NCBI GenBank assembly: GCA_020725925.1 | Contig: DYTN01000003.1 | Coordinates: forward strand, 18,591-82,590 | DNA from: Methanobacteriota archaeon | GTDB taxonomy: Archaea; Thermoplasmatota; Thermoplasmata; UBA10834 | Length of the DNA stretch: 64,000 nucleotides | Direction of reading: 5' to 3' | Shown: in pieces, positions 1 to 64,000 of the stretch | Position numbering within the stretch: position 1 is the stretch's first letter | How the letters are laid out: each line of letters starts with the position of its first letter | Translations under genes and position numbers: made by a program | The notes under the pieces: model-generated | What the model saw: the letters and a program-made list of their open reading frames with translations, nothing else | Database searches by the model: none | What the model was told of the DNA's origin: nothing

Positions 1-483
1 CTCGAACTCCTTGGCGAGGGCCTCCATCATGAGGTCGCCTGAGCATATCGAGAAACCCATCGCCTCGTCGGGTACGACATCGCCGAAGGACACTGGTGAG
101 AGCCCCAGTTGGGTCATGTTCCTGAAAGCGTCCGGGTTGAACGATGCGACCGCGCCTCCTCTGAAAGTCGCGGCCGCTGCAGGTGGAATCGAGACTGCCC
201 TGATGCCGCTGTCGATGAGCGCCTCCAAGACCTTCAGGTTGAGCTCGCGCACGTCCCGCTGGACCGCCGCGACGTGGCCTAGCTGCGACTTCCTCTTGAA
301 GCCCTTGTGAAGCCCGTGCTCCTTTGCCCTTATGTGCCCGAACGAGCCTGCCCCATGGACTATCGTCAGCGAATCACGTGCCCGCCACAGCTCCTTCGCG
401 AGCCTCTCGCAGGTCAGCTTCCGAAATGAACGAAGCTTCCCCTTGTCCGTAATGACGCTCCCGCCCAGCTTGACGAGGATCAT
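1..483 (-). CDS. ipk: Isopentenyl phosphate kinase (amino-acid kinase fold), 5'-complete but truncated by the window start. Translation is MILVKLGGSVITDK...HGAGSFGH...ICSGDLM.
   Basis: Manual reverse translation from about nt 483 downward gives the IPK motifs (KLGGS-ITDK, HG[AG]GSFGH, SGD). The ORF is open to position 1, so it is absent from the ORF track. Confidence 0.72.
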   Translation of the reverse strand, partial: MILVKLGGSVITDKGKLRSFRKLTCERLAKELWRARDSLTIVHGAGSFGHIRAKEHGLHKGFKRKSQLGHVAAVQRDVRELNLKVLEALIDSGIRAVSIPPAAAATFRGGAVASFNPDAFRNMTQLGLSPVSFGDVVPDEAMGFSICSGDLMMEALAKEFE

Positions 484-648
484 GCGGCACCAGCCTTCCC
501 CTGAGTCACAGCCGGACCGATAGCCGTCGCATCTGATAAATCCTCTTCGATGAAGAAACGCCACAGGACCGAGCGCAGTAGTCAGTGTAGGGCTGCCCCT
601 GGGGGCGGAACCCTGAGCCCGGATTGACCACCGATTCCCGTTTAGGAT

Positions 649-933
649 TCACTTCGAAAGATAGATTTCGATCGAAGAGACGTTCGCGTTTCCGCCGTCG
701 TGACCAGGCAAGGACTCAGTCGCAATCTTGACGTCCCTGTACGCCAGGCCCTGGACGAACCTGTTCCTCACAATCTCCGCGACGTCCACAGCCCTGCTTA
801 TGGCCCTTCCTCGCGCCTTGATGCACACGTTGTCGCTGCCAGCGTTTATCTGAGAGACGACCGCGAGGACGTAGTTCATTGTTGCCTTTTTGCCAATGTA
901 GACGGTGCTCTCTTCAGCCATCGTTTCCTCCAA
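649..933 (-). CDS. albA: Alba chromatin/RNA-binding protein
   Basis: 94 aa. The run [18 protein letters not shown]...[22 protein letters not shown]...SSIEIYLSK matches the Alba/Sso10b family end to end. Confidence 0.9.
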
Positions 934-969
934 AGCTCGGCTGAGGAATCCTTCTAACGTGCCTCGTGG

Positions 970-985
970 CTATTTATTAGTATTC
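970..985 (-). promoter_or_regulatory. TATA-like box (TATTTATTAGTA; reverse complement ACTAATAAATAG) about 35 bp upstream of the alba start
   Basis: AT-rich island in otherwise GC-rich intergenic DNA, at archaeal promoter spacing from the ATG at 933. Confidence 0.3.
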
Positions 986-1177
986 GTCGGCGCACGAACC
1001 ACTGGCGGTATTTCGACAGTGGGCGAATTGGCGGCGATGGCGAGGAAGAGCGCGAGGCAATAGGCAAGACGCGTGCGCGATGCGGGCAAACGCGGACCGG
1101 TTCCAGCAATCCATGACGGGAGGTTCACGACGGCCTACTAAACGTAGAAATAGACAGCAGTCATTGTCCAGCGACGG

Positions 1178-1990
1178 ATGAAGGCAATCGACAGGAAGGA
1201 GGCGAGGCTCAGGAGGATCATCGGGTCCATGGGCTCGGCCGCGGTGGCGTTCTCTGGAGGAGCAGACTCCTCACTGGTCACGAAGATCGCCCATGATGAG
1301 CTTGGGGACAAGGCCGTGGCAATCACGATAGACTCGCCGATGTATCCGGCATCCGAGCTGAGGCGCGCATCGAGCGTCGCTCGAATCATCGGGATTGAGC
1401 AGGTCGTGGTGAAGGTCGATCCGCTCTCCGAGAGCCAGTTCGCCAGCAATCCGCCCGACAGATGCTACCTGTGCAAGCTGGATGACCTCAGGCACATCAG
1501 GCGGATCGCAAACGAGCGTGGCCTGAAGGAGGTCCTGGACGGCTCGAACGCTGACGATAAGCTGGACTACCGCCCGGGCAGGAGAGCCAAGGAGGAGATG
1601 GCGGTGAGGAGCCCGCTGGCGGAGGCGGGCATCACGAAGCAAGATGTGAGGTCCATCTCTAGGGCACTGGGGCTGCCGACTGCCGGGAAGCGCTCGAGCC
1701 CGTGCCTGGCGTCGAGGATACCGTATGGTGAGGCCATCACGAGGGAGAAGCTCGCGATGGTCGAGGAGGCAGAGGAGTACCTGATGGCCAAGGGTTTCGA
1801 GACGGTGAGGGTGAGGGTGCACGGGAACATCGCCAGAGTCGAGGTCGACCCCAAGGACATCCCGAGACTGTCGTCTCCGGGAACGAGGATAGCTGTCTCG
1901 AGGAAGCTGAGGTCCCTGGGATTCGCCTATGTCGCTTTGGACCTCGAAGGGTACAGGATGGGCAGCCTGAACGAGGTGCTCAGGCCATGA
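1178..1990 (+). CDS. larE: LarE-family PP-loop ATP pyrophosphatase (ATP-dependent sacrificial sulfur transferase, TIGR00268-like)
   Basis: VAFSGGADSSLV PP-loop, DYRPG, VRVRVHGNIARVEV and LGFAYVALDLEGYR blocks, and a conserved Cys in SSPCLASRIP. Its stop overlaps the larB start (ATGA). Confidence 0.78.
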   Translation: MKAIDRKEARLRRIIGSMGSAAVAFSGGADSSLVTKIAHDELGDKAVAITIDSPMYPASELRRASSVARIIGIEQVVVKVDPLSESQFASNPPDRCYLCKLDDLRHIRRIANERGLKEVLDGSNADDKLDYRPGRRAKEEMAVRSPLAEAGITKQDVRSISRALGLPTAGKRSSPCLASRIPYGEAITREKLAMVEEAEEYLMAKGFETVRVRVHGNIARVEVDPKDIPRLSSPGTRIAVSRKLRSLGFAYVALDLEGYRMGSLNEVLRP

Positions 1991-2748
1991 ACCCGAGGAA
2001 GATCGAGAAGATACTGAGGCGGCTCAGCAAGGGCGATTGCACGGTCGCAGAGGCACTGGAGCTGCTGAGGACCCTGCCCTACGACGACCTCGAGTTCGCC
2101 AAGCTCGACCAGCACAGGGAGCTCAGGAAGGGCATCCCCGAGGCCGTCTACACGCCTGGAAAGACCACGAACCAGATCCTCGGCATCGCATCGCGCACAC
2201 TCGAGAGAGGCGACGAGGCGGTCTTCACGAGGATGAGCAAGGACCTGTTCGACAGGCTGAGAAACAAGTTCGGGGCCAAAGTGAGATGGTATCCCGAGGC
2301 GCGGATCGCAACCGTCGGACTTGCCAAGAGGCCGAACATCGGCAGGGTGCTGGTCGTCACCGCGGGCACATCGGACATACCGGTCGCCGAGGAGGCCGCG
2401 GTGACGGCTGAGCTCCTGGGGTGCAGGGTCGACCGCCTGTACGATGTGGGTGTTGCGGGCATCCACAGACTGACGGCGAACATCAGGCAGTTCGACGCGG
2501 CAGATGTCATCATCGTGCTCGCGGGCATGGAGGGCGCGCTCCCCAGCGTCGTCGCAGGCATGACCAGCAAGCCGGTGATAGCCGTCCCCACGAGCGTCGG
2601 ATACGGCGCGAGCTTCGACGGCATCGCCGCCCTCCTTGGCATGCTCTCGAGCTGCTCGAGCGGGATCGGGGTGGTCAACATAGACAACGGGTTCGGGGCA
2701 GGGGCGCTCGCAACCGTGATCGTGAAGAGCACTCGCCGGCGCGCCTAG
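1987..2748 (+). CDS. larB: LarB, pyridinium-3,5-biscarboxylic acid mononucleotide synthase (PurE-like)
   Basis: C-terminal PurE-like core (VLVVTAGTSDIPVAEEAA...GVAGIHRL...IIVLAGMEGALPSVVAG...VIAVPTSVGYGASFDG) with a LarB-type N-terminal extension. Translationally coupled to larE. Confidence 0.82.
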   Translation: MNPRKIEKILRRLSKGDCTVAEALELLRTLPYDDLEFAKLDQHRELRKGIPEAVYTPGKTTNQILGIASRTLERGDEAVFTRMSKDLFDRLRNKFGAKVRWYPEARIATVGLAKRPNIGRVLVVTAGTSDIPVAEEAAVTAELLGCRVDRLYDVGVAGIHRLTANIRQFDAADVIIVLAGMEGALPSVVAGMTSKPVIAVPTSVGYGASFDGIAALLGMLSSCSSGIGVVNIDNGFGAGALATVIVKSTRRRA

Positions 2749-3647
2749 TCCATCTTGTTCCCGCACTTCCTGCAGAAGACATCGCTGGGCTTTGCCTTGG
2801 TGCCACAGTTGCTGCAGACCTTCTCGAGCTGGACCTTCCCGCCGCACTTCCCGCAGAAGACATCGCCGGCCTCCAGGGGCGTTCCGCAGACTTTGCATGC
2901 GCGCTCAGGCGCGTGCATGTCGAACACCTGTGGCTCTGTCGGCTTCTCCTCCGCCAGCTCCTCCTCCGCCTTGAGGGGAATCGTCTCGCTCGCAGCCTCC
3001 GCGCTGATTGCCTTTCTCGCCTTCACCGCGAGCGAGAGGGCCTTCGAATAGGAACCTGCGACGAAAGCGCTCTCAGCGTCGGTCATGAGACCCTGCGCGG
3101 TGTCGACCGCCAAGCCTCGCTCGACAGCCTTCTTGATGTCCGCTTTGGCCGTGCTGATCTCGAACTTCGCGCTCAGGTAGTTGCTGTCCTGGTCCACGGG
3201 CAGCTTGGTGCCCTTGTAGGAGTCAGGCATCGCGACGGTCTGCTTGGCCGCAAGGAGACGCTCGGCGAACTCCTCGATGTCCTCCTTCTCCCTCTCCACT
3301 TTGGGCTTCGGCTGAGCGGCCTCTGCCTTCTGGGGCGGGCTGGTGAGCTCGTCCCTTGCCTGCTCGCACAGGTCCATGCACTTGTCGAAGTCACCCCTGT
3401 CCATCGCCCTCTTGGCCGACGACACCAGGGCCTGCGCGCTGCTGACATCAGCGCCCTTGCGCTGCATCACGTTCATGACGGAGCGAGTGGTAAGCATGGC
3501 GTTGTACGCCTCGTCCCTCTTCTGTGCCGCTCGCCTGACCTCCTTTGTCTTCCCCCTCATGTACCTGAGCTCGAAGAACACCACGAAGGCCATCGCCGCC
3601 GCGAGGACCGCCACGAGAATCAGCTTGTCCGTATCCGAGAGGGCCAA
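2745..3647 (-). CDS. Membrane-anchored coiled-coil protein with two tandem C-terminal zinc ribbons (hypothetical)
   Basis: N-terminal TM helix (LILVAVLAAAMAFVVFF), a charged/alpha-helical middle region, and two repeats of CxxC-x9-12-CxxC (CKVCG...CGKCGG and CSNCG...CRKCGN). The DNA shows a direct duplication of roughly 50 bp encoding the ribbons (2760-2880). Confidence 0.55.
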   Translation of the reverse strand: MALSDTDKLILVAVLAAAMAFVVFFELRYMRGKTKEVRRAAQKRDEAYNAMLTTRSVMNVMQRKGADVSSAQALVSSAKRAMDRGDFDKCMDLCEQARDELTSPPQKAEAAQPKPKVEREKEDIEEFAERLLAAKQTVAMPDSYKGTKLPVDQDSNYLSAKFEISTAKADIKKAVERGLAVDTAQGLMTDAESAFVAGSYSKALSLAVKARKAISAEAASETIPLKAEEELAEEKPTEPQVFDMHAPERACKVCGTPLEAGDVFCGKCGGKVQLEKVCSNCGTKAKPSDVFCRKCGNKMD

Positions 3648-3834
3648 CTGTGCCAGCTCCGGGACGAAGCACCTACGTGTGCTGATATAAACCCTTCGCG
3701 GTTGGTACCAGGCACCGGCTTGGCCTGGAGTGGAGAACAGTCGAAGAGTGGCTGACAGCTTACCAAGCCCGTAACGGTTTCAAGCGATACGGTTCACCCT
3801 GTACCCGAAGGTACCTGGCTAGCGTATCTAGCCG

Positions 3835-3970
3835 CTACGGCCAAGAGGCTCCGAAGAGCCTTGGGCTTCCCGAGGGCTCGCGCACCTCAGTACCGCGAAG
3901 AACGTAGGCGGGCTTAACTTCTGGGTTCGGAATGAGACCAGGTGTGGCCCCGCCACTTTGGCCGTCAGAC
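3835..3970 (-). rRNA. 5S ribosomal RNA, stand-alone and not linked to a 16S/23S operon
   Basis: The minus-strand sequence GGCGGGGCCACACCTGGTCTCATTCCGAACCCAGAAGTTAAGCCCGCCTACG...GGTACTGAGGTGCGCGAGCCCTCGGGAA matches the universal 5S loop B/C/helix III-IV consensus (CCACCUGAxCCCAUxCCGAACUCAGAAGUxAAxC...GUACUGxxGUGCGxGAGCCUCUGGGAA). Helix I is GACGGCCAAAG / CTCTTGGCCGT. Ends are ±5 nt. Confidence 0.75.
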
Positions 3971-4000
3971 CGCTCTTCGATGCGACTAATAGCGAGGTCG

Positions 4001-4008
4001 TATTTAAG
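4001..4008 (-). promoter_or_regulatory. TATA box (minus-strand CTTAAATA) about 27 bp upstream of the predicted 5S rRNA 5' end
   Basis: Only AT-rich octamer in the flank, at canonical archaeal TATA-to-TSS spacing. Confidence 0.4.
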
Positions 4009-4126
4009 GGTTGTCGACTGGCGCCGCCGGAGCGACCCGGCTCTGCCAGCTGCACGTGCCCAACAGCTTCAGGATGTAGATTGGAGGTTTTGAATAGTAC
4101 CCCGCGCCTAGGCCGGTCCGCATACC

Positions 4127-4864
4127 ATGAGGAAGATCGCCGCTGTGATATTCGACCTCTGGGACACGCTCATCCAAGAGCGCCCGGGCGGGAACGAGAA
4201 GGTCGCGAGGCTGAGGATCGAGAGGATTGCCGACATCCTCACAAAGAGAGGCGCTGTGCACTCGCCGGAGGAAATCCGCCTCGCCTACAACAGAACCGGG
4301 GAATTCCTGGAGCTCGCATGGAGCAAGCGCAGGGACATGCCCGTCAGGGACCAGGTCCTATTCATGCTCAACTGCGTCGATGGGAAGCTCTCTCGGAGGA
4401 TCGGCAGGGAGGGCTTCGGGGAGGTGCAGAAGGTCTACGAGGAGAGCCTCCTGGACAACCCGCCGTTGCTGCTTCCGGGTGCGAAGGAGGCCCTAGGGGC
4501 GGTGAGGTCGAGGGGGTACAAGATGGGCCTGATCTCCAACACCGGCAGGACCCCAGGGAGGGTTCTGAGGGTCGTCATGGACCGCATGGACATATCGGAG
4601 TGCTTCAACGCGATGACCTTCTCCGACGAGATCCTCGTCCGCAAGCCTGCGGAGAAGGCCTTCAGGACGACCCTGGACAGGCTCAAGATTCTGCCGAAGG
4701 CGGCGGTGCACGTGGGGGACGACGCGGATAAGGACGTCCTGGGAGCGCGCAAGGCGGGCATGCGGACGATCCAGGTGCTCGCAAACGGCGAGGAGCGCTC
4801 TGAGGTCGCGGACTTCGTGGTGGGGTCCCTCGCCGAGGTGCCTGATAGGCTCGACGCGCTCTAG
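4127..4864 (+). CDS. HAD-superfamily hydrolase
   Basis: N-terminal IFDLWDTLI (HAD motif I variant), GLISNTG (motif II region), HVGDDADKDVLGARKAGM (motif IV). Confidence 0.75.
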   Translation: MRKIAAVIFDLWDTLIQERPGGNEKVARLRIERIADILTKRGAVHSPEEIRLAYNRTGEFLELAWSKRRDMPVRDQVLFMLNCVDGKLSRRIGREGFGEVQKVYEESLLDNPPLLLPGAKEALGAVRSRGYKMGLISNTGRTPGRVLRVVMDRMDISECFNAMTFSDEILVRKPAEKAFRTTLDRLKILPKAAVHVGDDADKDVLGARKAGMRTIQVLANGEERSEVADFVVGSLAEVPDRLDAL

Positions 4865-4900
4865 AAGCCTTTTTCACTCCGCTGTGCCTTTGAGCTTGCC

Positions 4901-5617
4901 ATGTCAGGCGAGGACCTGTTCGGCCAGGCGTTCATGGATTTCCATAAGGGCAGAAGGTTCAAACTCAGGCTGGAGAGGGACGACGGCTACGTCGACGAGC
5001 AGGACCTGAGCCTGTACTTCAAGGACTTCGACGAGTTCCCAGACGTCGAGAGGAAGGCACTGAGGCACGCGAGGGGGAGAGTGCTGGACATCGGCGTCGG
5101 GGCGGGCAGGGTGGCGTTGCACCTCCAGAGGCAGGGGATGAGGGTCCTGGGGATCGATATCTCCGACAAGGCGCTCGAAGTCAGCAGACGAAGAGGGGTG
5201 CGCGAACTCGCCAAGATGTCAGCGTGCGACCTCAGGCTCCGGAGGGACAGCTTCGACACTGCGCTGGCGTTCTGCAACAACTTCGGTCTGTGCGGAAACA
5301 TGGATGGCGTCAGGGAGATGATGGAAAGGCTGCACAGGATCATCAGGGATGACGGCGTGTTCCTGGCGGAGTCGATCCACCCGACAAGGACTGACAACCC
5401 GAGGCATCTCAGCTATCACAGGCTCAATATCGAACGGGGCCGGCCACCGGGCCAGGCCACGCTGAGGGAGCTCTACCGAGGGAAGCGAGGCGAATGGTGG
5501 GATCTGCTGATGGTCACGCCCCTGGAGATGCGGCGGCTATGCACGAGCACCGGCTGGAGCATCGATAGGACCTACAGAGGCACCCCGGCGTACGTGTACG
5601 TCCTCAGGAAAGACTAG
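4901..5617 (+). CDS. Class I SAM-dependent methyltransferase
   Basis: VLDIGVGAGRVALHL (motif I, GxGxG) and downstream acidic motif II/III spacing. Substrate is unknown. Confidence 0.7.
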   Translation: MSGEDLFGQAFMDFHKGRRFKLRLERDDGYVDEQDLSLYFKDFDEFPDVERKALRHARGRVLDIGVGAGRVALHLQRQGMRVLGIDISDKALEVSRRRGVRELAKMSACDLRLRRDSFDTALAFCNNFGLCGNMDGVREMMERLHRIIRDDGVFLAESIHPTRTDNPRHLSYHRLNIERGRPPGQATLRELYRGKRGEWWDLLMVTPLEMRRLCTSTGWSIDRTYRGTPAYVYVLRKD

Positions 5618-6387
5618 AGCAGCGCTATCAGGAGAGCGAGCAAGGTCGCGAGACCGATGGACAGGAAGTTGTTCCCGAGCTTGCCTATCCTGCCCGCACG
5701 CTCCCAGGTCGCGCCGATGACGCTGTCTACCTGACACCCCAGGAAGCCGCATAGCATCGGCACGAAGAGCGTGGCCGGGCCTGCAAGCAACGACTCGTCG
5801 AAGAACGCAAAGACCACGTACGCTATTGCCGACGTGTAGGCGGCCGCGATGAACGCCGCAAGCTGGCCCGTGAGCGAGACGCCTCCGTCGACACCGCGCT
5901 TCACGCGCTCGAAGGTGGTGACCATATAGACCCTCGGGTCCACTATGCCTATCTCGCTCGCTGCCGTGTCCGCGGCGGCGACGGCTATGGCCGAAACGAA
6001 CAAGTAGCTCGCGATGTCCTTCGCGAACATGCCGTCTGCCGGAGCCGTCCACTCCGCCACGAAGCTCGCGAAAGCAATCAGAGTCGGGATGGCGCCGTTG
6101 GCCGCCACATTCCTCCAAGTGCGCTCGCCCTTGGCCCCCTCCTGGAACCCCTCGGACCTCTTCCACTCGAACCTGTATTTGGTGGCGCCAAAGCTCGTCA
6201 CGAGGAACACTAGGAGCAGCACGAGCCAGAGCACATTCCCGCAGATTCCAATGACCATGCCAACGACGAAGGCGCAGGAGGCACCTGACCAGTCGAATAT
6301 CCTCCGGGAGTAGGACGCGATGGCCATGGCGAGACAGAACACGGTCACGCCTACGATGGTGAGCGGGTCGGGGAGCGGCAACACCAA
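5614..6387 (-). CDS. DUF92/TMEM19-family integral membrane protein
   Basis: Multi-TM protein with TKYRFEWKRSEG...GERTWRNVAANG, which matches the conserved DUF92 block. Confidence 0.65.
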   Translation of the reverse strand: MVLPLPDPLTIVGVTVFCLAMAIASYSRRIFDWSGASCAFVVGMVIGICGNVLWLVLLLVFLVTSFGATKYRFEWKRSEGFQEGAKGERTWRNVAANGAIPTLIAFASFVAEWTAPADGMFAKDIASYLFVSAIAVAAADTAASEIGIVDPRVYMVTTFERVKRGVDGGVSLTGQLAAFIAAAYTSAIAYVVFAFFDESLLAGPATLFVPMLCGFLGCQVDSVIGATWERAGRIGKLGNNFLSIGLATLLALLIALL

Positions 6388-6395
6388 TGGACCAC

Positions 6396-9300
6396 CTAGG
6401 TCTTGTTCCTCAACCGGCGGGGGAAGACGGGAGCCTTCGAGTAGACTCCCTTCACGATGTCGTTGACCCCACGGACCTTGTCGAGGTCGCCGTCCCAGTC
6501 CTTGAGCACTTGACCGAACTGTTTCTCAATCGCACTCACGGCCTTCTGCATCTTGAGCGCGACCTTTCTGGATGCCTGCCCATGGAGTATGACCGCCAGG
6601 AAGAGATGCTCCCCCTTCTCGACTAGGACGCTCTTCGGGCCGAACTCGATCTTCCTCAAGGTGAACGACGTGATGTCCTTGAACGAGTCCTTCACGAAGT
6701 CCTGGATTGCCACAAACATGCTGCCGAGAACCTGGTCGTCCATTCCCGGCTTCAACCTCCTAGTGCTGTGCGAGATCAACCTTCCATCGTTGTATATCAC
6801 GAACGTCTCGTCCACAGCTATCCTGCCCTCTCGCACGAAATAACCTGAGACGCCGAGGAACGCGAGTACGGCGATAGTCAGGAGATAAGGCCAGGCGACG
6901 GTCAGGAAGTGCAACTCCACCGCCGATGTGTACAGCGGAGTCTGGACGGAATTGCCAGCAAGATCCGAGACGAAGGCGTAGAAAGAGATGTTGCCCTCCC
7001 TGACCGGGAGGTCCAGTACGCGGTAGAAGGTCCCACCGTCGTATCTGCCAACGGTGAAGGCCGAGAACGCAGTCTCACCCTGGAATCTGACGTAGAGCAC
7101 GATGCCACTCGCCTCGACGTTCTGGTCATGGACTCTGACTGTGATGTTCACTCTGCTCCCGCCGAAAAGAGAGGGCTGCGAGGTGTACACGAAGGCACTG
7201 GGAGCGACATCGTCAATCGTTATGCGGGTCTCAAGCCTAGACACGGTCCCCGCTTGATCGCCTGCCACCACGAGTACTGAATGCGGCCCCTCGATCCACC
7301 CACTGGTGTTGAGCTGGTACATGTCGCCGAAATGCATGGGGCCGCCGCCGTCAATATGGTAGACGACGTCTAGCAGAGCTGCCGAGTAGGGAGTGATGAG
7401 GAACACTATGGGGGTTCCGCTGCGAATGACATAGTCCGGCCAGGGACTGAGAATCTGGATGGCGGGAGGTCTGTTCCCGATGATTGCGCTCAGGAGAAAC
7501 GAGTACCCATCATCATCGGTCACGGTGATGTTGAGATGATAGTCACTTCCGAGGGCGTAGGAATGCTTCACTGGAGCTTGCAGGTCATTGATGACTGTTA
7601 GCATCGCACCATCGCCGAAATCATAGACCACTCGCACGACATCCGGGTACCGGACAAGAAGGGGCCCCAGGCCAAAGGTCACATTGCTCGTGTTTGAGAA
7701 GTCTCTTGGGGACTCCACGAGTCCGAAGAATTCTCCCCGAAATGGCTTGTGCCTGATCTCGATAGAGACCTGTTGTGTCGTGACAGAACCGTCGGAGTCG
7801 GTAACCCTGACCTTTGCTGTGTAGTTACCCACTTGAGTGTACGAACAAGTGGACGTGTTGGCGGTCGTTATTGCGTCGGCCTCGAACTCCGCTCCTGGGG
7901 CAACGAAATCCCATTCGTACATCACGGCGGGATCCAAACCCGTTACATCAGCGACGAAGACAACGTCATAGAATTCCTCGTAGTATCCATCCCAACTCTC
8001 CACCGGGACCGTGCTGAGGTCTACGAATGGAGGTATCTCCGTCACATGAAAGCCCAATGTGTAGGAACTCGTGTTGCCATCGAACTCCCTCACGATGAGG
8101 GTCACGCTGTAGTCTCCGTCCTGAAGGTTGGCGAAGCTCATCGCGGCCATCTCAGTGTCGGTAACGTAGAAAGACGAAGAATGGCCATCTGGATATGTCA
8201 GCGTCCAGTTCCAATCCACTATGCCGTCGAACGAATCTGTCGTGCTGATGAACCTGAAAGGCACCCCCTCTTGAGGGTCCGTTGCGTTGAGGACAAGCCC
8301 TGCTATCGGACCAACATCGAAGATGGCCAAGTCCCAAGTCGCGATCGCCGACATCCCGTCGATGTCGGTCACTCTTGAGGCAATCCTGTAGTACTCAGGA
8401 TAGGACTCCGCGCTGAAGACATGGGTAGTAGTATTGCTGTTCGGAGCATATGGATCAGGCACGAAGATCCCAGGAACATATGAATAGTCCCACTCATAGC
8501 TGACTATCGTGTCGACGGGCACACCGTGCCATTCATCGACAAATGCAACGAACGTCACGGGCGATCCCTCGAGTGCGCTTGGAGGGGCATCTATCCTAAC
8601 GTCTGGGGCCTGAGACTGCACGTAGATGAAGTATGTCTTGTTCCCGATGGATCCATCGGTGTCAGTGACCTCCAATGTCACCTCATGGGTTCCGTCCTGG
8701 AACTCGAGTGTCAGGTTGGATTCATCTCCGGTGTAGACTCCGTCGACAATCCACCTTCTGGAGGATACCGGATCGTAGGAGGAGGTCGTGTCCAAGAAGC
8801 TGACCAGCTGTCCTTCGCTCGGATTCTCTGGAGTCCATGAGAAACTGACAAGCGGAACGCTGTCAAGTACAGTGACGTTTGCCTGGTCGAAAGCGGGTTC
8901 GCCTCCCGGGTCAACCGCAATCACGGATATTGTGTAGTTGCGCACGTCCGCGTACGTGTGTGTCGGGGTCACATCCTTGATCCAGCCGCTCACATTGCCA
9001 TCGCCGAAATCCCAGAAGTACTCCATATAGGGAATCTCGGAAGTGCCGGTCTTCACAGTCCCGTTAATCTGGAGCTCGGAACCCTGCCTGGTGACGTAGG
9101 GGCCGCCTGCATCGACCTCGGGTGGCCTATTGATCTGCTCCCATGCCGACACGGACCGCGACCCAGCCTCCAGCACAAGCAGGTCGCCCCTGTTGTCGTG
9201 AGTAGCATCGCCTATTCTAGCGTACACTGGCTCTGCGCCTGTGACAAACGCTGCGGACGGCGTCGCGGGCAGGCCCACCCCAGCTTGGCGATAGAGGAAC

Positions 9301-11426
9301 AGAAGGTCCGCTGAGCCGAATATCGCTATGACATCCGCGTGGCCATCATCGGTCACGTCCTGGACTGAGACGTACTTTGGCACCTCTGGAAGGTCAAGTG
9401 TGCCGAAAGGATGAGGAGCCACAACGAAGTCGTCCTGGTCGAACAGGTACATCGAGCCGTCATACGGCCTCATGGCCACTATGTCCGCCTTGTCATCGCC
9501 CGTGATGTCGCCGCACCAGAGGCTGGTGAAGTCAGAACCCACCGTGTGCGACAGAGTGTAGCCCGGTGAGGAGGCGTCGAATGGCACCCCAGGCTGCTGC
9601 AGAAGCACGACTACCTTTCTAATCGAGCGAGTGTAGGCGATGTCGTTGAGGCCGTCAGAGTTGAAGTCCCCGACCGTGACGGCCCAAATCCCGGCGCCTG
9701 GGGTGAGCGCCACCTCGTAGGAATCGCCAAAGGCGTCAGGGCCCCCGTTGTTGAAGAAGATGTCTAGCTGGCCGTCGCCAGTGGCCGCCAGGATGTCGAG
9801 GAGCTCGTCATCGTTCAGGTCGTCGATTGCGATTGATGTGATCATGTTCCCGCACGTCAGGTTGATTTCGGAGTCAGGGAATGAGATGCCCCCGAAGAGG
9901 ATTCGGATCAATGAGCCGTCCTGCATCGTCACGAGGACATCGCGGTATTCGTCACCGTTGAGGTCAGACACGAGCATTCGGGAGGGGGTGAAGTCGAGAT
10001 CGACCGTCCGCGGGATTCCGCCGAATGAGATGAAGTAATCTACTGTGCGCGCAGCCCTGTTCAGGACCACGAGATCCTGAACGTCGTCTCCATCGATATC
10101 GCCTGCGGCGATCTCCGACGGAACGGCAGACCGGTTGATCCACGAAGTCGCGTTGCTGTTTGAGAAGTAGGGGCTGCGATTTGGATAGAGTCCAATGCTG
10201 GAACCCGCCCAGGCCATGCCGGCGCTCGCGACGACGATGTCTGGCAGAAGGTCTCCGTCAGCGTCGCCAATGGCTGCTGCGCTTGGCAGAGTGCCTGTGG
10301 GGAATCTGAAGTCGGGAACCATGGGCCAGAGCGGGATCGAACTCCCTTGGATCAGGCCCGCAGTGAGGTTGCCGTACTTCGACAGCAAGAGGAGATCATC
10401 CTCCGCACTGCCACTCATGTTTGCAGCGAGTACGAATGAGGGCTCGAAATCGAGCGTCCTATTGTAGTCCTCGACGGACGGAAGCGCTCCGAGGGACTGG
10501 AAGAAGAACCTGACTGCGGGGTCGGTCTGCGTTATCACGGCAAGGTCGTCAAGGGCGTCCCCGTCAAGCCTTCCTGAGGCAAGTCCGGACGGATTACCTG
10601 AAACGGTGAGAACCTGCGATGGCGCGCCACCCAACTCATATGGGCGGTCGAAGATCATGACCGTCGATGAGTAGTAATTGGCGACTGCTAGCTCTTCAGA
10701 GCCATCATCATTGAAGTCGCCCGACACGACAGCTTCTGTTCCCAGACCGCAAGAGGAAGCGTTGTTTGTGGCGAAGCTGGGACCAAAGAAAACCTCCAAT
10801 CTGCCAGGGCTCGACGTAGGATTCGCCCCAGCAGACGCAACTGCGATGTCCGGGTATTTGTCTCCAGAGAGATTGCCGACAATGAACGAGCGGGCATTCG
10901 CATTCGTTGAGTGATCAGGCCATATTTCATAGCTGCTCTCCGACGTGAGGTTGTACACCGTGAACCGTGGAGTCGAGAACACTGGCTCACGCTCCAGCGA
11001 CACGATCTGATGCCCTCCGGACGCGAACACGTCTATGGGAGCGATGCTCATCGGATTGTTCTGGGTCGTGATGTTGAACGATGGATAGGTCGGGAGCTTC
11101 CCGTCCAGGCCTCTGTAGAATATGGAGATGGTCTTGAGGGCATACGAGGAGACCATGAGGTCCGACTGGCCGTCTCCGTTCAGATCTGATATCTCCACAT
11201 CACTGGAGCCACCGCCTACCATGAGGGCCCTGGACACCAGTGGGTACTCGGTCACGTTGACGGAAGTGTCCATGGGGTCGGGGAACAGGATCGCATCCAC
11301 CGACGGCGGAATCTCACTTGCCTCAGCAAGCCGTTGATCGTCGGATGGAGGCACGAGAACGGGGACTGCTAGTGCGAACAGGACGAATGCGCACAGTATC
11401 TTTGCGGTCAACATATGACGAACCAA
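6396..11426 (-). CDS. Giant (1676 aa) type-I surface receptor: signal peptide, FG-GAP/VCBS beta-propeller repeats, PKD-type Ig domains, one TM helix and a cytoplasmic Roadblock/LC7-like domain
   Basis: N-terminal signal h-region ILCAFVLFALAVPVLV. At least 9 repeats with DxDGDG/DxNxDGxxD calcium-loop-like motifs. Several PKD modules (WDFGDG, YEWDFV...). TM helix WPYLLTIAVLAFLGVSGYFV followed by REGR. About 170-aa C-terminal tail with a Roadblock-like hydrophobic pattern. Dozens of NxS/T sequons lie only in the ectodomain. Confidence 0.85.
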   Translation of the reverse strand: MVRHMLTAKILCAFVLFALAVPVLVPPSDDQRLAEASEIPPSVDAILFPDPMDTSVNVTEYPLVSRALMVGGGSSDVEISDLNGDGQSDLMVSSYALKTISIFYRGLDGKLPTYPSFNITTQNNPMSIAPIDVFASGGHQIVSLEREPVFSTPRFTVYNLTSESSYEIWPDHSTNANARSFIVGNLSGDKYPDIAVASAGANPTSSPGRLEVFFGPSFATNNASSCGLGTEAVVSGDFNDDGSEELAVANYYSSTVMIFDRPYELGGAPSQVLTVSGNPSGLASGRLDGDALDDLAVITQTDPAVRFFFQSLGALPSVEDYNRTLDFEPSFVLAANMSGSAEDDLLLLSKYGNLTAGLIQGSSIPLWPMVPDFRFPTGTLPSAAAIGDADGDLLPDIVVASAGMAWAGSSIGLYPNRSPYFSNSNATSWINRSAVPSEIAAGDIDGDDVQDLVVLNRAARTVDYFISFGGIPRTVDLDFTPSRMLVSDLNGDEYRDVLVTMQDGSLIRILFGGISFPDSEINLTCGNMITSIAIDDLNDDELLDILAATGDGQLDIFFNNGGPDAFGDSYEVALTPGAGIWAVTVGDFNSDGLNDIAYTRSIRKVVVLLQQPGVPFDASSPGYTLSHTVGSDFTSLWCGDITGDDKADIVAMRPYDGSMYLFDQDDFVVAPHPFGTLDLPEVPKYVSVQDVTDDGHADVIAIFGSADLLFLYRQAGVGLPATPSAAFVTGAEPVYARIGDATHDNRGDLLVLEAGSRSVSAWEQINRPPEVDAGGPYVTRQGSELQINGTVKTGTSEIPYMEYFWDFGDGNVSGWIKDVTPTHTYADVRNYTISVIAVDPGGEPAFDQANVTVLDSVPLVSFSWTPENPSEGQLVSFLDTTSSYDPVSSRRWIVDGVYTGDESNLTLEFQDGTHEVTLEVTDTDGSIGNKTYFIYVQSQAPDVRIDAPPSALEGSPVTFVAFVDEWHGVPVDTIVSYEWDYSYVPGIFVPDPYAPNSNTTTHVFSAESYPEYYRIASRVTDIDGMSAIATWDLAIFDVGPIAGLVLNATDPQEGVPFRFISTTDSFDGIVDWNWTLTYPDGHSSSFYVTDTEMAAMSFANLQDGDYSVTLIVREFDGNTSSYTLGFHVTEIPPFVDLSTVPVESWDGYYEEFYDVVFVADVTGLDPAVMYEWDFVAPGAEFEADAITTANTSTCSYTQVGNYTAKVRVTDSDGSVTTQQVSIEIRHKPFRGEFFGLVESPRDFSNTSNVTFGLGPLLVRYPDVVRVVYDFGDGAMLTVINDLQAPVKHSYALGSDYHLNITVTDDDGYSFLLSAIIGNRPPAIQILSPWPDYVIRSGTPIVFLITPYSAALLDVVYHIDGGGPMHFGDMYQLNTSGWIEGPHSVLVVAGDQAGTVSRLETRITIDDVAPSAFVYTSQPSLFGGSRVNITVRVHDQNVEASGIVLYVRFQGETAFSAFTVGRYDGGTFYRVLDLPVREGNISFYAFVSDLAGNSVQTPLYTSAVELHFLTVAWPYLLTIAVLAFLGVSGYFVREGRIAVDETFVIYNDGRLISHSTRRLKPGMDDQVLGSMFVAIQDFVKDSFKDITSFTLRKIEFGPKSVLVEKGEHLFLAVILHGQASRKVALKMQKAVSAIEKQFGQVLKDWDGDLDKVRGVNDIVKGVYSKAPVFPRRLRNKT

Positions 11427-11462
11427 GACCGTCCCATCCAGTGGACTGACAGTAGTCTTACT

Positions 11463-11470
11463 TTTATATG
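11463..11470 (-). promoter_or_regulatory. TATA-like box (TTTTATAT / CATATAAAAG on minus) about 40 bp upstream of the giant receptor gene start at 11426
   Basis: AT-rich island in the 123-bp divergent intergenic region. Confidence 0.3.
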
Positions 11471-11520
11471 ATGCTTTCGGAAAAAATCCGATGCCAGATG
11501 CCAGGGCCGTTCGTCCAAGT

Positions 11521-11530
11521 GTTTATTATC
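11521..11530 (+). promoter_or_regulatory. TATA-like box (GTTTATTATC) about 22-28 bp upstream of the S2P protease start at 11550, implying a short or leaderless 5' UTR
   Basis: Position and AT content. Confidence 0.35.
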
Positions 11531-11549
11531 GGTACTGACGTAACAAGGT

Positions 11550-11864
11550 GTGATGAGTGCCTCGATGAAGGTCGGGAGGATACTGGGCATACCGATCCAG
11601 CTCCACATCACCTTCCTTCTGATACTTCCCCTGTTCGCATATTTCTTCTCTGCTCCTCCAGAATCGGGCGAGGTGTTCGGGATCCAGCTCAGCTTCAAGG
11701 AGCTGGACGCCGAGCTTTGGGTCAAGTACGCCTTCGGGACCGTCGCGGCGGTGCTCTTCTTCGTAACGGTGCTGATACACGAGCTCGCGCACTCGTACCT
11801 GGCTCTCAGGTACGGCGTGAGGATCAAGGGGATCACCCTGATGGTCTTCGGGGGCGTCTCCTAG
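11550..11864 (+). CDS. Site-2 protease (peptidase M50) N-terminal part with the HExxH motif, ending at an in-frame TAG
   Basis: TM helices plus HELAHS (the zinc-binding HExxH of S2P/M50). It ends ...LMVFGGVS then TAG. The next ATG follows immediately in the same frame. Confidence 0.8.
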   Translation: MMSASMKVGRILGIPIQLHITFLLILPLFAYFFSAPPESGEVFGIQLSFKELDAELWVKYAFGTVAAVLFFVTVLIHELAHSYLALRYGVRIKGITLMVFGGVS

Positions 11865-12731
11865 ATGGAGGAGATACCCCGGCAGCCAGGCCAGGAGTGG
11901 CGCATGGCGTTCGCAGGCCCTCTGTCCAGCCTGCTGGTGGGAGCTGCATCCTACCTTCTGATGGTGGTGCTGAAGCTGGTGGAGAGCGGCTCCGTCATAA
12001 TCGAGGGCATGGTGATCCTGCTCGGCCTGATGGCCCTGTACAACATGCTCCTCGCGGCGTTCAACCTCATACCGGCCTTCCCGATGGACGGCGGCCGGGT
12101 GCTGAGGGCCTTCTTCGCCACCAGGATGCCCTACCTCGAGGCGACCAAGAAGGCCGCCAGGATAGGCAGATACTTCGCGATCGGCATGGCGGTCTTCGGC
12201 ATCTTCTACAACTTCTGGTTCATCCTGATCGCGCTGTTCGTCTACATAGGTGCATCCGAGGAGGAGCAGGCGACCACGATCTCGGAGAGCCTGCAGGGCG
12301 TGACCGTCAGGCAGCTGATGTCTAGCTCGGTCCAGGTGGTACACCCTGACATGACAGTGCAGCAGCTCCACGACCTCATGCTATCGACGAGGCACATGGG
12401 CTTCCCGGTGGTCGACAACGGCCTCGTTGGCATAGTGACGCTCTCCGACACTCACAAGGTGTCCCGGGAGCAGCTCCCGCACGCGCGCGTCAGAGACATT
12501 ATGACGCGCGATGTCGTGACCGTCCCACCGGACATGGACGCATCGAAGGCGCTCTACCTGACGTCGGAGAGGAGGATAGGGAGGCTCGTCGTGATGGAGG
12601 GCGGCCGGCTTGCGGGCATCGTGACCAAGAAGGACTTCCTGAGGGCCGTCGACGTGATGGCTGCTCGGAAGCAGGCGACCAGATGGGGCCAGCAGTTCCC
12701 GCCGACGGAGCCACCGATCGCGCCTGTCTGA
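11865..12731 (+). CDS. Site-2 protease (M50) C-terminal part (NxxPxxxxDG motif) fused to a CBS-domain pair. Same frame as 11550-11864 and separated only by a TAG.
   Basis: FNLIPAFPMDGGRVLRA (M50 LDG motif), then two CBS domains (VTVRQLM...GIVTLSD, VRDIMTRDVVTV...GIVTKKDF). It aligns to S2P homologues continuously across the TAG (FGGVA-M-x-x-IP). Confidence 0.8.
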   Translation: MEEIPRQPGQEWRMAFAGPLSSLLVGAASYLLMVVLKLVESGSVIIEGMVILLGLMALYNMLLAAFNLIPAFPMDGGRVLRAFFATRMPYLEATKKAARIGRYFAIGMAVFGIFYNFWFILIALFVYIGASEEEQATTISESLQGVTVRQLMSSSVQVVHPDMTVQQLHDLMLSTRHMGFPVVDNGLVGIVTLSDTHKVSREQLPHARVRDIMTRDVVTVPPDMDASKALYLTSERRIGRLVVMEGGRLAGIVTKKDFLRAVDVMAARKQATRWGQQFPPTEPPIAPV

Positions 12732-12733
12732 TG

Positions 12734-13846
12734 TCAGCCCGCGAGCTGCTTCCTCTTGAACAGTACGAGACTCAGGGCGAGGGCTGCGACCAGATACGCG
12801 AGCATGACCAGGGCAGCGAGGCCGGGCTCGGGGTAGTACTGGTAGAACGTCATGCCGAAGTCCGTGTTCACGGTGTCCTCGGGATAGGGGTCGTACATCG
12901 TGTAGAGCATCGCGCCCGACGCGAAGGTGACCGACGCGTTGATCTTGACCCCTGCGAACATAGACACGCTGTCCACGATGGGCAGGATCATGATGAACAT
13001 GAAGAAGGTCAGGACAAGGGCACCGGTCGAGCCCCTGAGGACTGAGCTTATCAGATACGCTATCGCGATGACGGCCACGAGGTATTCGAAGGCGAAGGCG
13101 AATGACATCCCGAAGTCGTCGTCGACAGCGCCGAGAGTGAGAAATGACAGCAATGCGGTGCCGATGTAGAACAACCCTACAATTATCACTCCAGCCGTCA
13201 CACTGGCAGCGAACTTCCCGAAGAACAGGGATGACCTCTTCATCGGGTTAGGGAACATGAGGTAGCCAGTACGGTTCTGGAACTCGCCCACGATCGAGTC
13301 CGCCCCAAAGAAGGTTGCGCAGATCACGACCAGTATGCTCGCGAAGTTGATGAAGACCACATCGAACTCCTGGACTGGCATGTGCCAATCGTATGAGGCG
13401 GTGATATCCGAGCCTGAAACGTTCTGCATGAACAGCAGGGAGTTGGCTGAGATCTGCACGCCTCCGAAGGACGCTTCGTCGACGAAGATCCAGTTCGCTC
13501 CGCTGTTGGAGGGGAACGCCGCCCCGTCCCTGAGCACCTCGAGGGTGTCGAGCTCGATTTCGCCGCTCTTCAAGGAGCCGAAACCCCAAACGGTGATCCC
13601 CTGGAAAGAGATGTTCAGCTCCGTCAGACCGACGGATCCGTTGACGACGGTGCCCTTGTATGGCGTCCCCACGGCCGGCGGGATGGCATAGATGAGCCCC
13701 AGGATGGCAACGACTATGATGATTGACCCGACGAGCCGCTTCGACCTGAGGTACCTGAGCAGCTCGTACCACCATACGACCTGGACCTGAGCGAGGTCGT
13801 TCGGCGGGCCAGGATCCGAATGCGCATGGTCCGTCATCTCGATCAC
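12734..13846 (-). CDS. ABC-2 family transporter permease
   Basis: 6-TM protein with a large extracytoplasmic loop after TM1. Its stop overlaps the ATPase gene by 4 bp. Confidence 0.72.
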   Translation of the reverse strand: MIEMTDHAHSDPGPPNDLAQVQVVWWYELLRYLRSKRLVGSIIIVVAILGLIYAIPPAVGTPYKGTVVNGSVGLTELNISFQGITVWGFGSLKSGEIELDTLEVLRDGAAFPSNSGANWIFVDEASFGGVQISANSLLFMQNVSGSDITASYDWHMPVQEFDVVFINFASILVVICATFFGADSIVGEFQNRTGYLMFPNPMKRSSLFFGKFAASVTAGVIIVGLFYIGTALLSFLTLGAVDDDFGMSFAFAFEYLVAVIAIAYLISSVLRGSTGALVLTFFMFIMILPIVDSVSMFAGVKINASVTFASGAMLYTMYDPYPEDTVNTDFGMTFYQYYPEPGLAALVMLAYLVAALALSLVLFKRKQLAG

Positions 13847-14769
13847 CTCGACTCCTTGATCAGGTCCATGTACATCAGCTCGAGAGGCAGTCCGACCGGA
13901 CTGAACCCGGTGATTGGAGTCCCCATGGCCATGATATCCCTGAGCAGGGCGGCCTTGTCCTCCTGTGACCCCTCGAATGTCACCAGGAAGGTGGAGCCGT
14001 TCACGCGCTCGAGGGCTCTCACGTTGCTCAGCGCTCGGACCTTGGACAGCAGCGACTCGTCGGCATCACGCAGCATCGTGATCTCGATCTTTGTCACCTT
14101 GGTGAGGTTCTTGAGGTTGTCTATGGAGTCGTACACGAGCAGCTTGCCCTTGTCAATCAGGGCCGCCCTGTCGCAGGTCTCCTGGACCTCGAGCAGAAGG
14201 TGGGAGCTCATGAAGATCGTGTAGTGCTGCTTCTTCAGAGCGCGTATGATCTCGCGCACCTCGACCATGCCCCTGGGGTCGAGGCCGCTCGTCGGCTCGT
14301 CAAGGATGAGTATGTCGGGCTCGTGAAGTAGGGCCTGGGCTATGGCGAGGCGCTGCTTCATTCCCTTCGAGAACTTGCCTATCCTGGTGCTCCTCCATTC
14401 GTTCAGCTTGACCTCAGTGAGCACCTCGTTCGACCTGGCCTTGATTTCTGAGGAATGCATGCCCCTGACTCTGCCGAGATACGCAAGCGTCTCTTCAGGC
14501 GTGAGGTAAGGATAGAACTCAGGCGTCTCGACGACTGCCCCGACCTTGCTAAGGGCCATCTTCGGGTCCCTGAGCACGTCTACTCCGTGCAGATACGCGC
14601 GCCCGCTCGTGGCAGTGATCAAGTTCGTCAGGATCTTGATTGTCGTGGTCTTGCCAGCACCGTTCGGCCCAAGGAACCCCACCATCGTCCCTTCCGGGAC
14701 CTTCAACGTGAGGTTGTCCACCGCCCTGATGGGGCCAAAGGTCTTCGTCAGGTTCTGTATCTCAATCAT
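13843..14769 (-). CDS. ABC transporter ATP-binding protein (ABC-2 subfamily) with a C-terminal accessory domain
   Basis: Walker A GPNGAGKTT, signature LSKGMKQRL, Walker B ILILDEPTSGLDP, H-loop. Confidence 0.9.
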   Translation of the reverse strand: MIEIQNLTKTFGPIRAVDNLTLKVPEGTMVGFLGPNGAGKTTTIKILTNLITATSGRAYLHGVDVLRDPKMALSKVGAVVETPEFYPYLTPEETLAYLGRVRGMHSSEIKARSNEVLTEVKLNEWRSTRIGKFSKGMKQRLAIAQALLHEPDILILDEPTSGLDPRGMVEVREIIRALKKQHYTIFMSSHLLLEVQETCDRAALIDKGKLLVYDSIDNLKNLTKVTKIEITMLRDADESLLSKVRALSNVRALERVNGSTFLVTFEGSQEDKAALLRDIMAMGTPITGFSPVGLPLELMYMDLIKESR

Positions 14770-14861
14770 GCTATGTGCGTCCCTCAGCTGTCTTACCGAG
14801 CGAGCGACGAAACCCTATATAATGGAACCTGCGGAAGGCCACGAGACACCAATGCGACCGT

Positions 14862-15137
14862 TCATCTCCCGAGCGCGCCGTAAAGCTCCTTGGCGAGTTT
14901 CTCAGCCTCCGCGCGCTCCTTCACCGGGTGCATCAGGAGGCGCCCGTGGGGGTAGACGGTGATCTCCACACCCTTCTTGACGACCAGCATCACCTTCGGG
15001 TTGGCCAGTACCTCGTACCCCTTGGACGACAGCTTGCGCTCGCACTCGTCCAGGTTCAGGGAGACCTTGCCCTTGGGCACGGCCTCATAGGCGTCATACT
15101 TGCACGGCTTGACGGCCAGGAACTCCAAGCAGATCAC
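14862..15137 (-). CDS. Small hypothetical protein (about 91 aa), GTG start overlapping the upstream stop (GTGA)
   Basis: The ORF at 14862-15251 in the track overlaps the P-loop kinase gene. The first in-frame start after that stop is GTG at about 15137. No recognisable family (possibly a beta-grasp-like fold). Confidence 0.35.
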   Translation of the reverse strand: MICLEFLAVKPCKYDAYEAVPKGKVSLNLDECERKLSSKGYEVLANPKVMLVVKKGVEITVYPHGRLLMHPVKERAEAEKLAKELYGALGR

Positions 15138-15676
15138 TTCCGAGCGAGTATGCTGTCCAGGAGGAGATTGACGCCCCTCTTGAGCTCCTTCAGGTCGGAC
15201 TCGTTTATCAGCAGATAGTCCGCCAGGGAGATCGCCCCGCCCAGCCCCCAATCCAGCTCTCGCTTGTCGCGGGCGTCGAACTCAGCCCTGCTCACCGGGG
15301 AATCGGGCCTGCGCCTAGCCACGAGGCGCTCATATCTCGTCTTGGGCGAGGCATGGATCGCCACGACCTTGACATCGTCCCCGAACGCCTGCTTGAACGC
15401 GCGGATTTCGTCCGGGCCCCTTGTGCCGTCGATGAGCACGAGCTCCCCGCCGACATAGGGGATGGTCCGTTTGGCCCAGATGTCTATGCCGTACCGCTTT
15501 CGCTCTTCGTTCGCCAAGGTCCCGATGCTCGAGTCCGAAAGGTCGAGTCCGAACTCCTTCGCCTTGTCACGCACGATGTCCCCCATCCGGATGATCTTGG
15601 CGCCCCTGGCCTGACAGACCTTCAGGAACTCCTCCTTCCCTGCACCTGGCATTCCGGTCGTGACTATGATCATCAT
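15134..15676 (-). CDS. P-loop nucleotide/nucleoside kinase, UPF0200-like (dephospho-CoA-kinase-like/adenylate-kinase-like)
   Basis: MIIVTTGMPGAGKEEF Walker A at the N-terminus, DGTRGPDE lid-like region, 180 aa. Confidence 0.65.
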   Translation of the reverse strand: MMIIVTTGMPGAGKEEFLKVCQARGAKIIRMGDIVRDKAKEFGLDLSDSSIGTLANEERKRYGIDIWAKRTIPYVGGELVLIDGTRGPDEIRAFKQAFGDDVKVVAIHASPKTRYERLVARRRPDSPVSRAEFDARDKRELDWGLGGAISLADYLLINESDLKELKRGVNLLLDSILARK

Positions 15677-15744
15677 GACATGCTCGACACTCTACACGCT
15701 AGCACTTACAAAAACCTTTGGAGCCAGCGCCGTGGACGCGCAGC

Positions 15745-16935
15745 TCACTTCAGCGGCCGGCCAAGCGCGGACTTCGCGTATTCAGAAACCGCCTCGAAGT
15801 CGAACCCAGCCTTTGCCCAGTATCGCGGGCAGAGGCCGAGCCCGAGGCATGCGTCGTACGTGGCTTGGTCGGGGAAGGAGTCCTCGAAATTCCTAGCTCC
15901 CGAGGGTGCGATGTCGGAAGGTTTCGAGAGGACGGCGGACACGAGCTCAAGGTCGATGCGCTTGCCAAGAGAAGCACAATGCGAAAGCACCGTAACCGGC
16001 TCCGCACCTGCCTTGGCGCAAGCGGAAAGAATCTTACATGCAGTCCTCGCATCTATGCCCATGTCGAATGCCTTCGAGAGTGCAGCTGCATCGTAGTGGA
16101 GATAGCCGGGCTCCTTCGCGACGAGTCTGAGCTCTCTGGGTTCCTCCTCGGTCTTCAGGTAAGTACGGCACGGGTAGGGGCAGCCGTAGCAGCCGACCAA
16201 CCTATGCACGAGTCCCGAGAAGTCATCCCTGGCCAGGTTCGGGTAGAAGGACGCCAATCCGGAACTCATCCCGAGCGTCGTCAGGTGCTCCCTCATCAGC
16301 AGTATGGAGTCTTCGAAGTGCTTGTCCGGCTCGGACAGCTCCAGCTCGCCCATGCCTCTGAACGCGACCGCGAGCACGTTCTTCGCCCCGAGAGCTGACG
16401 CCGTGCCGACCTTGTCCTCGCCACCCCAGTAGTTCACGACGAGCTGCGATGCTTTCAAGCAGGCGTCTCCCCAAGGACCGCATGACGCGACCTGGATCTT
16501 TGCATCGCCTTGTTCCGATCGGACCTTGTCAGTCCGACCCCACGAGCTGAGGGCCCTCATATCAGGCGCTGCAACGAACTCCAATTGACCATCCCTGGCC
16601 CAGACATACCCTTGGCCCGGAGCCTTTCCCTTGAGCACGATGAAATCGAATCCTGTGAGCTTGAGTTCGAACCCCGCGAAGCCCATCAGCGGCATGATCT
16701 TCGACCCTCCTGAGCCGCCCGCGCGCACGATTCCAGCGCATGCTGCTGGCACAAAACTGCCTGTCAGCACGCCCGTGCCGAACACGATGGAATCCTGACC
16801 GTGCTCGGTCGCGAGCGCCTCCGCCACCGCAATGGACGAGGAATCGTCCAGGCCTCTGTCCTCCGAGTACCCCTGCTCCGAGGCCTTCCCTGAGGAGAGG
16901 TCGAGCACGCCGATCCTCCCGTTCCTGAGATACAC
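15745..16935 (-). CDS. Aldehyde:ferredoxin oxidoreductase (AOR) family protein, short form (396 aa)
   Basis: AOR-like N-terminus (MYLRNGRIGVLDLSSGK...) and the CxxCxxxC [4Fe-4S] motif (CYGCPYPC). It is about 200 aa shorter than canonical AOR. Confidence 0.55.
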   Translation of the reverse strand: MYLRNGRIGVLDLSSGKASEQGYSEDRGLDDSSSIAVAEALATEHGQDSIVFGTGVLTGSFVPAACAGIVRAGGSGGSKIMPLMGFAGFELKLTGFDFIVLKGKAPGQGYVWARDGQLEFVAAPDMRALSSWGRTDKVRSEQGDAKIQVASCGPWGDACLKASQLVVNYWGGEDKVGTASALGAKNVLAVAFRGMGELELSEPDKHFEDSILLMREHLTTLGMSSGLASFYPNLARDDFSGLVHRLVGCYGCPYPCRTYLKTEEEPRELRLVAKEPGYLHYDAAALSKAFDMGIDARTACKILSACAKAGAEPVTVLSHCASLGKRIDLELVSAVLSKPSDIAPSGARNFEDSFPDQATYDACLGLGLCPRYWAKAGFDFEAVSEYAKSALGRPLK

Positions 16936-16936
16936 C

Positions 16937-17340
16937 CTAGTCCACCACCATGATGCATCCCGTGGGACACACCTTCGCGCACTTGGCCTTGCCCCCGCAC
17001 AGGTCGCACGGCTCCCTCAGGAGTATGGGCTTCGCCCCTGGACCTCCCGACCCAGGCGCCTGTTGACCCTCGGATACCCCCTCTGGCCGGGCTAGCACGA
17101 GCCCTCCCGACTTCGTCTTCAGCACCAGGCCGAAGTAGTCGGCCTTGTCGTCAATGTGCAGGATGATGCTTGAGGACATTGGCGTGAGCACAGAATCCCT
17201 GTTCAGGCTGCACGCGGTCTCGCAGAGCCCGCAGCAGATGCACCTCAGGGGCTCGATCTTGAGTCTCAGGCTCCCACCGGGCCTTCCATCTACCGGATGT
17301 GCTCCGCCACATCGGTTGTGATGCGGTCGCAGTACACGCA
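16937..17340 (-). CDS. 2x[4Fe-4S] ferredoxin, start uncertain
   Basis: CICCGLCETAC and CDLCGGKAKCAKVCPTGC cluster motifs. There is no canonical start between the pyrI stop and the first cluster motif, so the start probably overlaps pyrI. Confidence 0.45.
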
Positions 17341-17745
17341 CCTGAGCGTAATCGGCTTCTTCGACTCGACCACGAACTCCGCCTCGACCGGCTCGTCCTT
17401 GTTCGTTATGCAGCCCGGATTGGAGCACTCCATAATCCCCTTGATCACGTTCGGGACTTCGACCACGAACTTCTCGGCCACGTTGTAGTCCCTGATGATG
17501 TTGATGGTGGCGTTGGGGGAGATGAGGGCTATCCTGTCGAGCTCCTTGGGGTCCAGCTCCCGGTCCTCTATCTTGACTATGTCCTTCCACCCGGCCTTCT
17601 TGCTCGGCACGTGCATGAGCACGCTCACTGTCGAGCTGACCTCGTCCTTCACACCGATGATCTTCAGGACCTTCAGCGCCATGCCGACGGAGATGTGGTC
17701 TATGACGGTGCCGTTGCGGATCGGTGTGACCTTGAACTCCTTCAT
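17290..17745 (-). CDS. pyrI: Aspartate carbamoyltransferase regulatory subunit
   Basis: MKEFKVTPIRNGTVIDHI... N-domain and a C-terminal Cys4 zinc domain (CSNPGC...CVYCDR). Confidence 0.95.
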   Translation of the reverse strand: MKEFKVTPIRNGTVIDHISVGMALKVLKIIGVKDEVSSTVSVLMHVPSKKAGWKDIVKIEDRELDPKELDRIALISPNATINIIRDYNVAEKFVVEVPNVIKGIMECSNPGCITNKDEPVEAEFVVESKKPITLRCVYCDRITTDVAEHIR

Positions 17746-18677
17746 TTCAGTCCCCCCAGTATCAGGCCGAGGAGCGCCATACGCACAGGCACGCCGTTGA
17801 ACGCCTGGTCGAAGTACTTCGCGTGCTCCGTCGCGTCGACCTCGGACGATATCTCGCCCACCCTCGGAAGCGGGTGCATGATCATCAGGTCGCGCTTGAC
17901 GTCCTTCAGCATCGGCAGGTCGATCCTGTACATCCCCGCGACCTTCTGGTACTCCGCGGGGTCCGGGAAGCGCTCCTTCTGGATGCGCGTCACATAGAGC
18001 ACGTCCGCGTCCTTGATGACCTCCTCCAGCGAGCCTGATATCCTGGGCTTGCGGCCCAGGGACTCTATCTGCTTCAGGTGCTCCTTGGGGATCTGCAGCG
18101 AGGGCGGGGCGACGAAGGTGAGGTCCGCGCCGAACATCGCGAGCGCCTCGGACAGCGAGTGCACGGTCCTTCCGTACTTGAGGTCCCCGACGATGACCAC
18201 GTTGTTCCCCTCGACCTTCTTCTTCTCCTTCCTGATGGTGAACAGGTCGAGCATCGTCTGGGTCGGGTGCTGGCCCGCTCCGTCACCGGCGTTGATTATG
18301 GGCCGAGAGGCGAAGTGCGCCGCCAGCCTGGCCGCGCCCTCCTGGGGATGCCTCAGCACGATGACATCGCTGTACGAGTCGACCATCCGTATCGTGTCGG
18401 CCAGAGTCTCGCCCTTCGCGACGGACGCCCCTGCGGGCTGGTCGAACCCGAGCACTCTCCCGCCCAGGCGAGTCATGGCGGCGTCGAAGGAGAGCCTCGT
18501 CCTCGTCGAGGGCTCGTAGAACAAGGAGCCAAGCACGTGTCCCTCGAGGAGCACGCTCCGCTCCTCCCCCTTTGCAATCGGGACCATCTTCTCCGCGAGC
18601 TTGAGGACATGTTCGATCTGTTCTCTCGAAAAATCACGGATGGAGACGACGTCCATCCCCTTGAACCCTGCTGACAT
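17742..18677 (-). CDS. pyrB: Aspartate carbamoyltransferase catalytic subunit
   Basis: STRTR, HPxQ, HPLP motifs. The start was chosen as MSAGFKGMDVVSIRDFS by alignment to archaeal PyrB N-termini; the track ORF extends to 18761. Coupled to pyrI (ATGA). Confidence 0.93.
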   Translation of the reverse strand: MSAGFKGMDVVSIRDFSREQIEHVLKLAEKMVPIAKGEERSVLLEGHVLGSLFYEPSTRTRLSFDAAMTRLGGRVLGFDQPAGASVAKGETLADTIRMVDSYSDVIVLRHPQEGAARLAAHFASRPIINAGDGAGQHPTQTMLDLFTIRKEKKKVEGNNVVIVGDLKYGRTVHSLSEALAMFGADLTFVAPPSLQIPKEHLKQIESLGRKPRISGSLEEVIKDADVLYVTRIQKERFPDPAEYQKVAGMYRIDLPMLKDVKRDLMIMHPLPRVGEISSEVDATEHAKYFDQAFNGVPVRMALLGLILGGLK

Positions 18678-18761
18678 CAAGCTCCTAATCTTCTGAAAGA
18701 ATATAAGCCTTACATCAACGCAAACCGGAGGGAACGGGCGACGGGACGCCACGTCTGGCAA

Positions 18762-19163
18762 TCAGACCAGGTCGAAATCATCGATCGCGGCGTTCATGTT
18801 GTCGAACCAATCGTCCGCGCACTTGTGCAGCTTCTGCTTCAGCGCTTCGGGGGACACTGCCGCATACACATGATAGTATCCGCCCCGGTCAATGGTCTTC
18901 GTGTCCCTGAAGGCCAGGCCCGACGAGACGAGCTTCTGCAGGGCGCGGTAGACAGTGCTCCTGTCCTTCTTGAGGACGGGCGCGAGGTCGTCGGCCTTCT
19001 GAGGACCTTGCTTGACGAGCTTCCTGTAGATCGCGAGTTCGAAATCGGACAGCCTGTACAGGCACTTCACGATGTCCCTGCAGGAGGCATCGCCGGCCAG
19101 AATCCTCTGAGGCTCGACCATGTTGCACGGTATTGCCATTTTTATACTTAACCGTTTTGACAT
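18762..19163 (-). CDS. Winged-helix (TrmB/MarR-like) transcriptional regulator
   Basis: LSDFELAIYRKLVKQGPQKADDLAPVLKKDRSTVYRALQKLVSSGL is an HTH plus wing. Start assigned to MSKRLSIKMAIP. Confidence 0.55.
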   Translation of the reverse strand: MSKRLSIKMAIPCNMVEPQRILAGDASCRDIVKCLYRLSDFELAIYRKLVKQGPQKADDLAPVLKKDRSTVYRALQKLVSSGLAFRDTKTIDRGGYYHVYAAVSPEALKQKLHKCADDWFDNMNAAIDDFDLV

Positions 19164-19231
19164 ACACGCACGGCCAGCAACCGATTTCTGCTCAACGTGA
19201 AAACCTTTATCTATCACCGTGAGAATCGTCG

Positions 19232-19495
19232 TTGCGCGGTATTGTCAATACCGTGGGAGCGATTCTCTTGCAGAAAGACGCGACGCTTGACGCGAGGGGG
19301 CTCATGTGCCCCATGCCCATAGTGCAGCTCGCGAAGAAGGTTAAGGAGCTGAAGTCCGGCCAGGTGCTTGAACTCTTGGCCGATGACCTGGGATCGAAGG
19401 AGGACGTGCCTGCCTGGTGCTCGAGGACCGGCAATGCGCTGGTCGGCACCGAGGGGGAGGGCAAGGTCCTCAAGTTCTACATCAGGATGAAGTGA
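19232..19495 (+). CDS. tusA: TusA-like sulfur carrier protein
   Basis: LDARGLMCPMPIV has the CPxP active-site motif. Length and C-terminal beta-strands are TusA-like. Confidence 0.8.
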   Translation: MRGIVNTVGAILLQKDATLDARGLMCPMPIVQLAKKVKELKSGQVLELLADDLGSKEDVPAWCSRTGNALVGTEGEGKVLKFYIRMK

Positions 19496-19514
19496 GGCAG
19501 AAAGAGGTATTGAG

Positions 19515-19919
19515 ATGACCGAAAAGCTATCGATGGTAGTGAGCGAGGGGACCTTCGACAAGGCGATGATGCCCCTCATAATGGGGACCACGGCCGCTGC
19601 GATGGGGACCGAGGTGCACGTGTTCTACACGTTCTTCGGGACCAAGCTGATCACCAAGGGCGTGAAGCCCAAGCTGCCCGGGTTCTGGCGACTGTTCACA
19701 GGGATGTTCGTCAAGAGGATGAAGAAGGTCGGCATCGCGGAGTACCACCAGCTCGTGAAGGACGCTCAGGAGATGGGCGTGAACTTCTACGCGTGCAGCA
19801 CCACCATGGGCCTCTTGGGGGTCAAGGAGAGCGACCTGCTGCCGGGCGTGAAGGTGCTTGGCGCTGCTGCGTTCTTGAAGCTCGCCTCTGAGTCGAAGGT
19901 CAGCCTGTTCATCGGGTGA
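19515..19919 (+). CDS. DsrE/DsrF-like family protein (COG2210, YrkE/DsrE2-type)
   Basis: MVVSEGTFDKAMMPLIMGTTAAAMGTEVHVFYTFFG matches the COG2210 DsrE-like consensus. Confidence 0.7.
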   Translation: MTEKLSMVVSEGTFDKAMMPLIMGTTAAAMGTEVHVFYTFFGTKLITKGVKPKLPGFWRLFTGMFVKRMKKVGIAEYHQLVKDAQEMGVNFYACSTTMGLLGVKESDLLPGVKVLGAAAFLKLASESKVSLFIG

Positions 19920-19928
19920 GATGATAGC

Positions 19929-20231
19929 ATGCCGAGAACGGCATTCGTCATCCTGAAGTCGCCTCAGGAGCAGGACCCGACGCATTCGATGAGGAGGGTC
20001 GCTGAGCCTGCGGAGTCCAGTGCGATCCTCCTGGAGGACGGCGTATACCAGGCGTTGCTTGCCGGCGCGGCTGAAAAGCTGGGCAAGGCGGCGGCCGACG
20101 TGCTCGTTTCCAGGGATGACCTCGAGGCGAGGGGCTTCGGACCGGCTGACCTCAGAATAGGCAGGGCCGCAGAGTATGGGGACATCGTGGACTGCATAAT
20201 GGAGCGGACAGAGCGGTCCGTCACCGTGTGA
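19929..20231 (+). CDS. DsrH/TusB-like sulfur relay protein
   Basis: 100 aa. FVILKSP...AILLEDGVY aligns with TusB/DsrH (LHxLxxSP...LLLxxDGV). Confidence 0.65.
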   Translation: MPRTAFVILKSPQEQDPTHSMRRVAEPAESSAILLEDGVYQALLAGAAEKLGKAAADVLVSRDDLEARGFGPADLRIGRAAEYGDIVDCIMERTERSVTV

Positions 20232-20240
20232 GGGATTGCG

Positions 20241-20600
20241 ATGGCCAAGACTCTCACGATACTGTGGAGGACCGGCTCGATGATGGCCATGGACGCCAAC
20301 GTAGCTGCTAAGCTGGCGAAGGCCGCCCTCGAGAAGGGCTACAAGGTCAACATGTTCGGGTACGGGGAAGGCGTCACGGCGGCCAAGAAGGGCCAGAAAC
20401 CCAAGCGGTTCCCCAACGTCGGCGAGGAGCTGGAGGCGGCGTGCAAGGAGGGCGTGAGCATAGCCGTGTGCGAGACATGCTACGCCGCCAGGGGCTTCGA
20501 GCGCGGGGAGGAGATATCCGGGGCCAAGGTCGGCAGCCTGACGAACGACCTGTTCAGGTTCCTGTCCGAGTCCGACAGGCTCGTGACAATCGCGAGGTGA
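20241..20600 (+). CDS. DsrE/TusD-like sulfur relay protein
   Basis: 119 aa. IAVCETCYAARG holds the conserved active-site Cys, in the position of TusD Cys78. Confidence 0.7.
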   Translation: MAKTLTILWRTGSMMAMDANVAAKLAKAALEKGYKVNMFGYGEGVTAAKKGQKPKRFPNVGEELEAACKEGVSIAVCETCYAARGFERGEEISGAKVGSLTNDLFRFLSESDRLVTIAR

Positions 20601-20962
20601 TGACCATGGCCGGATCGATTCTTGTTCTCATCACAAAGGCTCCATACGGGCTTGAGGAGGCGTTCGCGGGTCTGAGGCTCGCCCTTGCCACGGGGGTGAA
20701 CGGAATGAAGACCTCCGTCCTGATGGTCGAGGATGGCGTCTTCAACGCGGTCGGATCACAGAGGTCGGAGGCCGTGAGGATGCCGTCCAACATCGAGGCG
20801 ACCAAGGAACTGTACGACTTCGACGTCCCGGTCTATGTCGTCAAGGAGGACATGGAGGCCAGAGGAGTCGCCGAATCGAAGCTCTTCGACGGGCTGAAGG
20901 TTGTTCCTGCGTCACTCGTCAGGAAGCTCGTCGCGGAGCACGATTTGGTCACGACTTTCTGA
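20600..20962 (+). CDS. DsrF/TusC-like sulfur relay protein
   Basis: ILVLITKAPYG...SVLMVEDGVF. The ATG overlaps the preceding stop (TGATGA). Confidence 0.65.
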   Translation: MTMAGSILVLITKAPYGLEEAFAGLRLALATGVNGMKTSVLMVEDGVFNAVGSQRSEAVRMPSNIEATKELYDFDVPVYVVKEDMEARGVAESKLFDGLKVVPASLVRKLVAEHDLVTTF

Positions 20963-21027
20963 CGGCCCGCAGAGATGAGCGGCACGCAAACCATTCTCCT
21001 TTATTACTCGATAGTCATTGCACACTC

Positions 21028-22734
21028 GTGCGATTCGAGCCCCTTGAAAGAGACGGATTGGGCAGGATCGGCGTGCTCGAGCTCGACGGCAAGAAGCACA
21101 CCACGCCCACCACCGCTTTCGTTGACACTGAGAAGTATCCAGCCCCACCGGGCTCCCTGACCCTCAGCATCGAGCGGGGCGGTGAGGCCGGTCTGGTCAT
21201 CGCGCGGTCCCGGTTCGCGACAGGCCCGGAGGCGGGCGAGGCACAGGCCGATCTGAGGCCGGGGACGAGAGGGTCGCCCTATGCTCCTCCGCAACCAGCG
21301 GGCGGCTTTGCGACCGTCGCCGACATCGCGGGGGGATTGCTCGATTCCACGGAGTTCGTGGCAGCGATTGGGAAGATCAAGGGTTCAGAGGACCTCCTCA
21401 GGCCGCTCTACTGTTCTGTGATGGGGCTCCCCCACAGGCTCGCGCTCCTGACTTACTGCGGGTTCGATGTGTTCGATTCAGTGCCCCTGATCATGGCGGC
21501 CGAGAACGGCACATACCTCACGACCACAGGTCCACTCGAGCACAGCGCTCTGAGGGAACTCCCTTGTTCATGCCCCGCCTGCTCCGAAGGGGTCACAGAC
21601 AAGAAGCACCTCCTCGCCCACAACTGCCACGAAGCGATTTCCGAGCTGAAGCTGGTCAGGCATGCCATCTCCCAGGGCAGGCTTCGTGAGCTGGTCGAAT
21701 CGAGGGTGCGGTCGGATCCGTGGCTCGTGCAGGACCTGCGGCTCCTGGACCTCGAACACTATGAGCTGCTGGAGATGCACACCCCGGTCCGGGGCTCGCC
21801 GTTCCACGCGGGGTCGAAGGAGTCACTGATGCGGCCGGATATCGTGCGCTGGCGGAGGCGCCTCGAGGCGAGGTATGCCAAGCCCGAGGGGACGCGTATC
21901 CTGCTCCTATTCCCCTGTTCCGCCAGGAAGCCCTACTCCTTGTCCCAATCACACAAGCGCTTCCGGGAGGCCGTTGCGTCCAGTGGCGCGGGCGGGATCG
22001 TGCACGAGGTCGTCGTCACCTCGCCCCTCGGACTAGTCCCTCGGGAGCTGGAGCTGTTCTACCCAGCCAAGGACTACGACATTCCAGTGACTGGCCACTG
22101 GGACAACGACGAGAAGAAGATGGCCCAGGAGATGGTCACATGGCTCGTGACGACACAGAGGTACGACCTGGTGATTTCGCATCTTGGCGACGAGCGCGAG
22201 CCCGTCAACGCGGTCCTGAAGGACTTCGAGGACACTTCGCTCGGCCACCCGGGATCGAGGGAGAGCCTCGACAACCTCGAGGCAGTGCTGAGGGAGCACG
22301 CCGGAGACACGGGGATGGGAGACCGTACGCTGGCAGACATGCGAGCCCTCTGCGTATTCCAGTTCGGGCCTGCAGGCGGGAATCTGTGTGAAGGCGCGGT
22401 GATAGCCGGGAGGTGGCCGAACCTGAAGATCATGAGGGGGCGTACGCAACTCGGCATGCTCACGGGCGAGAGAGGCATGGTGTCTTTGACCATGGACGGC
22501 GCGAGGGTTCTCGCATCCGCCGATGCATACTGCGTCGAGATCGACGACTTCGCTCCCAAGGGCAATCTGTTCGCGATAGGAGTGGAGAAGGCCGACGGGC
22601 AGATCCGCATCGGAGACGATGTCGCAGTCACACACAAGGGCGAGGTCAGGGCTGCGGGTGTGGCGAAGATGACGCCGGTCGAGATGGAGCTGGCCGAGAG
22701 GGGAGAGGCCGTGCACATAAGGCACTCGCTCTGA
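21028..22734 (+). CDS. arcS: Archaeosine synthase ArcS-like protein (truncated TGT-like domain, DUF5591 and PUA), GTG start
   Basis: TGT-like N-terminus (LGRIGVLELDGKKHTTP), Zn site CSCPAC...H, DUF5591 block LLFPCSARKPYS, and a C-terminal PUA (IGDDVAVTHKGEVRAAGVAKM). A low-complexity insert lies at aa 60-100. Confidence 0.7.
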   Translation: MRFEPLERDGLGRIGVLELDGKKHTTPTTAFVDTEKYPAPPGSLTLSIERGGEAGLVIARSRFATGPEAGEAQADLRPGTRGSPYAPPQPAGGFATVADIAGGLLDSTEFVAAIGKIKGSEDLLRPLYCSVMGLPHRLALLTYCGFDVFDSVPLIMAAENGTYLTTTGPLEHSALRELPCSCPACSEGVTDKKHLLAHNCHEAISELKLVRHAISQGRLRELVESRVRSDPWLVQDLRLLDLEHYELLEMHTPVRGSPFHAGSKESLMRPDIVRWRRRLEARYAKPEGTRILLLFPCSARKPYSLSQSHKRFREAVASSGAGGIVHEVVVTSPLGLVPRELELFYPAKDYDIPVTGHWDNDEKKMAQEMVTWLVTTQRYDLVISHLGDEREPVNAVLKDFEDTSLGHPGSRESLDNLEAVLREHAGDTGMGDRTLADMRALCVFQFGPAGGNLCEGAVIAGRWPNLKIMRGRTQLGMLTGERGMVSLTMDGARVLASADAYCVEIDDFAPKGNLFAIGVEKADGQIRIGDDVAVTHKGEVRAAGVAKMTPVEMELAERGEAVHIRHSL

Positions 22735-23133
22735 GGATTCTCGTGCAGCCAGACTACTTTCGGCCACCTCTTGCTGTTAGGTTATTGACCTCCGTTTCCA
22801 CTAGAGTGCTTCAGAAAGGTGAGATGAGTGGTGGACGCGGATCATTACAGCTGGGAGGAGGTCTACGACCTCCTCGGGTGCGAGCCGGAGATCGAACCGG
22901 CTACTGATTATTAACGACCATCCCGGATAGGTAGGATGTTTGCTTCCCTACCTATCACACCTCCCCACAGCTTCTTCAGATCGAGTGGCTACGGATTCCA
23001 GATGCTCAGCAAGGCATTTGCCACCCATGCAGGATGAGGGCTCTGCGTCGGAGATTGAGCGCTGAATCTAGAAACAATTATTACCGATATAGCCGATGCC
23101 CGTCTGTCAGAAGGCAGGGGATGCGATGCGCCG

Positions 23134-23661
23134 TTGGTCCCAGTGAGCGCGCTCCAGAGCCAGCGCCAGAGCACTGCTTCTGGCACAGGCAAGGCGATGA
23201 GCTTCTTCGGACCTGGGACGCGGGCGATGGCGGCCGTATCAGCCGGTTACGCAGTTCAAGGACCCCCCGGAGCTGGCCAGGCCCGTGCGAGGGTGTTCGT
23301 CGTGGACGACGAGGACTTCATCCGAGAACTGTACAGGGACGTGTTCGAGGCGAGGGGCTACACGGTCTTCTCCGCGGGCAACGGAGACGAGGCCCTCAGG
23401 CTGTTCCGCACGATGAACGCGCGGCCGGACGCGATCATAATGGACCACAGGATGCCGGGCAAGGACGGCATCGAGACCACGAGGGAGCTGCTGAAGCTCG
23501 CGCCCGGCATTCCGATCATCTTCTCGAGCGCCGACGAGTCGGTGCGCGAGCAGGCATTAGAGGCGGGCGCGGTGTCGTTCTGGGCCAAGCCGTTCCCCGT
23601 GAGCCTGCTTGTCAACGCGATGGTCGACATGATTGAGGCGAGGAAGCGCCATCCGCAGTGA
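23134..23661 (+). CDS. Single-domain response regulator (CheY-like receiver). The start is possibly downstream, at MSFFGPG about 23197.
   Basis: VFVVDDEDF...D...MPGKDG...K has the receiver Asp and Lys landmarks. Confidence 0.78.
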   Translation: MVPVSALQSQRQSTASGTGKAMSFFGPGTRAMAAVSAGYAVQGPPGAGQARARVFVVDDEDFIRELYRDVFEARGYTVFSAGNGDEALRLFRTMNARPDAIIMDHRMPGKDGIETTRELLKLAPGIPIIFSSADESVREQALEAGAVSFWAKPFPVSLLVNAMVDMIEARKRHPQ

Positions 23662-23665
23662 CGGC

Positions 23666-24703
23666 CTAACCGACCTTGTACCTCAGGATGGCCGCGATGC
23701 CCCCCAGCGATTCCAGCCTTCTGCCGGCTTCGTGCAAGGAGCTGACTATCATGAACTCGCCCTTGGTGTTCTCGACGTTCCTCAGGAGCTCATCGGCCGC
23801 GGATGACCTGACCTTGGTGTCCAGGACCAGTAAGGTTTCGACGGCGCCTGCCCGGACAGCAGAGGCCACCTGCGCGTCTCCGTAGACGAACAGGCCGCCC
23901 TTGGAGATCTCGGAGAAGAGCCGCTCCATGAGCCTGGTCTCCTTGGCGACCCTGAGGTCCTCGAGCAGCTTGCCACCGATCCCCTGCTTCATCAGCTCGT
24001 GTATGCCAGCCATGCCCGCCTGGCCGGTGTGCTGCACCGATATTGAGCCGGCGATTCCCGGCTGCTTCTCGCGCAGCCTCCTTGCCAGGGCTTCCTTGAC
24101 GAAGCCCGGGCCGAGGATGATCAGCGGTTCACCATGGAGAGTGATTCTGAGCTTCTCCACGACCTCGTCCAAATAATCCTCTTCGTTCGACTTCGACTCG
24201 TACATCTTCCCGCCGGGGTTCCGCGTGATCGTCGCGTGTTCCTTGATGCCGTATTCGCGCGCGGCTGCGATGACGGCGTCTGTGTCCTCGATCGCGACGA
24301 AGTACACGGAAGGCCTCTCGGAGGATGCCACCGCCCTCTTGACCCTGTCGAAGTGCTGTTGCTTCCACTCGGGCTTGATGATGCTCAGGGCCTCCCCGAG
24401 GGAGACCATGAGCGTGTGGTGCTCCCCTAAGTCCTGCGGGCCGGCCTCGATGACGCCGAGCACGCGCAGCACATCGTCGGATTGCTGGAACTCGACCTTC
24501 TTCACCCTGATGCCCAGGCGCATGCGGACCTTGTCCAACCTGTCCGGCCGGAGCTTGTCGCTCTTCTCCTCTCCCCTCCGGTAGGCCGTCGCGAAGACCA
24601 GGTCGCCCTCGTCTATCAGGTTGCACAGGTGCCACAAGTCATCGAGCGTTTCCGGCATGAGCTTCAGCTCGCCCGCCTTGGCATCCTGGTGGAGTATCTT
24701 CAT
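23666..24703 (-). CDS. pelA: Pelota/Dom34 mRNA-surveillance, ribosome-rescue factor
   Basis: MKILHQDAKAGELKLMPETLDDLWHLCNLIDEGD N-domain, plus central and eRF1-like C-domains. The track ORF is extended upstream by about 42 codons. Confidence 0.85.
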   Translation of the reverse strand: MKILHQDAKAGELKLMPETLDDLWHLCNLIDEGDLVFATAYRRGEEKSDKLRPDRLDKVRMRLGIRVKKVEFQQSDDVLRVLGVIEAGPQDLGEHHTLMVSLGEALSIIKPEWKQQHFDRVKRAVASSERPSVYFVAIEDTDAVIAAAREYGIKEHATITRNPGGKMYESKSNEEDYLDEVVEKLRITLHGEPLIILGPGFVKEALARRLREKQPGIAGSISVQHTGQAGMAGIHELMKQGIGGKLLEDLRVAKETRLMERLFSEISKGGLFVYGDAQVASAVRAGAVETLLVLDTKVRSSAADELLRNVENTKGEFMIVSSLHEAGRRLESLGGIAAILRYKVG

Positions 24704-24827
24704 GTGTGCATTGCACGCATCATTCTGACTGGATATCAAGCCATCGGGCTGCGACCGTCCGCCGAGAAAGTTTATATGCTCTTCCGGTAATGCTGACCCA
24801 ACTTGCCAGAGGGGGAGCTGGACTATC

Positions 24828-25187
24828 ATGGTCGAGTACTTGGCTCTTGAGGAGATTCTTGACGAGATTCGCTCGATCCCTTCAGTCTACGAGGCCACCG
24901 TGGTGTCTAGGAGCGGGATGCACATCGCGGGTGACTCGCCCAAGGGGGTGCACCTCGAGACCTTCGTCGCGATGTCGGCGATCCTCCTCGGGGCCGCGGA
25001 GACCGCCACGGCAGAGCTGAAGGACAAGCTGCAGTTCGTTTCTGTGGAGCTCGCGCGGGGAAGGATGGTCCTGGTGAGCGCGGGGAGCAGGGCTCTGCTG
25101 GTGCTCACGGCGTCGAAGGACCTGTCCATCACCGACCTGGCGGACAAGGCGAAGGAGTTCGCGGCCAAGATAGAAGGCAAGATCTAG
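24828..25187 (+). CDS. Roadblock/LC7 (MglB-like) domain protein
   Basis: 119 aa. IPSVYEATVVSRSGMHIAGD...AMSAILLGAAE...GRMVLVSAGSRALLVLTASKD is the classic Roadblock pattern. Confidence 0.75.
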   Translation: MVEYLALEEILDEIRSIPSVYEATVVSRSGMHIAGDSPKGVHLETFVAMSAILLGAAETATAELKDKLQFVSVELARGRMVLVSAGSRALLVLTASKDLSITDLADKAKEFAAKIEGKI

Positions 25188-25846
25188 AGCCGCTTGAAGC
25201 CCGCCCTCATCCATTCTGCCAGAAGCTCGATCGGGTAGCGCGCGCCCTCCGCGTATGTCCTGCTTCCGCCGCCAGCCCGAGCCTTCCCCTTGGAGATCAC
25301 CTGGAGGAGATCGTCCTCCGAGGCCACGCCGTCAACGACTGTGAAAGCCCTCCCGATGTGGTCTAGGTCGTGGGCGTCGCTCCCTCCCGTGACGGCGGAG
25401 CCTTTCAGCTCCGCAACCTTCCTTGCCAGACGGTTGCTTCTGCCAGAGGACGCGCCGTTGATGACCTCGATCGCGTCGAAGCCGCCGTCCCGAGCGAGCT
25501 CTAGCTCCATGCCCGATGGGAACCTGCCAGGATGCGCGGCAATCGCGATGCCGCCGAGCGCATGTATCCGCTCGATCGTCTCCGCAGCCGGGAGGCCCCT
25601 TGGCACCAGCTCGCGCACGCCCAGGGCAAGGACGTGGCCCTCCTGAGAGGACACCTCGACGCCGCGTACCACGATGACTTGTTCGGATCTCGCGAGGTCA
25701 TGCGCCCGCAAAGAGCCGTCGATCGAGTTGTGGTCCGTGACCGCGAGCCCGTCCAGGTCCGTGATGCGGCACCGCTTCACGATCTCCTCTGGACTAGCAG
25801 ACGCGTCCCGGGAGTGCTTCGAATGAACGTGGAGGTCGAACCTCAT
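25184..25846 (-). CDS. PHP-domain (polymerase/histidinol-phosphatase-like) metal-dependent phosphoesterase
   Basis: HVHSKHSRD N-terminal His motif, with HPG and GGSDAH downstream. Confidence 0.8.
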   Translation of the reverse strand: MRFDLHVHSKHSRDASASPEEIVKRCRITDLDGLAVTDHNSIDGSLRAHDLARSEQVIVVRGVEVSSQEGHVLALGVRELVPRGLPAAETIERIHALGGIAIAAHPGRFPSGMELELARDGGFDAIEVINGASSGRSNRLARKVAELKGSAVTGGSDAHDLDHIGRAFTVVDGVASEDDLLQVISKGKARAGGGSRTYAEGARYPIELLAEWMRAGFKRL

Positions 25847-28050
25847 CTGACCTTCGCCCCGACAGGGATGTCCGAGTCGAAAACTATCTTGACCTTGTCA
25901 GGGCCGAACATCACCAATGCCTTCTCCCCGGCCACGAAAGCAGCGTACTTCCTGCCCTTCTCGGGAGCGTCGACCGCGCACTGCACCTTGCGCGAGCCGA
26001 GATCCAGGACGGCTGGGTCGACTGCGGAGATGGCTCCGACGCGTATGTCCAGCTTCTGGAACTCCTTGAAGGTCACCTGCTTCTGCCCTGGTTCCATGCC
26101 GCTTGAGATCTGCGTGCCCGCCTCCAAGTCCTTCTCTGGCGTGAGGAGGGCCAGCCTGTTGCCCTCTTCTGCTGCGAGGAGCATGCCCTCCGATTTGACG
26201 CCTCTGATCGTCGCCGGTTCCAGGTTCGTGACGATGATCAGCGTCTTGGCCTTCAGCTGCTCCGCAGAGTAGAAATCCTTGAGCCCGCTGACCATCGCAA
26301 TCGTCCTGCCTATGTCAACCTTCATGAGATAGAGCTTGTCGGCGTTCGGATGCGGCTGCACGTCGAGCACCTTGCCGACCTTGAGGTTCAACGCAGCGTA
26401 GCGCTGGAACTCGCCCGCTCCCTCGGCCTCGATCTTGGCGAACTGCGGCGCGGGCTTATCCATCTTCTCGCCCTCTTTCAACGGGAGGTCCAGGCCCTTC
26501 CAGCCGACCTCCCTAAGCGTGCCCTCCATCTTGAGCTGCTTCCATATGCTCTCCGAGCTGAAGGGCATGAAGGGATACGCGAGGACCGCCAAGGCCTTGC
26601 ATATCGTCAGGCTGACATGGAGCACGGTCCCGCACCGTGCCTTGTCCGTGCCGACGAGGGACCATGGTGCCACCGAATCGAAGTACTGGTTGCCGAACTG
26701 CGCCAGGTCCATGACGCCCTTGAGCGCTCTCCTGAACTCGCACACGGACAGCGCATCGCGGACTTCTTTCTCCGCCTCGGCAATACGAGCGATCCCGGCC
26801 TTGTCCCGGTCGTCAAGCTCACCCTTCACAGGGATCGCGCCGAAGTTCTTGAAAGTGAAAGACAGGGCCCTGTGGATGAAGTTGCCGTAGGTCGCGACGA
26901 GCTCGTTGTTCACCCTGGCGGCCATGTCCTCCCACGAGAACTCGCTGTCCTTCATCTCGGGCATGTTCGCCGCTAGGTAGAACCGGATGACATCGGGCCT
27001 GAACTTGGTGAGCATGTCGGGTATCGCTATGCTGACGCCCATGCTCTTGGAGAACTTCTGGCCCTCCAGGGTCATGAACTGGTTGGCCGGGACGTCGTAT
27101 GGCAGGTTGAGACCCTCGTAGCCAAGGAGCATCGCGGGCCAGATGATCGTGTGGAACACGATGTTGTCCTTGCCGAGGAAGTAGTAGCCCTTGCACGTGC
27201 TGTCCGTCCAGTAGTCCTTCCACTCCTCTGGCCTGCCCTCCAGCTTCGCCCACTCCTTGGAGGCCGACAGGTATCCTATGACGGCATCGAACCAGACGTA
27301 GATGCGCTTGCTCTCAAACCCCTTCACGGGGACGGGCACCCCCCACGTGATATCCCGGGTGATGGGCCTGCTAGTCAGGCCTTCCCTGAGCACGTTCAGC
27401 GTGAACGCGCGCACGTGCGGACGCCAGTGAGAGCCCGCCTCCCCGTACTTGACAAGAGCGTCCGTGAAGTCCGAGAGCTTCAGGAAGAAATGTTCGGTCT
27501 CGCGCAACTCCGGCGACCCGCCACAGATCTGGCACCGGGCGTCCAGCAGCTGGTCCGCGTTCAGGTCCTTCCCACAGGAGTCACACTGGTCCCCGCGAGC
27601 GTGCTCGTAGGAGCAGTGCGGGCATCTGCCCTCGACGTACCTGTCCGGCAGGAAGCGCTTGCAGTTCTCGCAGTAGAACTGGGGTGTCGACTTGCGTTCC
27701 AGGTGGCCCTTCTCCAAGAGCCGGAGGAACATGTCCTGTGTGACCTCCTCGTGATTCCTGGTGTGCGTGCTCGTGTAGAGGTCATACTCGAACCCCATGT
27801 CCTCGATCGCCTTCGCGTTGATCGCATGGTACCTATTCGCGATGGTCTCGGGGGACACCTTCTCCTTGTCCGCGGCGACCGTGATCGGCGCCCCGTGCAT
27901 GTCCGACCCCGAGACCATGATGACATCGTTCCCGATCATGCGGTTGAACCGGGCGAAGATGTCCGCGGGAAGAATCGAGCCGCTCACGTGGCCCACATGG
28001 ATCGCCCCGTTGGCATATGGCCACGCAACGCACACGAGAACCCTCGGCAT
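25843..28050 (-). CDS. metG: Methionyl-tRNA synthetase with C-terminal tRNA-binding (EMAP/Trbp111-like) domain
   Basis: HIGH-class motif (YANGAIHVGH), KFSKS, the Zn knuckle CPHC...CDSCG, and a C-terminal OB-fold. Start set at MPRVLV. Confidence 0.95.
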   Translation of the reverse strand: MPRVLVCVAWPYANGAIHVGHVSGSILPADIFARFNRMIGNDVIMVSGSDMHGAPITVAADKEKVSPETIANRYHAINAKAIEDMGFEYDLYTSTHTRNHEEVTQDMFLRLLEKGHLERKSTPQFYCENCKRFLPDRYVEGRCPHCSYEHARGDQCDSCGKDLNADQLLDARCQICGGSPELRETEHFFLKLSDFTDALVKYGEAGSHWRPHVRAFTLNVLREGLTSRPITRDITWGVPVPVKGFESKRIYVWFDAVIGYLSASKEWAKLEGRPEEWKDYWTDSTCKGYYFLGKDNIVFHTIIWPAMLLGYEGLNLPYDVPANQFMTLEGQKFSKSMGVSIAIPDMLTKFRPDVIRFYLAANMPEMKDSEFSWEDMAARVNNELVATYGNFIHRALSFTFKNFGAIPVKGELDDRDKAGIARIAEAEKEVRDALSVCEFRRALKGVMDLAQFGNQYFDSVAPWSLVGTDKARCGTVLHVSLTICKALAVLAYPFMPFSSESIWKQLKMEGTLREVGWKGLDLPLKEGEKMDKPAPQFAKIEAEGAGEFQRYAALNLKVGKVLDVQPHPNADKLYLMKVDIGRTIAMVSGLKDFYSAEQLKAKTLIIVTNLEPATIRGVKSEGMLLAAEEGNRLALLTPEKDLEAGTQISSGMEPGQKQVTFKEFQKLDIRVGAISAVDPAVLDLGSRKVQCAVDAPEKGRKYAAFVAGEKALVMFGPDKVKIVFDSDIPVGAKVR

Positions 28051-28164
28051 GGTGAACAGCCGCCCATCATGGAGCGTGGCCCACATAAAGCTAGCGCGAG
28101 GGACGAGGCCGCCAACGCGAGCCAGAGGCAAACGAATATCAACGATGACGGCAATCTACATCGC

Positions 28165-29667
28165 ATGGCCTCCCTGGACATCGCCAGGCTGAGGGGCGAT
28201 ATCGAGCCTTTCCAGAGCGAGCTCATGGAGGAGTTCTACAGGAACTACGCCGGGCTCAAGGACGAGATGGCGACGGTCGAGATCTACGACCGATATGCAC
28301 ACCTGTTCTCCGAGGCCGCGGTCTCTGCCGTCAAGGAGGCCATGGAGCAGTCCGAGCAGCAGGAGGACTCCCGGTGCATGAGGTACCTGAGGGCATTCAC
28401 CACCACCGGATACCTCGACAGCTCCGTGAAGGTGCTCACTGACAAGGCCAACACGTTCGAGGCCCAGTCCATCGTGGACTTGGACGGGGAGAAGATCCCG
28501 TACAGGGCGGTTCCCGTCAAGCTCAGGAACGAGCCTGACGCCGAGAAGCGGCGAAGGCTGTTCGAGGCGAAGCTGGTGGAGACCGACAAGCTCAACCTCA
28601 CGCTGATGGAGCGGATGGCCACGGTCCACAATCTCTCCGCGACGCTCGGGTTCAAGAGCTACGGGGAGCTGTGCGCCACGGTGAAGAGGATCGACTACAA
28701 GGCCCTCGAGGGACAGATGGAGGAGCTGCTGAAGAGGACCGAGAAACTGTACGTCGAGGCCATGGGCTCGGTGCTCCAGGCGCGCGCGGGCATGTCTTTG
28801 GGCGAGGCGTGGAGCTACGACATACCCTTCGCCTTCCGAGGGGACGACTTCGACAGGCATTTCCCGAAGGAGAGGCTCGTCGAGGCATTCCACACGACCC
28901 TGAAGGGGATGGGGATCGAGCCCTCGAAGTACGAGAACATCGCGGTCGACATCGAGGAGAGGCCGAAGAAGACATCCCGGGCATTCTGCGCGCCCGTGAA
29001 GGTGCCGGACGATGTCAGGCTCGTGATCATGCCGACGGGCGGCTGGAAGGACTACGAGGCTTTCTTCCACGAGGGAGGGCACGCATTCCACTTCGGGACC
29101 GCGAAGAAGTCGCTGCCGGCCGAGTACAGATACCTGGGGGACAACTCCGTCACTGAAGCATTCGCATTTCTGATGAACAGGCTCCTGAACAACTCGCTCT
29201 GGCTGAAGAAGGTCCTCGGGATGGAACAGCCGGAGGACTTCGTGAGGTTCACGCTGACCAACGAGCTGATGTTCCTGAGGAGGTACGCCGCGAAGCTCGT
29301 GTACGAGCTCAAGCTGCACCATGCGATGGTCTCCTCGGAGTACATGGAGGTCTACAGGAGCTGCCTGCAGAAGGCGCTCAGGTTCAAGCACACGGAGAAG
29401 CACTTCCTCGAGGATGTCGACGACGCGCTCTACTGCGCGGACTACCTCAGGGCATGGATCCTCGAGGCGCAGATCAGGGCGGCCCTCGTGGACGAGTTTG
29501 GGGACGAATGGTTCCTGAACGAGAAGTCGGGCGAACTTCTGAGGCAGCTGTGGTCGTACGGGCAGAAGTACACGGCCGACGAGATGGTCAAGACCCTCGG
29601 GTACGTGGATCTGGACATGGACCCGCTCGTCATGGAGATAGAGAGGGGGCTGGGCGGGTCCGGCTGA
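28165..29667 (+). CDS. M3-family oligoendopeptidase (PepF-like)
   Basis: HEGGHAFH is the HExxH zinc motif in an M3B-type context. The long ORF in the track (from 27151) is antisense to metG, so the real start is MASLDIARL. Confidence 0.75.
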   Translation: MASLDIARLRGDIEPFQSELMEEFYRNYAGLKDEMATVEIYDRYAHLFSEAAVSAVKEAMEQSEQQEDSRCMRYLRAFTTTGYLDSSVKVLTDKANTFEAQSIVDLDGEKIPYRAVPVKLRNEPDAEKRRRLFEAKLVETDKLNLTLMERMATVHNLSATLGFKSYGELCATVKRIDYKALEGQMEELLKRTEKLYVEAMGSVLQARAGMSLGEAWSYDIPFAFRGDDFDRHFPKERLVEAFHTTLKGMGIEPSKYENIAVDIEERPKKTSRAFCAPVKVPDDVRLVIMPTGGWKDYEAFFHEGGHAFHFGTAKKSLPAEYRYLGDNSVTEAFAFLMNRLLNNSLWLKKVLGMEQPEDFVRFTLTNELMFLRRYAAKLVYELKLHHAMVSSEYMEVYRSCLQKALRFKHTEKHFLEDVDDALYCADYLRAWILEAQIRAALVDEFGDEWFLNEKSGELLRQLWSYGQKYTADEMVKTLGYVDLDMDPLVMEIERGLGGSG

Positions 29668-29702
29668 TAGCTTTTTATGCGGTCCCCACCTTCCCCTGAC
29701 CG

Positions 29703-31469
29703 ATGCGCATAGCTGTCCTGTTGAAGGACCGTTGCCAGCCCAAGAAGTGCAACCTGGAATGCATCCACTACTGCCCTCCCGTGAGGACCGGTGTGGAGAC
29801 GATCGCGGTCGGCGAGAAGGGCAGGCCCGTGATCGCCGAGAGCCTGTGCGTGGGCTGCGGCATCTGCGTCCACAAGTGCCCGTTCGAGGCGATCAAGATC
29901 ATAGGCTTGCCGCAGGAGCTCGAGGGCGAGCTCGTGCACCAGTACGGCAAGAACTCGTTCAGGCTCTACAGGCTGCCCGTCCCGAAGAAGGGCCAGGTCG
30001 TGGGCCTCCTTGGACCGAACGGCATCGGCAAGACCACGGCAGTGTCCATCCTTTCCGGCGAGATAGTGCCCAACCTCGGCGATTACGACAGCCCCGGCGA
30101 TTGGCGGAAGGTCCTGGAGAGATACGCGGGCACGGAGATCCGCGACTACTTCGCCGCTGTCGCGGCCGGTAGGCTGAGGACTGCGACGAAGCCCCAGTAC
30201 GTGGACAAGCTCCCGGCCGTCCACAAGGGCCAGGTCAGGCTCCTCCTGAAAAAGGTCGACGACGGCGGGAGACTCGACGAGGTCTCCGACAAGCTCGCGA
30301 TCTCCGGGGTGCTGACGCACGACATAGCGAAGCTCTCGGGCGGGGAGCTGCAACGGGTCGCCATCGCCGCGACGCTCCTCAAGGACGCGGACGTCTACTT
30401 CTTCGACGAGCCGTCATCGTACCTCGACATCTACCAGCGGCTCGAGATTGCGAAGGTCATCCAGGAGCTCAGCGAGAGAAAGCAGGTCATGGTGATAGAG
30501 CACGACCTCGCGGTCATGGACTTCCTGGCGGACCTCGTGCACATCATGTATGGCGAGGAAGGCGCGTACGGCGTGATGGCACAACCCAGGGCCGTGAGGA
30601 CGGCCATCAACGTCTACTTGGACGGCTACCTGCGCGAGGAGAACATACGCTTCAGGGACACCCACATCACCTTTGAGAAGCGCCCTCCGAGGAGCGACTG
30701 GCAATCCGAGGTGCTCGTCAAGTTCCCCGCGCTGACCAAGCGCCTCAAGACCTTCAAGCTCAAGGTCGAGCAGGGGGCGATCAGGAAAGGCGAGGTCGTG
30801 GGAGCCGTCGGCCCCAACGCCACTGGGAAGACGACCTTCGTGAAGCTCCTGGCCGGGGAGATCGAGCCAACTGCAGGCGAGTTCAAGGGCGAGGCGTCCG
30901 TCAGCTACAAGCCCCAGTACATCAAGCCCGACTTCGAGGGCACCGTCAGGGAGATGCTGATGGCGACCGTCGGGAAGGACTTCGAGTCGGGGTTCTTCCA
31001 GTCCGAGGTGGCACACCCGCTCAACCTGAAGTATCTGATGGAAAAGGATGTGCAGACGCTCTCGGGGGGCGAGCTGCAACGGGTCGCGATAGCCGAGTGC
31101 CTGGGCAGGACCGCGGACATCTACCTCATGGACGAGCCCTCGGCCTATCTGGACTCGAACCAGCGGATGATAGCCTCGAGAACGATCAGGAGGGCCATCG
31201 AGAAGATCGGCAGGTCCGCCCTGATAGTGGACCATGACGTGTACATGATAGACCTCATATCCGACTCGCTGATGGTGTTCTCGGGGGAGCCTTCGGTCCA
31301 TGGTCTTGCGGAGGGCCCGATGGACATGCGCCAGGGCATGAACAGGTTCCTGAGGGACGTCGAGATCACCTTCAGGAGGGACCAGGACTCCGGCAGGCCA
31401 AGGATAAACAAGAAGGACTCGAGGCTGGATAGGGAGCAGAAATCGAGGGGCGAGTACTACTACGGCTGA
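29703..31469 (+). CDS. abcE1: ABCE1/Rli1 ribosome-recycling ATPase
   Basis: N-terminal FeS domain (CQPKKCNLECIHYCP; CVGCGICVHKCP) and twin ABC cassettes. Confidence 0.95.
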   Translation: MRIAVLLKDRCQPKKCNLECIHYCPPVRTGVETIAVGEKGRPVIAESLCVGCGICVHKCPFEAIKIIGLPQELEGELVHQYGKNSFRLYRLPVPKKGQVVGLLGPNGIGKTTAVSILSGEIVPNLGDYDSPGDWRKVLERYAGTEIRDYFAAVAAGRLRTATKPQYVDKLPAVHKGQVRLLLKKVDDGGRLDEVSDKLAISGVLTHDIAKLSGGELQRVAIAATLLKDADVYFFDEPSSYLDIYQRLEIAKVIQELSERKQVMVIEHDLAVMDFLADLVHIMYGEEGAYGVMAQPRAVRTAINVYLDGYLREENIRFRDTHITFEKRPPRSDWQSEVLVKFPALTKRLKTFKLKVEQGAIRKGEVVGAVGPNATGKTTFVKLLAGEIEPTAGEFKGEASVSYKPQYIKPDFEGTVREMLMATVGKDFESGFFQSEVAHPLNLKYLMEKDVQTLSGGELQRVAIAECLGRTADIYLMDEPSAYLDSNQRMIASRTIRRAIEKIGRSALIVDHDVYMIDLISDSLMVFSGEPSVHGLAEGPMDMRQGMNRFLRDVEITFRRDQDSGRPRINKKDSRLDREQKSRGEYYYG

Positions 31470-32086
31470 GCCTGCTTCGAGTTCTCCTGCCTGATCTTGT
31501 AGATGTACCATGCCACCAAGGCTATGACAGCAGCAATGACGACGATGTCCAGCCCGCGGAACACATCCACGATGGATTCCCACTCCGGCCCCAGCCAGTA
31601 ACCGACGTAGGCGAGCATGAGGGTCCAGGGTACCGACCCGACGAAGCTGTAGAAGACGAACTTTTTGAACTTCATCTTGGCGATGCCCGCAGGAAGCGAT
31701 ATCACCGTTCTTATGACAGGCAGGAGGCGAGCGATGAACGTGGCCTTGTCGCCCCACTTCTCGAACCATCTTTCTGCCATCACAAGGTGCTTCTCTCGAA
31801 TGAGGATGTACTTGCCGTACCTGAGTATCAGCGGCCGACCCGCATAGAAGCCTACGGCATACGCCGCGATTGATCCGAGCGTGCATCCGATAGAGCCAGC
31901 GACGGTGATTCCGAGTAGGCTCATCTCGCCGTCCCTGTAGACGAGGTACCCTGCGAAGGGCATCACGATCTCGCTCGGCACGGGCATGCAGGCGCTCTCG
32001 AGGGCCATCAGGAAGACGATGCCGCCGTAGCCGAACTCGGAGATCCAATCGAGTATGAGGTTCGTGCCCCACTCGATTATGTTCAT
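31460..32086 (-). CDS. DedA/SNARE-associated family membrane protein
   Basis: DedA consensus (G..GIVFLMALESACMPVPSE...RLLPVIRTVISLPAG). Confidence 0.82.
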   Translation of the reverse strand: MNIIEWGTNLILDWISEFGYGGIVFLMALESACMPVPSEIVMPFAGYLVYRDGEMSLLGITVAGSIGCTLGSIAAYAVGFYAGRPLILRYGKYILIREKHLVMAERWFEKWGDKATFIARLLPVIRTVISLPAGIAKMKFKKFVFYSFVGSVPWTLMLAYVGYWLGPEWESIVDVFRGLDIVVIAAVIALVAWYIYKIRQENSKQAQP

Positions 32087-32207
32087 TGGGGGTCGGTAAC
32101 CGTGGGTATCGTAAAAAGCCTTGCGTGCTCAGCCGGCGGACGAAGCCAGGCAGAGGCGAAACACCGCTTGGAAGCATATTTGTAGTCTGCTCCTTCATCA
32201 CAGCCCG

Positions 32208-33098
32208 ATGAGGCCAGCGCAGGTGCTGCAGAGCTACTCAGCGATGATGGCCCTCGGGCTCGTGCTGGGCCTGCTCACGGGCGGGCTGCCGGCATACACC
32301 AAGGAGGTCTCGATGGCCTCGCTCGCCCTTCTGATGACCTTGTCCCTTTCGACAGTCAAGCTGGGCGAGGCGCATTCCCGGGAGCACATCGAGCATTCCG
32401 CGAAGGCGCTCCTCCTCAACTACGGTATGCTCTCCGCGCTGATACTCGCCATCGGAGTGTTCTTCGAGCGGGAGTATTGGTGGGGTTGGGCGCTGATGGC
32501 TGCAGCGCCGTCCGCGGTCTCCGTCGTACCCTTCACGAGCATCCTTGGCGGGGAGACCTCGAAGGCCCTCTTCTCGACGGCAGCCAACTACGTCGTTGCG
32601 CTAGCGGCAATGCCTCTGATCACCCTCGCCGTCATCGGCTCCGCAGTGTCCGTCAACAGCCTCGTGTACTCGCTCCTGCTGCTGATCGTCCTGCCGATGG
32701 CCGCCTCTCGCCTCGTGATGAGGTTGGAGGTCAACAAGGCCGCGAGCACGGCGTTCATGAACATGTCGTTCGCGGTGCTCATCTTCGCTGTGACAGGGGC
32801 GAACCGAGACGCCTTCGTGGCAGATCCGAGCGTTGTTCTGCTCATATCCGTAGGCTGCTTGATCAGGACCTTCGGGATAGGCATGGCGACCGAATTCGGG
32901 CTCAGGAGGGTCTCGGTCGCAAAGCCCGCCAGAATATCCTATATCCTGTTCGCGAGCTACAAGAACCTCGGACTCACGGCGACCCTAGCCATCGCGCTCT
33001 TCGAGCCTGCCGTCGCCGTCCCCGCGACGATATGCATCGTCTTCGAGGTCGTGTGGATCATGTTCCTGCTCAGGTACTACCCAACCGTGCGCGGATAG
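32208..33098 (+). CDS. Multi-TM transporter (BASS/AEC-like fold, family uncertain)
   Basis: About 10 TM helices. The start is uncertain; the track ORF begins at 32121. Confidence 0.4.
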   Translation: MRPAQVLQSYSAMMALGLVLGLLTGGLPAYTKEVSMASLALLMTLSLSTVKLGEAHSREHIEHSAKALLLNYGMLSALILAIGVFFEREYWWGWALMAAAPSAVSVVPFTSILGGETSKALFSTAANYVVALAAMPLITLAVIGSAVSVNSLVYSLLLLIVLPMAASRLVMRLEVNKAASTAFMNMSFAVLIFAVTGANRDAFVADPSVVLLISVGCLIRTFGIGMATEFGLRRVSVAKPARISYILFASYKNLGLTATLAIALFEPAVAVPATICIVFEVVWIMFLLRYYPTVRG

Positions 33099-33594
33099 CT
33101 CGGCCTGTTCCTGAGGCGAACGACCCCACGCGCGAACGGCAGACGCTCATGAACCCCTTGAAATCGCCTTCCGGCTGCAGCGACAGCCAATTTCGGTATG
33201 CGACGAAGACAATCCCGACGGACAATCCTGCAAGGAGCACCGACTCGACCACCGCTGATTGCTCGATCGTCCAGTTCTGTAGGTAGTCCCCTGCCACGTG
33301 GACAGACCAGAACAGAAGCGGGATCATGAACCTCCACCCGATGGCCAACGGGGCGACGACAAACCCCCCGACGGGGTAGTGGAACAGCGATTTCCAGGGC
33401 AGCCCGGACTCGTCGTCCCAGCTTGGACGCAGGATTGCGTCCCAGCCGTTGTCCGCTATGTACCTCGGCGCTGCGAACGCGTGGTCGAGGTCCACCGCCA
33501 CCCCGAAGGTGAGGGCGACGAACCATTCGTCCCTGTTCATGTTGAGCAGCATGCCCAATAGGACGGCCGCCGCGAGATGGGTTATGGTGAGCAA
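33070..33594 (-). CDS. YdjM-like membrane-bound metal-dependent hydrolase family protein
   Basis: N-terminal TM helices plus a DLDH motif. Confidence 0.5.
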   Translation of the reverse strand: MLTITHLAAAVLLGMLLNMNRDEWFVALTFGVAVDLDHAFAAPRYIADNGWDAILRPSWDDESGLPWKSLFHYPVGGFVVAPLAIGWRFMIPLLFWSVHVAGDYLQNWTIEQSAVVESVLLAGLSVGIVFVAYRNWLSLQPEGDFKGFMSVCRSRVGSFASGTGRAIRARLGST

Positions 33595-33775
33595 TCTATC
33601 GCCCTGGGAGTCCTCCCGAGGGACTCCTGAGGACAGCTACGTCCTAGCGCATATCTCTCGGTTTCGCTCAGGACGTCGCAGGGGCGTTAATAACACACGA
33701 TTTGCCAGGACCGGCCGTTATTAAGGTTGGCGATGAACTTATTAACGACGCAGCGGCTGGTCTAGACGATCTCGA

Positions 33776-34474
33776 ATGGCCCACATACACCTGGAGGACG
33801 GGGCGTTCACCATCTTTTGGGTCTTGGTCTGGACCTTGATCGCAGCTGGCCTGCTTTCGATTCCCCTGTACAGGCTTGGGGGCGTGAGGATACCCACCCG
33901 GAAGCTGGCAATCGCGGCGATGTGCGTCGCTGTCGGCTTCGCGATATTCCAGGTCGAGGTGCCCGTCCTCGGGGGCGTGCACATCAACCTCACCCCCCTC
34001 ATGGGGATCCTGATCGGACCGTCCCTCGGGAGCCTGGCCGTCCTTGTCATCAACATGTTCAGCGCGGCGGTCGGGCACGGGGGATGGGGCATGATCGGTG
34101 CGAACACGATCGTGAACCTGATCGAGGTCCTCATAGGGTACTACGCCTACAGATTCATGAGGACCAGCCTCAAGGCAGGCAGGTTCTCCTCGGGGTTCTG
34201 GACGACATCGCTCGCCCTGACCATCAGCGCTGTGGCGGTCGTCGGGATCGTCACGGCCTCCGAAATCCAGGACTCAGAACAGACCAGGGCGCAGACCTTC
34301 TCGAACATGCTCGTGATAGCCGCGGCGAACATCGTCACTGGGGTTGTAGAGGGCTTCGTGACGGGGTACATCGTTGGGTTCATTGGCAAGGTCCGACCTG
34401 ACCTTCTCGAGGACGCTGAGGGCGTCGGAAGGGAGGCGGAATCGACGACGACGGGGGCTGCTACGGATGTCTAG
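33776..34474 (+). CDS. cbiM: ECF transporter substrate-specific component CbiM/NikM
   Basis: MAHIHLEDGAF N-terminus (CbiM MHIMEG-type) and 6 TM helices. Confidence 0.82.
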   Translation: MAHIHLEDGAFTIFWVLVWTLIAAGLLSIPLYRLGGVRIPTRKLAIAAMCVAVGFAIFQVEVPVLGGVHINLTPLMGILIGPSLGSLAVLVINMFSAAVGHGGWGMIGANTIVNLIEVLIGYYAYRFMRTSLKAGRFSSGFWTTSLALTISAVAVVGIVTASEIQDSEQTRAQTFSNMLVIAAANIVTGVVEGFVTGYIVGFIGKVRPDLLEDAEGVGREAESTTTGAATDV

Positions 34475-35294
34475 GCGGTCCTATTCGAGGCACATCCCGG
34501 ACTTCAGGCTCGTCACCTACTACGGGGAGTCCGCGAGGAGCGCAGTCCACGGCGTCAACCCGTGGACGAAGGCCGCCCTTCTGGTCATCGTCGTCCTGTT
34601 CGTGATAATCCTGATGGACTTGGAACTCCTCCTCGCCCTGTTCGCCCTGACGCTGGCGTTCTACTTCGCGGGAAGACTGCCTATGGCCCTTCTCATCGGA
34701 TGGTACTCCCTCCCGGTGCTGTTCGTGCTCACCCTGACGATCATGTTCATGTTCACGGAGCCCGGGAACCCCCTCGTGAGCTTCACGGTCCTGGACACCA
34801 GGATCGCCCTCACGGACAACGGAGTCATGCTCTTCATCAAGCTGCTTCTCAGGGCGCTGATCGTCGTGACCTTCTCCCTTGGGGTCCTCATGACCACCAA
34901 GTACTCGCACATCGCGAGCATGGCGAGCGGGGTGCTGCCAAGGCCTCTCGCGAACATATTCCTCCTGTCATACAGGTTCACATTCGAGACCTCGGACGAG
35001 ATCTCAGACGTGCTCGACGCGATGCATGCGAGGAACGGGGACCTTGTCAAGGGCGTCTCAAAACAGACCCGCCTGTTCGCGGGCATATTCGGCCTCGCGT
35101 TCGTCCACGCATTCGAGCGGGCGGAGAGGATAGCGAAGGCGATGGAGGCCAGGGGCTTCACGGGCCAGTTCCCCACGGCGGAGCGGCTCCCGGGGCCGAC
35201 ATACGCCGGATACGGCGCGATCACCCTCGCCGCGGCGGTCCTCGCCGTTGCGACATATTCAAGGTACTTCAGCGGAACGATAGGATGGTGGTGA
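34467..35294 (+). CDS. cbiQ: ECF transporter transmembrane (T) component CbiQ
   Basis: CbiQ-like TM profile with the ARG/ERAERIAKAMEARG C-terminal coupling motif. The ATG overlaps the cbiM stop. Confidence 0.72.
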   Translation: MSRRSYSRHIPDFRLVTYYGESARSAVHGVNPWTKAALLVIVVLFVIILMDLELLLALFALTLAFYFAGRLPMALLIGWYSLPVLFVLTLTIMFMFTEPGNPLVSFTVLDTRIALTDNGVMLFIKLLLRALIVVTFSLGVLMTTKYSHIASMASGVLPRPLANIFLLSYRFTFETSDEISDVLDAMHARNGDLVKGVSKQTRLFAGIFGLAFVHAFERAERIAKAMEARGFTGQFPTAERLPGPTYAGYGAITLAAAVLAVATYSRYFSGTIGWW

Positions 35295-35295
35295 G

Positions 35296-36168
35296 ATGGC
35301 ATCAGATGATGCGTATGTGAAGTGTCCCCCAGGGGGAGAGGATTCGATCGTGCACGTAGACTGCGTGTCCCACAGGTACCCGGACGGCACCGAGGGAATA
35401 CACAACATGTGCTTCAGGGTGTTCGCCAAGGAAATAGTCGCCCTCTGCGGCCCCAACGGCTCTGGCAAATCGACCCTGATCGAGCACATCAACGGGCTCA
35501 TGCTCCCGGACGTCGGGAGGGTCAGGGTGTTCGGCCTGGACATCGACAGGAGGAACCTGTCCGAGATACGCAAGATGGTCGGGCTGGTCTTCCAGGACGC
35601 GGACTCGCAGCTCTTCTCGCCGACAGTCCTCGAGGACGTGATGTTCGGGCCTCTGAACCTCGGCATGTCCGTCGACGAGGCCAGGAGGCGGGCAGAGTGG
35701 GCGCTCGGGGTCGTTGGCATCAAGGAGGTCAACAAGATCCCGCACTACCTGAGCGGGGGGCAGCAGAGGTTGGTGGCGATCGCAGGCGTGCTCGCGATGG
35801 AACCCAGGATACTCGTCGTCGACGAGCCGACGGGCGATCTTGACCCTTCGAACGCGCTCAGGATCGAGGCGCTGCTGCGGTCGCTCAGGGACGAGCACGG
35901 GATCAGCGTGGTCGTGGCGCTCCACGACATGGACATGGCAGCGAGACTCGCCGACAGGATATGCATCGTCCAGGGAGGGACGGTTGTCGCGGAGGGCAAG
36001 CCCGAGGACATACTATATGACGAGGAGCTGCTCAGGTCGGCTGGGCTGGAGCTCCCGGCTGTCGCAAGACTCTATTTCGACCTCGGGCTGGACAAACGCG
36101 GCGCGAGGAGGCCTCTGTCCCTGAGAGACCTCGTCTCGCTGATGAGGGAGCACGGGCTCGTCAGGTGA
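35296..36168 (+). CDS. cbiO: ECF transporter ATPase CbiO/EcfA
   Basis: Walker A GPNGSGKST, LSGGQQRLVAIAG, Walker B ILVVDEPTGDLD. Confidence 0.9.
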   Translation: MASDDAYVKCPPGGEDSIVHVDCVSHRYPDGTEGIHNMCFRVFAKEIVALCGPNGSGKSTLIEHINGLMLPDVGRVRVFGLDIDRRNLSEIRKMVGLVFQDADSQLFSPTVLEDVMFGPLNLGMSVDEARRRAEWALGVVGIKEVNKIPHYLSGGQQRLVAIAGVLAMEPRILVVDEPTGDLDPSNALRIEALLRSLRDEHGISVVVALHDMDMAARLADRICIVQGGTVVAEGKPEDILYDEELLRSAGLELPAVARLYFDLGLDKRGARRPLSLRDLVSLMREHGLVR

Positions 36169-36219
36169 AGGGAGAAAGAACAGCTGAAGGGGTTTCCTCG
36201 GGTTTCCGTCACTGGCTGA

Positions 36220-39200
36220 CTACCTGCGCCTGGTCCTCATCCTGACGAGCAGCACGAGCACCACTGCCCCGACTATCGGGATCAGGACGGTCGGGAACTC
36301 CGGAATGATGCCCGAGATGGTTATCTGCACCTCGTCCGTGTTCCAGTTGCCAGCCGCATCCGTCACGTTGAGGGTGATGTTGTACACACCCTCGGTCCAG
36401 AAGACGAAGCTGACCTCCTCGCCCCAGAGGGTATATGGCGTGCCCTCGTAGTCGAAGGTCCAGGTCCAGTTCACGATGCCGACATCGTCCCAAGAGCCGG
36501 AGGCGTTGAGCACGACGAGCTCCCCGCCCATCCTGACCTGATCGTCGCCCGCATTGGCCGTCGGAGGCGTCACATCGATCACGGTGACGACCATAGTGTC
36601 GGGCGCGGACAGCTGCCCGGCAGTGTCCTCAACCACTAGCTCGACGTTGTACACGCCCGGCACCGTGAAGGTGAACTGGGGCGAGACGTCGTACAACTCC
36701 TGGCTCAGCTCGAGGATGGTCCAGGTGTAGTTCACTATCCCGACATCATCGGTGGAGCCGGAGCCGTCGAACGTCACCAAGGTCTCGTCGTCGACATCCT
36801 GGTCCGGACCAGCGTCCGCGACAGGGAGCTGGTCAGCCGCGACATCCACCCAAGTGCTGTCCGAATTCATCAGGTTAGCTCCATCCCAGACAGTCAGCGT
36901 GATCGTATGGTTGCCTGTGGTCGTGAAGGCGTAGTCCACCGACTCGCCAAAGAGCAACACAAGTCCGCCGTCATCGAAGGTCCACTGGTAGGTCACTATG
37001 CCCACGTTGTCGCTGGACATGCTGCCGTCGAGCGTGACTGTCACGCCCTCGATCGCGTCCTGCCCGGGACCGGCGTCTGCGACAGGCGGGTCGTTGTCGA
37101 CCGTGAAGAGCTCGAACTGTATCGCTCCCCTGCCTCCCCAGTCGCCGATGAAGTACAGGGTGGCATAGCCGCCGCTCGGGGCGGACGGCGCGGAGACGAA
37201 CTCCGTGTCCACCACGCTCCATGCGCCGATCGGGTAGATCCCCAGCCAGTTCCAGTTCGCGGTGCCGCTCTCAACCCTCAACAGCGCCACATATGGGATC
37301 ACGACCCCCGTCGGGTCGGACGGGTAGGCCGTCTCCAGGCTGCCGTTGTCGAAGGTGAAGAACGCGAACGCGTGCGTGGCCCCGTCGAACCATGCAGTGC
37401 CCTCCTCGGGACCCGCCATGGTGGAGTTCACATACTCCCCCCGGAAGGCCCAGTACAGGTCAGGCCCCCACCAGATCTCGTAGAGCTGCAGGTATACCTG
37501 ATCGGTCGTGTTGGACAGCCAGCCGGCCCGAGGCTGGGCGGACCACCAATAGCTCACGACGTAGCTGTCCCCGATGATTGAATATGGCAGGTCGTTCTGC
37601 GACTGCTCCAGCGGATGCATGCCGACGGAGCGCGTCTCGACGCCGTAGTAGTAGTCCCATATGCCCGCGGAGCCGTTCATCATGAACTGCCAAAGGGAGA
37701 TCTGCTGGGCGTCGAACTCCTGGGCGGAGGCGTAGATCCAGGTCGGGTTGGCCATGGACACGTTCTCCGTCGCGGACTGAGTGTATGTCAGGTTCGGGCC
37801 CCAGAGATCAGTCACAAGCACGAAGTCGAGCCTCACGTCCGTCATGCCTGACGCGTTGATGCTCGACTGACCATGCGTGTTGTCGACGGCGTGCGCGACG
37901 ACGATGAGCTCGATCGGCGGGATCCACATCTCGTAGCTCCCGTCAGCCAATGTTCTGGTGGAGTTCCTCTCCATATAGTCCGGCGAGCCCGTGCCTACCT
38001 CCACCGTCGCGTTGAATATGCCGCTGCCGGACCCGGTGTTGTTCACATAGCCCCAGAGCCTCACTGTGTCAGGGATGTCCCACGGCGTCAGGCCGAAGTC
38101 CCGCAAGTTGGCCCCCGAGGACACGGTCACGGTCGTGTGCATGTCCCTGTAGCCGGGCACACCATAGATGTCCACCGAGTACTCGCCTGAGACGAGGGAG
38201 ACGTTGTAGTCCCCGGTGGCGTTTGACTCGGTCCATTCATCATAGTCCGGGGAGTGGAAGCTCATGCTGGCGTTTGCCACAGGCGCGCTCGAGAACGCGT
38301 CGAGCACCTTCCCAGTGAGCCAAGCATCGATCGGCCGGAGCCCGAAGTCCCACCAGAGCAGGTCACCAGGATTGATGGTGACGTTCCACGTCACGTTCCT
38401 GGAATAGCCATCGGCCTCTGCGCCGAGGATCAGGTCGGTGCCGTCGAACGCGTCCAGAATGTACGCGCCCGAGGAGTTGCTGATGGCCATGTTCATCGTA
38501 CCGTTCATGTCGAACAGGAAGACCCATGCGTTCGGGAGCGGGTCGCCTGTGCTGAGGTCCGTCACATTTCCCCTGACGGTGGCGGTCGTCGGCGCGAGGG
38601 ACGCATCGAGGACTTCGTCCTCACCTGGGAGCACCTCGAGCCCCTCCATCACGAACATTGAGTACCCAACGAGAGACATCACGACTCTGGCATAGCTCCC
38701 GTTCGTGACGTTCATGAAGTAGTACCCTGTGGCATCTGTCCACGTGCGGTTGCTGTAGCCCTGCTCTGTGGTCTCATTCCATGTCTCGTACATGACGAGG
38801 ACGTTCTCGATGGGCAGGCCTGTGCCCCGCTCCGTGACAGTGCCGGAGAGCGTGGCATCGTCCGCGTAGATCTGCGGCTCCAGCGTGATGTTGAACCAGT
38901 AGGTCATGCCAGAGACGAGCGGGTCATTGGTTCCGTTGTCGATGAACGGGTATCCGGGGAAGTCCAGTGCGGCGATGCCCCCACCTGCGATGGACGGGAT
39001 CACATTGACGGAGTAGTATCCCGCGCCGTCCGGCTTCGTCATGTTGACGTAGAGCGGGGCGCCCTCGCCCATCGTGGCGGGGTCGTTGGAAAATCCTCCG
39101 ATGTTCCCGTTGGACACGGGAGCGCCGAACTCGTCGGTCACATAGCCCTTGAGAGTGACATCAGCTACTGTCGGCGCGATGTTGTCCAAGGTGAAGTTGA

Positions 39201-39546
39201 GCCACACGGTCTGACCGGAGAGCACTCGGACCATGCCGCTCCCGGCGTAGCAGCTGTTGTTGAACGCCATGAGCATGTAGTCGAGCCCGCCCGTGACGTT
39301 CAGGGTGTAGTTGCCCTCGGCGTCGGTGGAGGTGGTGGATTCCATGCCTCCACCGCCCATCCACGCCATCGCGAGGATGTAGGAGTTCGGGAGGGGGTTC
39401 GTCCCGTCACTTACCCACCCCTTGATCGTTCCCTCCGGCGGGGCCGCTGAGGCGTCTCCGGGGACGAGCACAGCCAAGCCGGTTATCATCGACAAGCACA
39501 CGAGCCACGCGGCAAGCACCTTCATGAGATGCCATGTCTTGGTCAA
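36220..39546 (-). CDS. Large (1108 aa) secreted surface glycoprotein: signal peptide, 6x carboxypeptidase-regulatory-like (transthyretin-fold) repeats, an unknown central domain, 3x PKD domains and a PEF-CTERM-type archaeosortase sorting signal
   Basis: Signal peptide (LAAWLVCLSMITGLAVLVPGDASA). Repeats of hGxVxDxxtGxPhxNAxV. PKD modules (DAGPGQD...YQWTFDDGG; x3). C-terminal IPEFPTVLIPIVGAVVLVLLVRMRTRRR (PEF then TM then basic tail). Many NxS/T sequons. Confidence 0.8.
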   Translation of the reverse strand: MTKTWHLMKVLAAWLVCLSMITGLAVLVPGDASAAPPEGTIKGWVSDGTNPLPNSYILAMAWMGGGGMESTTSTDAEGNYTLNVTGGLDYMLMAFNNSCYAGSGMVRVLSGQTVWLNFTLDNIAPTVADVTLKGYVTDEFGAPVSNGNIGGFSNDPATMGEGAPLYVNMTKPDGAGYYSVNVIPSIAGGGIAALDFPGYPFIDNGTNDPLVSGMTYWFNITLEPQIYADDATLSGTVTERGTGLPIENVLVMYETWNETTEQGYSNRTWTDATGYYFMNVTNGSYARVVMSLVGYSMFVMEGLEVLPGEDEVLDASLAPTTATVRGNVTDLSTGDPLPNAWVFLFDMNGTMNMAISNSSGAYILDAFDGTDLILGAEADGYSRNVTWNVTINPGDLLWWDFGLRPIDAWLTGKVLDAFSSAPVANASMSFHSPDYDEWTESNATGDYNVSLVSGEYSVDIYGVPGYRDMHTTVTVSSGANLRDFGLTPWDIPDTVRLWGYVNNTGSGSGIFNATVEVGTGSPDYMERNSTRTLADGSYEMWIPPIELIVVAHAVDNTHGQSSINASGMTDVRLDFVLVTDLWGPNLTYTQSATENVSMANPTWIYASAQEFDAQQISLWQFMMNGSAGIWDYYYGVETRSVGMHPLEQSQNDLPYSIIGDSYVVSYWWSAQPRAGWLSNTTDQVYLQLYEIWWGPDLYWAFRGEYVNSTMAGPEEGTAWFDGATHAFAFFTFDNGSLETAYPSDPTGVVIPYVALLRVESGTANWNWLGIYPIGAWSVVDTEFVSAPSAPSGGYATLYFIGDWGGRGAIQFELFTVDNDPPVADAGPGQDAIEGVTVTLDGSMSSDNVGIVTYQWTFDDGGLVLLFGESVDYAFTTTGNHTITLTVWDGANLMNSDSTWVDVAADQLPVADAGPDQDVDDETLVTFDGSGSTDDVGIVNYTWTILELSQELYDVSPQFTFTVPGVYNVELVVEDTAGQLSAPDTMVVTVIDVTPPTANAGDDQVRMGGELVVLNASGSWDDVGIVNWTWTFDYEGTPYTLWGEEVSFVFWTEGVYNITLNVTDAAGNWNTDEVQITISGIIPEFPTVLIPIVGAVVLVLLVRMRTRRR

Positions 39547-39743
39547 GACAAAATCCTCCTGTACACATTCGTTCCCAGGCCCAGCCTGCGAGCTTCGGGG
39601 GGACAGGCACGTCTGGGAGTCTCATAGTGGAAGAGCCTGAGTTGATATATATGACTGTCGAACTGGGGCGTCTCTCCGACATGCACAAATGAATCCTTTG
39701 ATGCTCAACATGTTCGCCGGCGGCCAGGGCATCCCCATGCCGC

Positions 39744-41576
39744 TTGGAGGAACTGGGCGGCGATTCGGGCCATCACTGTTCGGGGACATGTAGATTCCCG
39801 CAGAGGCTTGTGTGGTGCAGGCGCGGGGCATGCGCAGGTGTTCAGGTGAGCCAGAGCGACGAGAAGAGCCCCATCGATTGGAGGGAATGGTCCAGGGAGG
39901 CCTTCGATGAGGCCAGGAGACGGGACAAGCTCGTGCTCCTGGACCTGAGCGCCGAGTGGTGCCATTGGTGCCACGTTATGGACACCACGACATACGCGGA
40001 CCCCGAGGTCGCGAAGGCCATCAAAGCGGAGTTCGTCCCAGTCAGAGTGGACATAGACAGGCGGCCCGACATATCTGAACGGTACAACAGGGGAGGGTTT
40101 CCGACCACGGCCTTTCTGTCCGACCAGGGTGAATCAGTCTGGGGAGCGACCTACATCCCGCCCGCGGACATGAAGCGGATCATGAGGACCATCCTGGAGG
40201 CGAAGGCATCCGGCGAGGTCAGGGAGGCGCTCGAGCGGAGCCGGATGCGGTACCTCGACCTCTCCAAGGCGGTCGAGAAGGCTGTCCTGCCTGGTCGCGA
40301 GGAGGTCGAGAGCCTGTTCGAGGACATCTTCGCAACGTACGACGTCGAGCACGGTGGGTTCGGCATCGCACCGAAGTTCCCGCACCACGACGCCTTGGAT
40401 CTTCTGCTCGTCAGGTACGCCCAGACGAAGGACGAGGGGCTCGCGGAGGCGGCCGTGCACACGCTCGACCGGATGACCGATGGGCTCTACGACCCGATCG
40501 AAGGTGGCGCGTTCAGGTACTCGGTGACGAGGGACTGGCGCGAGCCGCACTACGAGAAGATGCTCGAGACCAATGTGGGCTTCCTCGGCAACCTCGTCCA
40601 CGCGCACGTCAGGCTCGGCCACGACCGGTTCGCTGAGACGGCGCGTGGGATTGGCAGGTACCTCCTGGGAACGCTGAGAGACCCTTCGACAGGCGGCTTC
40701 TCAGGCAGCCAGGACGCCGACGAGAGGTATTACAAGCTCTCGAGGGAGCGGCGCCTGACCGCTCGTCCCCCATCGGTAGTCAAGAGAGTGTATGCTGGGT
40801 GGAACGCGGAGGCGGCATCCGCGCTCATATCGGCCGGTGCAATCCTCGGCGAGAGTGATTGGGTGGAGGCCGGAAGGGGTGCGTGGCGCTACTCCCTCGA
40901 CCGATTGTGGAACGACGAACGCGGCCTCATCAGACATTCCGAGGACGACGACACATACCTCTTCGAGGACCAGGTCTCGTTCCTTGGCTCAATCATGTCG
41001 ATGCTGGAGCTCTCGCCAGACCAAGAGCTGCTCGGCATCGCCAGGAGGATGCTCGAAGGCGTGGAGAGGACCTATCCTCACCCGGAGGGCGGATTCGGCG
41101 ACATACAGAGGCTTGAGGATGCCATCGGTGAGCTGGGGGACGTCAGGAGGTCTCTCGTCTCCAACGCCAGGTGGGCCAGGCTGCTGGTGCTCCTGGGGGC
41201 CGCCGAGCACGACCGGCAGCTCGAGGCAAGGGCGCGCGAAATCCTCGGCTCATTCTCGACCAAGGAGGTGGAGTCGTACGGCCTGTTCGCAGCGGAATTC
41301 GTCAACTCGTTCTGGGCACTCTCCCGAGGGGTTGCGGTCGTTGAGATCCACACCCCTGCTACGAAGGACATCACGACGGACGAGCTGTGGCTCGCCGCTA
41401 AGAGGGCGATGAACCCCTCCCTGCTTGTCCTGAGGGCCCGGGAGCAAGGGCCGGGTGTCGGAGATGCCCGGAGGAGCATCGCAGTAGTCTGCACTAGCGC
41501 GGGCTGCTCAAAGGCCATCGACGACCCGCTGGCGCTGTCCAGGCTTGTGGCGCCTGCACAGTCCAGTCAAGTCTAA
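39744..41576 (+). CDS. YyaL/DUF255 thioredoxin-domain protein with (alpha/alpha)6-barrel (SSP411-like). The start is likely downstream, at about 39843 GTG.
   Basis: IDWREWSREAFDEARRRDKLVLLDLSAEWCHWCHVM is the thioredoxin-like domain of the DUF255 family, followed by a glycosyl-hydrolase-like barrel. Confidence 0.78.
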   Translation: MEELGGDSGHHCSGTCRFPQRLVWCRRGACAGVQVSQSDEKSPIDWREWSREAFDEARRRDKLVLLDLSAEWCHWCHVMDTTTYADPEVAKAIKAEFVPVRVDIDRRPDISERYNRGGFPTTAFLSDQGESVWGATYIPPADMKRIMRTILEAKASGEVREALERSRMRYLDLSKAVEKAVLPGREEVESLFEDIFATYDVEHGGFGIAPKFPHHDALDLLLVRYAQTKDEGLAEAAVHTLDRMTDGLYDPIEGGAFRYSVTRDWREPHYEKMLETNVGFLGNLVHAHVRLGHDRFAETARGIGRYLLGTLRDPSTGGFSGSQDADERYYKLSRERRLTARPPSVVKRVYAGWNAEAASALISAGAILGESDWVEAGRGAWRYSLDRLWNDERGLIRHSEDDDTYLFEDQVSFLGSIMSMLELSPDQELLGIARRMLEGVERTYPHPEGGFGDIQRLEDAIGELGDVRRSLVSNARWARLLVLLGAAEHDRQLEARAREILGSFSTKEVESYGLFAAEFVNSFWALSRGVAVVEIHTPATKDITTDELWLAAKRAMNPSLLVLRAREQGPGVGDARRSIAVVCTSAGCSKAIDDPLALSRLVAPAQSSQV

Positions 41577-41608
41577 ATATCCCCCACAGGCATAACACGC
41601 ATCCGGGC

Positions 41609-42181
41609 TTGCCCATGGCGAAGAAAGCGAGGCTCATTCCCCGGAAGATGCTCTCAAGCGACGAGCGAGTCATTTTCGAGACGAGACCGAGCGCGTGGCT
41701 CTACATGAAGGCTGCAGCGTTCTCCCTCATCATCGCGATCATCGCGCTGGTCGGATACTCGTGGGAGTGGATCCCTGGCGCTCCTGAGATCCCGTACTTC
41801 AGCGAGGCCCTGGAAGGCGACTACGGGGACTACATACAGTGGGCGCTCCTCGGCGTGTTCGTGCTGGCCGTCCTGTTCTTCGTCGTCAGGTGGCTCAAGT
41901 GGGGCAGCACCGTTTACGCCGCGACCGACGAGAGGATAATCACGCAGAGGGGCATCATAAACAAGACTTTCGAGGACATCCCGGTCACGATGGTCACCAA
42001 CATCGACCTCGCGCAGTCGATTGGCAAGCGGGCCCTGGGGTACGGCACCATCGTGTTCTCCACCGGTGGTGTTGCACGGGGGAGGAGTCGGGACATCGTC
42101 TGGGAGGCGGTCCCCGACCCCTTCATGGTGCGCAGGAAGCTCCAAGAGGTCATGGACGTCAGGGCGAAACCGAAGGAATGA
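41609..42181 (+). CDS. Membrane protein with bacterial-type PH domain (YdbT/DUF304-like)
   Basis: Two TM helices followed by YAATDERIITQRG...IPVTMVTNIDL, a bPH_2-like block. Confidence 0.55.
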   Translation: MPMAKKARLIPRKMLSSDERVIFETRPSAWLYMKAAAFSLIIAIIALVGYSWEWIPGAPEIPYFSEALEGDYGDYIQWALLGVFVLAVLFFVVRWLKWGSTVYAATDERIITQRGIINKTFEDIPVTMVTNIDLAQSIGKRALGYGTIVFSTGGVARGRSRDIVWEAVPDPFMVRRKLQEVMDVRAKPKE

Positions 42182-42300
42182 GCCGCCGCCGAGCCTGAGT
42201 GGTTCGGGGATACGCCAATCCCAGGGCTCGCCATCGCAAACGCGATTGTCTCGCTGGGCATTGCTGTCCCAACGGGGAGAGGAGACCGGAGGATGATTGA

Positions 42301-44184
42301 ATGGGTGTTGCTGATGTCGTCAAGGAGGGGCCTGGCAGGGCTTTCGTGCTCTGCAATGAGGCCATCGTGAGAGGTGCGCTCGAGGCAGATGTGAAGGTCG
42401 TGTCCGCGTACCCGGGGTCGCCGACCACGGAGATCCTGGACACCTTCTCTGAGGTGTCCCCGAAGTTCGACCTCAGGATGGAGATCGCCTCGAACGAGAA
42501 GGTCGCTCTTGAGACCTGCGCGGGAGCCGCCATGGTGGGACACAGGTCGATCACGAGCATGAAGAGCGTCGGGATGAACGTGGCCTCGGACTCGTTCTTC
42601 TCGCTCTCGTACACCGGCGTGAAGGGGGGGATGGTCGTCGTCGTCGCGGACGACCCCCAGGCGCACTCCTCGCAGACCGAACAGGATGGACGACCGTTCG
42701 CGCCGAATGCGTACGTACCGATGCTCGAACCGTCGGACCCGGCCGAGGCCAAGCTGATGGTCAAGCGGGCGTTCGAGCTCTCGGAGAAGTTCGGCGTGCC
42801 TGTGATGATCCGGACGACGACCCGGGTGAGCCATCAGAGCGGCATGGTGGAGCTCGACAAGCTCGAGAGGAGGCCGTTCGAGAAGCTGGCCTGGGAGCAT
42901 CCGCCAGGGAGGTTCGTCACCGTGGCGGAGTCAGCAAGGACCTTCAAGCATGCGCTTCTGGAACGCACCAGGAGGATCCAGGCCGAGTTCGAGGCCTCGG
43001 ACCTCAACAGGGTGGCCACGACAGGCTCCGATGTCGGAGTGATCACGAGCGGGGCCGGGTACAACTATGCCGTGGACGCGGCGAAGATCCTGGGCATCAC
43101 CCCCTCGATCCTGAAGCTCGGGACCACCTACCCCCTGCCCAGGGACCTCATCGCCGGCTTCATCAAGGGGCTCAAGACCGTCATCGTGGTCGAGGAGCTG
43201 CAGCCCTACCTCGAGCTGCACGTGCATGCGATTGCTAAGGACGCGAACCCCGGCCTCAGGATATTCGGCAAGTGGACTGGCCACTTCAGCGAGGCGCTCG
43301 AGTACAGCCCGGACATCGTTGTTGAGGGGATGTCAGGAGCGCTCGGGCTGAAGGCGCCGGTCGACTACAAGGCCATCATGAACCGGGCCGAGGAGCTCAA
43401 GAAGGGCCTTTCCGACCGGCCGCCGACCTTCTGTCCCGGGTGCCCGCACAGGGCGACCCTCTACGCCCTCAAGCAGGCGACCAAGGGCATGAAGCACATC
43501 CTGTCCACGGACATAGGCTGCTACTCGATGAGCTTCCTGCCTCCGTTGCAGTACGGAGACTCCCTCCTGAGCATGGGAGCTTGCCTCGGCATGGCCGCGG
43601 GTATGCAGTACGCCGCGAAGGAGAAGGTGGTCGCGATGATAGGCGACTCGACCTTCTACCACGCGAGCCTGCCGGGACTCGTGAACGCTGTGCACCACGA
43701 CGACGACCTCACGCTCATCATACTGGACAACGAGGTGACGGCGATGACCGGCCAGCAACCTCACCCGGGCTCGGACTATGGTGCCGGGAATAGGCCCACA
43801 AGGAGGCTGGTGCTCGAGGACGTCCTCAAGGGCTTCGGGATCACGGACATCACGATCGTGGACCCGTACCAGGTGAAGGACGCCGTCGGGCCCATGAAGG
43901 AGGCGCTGTCCCGGAAAGGGCCCAATGTGATTATTTCGAGAAGGGCCTGCGCCCTGTACGCGGACAGGAACAAGCGGAAGAGGGGCGAGACGATCCAGAG
44001 CAACGAAGTGGACAAGGACGTGTGCAGGCGGCCATACACCTGCGTCAGGACCTTCCACTGCCCGGCGATTTCCATCGACGATGACGACCGGAAGTCGGTG
44101 ATCTCGAAGGAGCTGTGCGACAGGTGCGATGTCTGCGCGAAGCTCTGCCCGTTCGGCTCGATCCGCCTCAGGGAGGGGGAGTGA
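42301..44184 (+). CDS. iorA: Indolepyruvate:ferredoxin oxidoreductase alpha subunit
   Basis: TPP-binding PFOR-like domains plus a C-terminal 2x[4Fe-4S] (CRRPYTCVRTFHCP; CDRCDVCAKLCP). The length is typical for IorA. Confidence 0.9.
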   Translation: MGVADVVKEGPGRAFVLCNEAIVRGALEADVKVVSAYPGSPTTEILDTFSEVSPKFDLRMEIASNEKVALETCAGAAMVGHRSITSMKSVGMNVASDSFFSLSYTGVKGGMVVVVADDPQAHSSQTEQDGRPFAPNAYVPMLEPSDPAEAKLMVKRAFELSEKFGVPVMIRTTTRVSHQSGMVELDKLERRPFEKLAWEHPPGRFVTVAESARTFKHALLERTRRIQAEFEASDLNRVATTGSDVGVITSGAGYNYAVDAAKILGITPSILKLGTTYPLPRDLIAGFIKGLKTVIVVEELQPYLELHVHAIAKDANPGLRIFGKWTGHFSEALEYSPDIVVEGMSGALGLKAPVDYKAIMNRAEELKKGLSDRPPTFCPGCPHRATLYALKQATKGMKHILSTDIGCYSMSFLPPLQYGDSLLSMGACLGMAAGMQYAAKEKVVAMIGDSTFYHASLPGLVNAVHHDDDLTLIILDNEVTAMTGQQPHPGSDYGAGNRPTRRLVLEDVLKGFGITDITIVDPYQVKDAVGPMKEALSRKGPNVIISRRACALYADRNKRKRGETIQSNEVDKDVCRRPYTCVRTFHCPAISIDDDDRKSVISKELCDRCDVCAKLCPFGSIRLREGE

Positions 44185-44186
44185 GC

Positions 44187-44831
44187 ATGCCCGCTAGGGA
44201 GCACAGCATCTATATGTCCGGCGTTGGCGGGCAGGGCCTGGTCCTGCTGTCGAACGTCATCGGGTCCGCATGCGCCGCGGCCGGCATCAGGGCGCTCACG
44301 GGAGAGCAGCACGGGCTGTCGCAGAGGAGCGGGTCCATCAACGTGCACATGCGCATCGGCGAGGAGATCAGGTCCCCCCTGATCCCCGTCGGGGGCGCGG
44401 ACGTGATCCTCTCGCTAGAGGCCCTGGAGGCGCTGAGGTACGTCGAGTATCTCAAGCCTGGAGGAATCGTGCTCATGAACTCCAGGGTGCAGCACCCCAT
44501 CATCGAGACAGCCGAGCACATGAAGGACAAGACAGCCAGGTACATGTCCGCAGAGGATGTGCGCGGGCGGCTGTCGAAGGTCACGGAGAAGATCGCGGTC
44601 ATAGACGCTCTTTCCATCGCCAAGCAGGCAGGGAACCCTCTCACGGAGAACATAGTCATGCTCGGGACGCTGAGCACGCTTGAGGAGCTTCCCGTGCCGG
44701 AGGACGCCCTCAGGCAGTCGGTCGCAGACAACGTCCCGAAGAAGGCCCTCGATGTGAACCTGAAGGCGTTCGAGCTCGGCAAGCAGGCGGCTTTCGAGAG
44801 GCTCTGCAACATGGTTAAGTGCAGGAAGTGA
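44187..44831 (+). CDS. iorB: Indolepyruvate:ferredoxin oxidoreductase beta subunit
   Basis: MSGVGGQGLVL (the gamma-domain GGQG motif). The ATG lies 2 nt after the iorA stop. Confidence 0.85.
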   Translation: MPAREHSIYMSGVGGQGLVLLSNVIGSACAAAGIRALTGEQHGLSQRSGSINVHMRIGEEIRSPLIPVGGADVILSLEALEALRYVEYLKPGGIVLMNSRVQHPIIETAEHMKDKTARYMSAEDVRGRLSKVTEKIAVIDALSIAKQAGNPLTENIVMLGTLSTLEELPVPEDALRQSVADNVPKKALDVNLKAFELGKQAAFERLCNMVKCRK

Positions 44832-44849
44832 GTTCCCTGGCCGATCACC

Positions 44850-45773
44850 ATGAAGCAGGCTAGGTTCGTCAGGGTCGATGTCTTCGCCACGAAGCCCTTC
44901 GGGGGCAATCCTCTGGCGGTCTTTCCAGACGCCAGGAACCTCACGAGCAGGGAGATGCAGCTGCTGGCCATGGAGATGAACCTGTCCGAGACGACCTTCG
45001 TTGTGCCTCCTACCAAGGGCTCAGGGGCGGACTTCAGGGTGAGGATATTCGTGCCCGACATGGAGATTCCTTACGCGGGCCATCCCACGCTGGGCACGTT
45101 CTATGTTCTAGCCAAGGAGAAGCGGATTAAGCTCAGGGAACCCGTGACAACGGTGAAGATGGAGGTCAAGGCCGGCGTCATGCCCGTCGAGATACACTCC
45201 AAGAAGGGGAGGATCACCAAGGTCGTCACGGTCCAGAACAGGCCGGAGTTCGGAGACGAGGTCAAGGATGTCGGCCTGTTGGCGCAGGCGCTCTCGCTGG
45301 ACGAGGGCGACCTGGACCTCGAGAGGGCCCCGCCCCAATGGGTGTCCACCGGCCTGCCTTGGATAATCGTCCCCGTCAGGGACAGGGACGCGGTCGAGAG
45401 GGCCTCTGGCAACGCGGCTGCGTTCGCCAGCCTGAAGAAGGTCCTCCCGGGGAACATCGCCGACCTCTATGTGACCTGCCTTGACCCCATCGAGAAGGGC
45501 TCGACGACGCACTCCCGCGGGCTCTCGCTCGTCTCGAAGAACGTGGTCGAAGACCCAGCGACGGGCAGCGCGAGCGGGTGCCTAGGAGCATACTTGGTCA
45601 GAAGGAGGCTCGTGCCGATATCCGAATGCATCAGAATCACCAACGAGCAGGGGTACGAGATAGGCAGGCCGAGCAGGATAGCAGTCGAGGTCAGGACCGC
45701 CGGGGACGAGATCGAGGCGGTCCGGGTGGGCGGCACCGTCGTCCACGTCATGGACGGACACGCATACCTGTGA
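44850..45773 (+). CDS. PhzF-family isomerase (phenazine biosynthesis-like / DAP-epimerase fold)
   Basis: VDVFATKPFGGNPLAVF and the two-domain PhzF layout. Confidence 0.82.
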   Translation: MKQARFVRVDVFATKPFGGNPLAVFPDARNLTSREMQLLAMEMNLSETTFVVPPTKGSGADFRVRIFVPDMEIPYAGHPTLGTFYVLAKEKRIKLREPVTTVKMEVKAGVMPVEIHSKKGRITKVVTVQNRPEFGDEVKDVGLLAQALSLDEGDLDLERAPPQWVSTGLPWIIVPVRDRDAVERASGNAAAFASLKKVLPGNIADLYVTCLDPIEKGSTTHSRGLSLVSKNVVEDPATGSASGCLGAYLVRRRLVPISECIRITNEQGYEIGRPSRIAVEVRTAGDEIEAVRVGGTVVHVMDGHAYL

Positions 45774-45788
45774 GCGGCCCGACGGGCT

Positions 45789-48257
45789 TCACTCGGCAGA
45801 GGGCAACCGGACCTTGAAGACCGAGCCCTGGGCATGGTTGCCCCTGATCCTGTCCTCGACCCAGACGCTGCCCCCGTATCTTCTGGCCAGGGTCTTCACA
45901 ATGTGCAGGCCCATGCCTGAGCCCTTCTTCTGAGGGGCCTTCGAGAACCTGTCGAAGATAACTGCCTTGATGTCGTCGGGGATGCCCCTGCCCCTGTCCG
46001 AGACTGACACAATGTGATATCTCGTGTCGTCCTCGAACACCTGCTCGACGCCGACGTCTATCAGCACCTTCTCGGAGCTGTCGTACTTCACCGCATTCGT
46101 GAGTATGTTGATGAACAGCTCCTTGATCAGTTCGTCCGCCTCTGTGAACCACGCTCCCTGCTTCAGCTCGTGGCTGACAGTGATCTTCCTTCCTGGGTAG
46201 TACTGGGACACGCACTTCACGCACTCGAGGAGCACGGCGCCCAGGTCCGTCTTTGTGAGCTCGACATCCCCGAAGGTCACCCTGGACATCGTCCGGACAT
46301 TGCTGGCCAGCCAGCTGGTGTTCATCACCTGCTCCCCCACCTTGTCGATGAGGGCGATGTTCTCGGGCTTGTCCAGCCTCATCCTGAGCAGGTCCAGGTA
46401 GCCCAGGATGGCCTGGTTGAAGTTCTTGATGTCGTGGGAGAGCACATCGGTGTACAGCTCGGCGTCCGCCCGGCTGTCTATGTGGTCCTGGAACATGCGG
46501 GCGTTCTCGATCGCGATGCCAGCCAGGCTCGCGAAGATCTCTATCACCTCCACCGTTTCGGGGTCGGGGACCCTGTCGTCCCTCGGTTTGAGTATCTCGA
46601 GATATGCGATGGGCACCCCCCGGTTGTCGAGTATTATGGTGTCCATCCAGTCGAGCTCGTGCCAGTGCCCCTTGCCAGTCCTGGGCTTCCTGAGCAGCTC
46701 GGGTTCAGGATAGTACGCGAGTTCTTCCGGCAGGAGGCTGTCCTGGCTCTCCGCAGGCATGTAGTATGTCATCCGGCCCATCTTGGTCCACCAGCGGACC
46801 TTCGTTCCCGGGGGCCGCCCTCCACCTGACTCGATTATGCCATCCACCTGGGGTATCGGGTAGGTGACCTGCTTGATCGCCTCCGTGGCCTTCGGGGTGT
46901 ACCCGAAGACCGCCTCCACCTTGTACGCGCCCTCGTCCTCGTGCTTGATGCCTATGACCATCCTCTTGATGCCCAGCAGCCTCGCCAGGGTCCTCAGCAG
47001 ATGGTCGAGCATCTGGTCCAGGTCCCTCACGTACATGATGCCCGTTGCAAGGTCGAGGATCCTCGAGAGCTGCTCGGTCCTCTGACTGCTTATCCTATGG
47101 GCCTGCTCCCTCTCGTGAGCGAGCCTAACGTTCTCGATGGCAACCTCCGCGAGCGAAGTGAATATCTCGACCGTCTCCAGAGTCTTCTTGTCCGGTATAT
47201 TGCCGTCCTTGGGCTCAGACGCGTAGATGACCCCGCCGACCCTCCCTGCCGCATCGTGGAGGGCGAACGCCAGGAAGTCCCCCCGGCGCATCTCGCCCTT
47301 TCGACGGGGTGGGAAGGAGGCGCGTTCCCGGGCTGTGGGCGGGGAGACAAAGTACTCCCAGCTCTTCGGGCTGACCTCCTCTGCAATGCTCAGGTAGGCC
47401 GTCTTGCCCAGCCGCCTGCTCTCCCTCAAGTCCTCCAGAACGACGTCAGTCGGTATCGCCCTCAGCTTCGCCCCTCTCGAAAGCTCCGCCGCGTATCCGA
47501 ACAGCGCCACCCACTTGAACACCCCCTCGGCCTCGTCGTGGACCACGAGGGTGACCTTCCCGAACCCGAACAGGGACGCCAGCGAGCTGAGTATCATTTC
47601 GGAGAGCTTGTTGAAGTCCCTCTCGGAGACTATCGAAGACGATATCGTCAGGACGTCCTCGAGGAGCTCCGTCCGCTCCAGGGCCGCCCTGGCCTCCGGC
47701 TGCGCCGGGGCCTGCCTGTCCCTCTCCCTGGCCAGGGCCATGGCCACCATCTGGACGAAGTCGTCTATGCCCTCGAGCGCCTCCTTGGACAGCAGCCTGC
47801 CGTCTTCCGAGTACTCGAGCTCGAGCCAGCCCAGGCGTTCCCCCGCGCAAGTCGTCAACGAGTACCTGTACGCGTCCGCCTCGTGCCATTCTTCAGGGCT
47901 CGTCCGGGGCTTCCGGGAATCCTCGGGCCGCCTATAGTACGACGGGTGTTCGATGAACGGGTCCTCTTGGATGATGCTGTACCACTCTTCCGCAGGGAGG
48001 TAGTAGCCGCAGCGCGAGACCTTCGTCCCCCTGGCGAAGATCCTCTCCGCGAGGTCCTTTGGGTGGTAGTCCGCGCTCAGGTTCTCGACGGCGCCCTTCG
48101 CGCGCTCACCGGGGAGGCCGTACACCGCCCAGCGGGGGGCCACCTGGAGGTCTTCCGCCGTGACCTCGAAAAGCATCTCGGCAATCCCGTAGATCTCGGC
48201 GATGTCCGTGAGCGCCTTCTCAAACACCTCCGCCAGAGGACGTTCCCTCAGCACCAT
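45789..48257 (-). CDS. Soluble multi-GAF-domain sensor histidine kinase. The start is uncertain; the track ORF extends to 48527.
   Basis: C-terminal HisKA (SHDIKNFNQAILGYLDLL) and HATPase_c (N-box NAVKY, DRGRGIP, GSGMGL) preceded by about 3 GAF-like modules. There are no TM segments. Confidence 0.8.
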   Translation of the reverse strand: MVLRERPLAEVFEKALTDIAEIYGIAEMLFEVTAEDLQVAPRWAVYGLPGERAKGAVENLSADYHPKDLAERIFARGTKVSRCGYYLPAEEWYSIIQEDPFIEHPSYYRRPEDSRKPRTSPEEWHEADAYRYSLTTCAGERLGWLELEYSEDGRLLSKEALEGIDDFVQMVAMALARERDRQAPAQPEARAALERTELLEDVLTISSSIVSERDFNKLSEMILSSLASLFGFGKVTLVVHDEAEGVFKWVALFGYAAELSRGAKLRAIPTDVVLEDLRESRRLGKTAYLSIAEEVSPKSWEYFVSPPTARERASFPPRRKGEMRRGDFLAFALHDAAGRVGGVIYASEPKDGNIPDKKTLETVEIFTSLAEVAIENVRLAHEREQAHRISSQRTEQLSRILDLATGIMYVRDLDQMLDHLLRTLARLLGIKRMVIGIKHEDEGAYKVEAVFGYTPKATEAIKQVTYPIPQVDGIIESGGGRPPGTKVRWWTKMGRMTYYMPAESQDSLLPEELAYYPEPELLRKPRTGKGHWHELDWMDTIILDNRGVPIAYLEILKPRDDRVPDPETVEVIEIFASLAGIAIENARMFQDHIDSRADAELYTDVLSHDIKNFNQAILGYLDLLRMRLDKPENIALIDKVGEQVMNTSWLASNVRTMSRVTFGDVELTKTDLGAVLLECVKCVSQYYPGRKITVSHELKQGAWFTEADELIKELFINILTNAVKYDSSEKVLIDVGVEQVFEDDTRYHIVSVSDRGRGIPDDIKAVIFDRFSKAPQKKGSGMGLHIVKTLARRYGGSVWVEDRIRGNHAQGSVFKVRLPSAE

Positions 48258-48571
48258 CGCCGCGAGCGCCCCGAGCCTCTCGCTGACCACGCGAGCTCGT
48301 TTCTCCGGATCGTCCGGAAGGGGTGCCCTCGCACCGATTGGGGGAATGACCAGGGCTCCACCCGAGGCTTCCTTGACTGTCGCACGATCACCTGGTACGG
48401 GATTTCGGCCGCTGCTTTTGAGATTGGCTTTTCGGATATTTAATATGCGAGAGGCGGTGCTCAGCCAGCATCGCGAGGGGTTGGTTTCTGGACCCTGCCC
48501 ACCCAATCTGCGCCCAGTTCTGCGCAATTCTTAATAAGGGTGCGGCCCTTCATTCGCTGAAGAGAGCAGGG

Positions 48572-49066
48572 GTGCTGGATTTGAAGGACATCAAGGAGAT
48601 CCTGGCGACGGCAATAGAGTTCGAGCGGTTCGGGAGCGAGTACTACACGCGCTTCATGGAGCTTGTCAAGGACCCGAAGGCCAAGCCGTTGATGAAGGGC
48701 CTCGCGCACGACGAGAAGGAGCACGCACACCTCCTGGAGATAGAGCTCAGGAACCTGGGGGGGAAGGTCAAGAGGCCCTCGAAGAAGGATCTCGACAAGG
48801 GCATTGCCGAGCTGTTCCCGGAGAGGATGCACAAGAACTCGCTCGCGACCAAGGACGCTATCGCTGCCATCAAGCTCGGGATACGCACCGAGGACAGGTC
48901 CATAGAGTACTACTCCCGGTACTCGGAGCACGCGAGCCCGCACATCAAGAAGGTGTTCACGAAGCTCGCGAAGATGGAGCGCGGGCACAAGGAGATGCTC
49001 GAGGAGAACCTGCACTACCTGCAGGACGACGGCGCATGGTACGGGTACCTGCCCATACTCGACTGA
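48572..49066 (+). CDS. Ferritin-like/rubrerythrin-family diiron protein
   Basis: Two ExxH-containing helix pairs (EFERFGSEYY...DEKEHAHLL; EDRSIEYY...MERGHKEML). Confidence 0.6.
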   Translation: MLDLKDIKEILATAIEFERFGSEYYTRFMELVKDPKAKPLMKGLAHDEKEHAHLLEIELRNLGGKVKRPSKKDLDKGIAELFPERMHKNSLATKDAIAAIKLGIRTEDRSIEYYSRYSEHASPHIKKVFTKLAKMERGHKEMLEENLHYLQDDGAWYGYLPILD

Positions 49067-49143
49067 TCGCGCCCGACCCGCGACCCCGATGCCAACCTTT
49101 TTTAGATGGCCGTGGCATCCAGCCAACCCGGGAGCAGGTTCTT

Positions 49144-50409
49144 TTGGCCAAGGTCGTCCCGTTCGAGGGCTTGCACTACAACACGGAGCGGTTCGGCAGG
49201 GACCTCACGAGGTTCGTGGCCCCCCCGTACGACGTCATCGACCCGCCCATGGAGAAGAAGCTCAAGGCGGACATGCTGAACATCACGCACATCACCCTGG
49301 GGAACGAGTCCGATGCCTACACGGTCGCATCCAGGCGGCTCCAGAGATGGCTCGACGACTGCGTTCTGGTCAGGGACCAAGGCCAGAGCTACTACATCTA
49401 CGAGCAGACCTTCAGCGGCCCCGACGGCAACCCAAGGGTGCGCTCCGGGGTCATAGGCTTGGTCAAGCTGGAGGACTTCTCCAAGGGCATCGTCCTGCCC
49501 CATGAGAAGACCATCCCCAGGCACATGGCGGACAGGCTGGAGCTGATAGGCGCCGTCGAGGGGAACGTGGAGCAGATATTCCTGCTGTACGACGACCCGT
49601 CCGAGCAGATAGAATCGATCATCCTCGAGACGAGGAAGCGGGAGGAGATACTCAGGTTCGTGGACCCCGAGGGGGTCCACCACAGGATACTGCGCATCTC
49701 GGACCCGGAGACGGTCGAGCGCATATCCGGCGTATTCGGCCAGGTCAAGCTTCTGATAGCTGACGGCCACCACAGGTACGAGACCTCCCTGGAATTCAGG
49801 GACCGTATGAGGGCGAAGGACGGCTCCGAGGAGGGCTCCATGCCGTACGACTACATCCTCGCCACGCTCATCACCTTCAGGAACCCCGGGTTGGTGGTGT
49901 ATCCGACCCACAGGCTGGTGCAGAGAGTGGACGAGGGGAAGCTCGAGAAGCTTCCCAAGGCTCTGGAGCACGACTTCGACCTGAAGCAGCTGAAAGGGCC
50001 CGAAGAGCTAGCCAAGGCGGTCGACGCATCTGACAAGAAGGCGTTCGGGATGTGGATACCATCGTCCGGGACCTTGATCCTGGCCACGCCGAAGGGCCAG
50101 GGACCCCCCAGGAACCCGGTGGAGGACCTGCCTGTCTGGATAGTCCAGGAGCGCGTCCTGAAGAAGCTCCTGGGGTACACCGCCGAGATGGTCGATACGA
50201 AGGTCGACATCGAGTACGTGAAGGGCACCGAGACCACGAAGGTGGCGATGGCCACCGGGGAGTACCAGGCCTGCTTCTTCGTCAAGCCCCCGACCGTGCA
50301 GCAGGTGATGACGGTCGCGGAGACCGGCCAGAAGATGCCCCACAAGTCGACCTATTTCTTCCCCAAGATCTGGTCGGGCACGCTCCTGTACCTGTTCAGG
50401 ACTGCGTAG
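49144..50409 (+). CDS. DUF1015 family protein
   Basis: Conserved IADGHHRY block and DUF1015-like length. TTG start assumed; the track ORF (49036) overlaps the upstream gene. Confidence 0.65.
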   Translation: MAKVVPFEGLHYNTERFGRDLTRFVAPPYDVIDPPMEKKLKADMLNITHITLGNESDAYTVASRRLQRWLDDCVLVRDQGQSYYIYEQTFSGPDGNPRVRSGVIGLVKLEDFSKGIVLPHEKTIPRHMADRLELIGAVEGNVEQIFLLYDDPSEQIESIILETRKREEILRFVDPEGVHHRILRISDPETVERISGVFGQVKLLIADGHHRYETSLEFRDRMRAKDGSEEGSMPYDYILATLITFRNPGLVVYPTHRLVQRVDEGKLEKLPKALEHDFDLKQLKGPEELAKAVDASDKKAFGMWIPSSGTLILATPKGQGPPRNPVEDLPVWIVQERVLKKLLGYTAEMVDTKVDIEYVKGTETTKVAMATGEYQACFFVKPPTVQQVMTVAETGQKMPHKSTYFFPKIWSGTLLYLFRTA

Positions 50410-50422
50410 TCGGGCAGAGCCA

Positions 50423-52117
50423 GTGAAGCGGTATATACGGGGATTCCCATACGCCGCCCGAGGGGACCACTTGACATTCGACATCGGCGTTCTCGGCGGC
50501 CGCGTGGTAGACGGCGCAGGAAACCCTTGGTACTTGGGCGACATCGGCGTCAAGGGAAAGAGGATAGCGGAGATCGGGAGCATACGCAGGGGCGAGTGCA
50601 GGCGCGCCATAGACGCGCGGGGGACATACGTGTGCCCCGGGTTCGTAGACATACATACGCACTCAGACATAACCGCGATAGTGTATCCCGGGTGCGACAG
50701 CACGCTCAGGCAGGGCGTCACCACCCATCTGATCGGCAACTGCGGCTCGTCCGCGGCCCCCATAAGGGAGCCGTACGTGGAGACCTGGAAGAACTACTGG
50801 GGAGAGTGGGCGGGGCACGCGGATGTCTGGAACTGGAGGACATTCGACCAGTACCTGACTGTCCTGGAGAGGCGGGGCGTCGGGCACAACATAGCCGCCC
50901 TCGTCGGCCACGGTGCGGTCCGGACAGCTGTCCTGGGAGCCGCGAGGAGGGCGCCGAAACCCCAAGAGCTCGGGGAGATGAAGGACCTGGTCGAGGAGGC
51001 CATGGTCGCCGGGGCGTTCGGCCTGTCCACCGGTCTGGTATATCCCCCCGGGAGCTTCGCGAAGACCCGGGAGATAGTCGAACTGTGCAAGGTCGTCGCG
51101 AGGTACGGCGGGATGTACACGTCACATATACGTGGGGAGCGGGAGACCATCCTCGATGCAATCAGGGAGGCGATCCTGATCGGCGAGAAGACCGGGATGC
51201 GGGTGCAGATCTCGCACAACTGCCCCAAGATCGGCGCCTGGGGCCGGACGCAGGAGACCCTCGGACTAGTTGAGGAGGCCAGGAGGAGAGGGCTCGACGT
51301 GACGGTCGACAACGACGTCCACACCGACCTGGCGCCCGCGCTCAGGAGCGCCCTCCCGCAGTATCTGCACGAGCTGACGAAGGAGGAGCTGCTCGAGCAC
51401 CTCAGGTCCGAGGAGAACAGGCGGCGCATACGACAGGAGATAGTCGAGGACAAGCTCCCGGCGTTCGGGCCGGCGGGCCTACTGAGACACGGCCTGTTCG
51501 ACAGGATAGTCCTGATGCACTGCCCGGGGCGGAGAGACCTCGAGGGCAAGACGATCGCCCAGGTGGCGAAGGCGCGGGGAGAGGACCCGTTCGAGACGTA
51601 CTTCGACCTGATCGTGGACGAGGGTGACGATGTCATAGCCATATTCGACTACATCAGCGAGGAGGACATCAGGAGGCTCCTTGTGCACCCGCTCGTGATG
51701 GTGTCCTCGGACTGCTCGACCTGGTCAGAGAAGGGCCCGCTCGCGACCCCGCCGCCGTACTTCCCCTGCGCGTTCGGGGAGTACCCGGGCATATTCGAGC
51801 GGTACGTCAGGGACGAGCCGGTACTGACCATCGAGGAGGCGGTGCGGAAGATGACTAGCTTCCCCGCGCAGAAGATAGGTCTCTTCGACCGCGGGCTGCT
51901 GAGGCCGGGGCTGGCCGCAGACATCACCGTGATCGACCTGGCCAGGATCAAGGACAGAGCGACCAATGGATGGCCTCACTCGCATCCGTTCAAGAACTAC
52001 CCCCACAGGTACCCTGAGGGGGTGCCGTACGTGATCGTGAACGGTAAGGTGGCTGTGGACAAGGGCAGGCAGGCCAAGGTCCTCGCAGGGGAAGTGCTGA
52101 GGCACAGGCAGAAGTGA
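50423..52117 (+). CDS. N-acyl-D-amino-acid deacylase (D-aminoacylase) family amidohydrolase
   Basis: N-terminal beta-sandwich (GGRVVDGAGNPWYLGDIGVKGKRIAEIG), the metal motif VCPGFVDIHTHSD, and a 560-aa length. Confidence 0.8.
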   Translation: MKRYIRGFPYAARGDHLTFDIGVLGGRVVDGAGNPWYLGDIGVKGKRIAEIGSIRRGECRRAIDARGTYVCPGFVDIHTHSDITAIVYPGCDSTLRQGVTTHLIGNCGSSAAPIREPYVETWKNYWGEWAGHADVWNWRTFDQYLTVLERRGVGHNIAALVGHGAVRTAVLGAARRAPKPQELGEMKDLVEEAMVAGAFGLSTGLVYPPGSFAKTREIVELCKVVARYGGMYTSHIRGERETILDAIREAILIGEKTGMRVQISHNCPKIGAWGRTQETLGLVEEARRRGLDVTVDNDVHTDLAPALRSALPQYLHELTKEELLEHLRSEENRRRIRQEIVEDKLPAFGPAGLLRHGLFDRIVLMHCPGRRDLEGKTIAQVAKARGEDPFETYFDLIVDEGDDVIAIFDYISEEDIRRLLVHPLVMVSSDCSTWSEKGPLATPPPYFPCAFGEYPGIFERYVRDEPVLTIEEAVRKMTSFPAQKIGLFDRGLLRPGLAADITVIDLARIKDRATNGWPHSHPFKNYPHRYPEGVPYVIVNGKVAVDKGRQAKVLAGEVLRHRQK

Positions 52118-52121
52118 GAGC

Positions 52122-53195
52122 TCAGAGCTCGTACTTCCTAAGTTCTCCCTGGCAGGGGTTGCCGTAGCACACCCAGGCCGCCCTGTTGGTCAGGTCGAAC
52201 ACGACTGAGAAGATCGACTGCGTCTGCTCCTCCTCATCGAGGGCTGGGTCGGCATGCCGGCATATGGATTCGGGGTACCCGACATGGTCCGAGAGGATCC
52301 GCTTGAAGGTCGAGACCTCGACCTTCCCGAGCTCCTTCTTGAAGAGCTTGGTCGCCCTGTTGTACCTTACGATGGATGAGAACCGAGTGTGCAAGTTCTC
52401 CTCGAACCTCCACATCTTCGGGGACAGGTAGTGGTTCGTGTGCACGAGCCACCCGTTCTCGGCATACAGGGCTTCGAAGGCCGTCGCCGACCCTTCCATG
52501 CTGTATATCTCCCCGTTCGAGTCAGTCACGATGTTGTTGAAGCTGTGGCCCCTTCCCTCTGGCATGGATGCCTTGAGGGCCTGATAGATGCCCGACTCCG
52601 CCAGGACCTTCCTGCAGGGGACTATCTTGGGTATCCCGACCCTGGTGTCGTTCGGGACGAGGGCGTTCCCTGTTAGGCAGATGCCCGCGGCGTTCATGCC
52701 CGCGGTAGGCCAGATGCCGCCGTAGTTCATGCCCAGGTAGCCGGGCTCGTCCTTTGGCCGGATCCGAGCGATTGCGATGTCGAAGATGTTGTACGGGCTC
52801 ACATCCTCGTTGTGTGCCGCGAGCACGCAGTCGTCCTTGGTCCACTCAGCGTTCACCACGATGTCCGTGCACCCCCTCCCCCGGCCACGGTCAGAGAGGT
52901 CGCACGACATCGCATAGACCATGTCGAGCTTGATCCCCGTCCCCGCGGCATAGCCTTCGAGCTCCTCCATGTAGCCCGGGTAGAACTGCCTGGTCGCGGG
53001 CATGCTCCTCCTGGCATATGCGACCGCCTTCTCGAGGCCGAACTCCGGCGACCTGAACCACGACCGGAAGCGCTTCTCGGACCTGAGGGCCATGTCCCTG
53101 CACTGCTTGCCAATCGACCGGCCAATCTCGAAATGGCTCCCGGACGCCGAGACTTCCCTGAAAGCGCCTGGGGCGCCCTTCCTAGGCATCTGCAT
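52122..53195 (-). CDS. Peptidase C45 / acyl-CoA:6-APA acyltransferase-family Ntn-hydrolase
   Basis: RGRG-CT autoproteolytic site (Gly-Cys nucleophile) and a family-typical beta-sandwich. The start is uncertain; the track ORF extends to 53357. Confidence 0.65.
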   Translation of the reverse strand: MQMPRKGAPGAFREVSASGSHFEIGRSIGKQCRDMALRSEKRFRSWFRSPEFGLEKAVAYARRSMPATRQFYPGYMEELEGYAAGTGIKLDMVYAMSCDLSDRGRGRGCTDIVVNAEWTKDDCVLAAHNEDVSPYNIFDIAIARIRPKDEPGYLGMNYGGIWPTAGMNAAGICLTGNALVPNDTRVGIPKIVPCRKVLAESGIYQALKASMPEGRGHSFNNIVTDSNGEIYSMEGSATAFEALYAENGWLVHTNHYLSPKMWRFEENLHTRFSSIVRYNRATKLFKKELGKVEVSTFKRILSDHVGYPESICRHADPALDEEEQTQSIFSVVFDLTNRAAWVCYGNPCQGELRKYEL

Positions 53196-53310
53196 CCACC
53201 TGCTCGAGGCTTCGGGCAACCTGATAACGGTACGACGAGAAAAGACTAGCGATTGCCGTCCCCACAGGGGCGAGCAAGATTTATGACCGGCCTCGCCTGT
53301 CCACCGGACC

Positions 53311-53505
53311 ATGCCCAAGGTGGAGCTCGAGTACAGGTGCAGGAAGTGCAAGAACATCTATCCCGCGACAGCAACCTTCACGGGCAGGATCGAGGATCTA
53401 GACATGGACGAGAACCAGTCCCGGTGTCCCTTCTGCGGCGAGTGGAACTGCGCGGACCCGAAGTCGGTCGAGCAGATCATCAAGGACGCAAAGAGGAAGG
53501 GCTGA
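53311..53505 (+). CDS. Small zinc-ribbon protein (64 aa)
   Basis: CRKC...CPFCGEWNC, i.e. two CxxC pairs. It has its own ATG and good coding GC3. Confidence 0.45.
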   Translation: MPKVELEYRCRKCKNIYPATATFTGRIEDLDMDENQSRCPFCGEWNCADPKSVEQIIKDAKRKG

Positions 53506-53727
53506 CGACAGGATCTGAGGGCACTTCGGAGTCGACCGGTCGGACATGCCCCGCCGTGACAAGGTCTTGCACGCGCAAATCGGGCCAGCCAGATGCCTCG
53601 GAATGGCCAGTGTTGGTCGCAAACACGTCTTCGGAAAAGCTATATATCATATAGGCCTCTCTAGAGGCCCGTAGGGGGTCTGCAGAGGGGAGAGTTTAGC
53701 AGACCATATACTTAAAGGAGGATTCGA

Positions 53728-56319
53728 ATGGAAGCAGGTAAGGAACCTGAGAAAGAGCCAGCTCCAGAGACGCTCCCTACGGAGGTCAAGGAGGAGCGGC
53801 CGAAGAAGACCATGCTTCTGGCTGTGATCGTGGCGGTCGTCGTAGTGGTCGCCGCAATAGCTGCTGCGTGGGGTCTCGGCCTGTTTGGCGGGGAAGAGGA
53901 GAACTTGCCGCCAACCGCTGGAGCCAGGGCATTGACACCAACGTCCATCGACATAGGTGGATACGTGGTGATTGAGTCTACGGCGACCGACCCTGACGGG
54001 ACCATCGAGTTATACGAGTGGTTCTTCGGGGACGGTACGAATGCCAGCGGGGCCACACTGAGCACTGTCAACCACACGTTCGAGTACGGAGGGTCGTACC
54101 TGGTCCTGCTCAAGGTGACTGACGACGTGGGAGATTCCGCCACGAACGCGGCCAACATGGTCCGCGTCACCGTCAAGTACTACGAGCCACCGGAAGACCC
54201 CGCGGATTGGGACAACGACACCGCACCGCTCGCGCTGCTTGCGTCAGATGCTGACGTTGTCGAGCCTGGGACGGTCGTCAACTTCAACATGACCGGCTCG
54301 TTCGGCATCAAGTGGCAGTGGATCAACGAGAGCAACCACTCGGAGGGTTCGGAGTTCGTGGGCAGCTGGGAGTACATCTCCTCGATGAAGCTCACGCCAG
54401 GCGAAGGGTCAGCTGACAAGACCGTCACGCCTGCTGAGTACATGACATCGTCCCACAACTACACGACTTCTGGTCACTATGCGTCCAAGCTCAATGTCAC
54501 GGGCGACAACGGCGCATACACGATCGTCATGAGGACCATCCACGTGCTGGAGCCCGAGGTCACGCCCCCAGGGGCGATAAAGAACCCCGACGCGTTCATA
54601 GAGGTCACGATCGGTGAGCCTGACTACCTCGACCCGGCAGTCGACTACGAGACTGCGGGCGGCGAGGTCATCATGAACACCTACGAGAACCTCGTATGGT
54701 ACCAGAGGGACAGCGTCGAGGTCCTTGTCCCGTGGCTGGCGACGGCCGTGCCAACGGTGGCGAACGGCGGCATCTCGACCGACGGCATGAACTACACGTT
54801 CAACCTCAGGTCGGGTGTCAAGTTCCACGACAACACGACCATGGACGCGGACGACGTCGAGTTCTCCATCGAGAGGGTTCTGAGGATACACGACCCGGAC
54901 GGGCCGTCATGGATGCTGGAGCAGATCATGAACGACTACCTACAGTACTATGTCGGCGGGCCGCTTTGGGACTTCAAGAACGACTCCTACGGAGTGCAGT
55001 GGGTCTTTGACGCGATCGGCGGGACGGACAACTTCTACGAGATAACCGAGCTGGATGTCCAGAACGTCAGCGAGGCCGCGGTGGTGAAGGTGGACAGCGA
55101 CACAGTCACCTTCAAGCTGACGCACCCGTACCCAGGGTTCTTGCAGATCGCTGCGTACACGGTGATGTGCATCCTCAGCAAGGACTTCGTGACGGCCCAC
55201 GGTGGCGTCGTCAACGCTGAGCACAACGCGTACATGGACGAGCACACCATGGGCACAGGTCCGTACAAGCTCGTGACGTGGGAGAAGGGCTCGAGGATAC
55301 ACCTGACGAGATGGGACGGATACTGGGGCACCAAGCCCGCGCTGAAGGACGTCTACATCGTGAAGGCCAACGATGTGAACACGAGGATCCTGATGCTGCA
55401 GGCTGGCGACGCAGACTCCGGCTACATCCCGATCGAGTACGAGTCCCTGTTCACGGGTGACGAGTTCGACATCACGAAGGGTCTGGCGACGTTCAACATC
55501 GACTTCGTCGGGTTCAACTTTAACATCAACACGACGGCTGCAGCGGCTTGGGGCAGCAACGTGCCTGCGGACTTCTTCACCGATGTCAACGTCAGGATGG
55601 CGTTCGTGCACATGATGGACTCCGAGGGGTTCATAGACACCTACCTCAAGGGCAACGCGATAGTGCCCAACGGGCCGATTCCGAAGGGCATGTTCGGGTA
55701 CAACGCCTCAGCGCCGACGTACGACTACGACCTGGTGAAGGCGAGATCGTACCTTGAGAACGCTACCAACGTAGGTACGGGCACCTCGTGGTGGGAGAGC
55801 GGGTTCGAGATTGCATTCCTCTTCAACGCGGGCAACCTCGCGAGGGAGACGGCGTGCAAGTACCTCAAGGACGCCCTGGAGTCGCTGAACTCCGTTACGG
55901 GAGGGCTGGCGCACGGCACCTTTGCCGCGACGGTCAACGCGCTCGACTGGCCTTCGTACCTGGCCGCAGTCAGGAGCTCACCAGGCCCGCTGCCGGTGTT
56001 CTTCCTCGGCTGGGCGCCCGACTACGCCGACCCGGACGACTACGCGAACCCGTTCATGTACTCGCACGGCTCGTTCCCGCTCAGGACCGGATATGCGAAC
56101 GACACGATGGACGACCTGGTGCTGGCGGCGGCCGAGGAGCTCGACACGGACACGAGGGAGGATCTCTACCATCAGATCATCACCTTGTGCTACGAGCAGG
56201 CACCGTACATCTGGTTGGCGCAGGCCAACAACTTCCACATCGAGAGGACGTGGGTGAACGGGTACTACTTCAACCCGATGTACGCTGGGTTCTACTTCGC
56301 GTCGTTCAGCAAGGGATGA
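53728..56319 (+). CDS. ABC transporter substrate-binding protein (family 5, oligopeptide/dipeptide/nickel) with N-terminal TM anchor and PKD domain
   Basis: TM anchor (MLLAVIVAVVVVVAAIAAAWGL), PKD module (YEWFFGDGTNASG), then an SBP_bac_5 core (GEPDYLDPAVDYETAGGEVIMNTYENLVWY...). Many NxS/T sequons. Confidence 0.85.
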   Translation: MEAGKEPEKEPAPETLPTEVKEERPKKTMLLAVIVAVVVVVAAIAAAWGLGLFGGEEENLPPTAGARALTPTSIDIGGYVVIESTATDPDGTIELYEWFFGDGTNASGATLSTVNHTFEYGGSYLVLLKVTDDVGDSATNAANMVRVTVKYYEPPEDPADWDNDTAPLALLASDADVVEPGTVVNFNMTGSFGIKWQWINESNHSEGSEFVGSWEYISSMKLTPGEGSADKTVTPAEYMTSSHNYTTSGHYASKLNVTGDNGAYTIVMRTIHVLEPEVTPPGAIKNPDAFIEVTIGEPDYLDPAVDYETAGGEVIMNTYENLVWYQRDSVEVLVPWLATAVPTVANGGISTDGMNYTFNLRSGVKFHDNTTMDADDVEFSIERVLRIHDPDGPSWMLEQIMNDYLQYYVGGPLWDFKNDSYGVQWVFDAIGGTDNFYEITELDVQNVSEAAVVKVDSDTVTFKLTHPYPGFLQIAAYTVMCILSKDFVTAHGGVVNAEHNAYMDEHTMGTGPYKLVTWEKGSRIHLTRWDGYWGTKPALKDVYIVKANDVNTRILMLQAGDADSGYIPIEYESLFTGDEFDITKGLATFNIDFVGFNFNINTTAAAAWGSNVPADFFTDVNVRMAFVHMMDSEGFIDTYLKGNAIVPNGPIPKGMFGYNASAPTYDYDLVKARSYLENATNVGTGTSWWESGFEIAFLFNAGNLARETACKYLKDALESLNSVTGGLAHGTFAATVNALDWPSYLAAVRSSPGPLPVFFLGWAPDYADPDDYANPFMYSHGSFPLRTGYANDTMDDLVLAAAEELDTDTREDLYHQIITLCYEQAPYIWLAQANNFHIERTWVNGYYFNPMYAGFYFASFSKG

Positions 56320-56564
56320 GCTGGGACAGGTAGCGGAACCGCGAAAACCCCTTCACGAAACCTCTTCCATTTCCATGATTTTCGATGACTGGGCGGCGCA
56401 TCGCTCGCCCGCGCCTTGCTCGACGCAATCTGGCTCAGCTACCAAACAGAGGTCTGGGGGAAAAGGTAGAAATACACCGAACCCGTGTATCGAAACCACC
56501 AGAAGACCTACCCAACAGGTGATGCCAGCTGCAGCTCCTTACGTACATAATCAGGCGTCTGCTT

Positions 56565-57545
56565 TTGCTCATTCCAGTGCTCATTGGCGTCTCGGTCCTT
56601 ACATTCATGATCATGAGGGCTGCGGGGGACCCCGTGACCGCGTACCTGCAGAACCCCGAGAAGGCGACCGAGCAGCAGATTCAGGCCATCATCAAGAAGT
56701 ATCACCTCGACGAGCCGAACTACATACAGTACTGGTACTGGCTGGACGGCATCGTCCACGGGGACTGGGGCATCAGCCAGCAATCCAAGGAACCTGTGAC
56801 TGAGACCCTCGCCAAGAAATTCCCGGCGACATTCGAGCTAGCCCTCGTCGCAACGGCGCTTGCCGTCTCGATCGGCATATCCGTCGGGACAAGGGCGGCG
56901 GTCAGGGTCAACTCTGCCTTCGACCAGGGCACGAGGGTCGTCTCGCTGATAGGTGTCTCGATACCTGTCTTCTGGCTCGGCGTGCTCCTGCTCGCGCTGT
57001 TCTACTATCAGCTCAATTGGGCGCCAGAACCCGGACGGATCGACAAGGAGTTCGACATCGTTCCCAAGTACACGAACTTCATGCTGATTGACAGCGCCCT
57101 GAACCTCAACTTCGACATGTTCGTCAACGCCATCGCCCACCTGGTCCTCCCCGCGATAACCCTGTGCTTCGCCTCGACGGCGATCATCATCAGGATCATG
57201 CGCTCGAGCATGCTCGAGGTGCTCGGTGCTGAGTACGTGAGGACTGCGCGCTCGAAGGGGCTCCCCGAGAATGTCGTCACCCGGAAGCACGCCCGGAGGA
57301 ACGCCCTCATACCGACGACAACCGTGGTCGGCCTGAGCTTCGGCGGACTCCTGGGAGGAGCTATCCTGACTGAGACCATCTTCCTCTGGCCAGGCCTTGG
57401 CCAGTGGAGCGCCGGGGCGGCGCTGAACCTGGACACTGCCGGAATCATGGGCTTCACCATGCTGACGGCGTTCATCTATGTGCTAGCGAACCTGACCGTC
57501 GATCTCATCTACGCCCGCTTGGACCCGAGAGTGAGGTTGGGATAG
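56565..57545 (+). CDS. ABC transporter permease (OppB/DppB-like)
   Basis: TTG start in the track. The true N-terminus probably extends upstream (...YIIRRLLLLIPVLIGVSVLTF is in frame after a TGA), so the start is unresolved. EAA-loop region is present. Confidence 0.82.
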   Translation: MLIPVLIGVSVLTFMIMRAAGDPVTAYLQNPEKATEQQIQAIIKKYHLDEPNYIQYWYWLDGIVHGDWGISQQSKEPVTETLAKKFPATFELALVATALAVSIGISVGTRAAVRVNSAFDQGTRVVSLIGVSIPVFWLGVLLLALFYYQLNWAPEPGRIDKEFDIVPKYTNFMLIDSALNLNFDMFVNAIAHLVLPAITLCFASTAIIIRIMRSSMLEVLGAEYVRTARSKGLPENVVTRKHARRNALIPTTTVVGLSFGGLLGGAILTETIFLWPGLGQWSAGAALNLDTAGIMGFTMLTAFIYVLANLTVDLIYARLDPRVRLG

Positions 57546-57567
57546 GGCCGTCAAGGAGGACAGGGCG

Positions 57568-58557
57568 ATGAATCCATTGAAGGAAGAGAAGTCGGCTCCA
57601 AAGAAGGCGCCAGCTACCCCTGGAAAGGGGAGGGAGGCTCCCACTACCTCCGGTCGATTGCTCGGAGAGGTGAGGCGAGCCCTAGCACCAAGGATCAGGG
57701 AGCTCAAGTTCGACTTCCACCTGATGTCCAGGAGCCTCACCTCGTTGGCGGGCCTGTTCCTCTTGGCGGTCCTCATCGCGGTCGCCGCCTTCCCATGGTT
57801 GCTGACCGAGCCTGCGCCTGGGCGCGACCCCTACCTGCTGCCCTTCGACAGGAACACGCCGGACCCCTTGCCCCCGAGCGCGGACCACCTGTTCGGGACC
57901 GGGAAGTACGGCGCGGACATCTTCTACGGGGTCGTATGGGGCTCGAGGATCTCAATGAGCTTCGCGATCCAGGTCGTCGGCCTGTCCGTCATATTCGGGA
58001 CCATTCTGGGTCTCATCTCTGGGTACAAGGGAGGACTCATCGACGAGGTCATGATGAGGGTGACCGATGTCTTCCTCTCCATACCCTCGCTGGTCCTCGT
58101 TATGGCGATCGCCGCCGCGCTCGGCAAGAACCTCGAGTCCACCAAGCTGGCGCTCATGGCTGTCTGGTGGTCTGGATACACCAGGATCATCAGGGGACAG
58201 GTCCTTTCCGTGCGCGAGAACACGTACATCGATGCCGCAAGGGCCTCTGGCTCCGGCGAGCTCAAGATAATGTTCAGGCACGCGCTGCCCAACTCCTGGC
58301 CACCCGTGCTCGTGGCGGCCACCATGGACATGGGGAGCGTCGTGCTCACGATGGCGGCCCTGAGCTTCCTCGGGCTGGGCGCACAGTCCGGGTACTCCGA
58401 GTGGGGCAAGATGGTCTACGACGGGCAGCAGTACTTCTACCGGGGGGACTGGTGGATGGTCGTCTTCCCAGGCATGGCCATCCTGGTCTTCGTCATGGCG
58501 TTCAACCTCTTGGGCGACGGGCTCAGGGACGTCCTCGACCCGAAGATGAGGAGGTGA
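57568..58557 (+). CDS. ABC transporter permease (OppC/DppC-like)
   Basis: Basic N-terminal extension then the OppC-type TM core (GTGKYGADIFYGVVWGSRISM...). Confidence 0.85.
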   Translation: MNPLKEEKSAPKKAPATPGKGREAPTTSGRLLGEVRRALAPRIRELKFDFHLMSRSLTSLAGLFLLAVLIAVAAFPWLLTEPAPGRDPYLLPFDRNTPDPLPPSADHLFGTGKYGADIFYGVVWGSRISMSFAIQVVGLSVIFGTILGLISGYKGGLIDEVMMRVTDVFLSIPSLVLVMAIAAALGKNLESTKLALMAVWWSGYTRIIRGQVLSVRENTYIDAARASGSGELKIMFRHALPNSWPPVLVAATMDMGSVVLTMAALSFLGLGAQSGYSEWGKMVYDGQQYFYRGDWWMVVFPGMAILVFVMAFNLLGDGLRDVLDPKMRR

Positions 58558-58564
58558 GCTTCCG

Positions 58565-60178
58565 ATGGTTGCCGAAGAGAACCTGCTGGTGGAGTTGGAC
58601 GACCTGTACGTCAACTTCTACACGTACCAGGGCATCGTCAAGGCCATCGATGGCGTCAACCTCGAGATACGCAGGGGCGAGACCCTCGGCCTGGTAGGAG
58701 AGACCGGCTGCGGGAAGAGCGTCACCGCGAGCACGATCATGAAGCTCGTGCTGAGCCCGCCGGGCAAGATCGAGATGGGTAGCATCTATTTCATGGAGCC
58801 GCCCGAGGTCAGGGCGAAGAGGAGCGAGTACGAGGCGAAGGGCCAGGACTGGTACGCCAGGCTCCCGCACGACCACAAGGTGCGGCTCGCGGCATCGCAT
58901 GGGCTGAGGTTCTCGGGCTTCAAGAGGCGGCCCAAGCCGCTCACGAAGAAGGAGCTCGCGGAATTCAAGCCTCCCGAGAAGGCCTCCAACAAACTCCTGG
59001 CATCGTACATGTCCGAGATGGCCAAGAAGGTCCCCAAGGAGGACAAGACCACCCTGGACGCCCTGAAGAAGGCCTTCGACCTGATACCGAAGAGCAACGC
59101 GTACATGCAGAAGATAAGGGGCAAGTGGATCTCCATGATCTTCCAGGAGCCCACGAGCGCCCTGAACCCCGTGTTCACCGCGGGTGACCAGATCTCGGAG
59201 GTCATACTGCTCCACAGGCGCGCCGAGATGGCCAAGGAGGCGCTCGTGCGGATAGAGGCGGAGACGAAGACCGCCGAAACCAAAGGAAGGCCTCACAAGC
59301 TCGCGAAGAAGTCCAAGTCCAAGGAGGGCAACCCCGGAGAGAAGGAGATCCATGCGTGCTCGCACTGCGACGGGCAGGTCGAGCCCGAGGACCCTTGGTG
59401 CAGCAGCTGCGGCGTCCAGTTCTACGGCCCCATCAGGTGGACCCTCCGGAAGCCCTTTGTCAAGACGAGCAGGCGGATGCTCCAGAGGATCGCGAAGAAC
59501 CCGGACGCACCCGAGTTCTTCGTCGGCCGGATCCCGCTGTTCAACCTCTTCAAGAAGGACATGTACAACGAGGCCCTCAGGGAGTCCGTCAGGATGCTCC
59601 GGATCGTGCGCATACCGGACCCTGTGGGGGTGGCCTTCAGGTACCCGTACGAGCTGAGCGGCGGGATGCAGCAGAGGGTCATGATAGCCATCGCCCTGGC
59701 GTGCAACCCGAAGCTCCTCATCGCGGACGAGCCCACCACGGCGCTCGATGTTACGATCCAGGGACAGATCCTGAAGCTCATGAGGGACCTCAAGTCGGAG
59801 TACGGAAGCTCGATCCTGCTCATCACTCACAACCTCGGCGTCGTCGCGGAGATGTGCGACCGAGTGGGGGTCATGTACGCGGGCGCGATGGCCGAGGTCG
59901 CCGCCGCGAGGACGATATTCAAGCTCCCGCTGCACCCGTACACGATGGGCCTGATGAAGGCCGTCCCGTCGGCGCAGATGGACGCCAAGGAGCTCTACAC
60001 GATCAGGGGCACAGTGCCCAACCTCATATTCCCGCCGAGCGGGTGCAGGTTCCACCCGAGGTGCGACTACGCGAAGAAGTACTGCTCGGTGCACAGGCCT
60101 GAGCTCAGGGAGATCGAGCCCGACCACTTCGTCGCATGCCACATGGTGACCAAGGAGGAGGGGTACGTCCATGGCTGA
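58565..60178 (+). CDS. ABC transporter ATPase (OppD/DppD-like) with two roughly 100-aa insertions, the second containing a Cys4 zinc ribbon
   Basis: Walker A GETGCGKS, Q-loop MIFQEP, signature LSGGMQQRV, Walker B LIADEPTTALD, and C-terminal oligopeptide/dipeptide domain. It is 537 aa against the usual 330 or so. The insert carries CSHCDGQ...CSSCG. Confidence 0.85.
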   Translation: MVAEENLLVELDDLYVNFYTYQGIVKAIDGVNLEIRRGETLGLVGETGCGKSVTASTIMKLVLSPPGKIEMGSIYFMEPPEVRAKRSEYEAKGQDWYARLPHDHKVRLAASHGLRFSGFKRRPKPLTKKELAEFKPPEKASNKLLASYMSEMAKKVPKEDKTTLDALKKAFDLIPKSNAYMQKIRGKWISMIFQEPTSALNPVFTAGDQISEVILLHRRAEMAKEALVRIEAETKTAETKGRPHKLAKKSKSKEGNPGEKEIHACSHCDGQVEPEDPWCSSCGVQFYGPIRWTLRKPFVKTSRRMLQRIAKNPDAPEFFVGRIPLFNLFKKDMYNEALRESVRMLRIVRIPDPVGVAFRYPYELSGGMQQRVMIAIALACNPKLLIADEPTTALDVTIQGQILKLMRDLKSEYGSSILLITHNLGVVAEMCDRVGVMYAGAMAEVAAARTIFKLPLHPYTMGLMKAVPSAQMDAKELYTIRGTVPNLIFPPSGCRFHPRCDYAKKYCSVHRPELREIEPDHFVACHMVTKEEGYVHG

Positions 60179-61544
60179 GCTCCCGAAGGCGGACGGCACG
60201 AACCTGTTCGACGTCGTCGGCCTGAAGAAGTACTTCCCCATCAGGGCCGGCCTGCTGAAGAGGCAGGTCGGGGCGGTGAAGGCCGTCGATGATGTCAACT
60301 TCTTCGTCCGCAAGGGCGAGACCCTGGGCCTGGTGGGCGAGAGCGGATGCGGCAAGACGACCGTCGGCCGCGCCATGATGATGCTGACGCCTCCGACCGA
60401 GGGGTACGTGTTCTATTCCACGCCCAGACAGATAGTCAGGGACTTCGCGGAGCTGCTGAGGGTCGTCAGAGGTGTGAACAAGGGCAAGATGTCGCGGGCC
60501 GAGGCCCTCGAGCTCGCCCGGCTCATCGAGAAGATCCTGGGCTCAGGCTCCTGCACGGTCGATGAGGACAAGAAGAGGCAGATCTGCAGGGGCGCCGTTG
60601 CCATCAGAGCGGAGGTCCAGGCGCTCGGACCCGACGAAAAGGTCGGGGGCCGCGAGAGGGCTGTCCAGGACCTGGTCGACGACGCTATGACGGAGATCGT
60701 GGAGCGGTACTGCGTCAACTACAAGCGCAAGGGGGAGGTCAAGAGGCTCAGGGGGAAGATACAGTTCGTGTTCCAGGACCCGTTCTCCTCCCTGGACCCC
60801 AAGATGCTCATCAAGGACATAGTCGCCGAGCCGATAAAGGCGCAGTACAGGTACATCGACAGGCATCGCTGGGCCGCCAAGCCGAACCCGGCAGCCAAGG
60901 ACCGCATGGACAGGCCGTACAAGGTGCGCAAGCCCGAGGTCATCCGCACGCGGGTGATTCAGCTCCTGGAGAAGGTCGGCCTGAACGTGGAGCACATGTA
61001 CAGGTTCCCGCACGAGTTCTCGGGCGGGCAGAGGCAGAGGATAGGCATCGCGAGGGCGCTGTCCGTGGACCCCGAGTTCATCGTCCTGGACGAGCCCACA
61101 TCGGCCCTCGACGTCTCCGTCCAGGCGCAGATCCTGAACATGCTCAACCAGCTCCAGAACGAGTTCGGGCTCACGTTCCTGTTCATCTCCCACGACCTTA
61201 GCACCATCAGGCACATGTGCGACAGGGTGGCGGTCATGTACCTCGGCAAGATAGCGGAGTACGCGGACAAGAACGAGCTCTTCGCCCGCCCGACGCACCC
61301 GTACACCGAGGCCCTCCTCTCAGTCATACCTGTCCCTGACCCGGACCTGAAGAGGGACAGGATCATCCTGCCGGGCGATGTCCCCAGCCCAGCCAACCCG
61401 CCGCCGGGCTGCAGGTTCCACACCAGATGCCCGCTCGCAGTGGGCATATGCAAGGTCGTTGAGCCGCCCCTGATCGACACTGGCGGGGAACACTTCGTGG
61501 CATGCCATGTGCGCGCGCCAGCCCCCGGAATCAAGGCCCAGTGA
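60171..61544 (+). CDS. ABC transporter ATPase (OppF/DppF-like) with a roughly 100-aa insertion
   Basis: Walker A GESGCGKTT, FQDP Q-loop, FSGGQRQRIGIARAL, ILDEPTSALD. It is 457 aa against the usual 330 or so. Confidence 0.85.
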   Translation: MAELPKADGTNLFDVVGLKKYFPIRAGLLKRQVGAVKAVDDVNFFVRKGETLGLVGESGCGKTTVGRAMMMLTPPTEGYVFYSTPRQIVRDFAELLRVVRGVNKGKMSRAEALELARLIEKILGSGSCTVDEDKKRQICRGAVAIRAEVQALGPDEKVGGRERAVQDLVDDAMTEIVERYCVNYKRKGEVKRLRGKIQFVFQDPFSSLDPKMLIKDIVAEPIKAQYRYIDRHRWAAKPNPAAKDRMDRPYKVRKPEVIRTRVIQLLEKVGLNVEHMYRFPHEFSGGQRQRIGIARALSVDPEFIVLDEPTSALDVSVQAQILNMLNQLQNEFGLTFLFISHDLSTIRHMCDRVAVMYLGKIAEYADKNELFARPTHPYTEALLSVIPVPDPDLKRDRIILPGDVPSPANPPPGCRFHTRCPLAVGICKVVEPPLIDTGGEHFVACHVRAPAPGIKAQ

Positions 61545-61617
61545 CGAGGAGAGGCGCCGGGCCGTCCTCGATGCGATAGACAACCCGGCACTGGACGACT
61601 CCCAGGTCCTCCGGATC

Positions 61618-61866
61618 ATGAGGGCGCACCTGCCCTGGAAGGACTGGTTCTATTCGGAATTCCTCAGGTACTGGTTCTGGCTCGGGTTCCTGGCGCTGAA
61701 TACCTTCGCCCTGATGGAACTCGCGAGGGCCTACGGCATCAACGATGCTGTGGGGATCTTCGGGCTCATCCTTCTGTTCGTGCTCCTGGTGGCCCTGGAG
61801 TACAGACTATACAGGCGCCTCTGGCCGGAAGGCGCCCTGACAGGCCTCAAGGAGAGGCGCTGGTGA
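61618..61866 (+). CDS. Small 2-TM hypothetical membrane protein
   Basis: The track ORF (61507) overlaps oppF. There is an internal ATG at MRAHLPWKDWFY, with two hydrophobic helices. Confidence 0.3.
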   Translation: MRAHLPWKDWFYSEFLRYWFWLGFLALNTFALMELARAYGINDAVGIFGLILLFVLLVALEYRLYRRLWPEGALTGLKERRW

Positions 61867-61943
61867 GCCCCCGGACATCTGAGAAACGTTTTTGACCGGG
61901 ACACGCTCCTACTAGCCTAAGGGAGGAGGCCAGGGAAGTACAC

Positions 61944-63590
61944 ATGGAGCCCTATGTCGTAGTCGCGATTGCATGCGCGGCATACACCATCGCAGTCCTT
62001 GCAGGCCTATGGCGGGGATCCTGGAAGAGGCACGAGATATCCCTCTACGGCCCTGTCATGATCGTCCGCACCCACATTGGCCTGAAGCTGATGGGGCGCA
62101 TGGCGGGCGCGCGCAGGTTCTGGGCCGCCTATGGCAGGGTGTCCATCTGGGCTGTGATCGTCACGATGGCCATCACCACCCTGTACCTGGCAGGTCAGGC
62201 CGCCGAGGCCTACTGGGGCACAGGGACGCCTGAGCTGCAGGAGGAGCGGGAGGTGAAGCTCCCTGAGGGACCGTGGGCGGTCGTCCTGGCATACGTCGTA
62301 GTCGGGTTTCTGGTGGCAATCGTTGTCCACGAGTTCGCCCACGGGATCCAGGCGCTCGCCGCGAGGATCAGGCTGAAATCGACCGGCATACTGCTTCTGG
62401 TGATACCGATAGGCGCGTTCGTGGAAACCGACGACAGCGACCTGGACGCAGCTCCCAAGTACAGGCGACTCAGGCTGTACGCCTCCGGACCGGCCACGAA
62501 CCTCTTCACGGCCGCCCTGTGCCTGCTGCTCATCGGAGGGGTCTTGGGGCCCTCGCTGGAGCCCGTCTCGCCAGGCGCGGTCGTCGTCGACGTGGCTGCC
62601 GACTCACCCGCAGCGCTCTTCGGGCTGCCGCCCTGGAGCCAGGTCTTCTCGGTAGAGGGGCAGCCCGTCCTGGACGACCGGGACATGGAGGTCGTCTCTT
62701 TCGCAGAGCCTGGCGAGAGCGTGCGAGTGAGCATATTGTACAAGTCAAAGGAGCTCTCCGTCGCCCTTCCCGGGGGCGTGGTGCTGCACCATGTCTACGA
62801 CGGCCCCGGGTACGACGCAGGGCTCAGGGCGGGCATGATAGTCAGGAACCTAGACGACAGGACGATCAACACCCTCTCCGAGTTCAGGTCCGTCACCGAG
62901 AACGCCAGCCGGGTACAGCCAGTGAACATCACAGTGCTGAGGTATGGAATCGACGACGAAGGGGACATGGATTGGTTCGTGGAGGAGACCAGGATAAAGT
63001 CGGTGAACCTCACATCGAAGTGGCTCTACTACCGGACGCACTTCCCGAACGCGAACAGGGAGGAGTACAGGAACATCAGCTACATGGCCGTGACAGCGAC
63101 CGCCCTCGGAGTCATGGTCCGGGATGCGGACTACGTGGCCGACAGGGTGGCCAGGCCCCTGGAGGGCGTCCGGAGCGGAGGCGGCCTCGTCGACAGCGCC
63201 CGCAGGTTCGTCGCCTTGCCCCTGATAGGGTACTCGCCCGTGGTCTCCCCGGCCTCGGACCTCTATGAGCCCGCGGGCATCCTCGGGTTCGTGCCAGGGG
63301 GATTGTACTGGCCTATCCTGAACGTGCTCTACTGGGTCTTCTGGGCGAGCCTGATGCTCGCGCTTGCGAACGCGCTTCCGGCACTGCCGTTCGACGGAGG
63401 GTATATCCTGAGAGACCTGCTGAGGGAGCTCTCGCACAGATGGGGCCAGAGGTTCACCGGGCTGGACAGGGCAATCGGGAGGAAGCCCTTGACTGATGCC
63501 AGGATCGACGAGGTAGTGTGGTTCGTGTCCGGTGCGGTGATAATGGCTGCGACGATCATCATCATCCTCGAGCTGCTGGCCCCGGCATGA
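61944..63590 (+). CDS. Site-2 protease (peptidase M50) with PDZ domain(s), RseP-like
   Basis: HEFAHG (HExxH), PDZ-like GAVVVDVAADSPAALFGLPPWSQVFSVEG, and the late NALPALPFDGGYIL (LDG motif). Confidence 0.8.
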   Translation: MEPYVVVAIACAAYTIAVLAGLWRGSWKRHEISLYGPVMIVRTHIGLKLMGRMAGARRFWAAYGRVSIWAVIVTMAITTLYLAGQAAEAYWGTGTPELQEEREVKLPEGPWAVVLAYVVVGFLVAIVVHEFAHGIQALAARIRLKSTGILLLVIPIGAFVETDDSDLDAAPKYRRLRLYASGPATNLFTAALCLLLIGGVLGPSLEPVSPGAVVVDVAADSPAALFGLPPWSQVFSVEGQPVLDDRDMEVVSFAEPGESVRVSILYKSKELSVALPGGVVLHHVYDGPGYDAGLRAGMIVRNLDDRTINTLSEFRSVTENASRVQPVNITVLRYGIDDEGDMDWFVEETRIKSVNLTSKWLYYRTHFPNANREEYRNISYMAVTATALGVMVRDADYVADRVARPLEGVRSGGGLVDSARRFVALPLIGYSPVVSPASDLYEPAGILGFVPGGLYWPILNVLYWVFWASLMLALANALPALPFDGGYILRDLLRELSHRWGQRFTGLDRAIGRKPLTDARIDEVVWFVSGAVIMAATIIIILELLAPA

Positions 63591-63686
63591 CCTGGACCCG
63601 ATCCTGCCTCAGAGCAGGCCTACGAAGTTAGGCAATGGGATAATCGAGCACCGATGCCATTGAGATGCCATCAGAAGGCGGTTCAG

Positions 63687-64000
63687 ATGCCGAAGCGGAA
63701 GATCATAGAGATCGACGAGGACAAGTGTAATGGCTGCGGGGCGTGCGTCACGGGTTGCGCAGAGGGCGCGCTCGCAATCGTCGACGGCAAGGCGAAGGTC
63801 GTGAACGACGTGTTCTGTGACGGGCTGGGGGCCTGCATTGGGGAGTGCCCCGAGGGGGCGCTCAGGATCGTCGAGCGCGAGGCTCCTGAGTTCGACGAGG
63901 AGGCGGTGGAGAAGCACCTCGCGAAGGCCCAGGCGAAGAAGCCCGCGGAACCAGTAGGTCTGGAGCCCTGCGGCTGTCCCTCGCACAACCCGATGATACT
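63687..64000 (+). CDS. 4Fe-4S dicluster domain protein, 3'-truncated by the window end
   Basis: [29 protein letters not shown]...[16 protein letters not shown], plus a CGCPSH motif. There is no stop before nt 64000. Confidence 0.55.

Follow-up and report, generated by a model that had tools for sequence, protein, structure and literature searches.

The window, which is the whole 64,000-nucleotide stretch of DNA analysed, contains at positions 53728-61544 five genes that are all co-directional on the + strand and separated by short gaps or overlaps; a further reading frame overlaps the last of them:

53728..56319, + strand: substrate-binding protein (SBP), 863 aa (Pfam SBP_bac_5, 222 bits; PKD_4, 60 bits)
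56565..57545, + strand: OppB-type permease (Pfam BPD_transp_1, 130 bits; BPD_transp_1_N)
57568..58557, + strand: OppC-type permease (Pfam BPD_transp_1, 127.5 bits)
58565..60178, + strand: OppD-like ATPase, 537 aa (Pfam ABC_tran and oligo_HPY)
60171..61544, + strand: OppF-like ATPase, 457 aa (Pfam ABC_tran and oligo_HPY; 8-nt overlap with oppD)
61507..61866, + strand: small two-TM membrane protein, 119 aa (ORF, GC3 0.85)

The five genes make up a complete ABC importer of the PepT family (Opp/Dpp type), which consists of an SBP, two permeases and a heterodimeric ATPase pair, and the Pfam domains of all five proteins bear out the original prediction of such an importer. The five co-directional genes that it placed at 53728-61544 are found there as ORFs, all on the + strand; its five-gene operon, however, probably has a sixth member in the ORF at 61507..61866, as judged from the sequence. 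The ATG of this gene lies within the conserved ...ACHVR codons of oppF, and its product carries an acidic N-terminal tail. Homologues occupy the same position in the related loci L003 (32% identity, E 2e-15), L001 (as an uncalled ORF) and L014, and their alignment (A6) reveals invariant W, RYW, G, F, Y and W positions. The operon is orthologous to one conserved across Thermoplasmatota-type archaea, Methanomassiliicoccales among them, with synteny and operon kept in L001, L002, L003 and L014. The imported substrate is probably peptides, because genes for an amidohydrolase, a C45-type peptidase and an M50 protease adjoin. The substrate class is nevertheless uncertain, since family-5 systems of archaea import oligosaccharides too and no NCBIfam equivalog cutoff is reached by the proteins of the locus.

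The SBP is composed, in order, of a short cytoplasmic tail, a TM anchor, a PKD domain, a PKD-like region and the family-5 SBP core (SBP_bac_5 match at residues 333-781):

53809..53883, + strand: N-terminal TM anchor, about residues 28-52 (GRAVY 2.2-2.9 in 20-residue windows)
53932..54159, + strand: PKD domain, residues 69-144 (PKD_4 E 2.4e-16, 60 bits against the Pfam cutoff of 27; PKD E 2e-10)
54433..54522, + strand: aligned core of a degenerate second PKD/Ig-like domain, after the PKD domain and ahead of the SBP core (PKD_4 E 2.3e-4, 21.6 bits, cutoff 27)

The hydrophobic helix and the Pfam matches agree with the earlier description of a TM-anchored SBP with PKD ahead of the family-5 core. 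The PKD addition had been called uncommon; in each of the four further loci examined, however, the orthologous operon has the same conserved architecture, and the PKD domain is conserved in the SBP orthologues of L001, L003 and L014. The protein contains 16 N-x-S/T sequons for N-glycosylation, and its sequence features mark it as a family-5 binding protein that is surface-exposed, membrane-anchored, probably glycosylated and carried on a PKD stalk. In the OppB-type permease, the true start probably lies upstream of the TTG, because the reading frame ahead of it already codes for the conserved N-terminal stretch ‘YIIRRLLLL’; no canonical start codon is present between the preceding in-frame stop and this TTG. 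The top NCBIfam matches of the OppC-type permease are DdpC, Opp2C and NikC, all under cutoff.

Alignment of the OppD-like ATPase to M. tuberculosis OppD (8j5q_D) yields three core blocks (residues 8-62, 173-220 and 337-526), and therefore two inserts at ~75-172 and 221-336:

58697-58720, + strand: Walker A, GETGCGKS
58787..59080, + strand: insert 1, residues 75-172, basic helical module (alignment to 8j5q_D)
59138-59152, + strand: Q-loop, IFQEP
59225..59572, + strand: insert 2, residues 221-336 (8j5q_D alignment and AF2 model)
59357..59410, + strand: candidate Cys4 zinc-ribbon knuckles CSHC-x10-CSSC, C265, C268, C279 and C282 (motif location)
59654-59668, + strand: signature motif, LSGGM
59714-59734, + strand: Walker B, LLIADEP
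60044..60139, + strand: C-terminal C-x5-C-x6-C-x17-C, putative [4Fe-4S] site (C494, C500, C507, C525)

The core blocks of the OppF-like ATPase against the same structure are residues 19-80, 189-225 and 259-446, which place its inserts at ~83-188 and 226-258:

60336-60359, + strand: Walker A, GESGCGKT
60417..60734, + strand: insert 1, residues 83-188, predicted four-helix module (alignment, conservation, AF2)
60552-60587, + strand: nearly invariant Cys pair of insert 1, C128 and C139 (homologue alignment)
60768-60782, + strand: Q-loop, VFQDP
60846..60944, + strand: insert 2, residues 226-258, ~33 aa (8j5q_D alignment, AF2)
61017-61031, + strand: signature motif, FSGGQ
61080-61097, + strand: Walker B, IVLDEP
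61410..61505, + strand: C-terminal C-x5-C-x6-C-x17-C, putative [4Fe-4S] site (C414, C420, C427, C445)

In both sequences the catalytic motifs are intact and the C-terminal four-Cys domain of the family is present. The four-Cys motif of OppD is invariant in alignment A1, and the spacing in both proteins is identical to the DppD/DppF Fe-S type, in which C284/290/297/315 of E. coli DppD binds a [4Fe-4S] cluster (PMC12136057).

The lengths of 537 and 457 aa against a canonical ~330 were correctly noted in the original prediction, and the ORFs are single-frame with collinear homologues. About 100 cluster representatives per ATPase (NCBI, JGI, ENA, Logan) share the layout, the OppD homologues being 470-790 aa long and those of OppF 410-600 aa. 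GC3 lies between 0.89 and 0.94 in each segment of both genes, core and insert alike, so neither a frameshift nor a foreign patch is indicated. That the inserts are an artefact of frameshift, misassembly or an intein-like or mobile element, or that they are neutral junk in the form of functionless expansions, is highly improbable. The copy-number variability of the cassette described below is compatible with low constraint, and the related contig L015 is visibly fragmented; against this stand the single frame, the uniform GC3, the Pfam search of the locus proteins and inserts, which returned no intein or transposase match, and the recurrence of the layout in independent representatives. As an account of the extra length, an artefact is largely refuted by frame, GC3 and collinear homologues, and the ORFs are not two frames merged by a frameshift. 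Nor are the inserts low-complexity linkers devoid of conserved Cys, since Cys positions and spacer are fixed, alignment A3 (residues 74-186, covering OppD insert 1) has a mean column identity of 61% across homologues, and AF2 confidence is high: pLDDT is about 90 over OppD 71-100, 140-180 and 201-310 (pTM 0.79) and 93-98 over OppF 80-190 (pTM 0.80).

Sequence comparison and models together show that both ATPases bear native, conserved insertions, predicted with confidence to be folded, at two loops where the ABC fold tolerates additions: one immediately precedes the strand leading into the Q-loop, and the other joins helices one and two of the helical subdomain. The proposal of lineage-specific inserts at these sites is thus upheld by homologue alignment, GC3 and AF2. 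The two OppD inserts, the first basic, are confirmed by the 8j5q_D alignment and a charge of +9; the ~100-aa OppF insert at the equivalent first site is also found, whereas the second, ~33-aa insert of OppF had been overlooked.

Insert 1 of OppD sits between the strand that follows the Walker A helix and the strand leading to the Q-loop. It is modelled as helices with a pLDDT of about 90 except in a basic loop, contains the conserved loop W-Y...RF(T/S)GFK(K/R)R, and has its invariant residues at the entry and exit (E78, P79, V82, R83, R86 ... K176, M181, I184, R185, G186). A profile search of 1.84 billion representatives gives no match outside its own OppD family. Insert 1 of OppF is predicted to form four helices (86-101, 109-124, 132-150 and 159-180; pLDDT 93-98) and has no relatives in the PDB or Pfam; neither insert-1 module is covered by a solved structure or Pfam family. 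The idea of one module grafted onto both ATPases does not hold, as hhalign gives a probability of 0.2% for the two and the predicted folds differ. The modules being unrelated, independent gains at a permissive loop are pointed to.

Insert 2 of OppD lies in the helical subdomain, between helices one and two, and consists of a long helix (219-240), the ribbon, a second long helix (289-311) and a constant segment of ~45 aa, which AF2 predicts as a helical hairpin with the Cys4 ribbon at its tip. The knuckles, CSHCDGQVEPEDPWCSSC (residues 265-282, nt 59357-59410), fall where a Cys4 ribbon had been reported (about 59355-59420), and AF2 places β-strands (β-hairpins) over residues 245-285. By our own estimate, a protein of the same composition would contain such a motif by chance with an expectation of about 1e-4. 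Orthologues share the OppD inserts: insert 1 is conserved (A3), and the ribbon is found in 87 of 103 single-NBD OppD homologues, with a spacer of 10 residues in 97 of 99 ribbons. The Pfam matches are sub-threshold here (DZR_2 E 0.0025, Zn_ribbon_3 E 0.018; 18.0 and 14.9 bits against 27), and five tandem ribbons in homologue P0067 exceed the DZR and Zn_ribbon_3 thresholds. Motif and model thus support the Cys4 element behaving as a zinc ribbon.

Among homologues the second insert site is, by sequence, a variable cassette slot. Ribbon copy number is 0, 1, 2 or 5, the basic module is repeated one or two more times in some homologues, and winged-helix-like modules fill the slot in others; the distance from Q-loop to signature ranges from 102 to 416 aa. 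Homologues at 55-70% identity differ in ribbon number or in the domain type of the slot. The corresponding site of OppF holds a short, strongly basic insert of low predicted order, and copies of the OppD basic module in homologues P0123, P0126, P0133 and P0155.

Across ~63 homologues each, net charge per 100 aa is +8.9 and +9.2 for OppD inserts 1 and 2, +13 for OppF insert 2 and +1.7 for OppF insert 1, and +0.6 and +1.1 for the cores. One possible but rather doubtful reading is that the basic modules tether the importer to the anionic cytoplasmic membrane face or to nucleic acid, with variable copy number serving avidity and the ribbons and winged-helix-like modules forming a membrane-bound nucleic-acid-binding or gene-regulatory device. 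The consistently high charge of three of the four inserts agrees with such a tether, avidity is consistent with the copy-number variation, and the domain types of the slot (zinc ribbon, winged-helix-like, basic helical repeat) are ones that commonly bind nucleic acid. However, the ribbon of this OppD is acidic (pI 4.35), insert 1 of OppF carries almost no net charge, none of the matches above threshold belongs to a DNA- or RNA-binding family, and the winged-helix matches are weak and scattered, the best being the peptide-binding wHTH PqqD (sub-threshold, E 2.7e-5, 2 of 7 modules).

The inserts could instead be struts that reinforce the OppD-OppF dimer or its contact with the permeases, with no ligand and no part in regulation, which we consider unlikely. 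High pLDDT and pTM suggest that the constant parts pack in a defined manner on the core, and the invariant residues of OppD insert 1 are grouped at its entry and exit; the Fe-S domain of this ATPase family is, moreover, itself a stability element (PMC12136057). Yet a strut would hardly vary from 0 to 5 ribbons or swap domains among relatives of 55-70% identity, and L003 combines an OppD that retains both inserts with an OppF of 360 aa that has none, so that the pair is not obligatorily interlocked.

A sensing role, in which imported peptides (or, at the Cys sites, a metal or a redox signal) would be bound by the modules and switch the ATPase off, is quite improbable. Such trans-inhibition would have parallels in the regulatory domains of MetN (C2) and ModC; the inserts are located on mobile NBD elements, Cys pairs or quartets are conserved in the inserts of both ATPases, and a PqqD/RRE-like winged helix fills the slot of some relatives. 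The PqqD similarity is sub-threshold, however, and missing from the OppD of this locus; no ligand pocket is identified, and zinc ribbons are not known to act as peptide sensors.

The likeliest role of the inserts, proposed tentatively and at somewhat less than even confidence, is that of a cytoplasmic binding or regulatory platform. Transport proper would proceed as in E. coli Dpp/Opp, and the non-catalytic insertions would be cytoplasmic appendages with affinity for another protein or for a polyanionic surface, through which they would tether or tune the ATPase motor. Since the Q-loop strand and the helical subdomain, on which the appendages appear to be anchored, move during the ATP cycle, occupancy of the appendages could bias ATPase activity, as the regulatory domains of MalK, MetN and ModC do. 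The second site of OppD would present a two-helix stalk of ~22 residues per arm with a single zinc ribbon at the tip, and the slot contents of relatives (0, 1, 2 or 5 ribbons, basic or winged-helix-like modules) would fit an interchangeable binding cassette. The direction in which the appendages would point, and any contact that they may make with the partner ATPase or the membrane, are deduced from what is generally known of ABC folds. Weak constraint, too, would give a variable copy number, and the non-basic OppF insert 1 and acidic ribbon also speak against a binding platform.

The importer is otherwise ordinary, but its ATPase modules, including the predicted zinc ribbon on a helical stalk, occur in no solved transporter. 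In the solved PepT-family importers (E. coli DppBCDF and OppBCDF, M. tuberculosis OppABCD and DppABCD; 8z1v, 8z21, 8j5q, 8wd9), the ATPases are 327-336 aa or fused, and at most 298 of the 537 residues of OppD and 285 of the 457 of OppF can be aligned to them. They have a few residues at the insert sites, which here hold 98 and 116 aa in OppD and 106 and 33 aa in OppF, and their SBPs are periplasmic or lipid-anchored rather than TM-anchored with PKD domains. The long OppD and OppF of Mollicutes (NCBIfam NF043079, 561 positions; NF043078, 649 positions) are likewise unusually long and among the top NCBIfam matches of both ATPases (OppF 173-398 to profile 379-609; OppD 335-525 to profile 342-532). 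The profiles imply large extra segments before the signature, a lead that comes from profile coordinates only; membership in these families is rejected by the curated cutoffs (288 against 740 and 322 against 800). The small zinc ribbons of Pfam (DZR PF12773, DZR_2 PF18912, Zn_ribbon_3 PF13248) likewise have two CxxC knuckles and a short spacer, and as these families carry no assigned function, membership explains little.

MalK, MetN C2 and ModC carry accessory non-catalytic NBD domains whose binding of a ligand or partner in the cytoplasm modulates the ATPase, and they offer a functional analogy for the inserts; they are, however, C-terminal extensions with known folds and ligands, whereas the present modules are internal insertions of unclassified fold, save the ribbon. 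Insertions between Q-loop and signature also occur in UvrA (zinc modules and insertion domains), Rad50/SMC (coiled coil and zinc hook) and ABC-F (the ‘arm’), and OppD insert 2 would occupy the same topological position with a helical hairpin and zinc module. Weak SMC_N Pfam matches arise because of the split ATPase layout, and none of these proteins is related in sequence to the insert. Unlike them, the present ATPase has an oligo_HPY domain and lies in a permease operon, and its predicted stalk has ~22 residues per arm, not hundreds, and bears a ribbon with its own four Cys in place of a shared hook.

The five tightly packed ORFs at 53728-61544 (+) encode a complete importer of the PepT / Opp-Dpp family (TC 3.A.1.5), because the defining features tested are all found: a family-5 substrate-binding protein (SBP), two permeases, and two ATPases that combine the catalytic motifs with an oligo_HPY domain, which is specific to Opp/Dpp transporters.

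Members of the operon (all on the + strand)
SBP, 863 aa
two permeases, 326 and 329 aa
58565-60178 (+): OppD-like ATPase, 537 aa
60171-61544 (+): OppF-like ATPase, 457 aa, its gene overlapping that of the OppD-like ATPase by 8 nt

In Pfam, the permeases match BPD_transp_1 (130 and 127.5 bits), and both ATPases match ABC_tran and oligo_HPY (66 and 68 bits), which confirms the original prediction of an Opp/Dpp-type importer. The Walker A, Q-loop, signature, Walker B and H-loop were located in each ATPase, and the catalytic motifs are intact. In NCBIfam, all components are nearest to Opp/Dpp/Nik/Gsi-type models (OppB/DppB/NikB-type and OppC/DdpC/NikC-type for the permeases) and lie far below every equivalog cutoff, as the SBP does for DppA, OppA, NikA, GsiB and others. 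From what is established for ABC importers, the binding protein would deliver the substrate, and alternating access and ATP hydrolysis would follow the E. coli Dpp/Opp scheme.

The SBP carries a hydrophobic helix at approximately residues 28-52 behind a short charged tail, a PKD domain at residues 69-144 (PKD_4, 60 bits with a cutoff of 27; PKD, 40.9 bits with a cutoff of 23.5) and an SBP_bac_5 core (PF00496) at residues 333-781 (E 1.9e-65, 222 bits versus a cutoff of 32.4), so that the predicted order of membrane helix, PKD and family-5 core holds. A second, degenerate PKD-like match lies below threshold between the PKD domain and the core (E 2.3e-4), and the protein contains 16 N-x-S/T sequons. 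The PKD addition had been described as uncommon, a view that is not sustained: the same architecture is conserved in the operons of four other orthologous loci (L001, L002, L003 and L014) and is thus the norm for the orthologue rather than an oddity of this locus. The listed start of oppB is a TTG at 56565 (+) in the middle of a conserved N-terminal motif. The segment LLTYIIRRLLLL is encoded in frame upstream of this TTG (56520-56567, +), directly after a stop and with no ATG, GTG or TTG between, which suggests a non-canonical start or an assembly base error in oppB. No RNA structure was found in the 245-nt gap between the SBP gene and oppB (z -0.22).

The solved Opp/Dpp ATPases comprise 327-336 aa, and the extra segments of the two ATPases were delimited against OppD of M. 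tuberculosis (8j5q_D). The aligned blocks are residues 8-62, 173-220 and 337-526 of the OppD-like protein and 19-80, 189-225 and 259-446 of the OppF-like protein, which leaves four insertions at two sites.

Insertions in the two ATPases (protein numbering)
OppD insert 1, approximately residues 75-172: follows the strand behind the Walker A helix and precedes the strand toward the Q-loop
OppD insert 2, approximately residues 221-336: separates the first two helices in the helical subdomain, before LSGGM
OppF insert 1, approximately residues 83-188: site equivalent to that of OppD insert 1
OppF insert 2, residues 226-258 (approximately 33 aa): second site

Two OppD inserts and the first-site OppF insert had been recognized previously; the second OppF insert had not been mentioned.

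The importer ATPases carry native, conserved insertions that are predicted to be folded. GC3 is 0.89-0.94 across all core and insert segments of both ATPases, a uniformity that rules out both a frameshift and a patch of foreign DNA acquired recently. A merging of ORFs is ruled out by the single frame of each ATPase, the uniform GC3 and the collinear homologues, those of the OppD-like protein being collinear through both inserts; a low-complexity linker is ruled out by sequence conservation and high pLDDT. Neither an annotation artefact nor linkers lacking conserved cysteines in the orthologues, the two outcomes that would have undone the original prediction, is therefore found, and a reading of the extra length as artefact or neutral expansion is considered very improbable. 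Antisense ORFs lie opposite oppD (58523-60376, -, 617 aa) and oppF (60543-61298, -, 251 aa); their GC3 is only 0.59 versus 0.9 in the sense genes, which marks them as spurious shadows of high-GC coding that should not be annotated.

A database search with the OppD-like protein collected 103 cluster representatives with a single NBD, 469-789 aa in length, drawn from NCBI, JGI, ENA and Logan assemblies; those that bear a name belong to Thermoplasmata, Candidatus Thermoplasmatota and Methanomassiliicoccales MAGs. A genome scan returned only three Methanomassiliicoccales MAG loci, the other matches being generic actinobacterial Opp genes. The alignment over OppD insert 1 and its flanks (A3, residues 74-186) shows 61% mean column identity and a recurring W-Y ... 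RF(T/S)GFK(K/R)R-x-KP signature. Insert 1 is likewise conserved among the OppF-like homologues (410-600 aa), in which the pair C128/C139 is nearly invariant. This pair (C128-x10-C139, 60552-60587, +), which is accompanied by an often-kept cysteine in RYC(I/V)N (C181), may form a metal half-site or a disulfide.

AlphaFold2 models built with homologue alignments reach pLDDT 82 and pTM 0.79 for the OppD-like protein and pLDDT 77 and pTM 0.80 for the OppF-like protein. OppD insert 1 is predicted to form helices at residues 80-99, 102-112, 128-133, 142-153, 161-167 and 178-184 with a pLDDT of approximately 90 and lower confidence in the basic loop 113-127, and OppF insert 1 to form four helices (86-101, 109-124, 132-150 and 159-180; pLDDT 93-98). 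OppD insert 2 is a predicted helical hairpin, in which helix 219-240 leads to short strands with four cysteines at the tip and helix 289-311 leads back, followed by a constant segment and the normal pre-signature helix. Within the putative ribbon itself, AlphaFold2 predicts short strands at 245-249 and 261-265, and bridges that reach as far as residue 285, with a pLDDT of approximately 90.

The ribbon motif, C265-x2-C268-x10-C279-x2-C282, consists of two CxxC knuckles with a short spacer. Its Pfam matches in the window lie below the gathering threshold (DZR_2, 18.0 bits, E 0.0025; Zn_ribbon_3, 14.9 bits; cutoffs 27), and those of the five-ribbon homologue P0067 lie above it (DZR 33.5, Zn_ribbon_3 30.9). 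Among the 103 representatives, 87 keep a ribbon (one copy in 78, two in 8, five in 1; none in 16), and 97 of the 99 ribbons have a spacer of 10 residues; the Cys4 insert stands as a putative zinc ribbon. That the insertions serve trans-inhibition by substrate, metal or redox state appears improbable.

Inserts at the same site in both ATPases had been taken to suggest one grafted module, an idea contradicted by profile comparison, which finds no relationship between insert 1 of OppD and that of OppF (hhalign probability 0.2%). Pfam searches with single sequences and member by member gave no consistent known domain for the insert-1 modules; profile searches of the PDB for these modules gave no matches for A3 and only noise for A4. 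Both the basic helical module of OppD and the four-helix module of OppF appear not to have been described before. A search of 1.84 billion representative proteins with the OppD module profile matched only six, all OppD-like, one being a frameshift-fused permease-ATPase fragment. A word-indexed search with the OppF module gave two ABC fragments and nothing else, overlooking homologues already known, and yields no estimate of distribution.

The second site is variable, with a distance from Q-loop to signature of 102 to 416 residues in the family. A constant part of approximately 45 aa is always kept, and the variable part consists of ribbons, basic modules or one to two copies of another module of approximately 65 aa. 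In many OppD homologues, the HMM of OppD insert 1 detects one or two further copies of its approximately 65-aa module within insert 2, and copies also occur in insert 2 of some OppF homologues (P0123, P0126, P0133 and P0155). The third module gives weak and scattered winged-helix matches, the best to PqqD (E 2.7e-5 in two of seven modules), with others to TrmB, GMT-wHTH and further families. In the homologue P0250, insert 1 is present and the second site is canonical, which indicates that the two OppD inserts are independent.

Slot variants at the second site
P0067/P0098 (L014:8001-10064), P0068, P0077, P0085, P0062 and P0024: five tandem ribbons, one to two winged-helix-like modules, or at least two extra basic modules

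By eye, P0062, the longest protein, possibly holds more basic-module copies than the HMM detects.

We tentatively favor, at somewhat less than even confidence, a reading of the insertions as cytoplasmic binding or regulatory appendages rooted in two mobile NBD elements, with the second site as an exchangeable stalk cassette. The appendages would be anchored in two moving elements of the NBD, and the second-site stalk would present small binding domains. The variation in copy number fits avidity-type binding and fits relaxed constraint as well. It argues against a rigid strut, and a purely structural buttress is deemed unlikely. The net charge per 100 residues is +8.9 in OppD insert 1, +9.2 in OppD insert 2 and +13 in OppF insert 2, compared with +0.6 and +1.1 in the cores; OppF insert 1 is near neutral (+1.7), and the window ribbon is acidic (pI 4.35) within basic flanks. 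A tether to a polyanion, either membrane or nucleic acid, is a conceivable, if rather doubtful, reading of the insertions.

Both ATPases additionally contain C-x5-C-x6-C-x17-C near the C-terminus (60044-60139 and 61410-61505, +), invariant in approximately 63 homologues each. The spacing is the same as that of the [4Fe-4S] ligands of E. coli DppD/DppF (PMC12136057), and the motifs are a putative [4Fe-4S] site. AlphaFold2 confidence falls to approximately 40 near these cysteines (OppD residues 471-488; OppF residues 375-419, reaching the first cysteine), as expected for a cofactor-dependent fold.

The block is conserved in the four other loci in the order PKD-SBP, OppB, OppC, long OppD, OppF, small ORF, DUF6015 and M50 site-2 protease with PDZ; L003 comes from a 2.55-Mb Methanomassiliicoccales contig and has an OppF of only 360 aa, and L014 is the five-ribbon variant. 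In the window, the small ORF and the protease (61944-63590, +) are present and the DUF6015 gene is missing; the small ORF was compared with DUF6015 and is not a member. The protease follows the operon in every locus examined, usually with DUF6015 between.

Small ORF after oppF (approximately 105-125 aa)
61507-61866 (+) of the window; L003:11613-11930; L001:11964-12347; L014:11612-11980

The small ORF, uncalled in some assemblies, encodes an acidic N-terminal tail, two predicted TM helices and W-K-D-W ... R-Y-W ... motifs; its product in the window has 119 aa. In the window, L001 and L014 it runs across the oppF stop codon, and its ATG lies inside the conserved ACHVR codons of oppF, which suggests translational coupling; in L003 it starts 10 nt downstream. 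The small ORF is probably a sixth operon member, and its product is a candidate to interact with the basic inserts of the ATPases.

Upstream, at 50423-53357, lie an Amidohydro_3 (D-aminoacylase-like) gene (+) and a C45/AAT-family (acyl-CoA:6-APA acyltransferase-like peptidase) gene (-); the same pair is upstream in the related locus L015 and is consistent with peptide or N-acyl-amino-acid catabolism tied to the importer. Together with the M50 protease, these neighbors are suggestive, and only suggestive, of a peptide substrate. A site-2 protease beside a peptide importer is reminiscent of how bacteria process and import pheromones, a likeness by association only. Farther upstream, approximately 5 kb from the operon, 45789-48527 (-) encodes a 912-aa GAF-domain histidine-kinase-like protein (HATPase_c, GAF, DUF3369). 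A 5S rRNA gene (3849-3969, -; Rfam RF00001, 74.7 bits) has no other rRNA genes adjacent, and no tRNA genes were found anywhere in the 64-kb window.

The peptide-scavenging lifestyle ascribed to many uncultured Thermoplasmatota depends centrally on Opp/Dpp importers, for which recently solved bacterial structures serve as the template. Here a whole archaeal lineage has the same machine with approximately 240 (OppD) and 140 (OppF) extra conserved residues, predicted to be folded, in the motor subunits, at two insertion-tolerant loops, one of which acts as a slot for interchangeable small binding domains. Should these appendages prove to bind a partner or surface, they represent a new way to regulate or anchor an ABC importer; otherwise, they are a clean natural example of ABC-fold insertion sites, useful for engineering. 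Literature searches found no paper on OppD, OppF and a zinc ribbon combined or on these modules in Opp/Dpp ATPases, and nothing relevant on NBD insertions in Thermoplasmata, zinc ribbons with ABC importers or Mollicutes OppD/F. The decoration of the ATPases is real, shared across the lineage and apparently not yet described.

Long Opp ATPases exist elsewhere too, as the Mollicutes models NF043079 and NF043078 demonstrate; the window proteins score 287.7 versus 740 and 322.5 versus 800 and are not members. At a site that topologically matches OppD insert 2, zinc modules, coiled coils or arms are found in UvrA, Rad50/SMC and ABC-F proteins. The likeness is one of insertion site only, and UvrA- or Rad50-type kinship is rejected because the best structural matches of the ATPases are transporter NBDs without exception and the genes lie in a permease operon. 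In a bolder and rather improbable extension, the slot would be a plug-in adaptor whose exchangeable cassettes (zinc ribbons, winged-helix-like modules or basic repeats) link the helical subdomain's rotation, driven by ATP and substrate, to something in the cytoplasm, be it nucleic acid, a regulator or the small co-transcribed membrane protein through its acidic tail, so that the importer would double as a peptide-flux sensor reporting to gene expression or another machine. If true, this would amount to MalK-MalT-type signaling hard-wired into the motor, in a lineage without a known equivalent.
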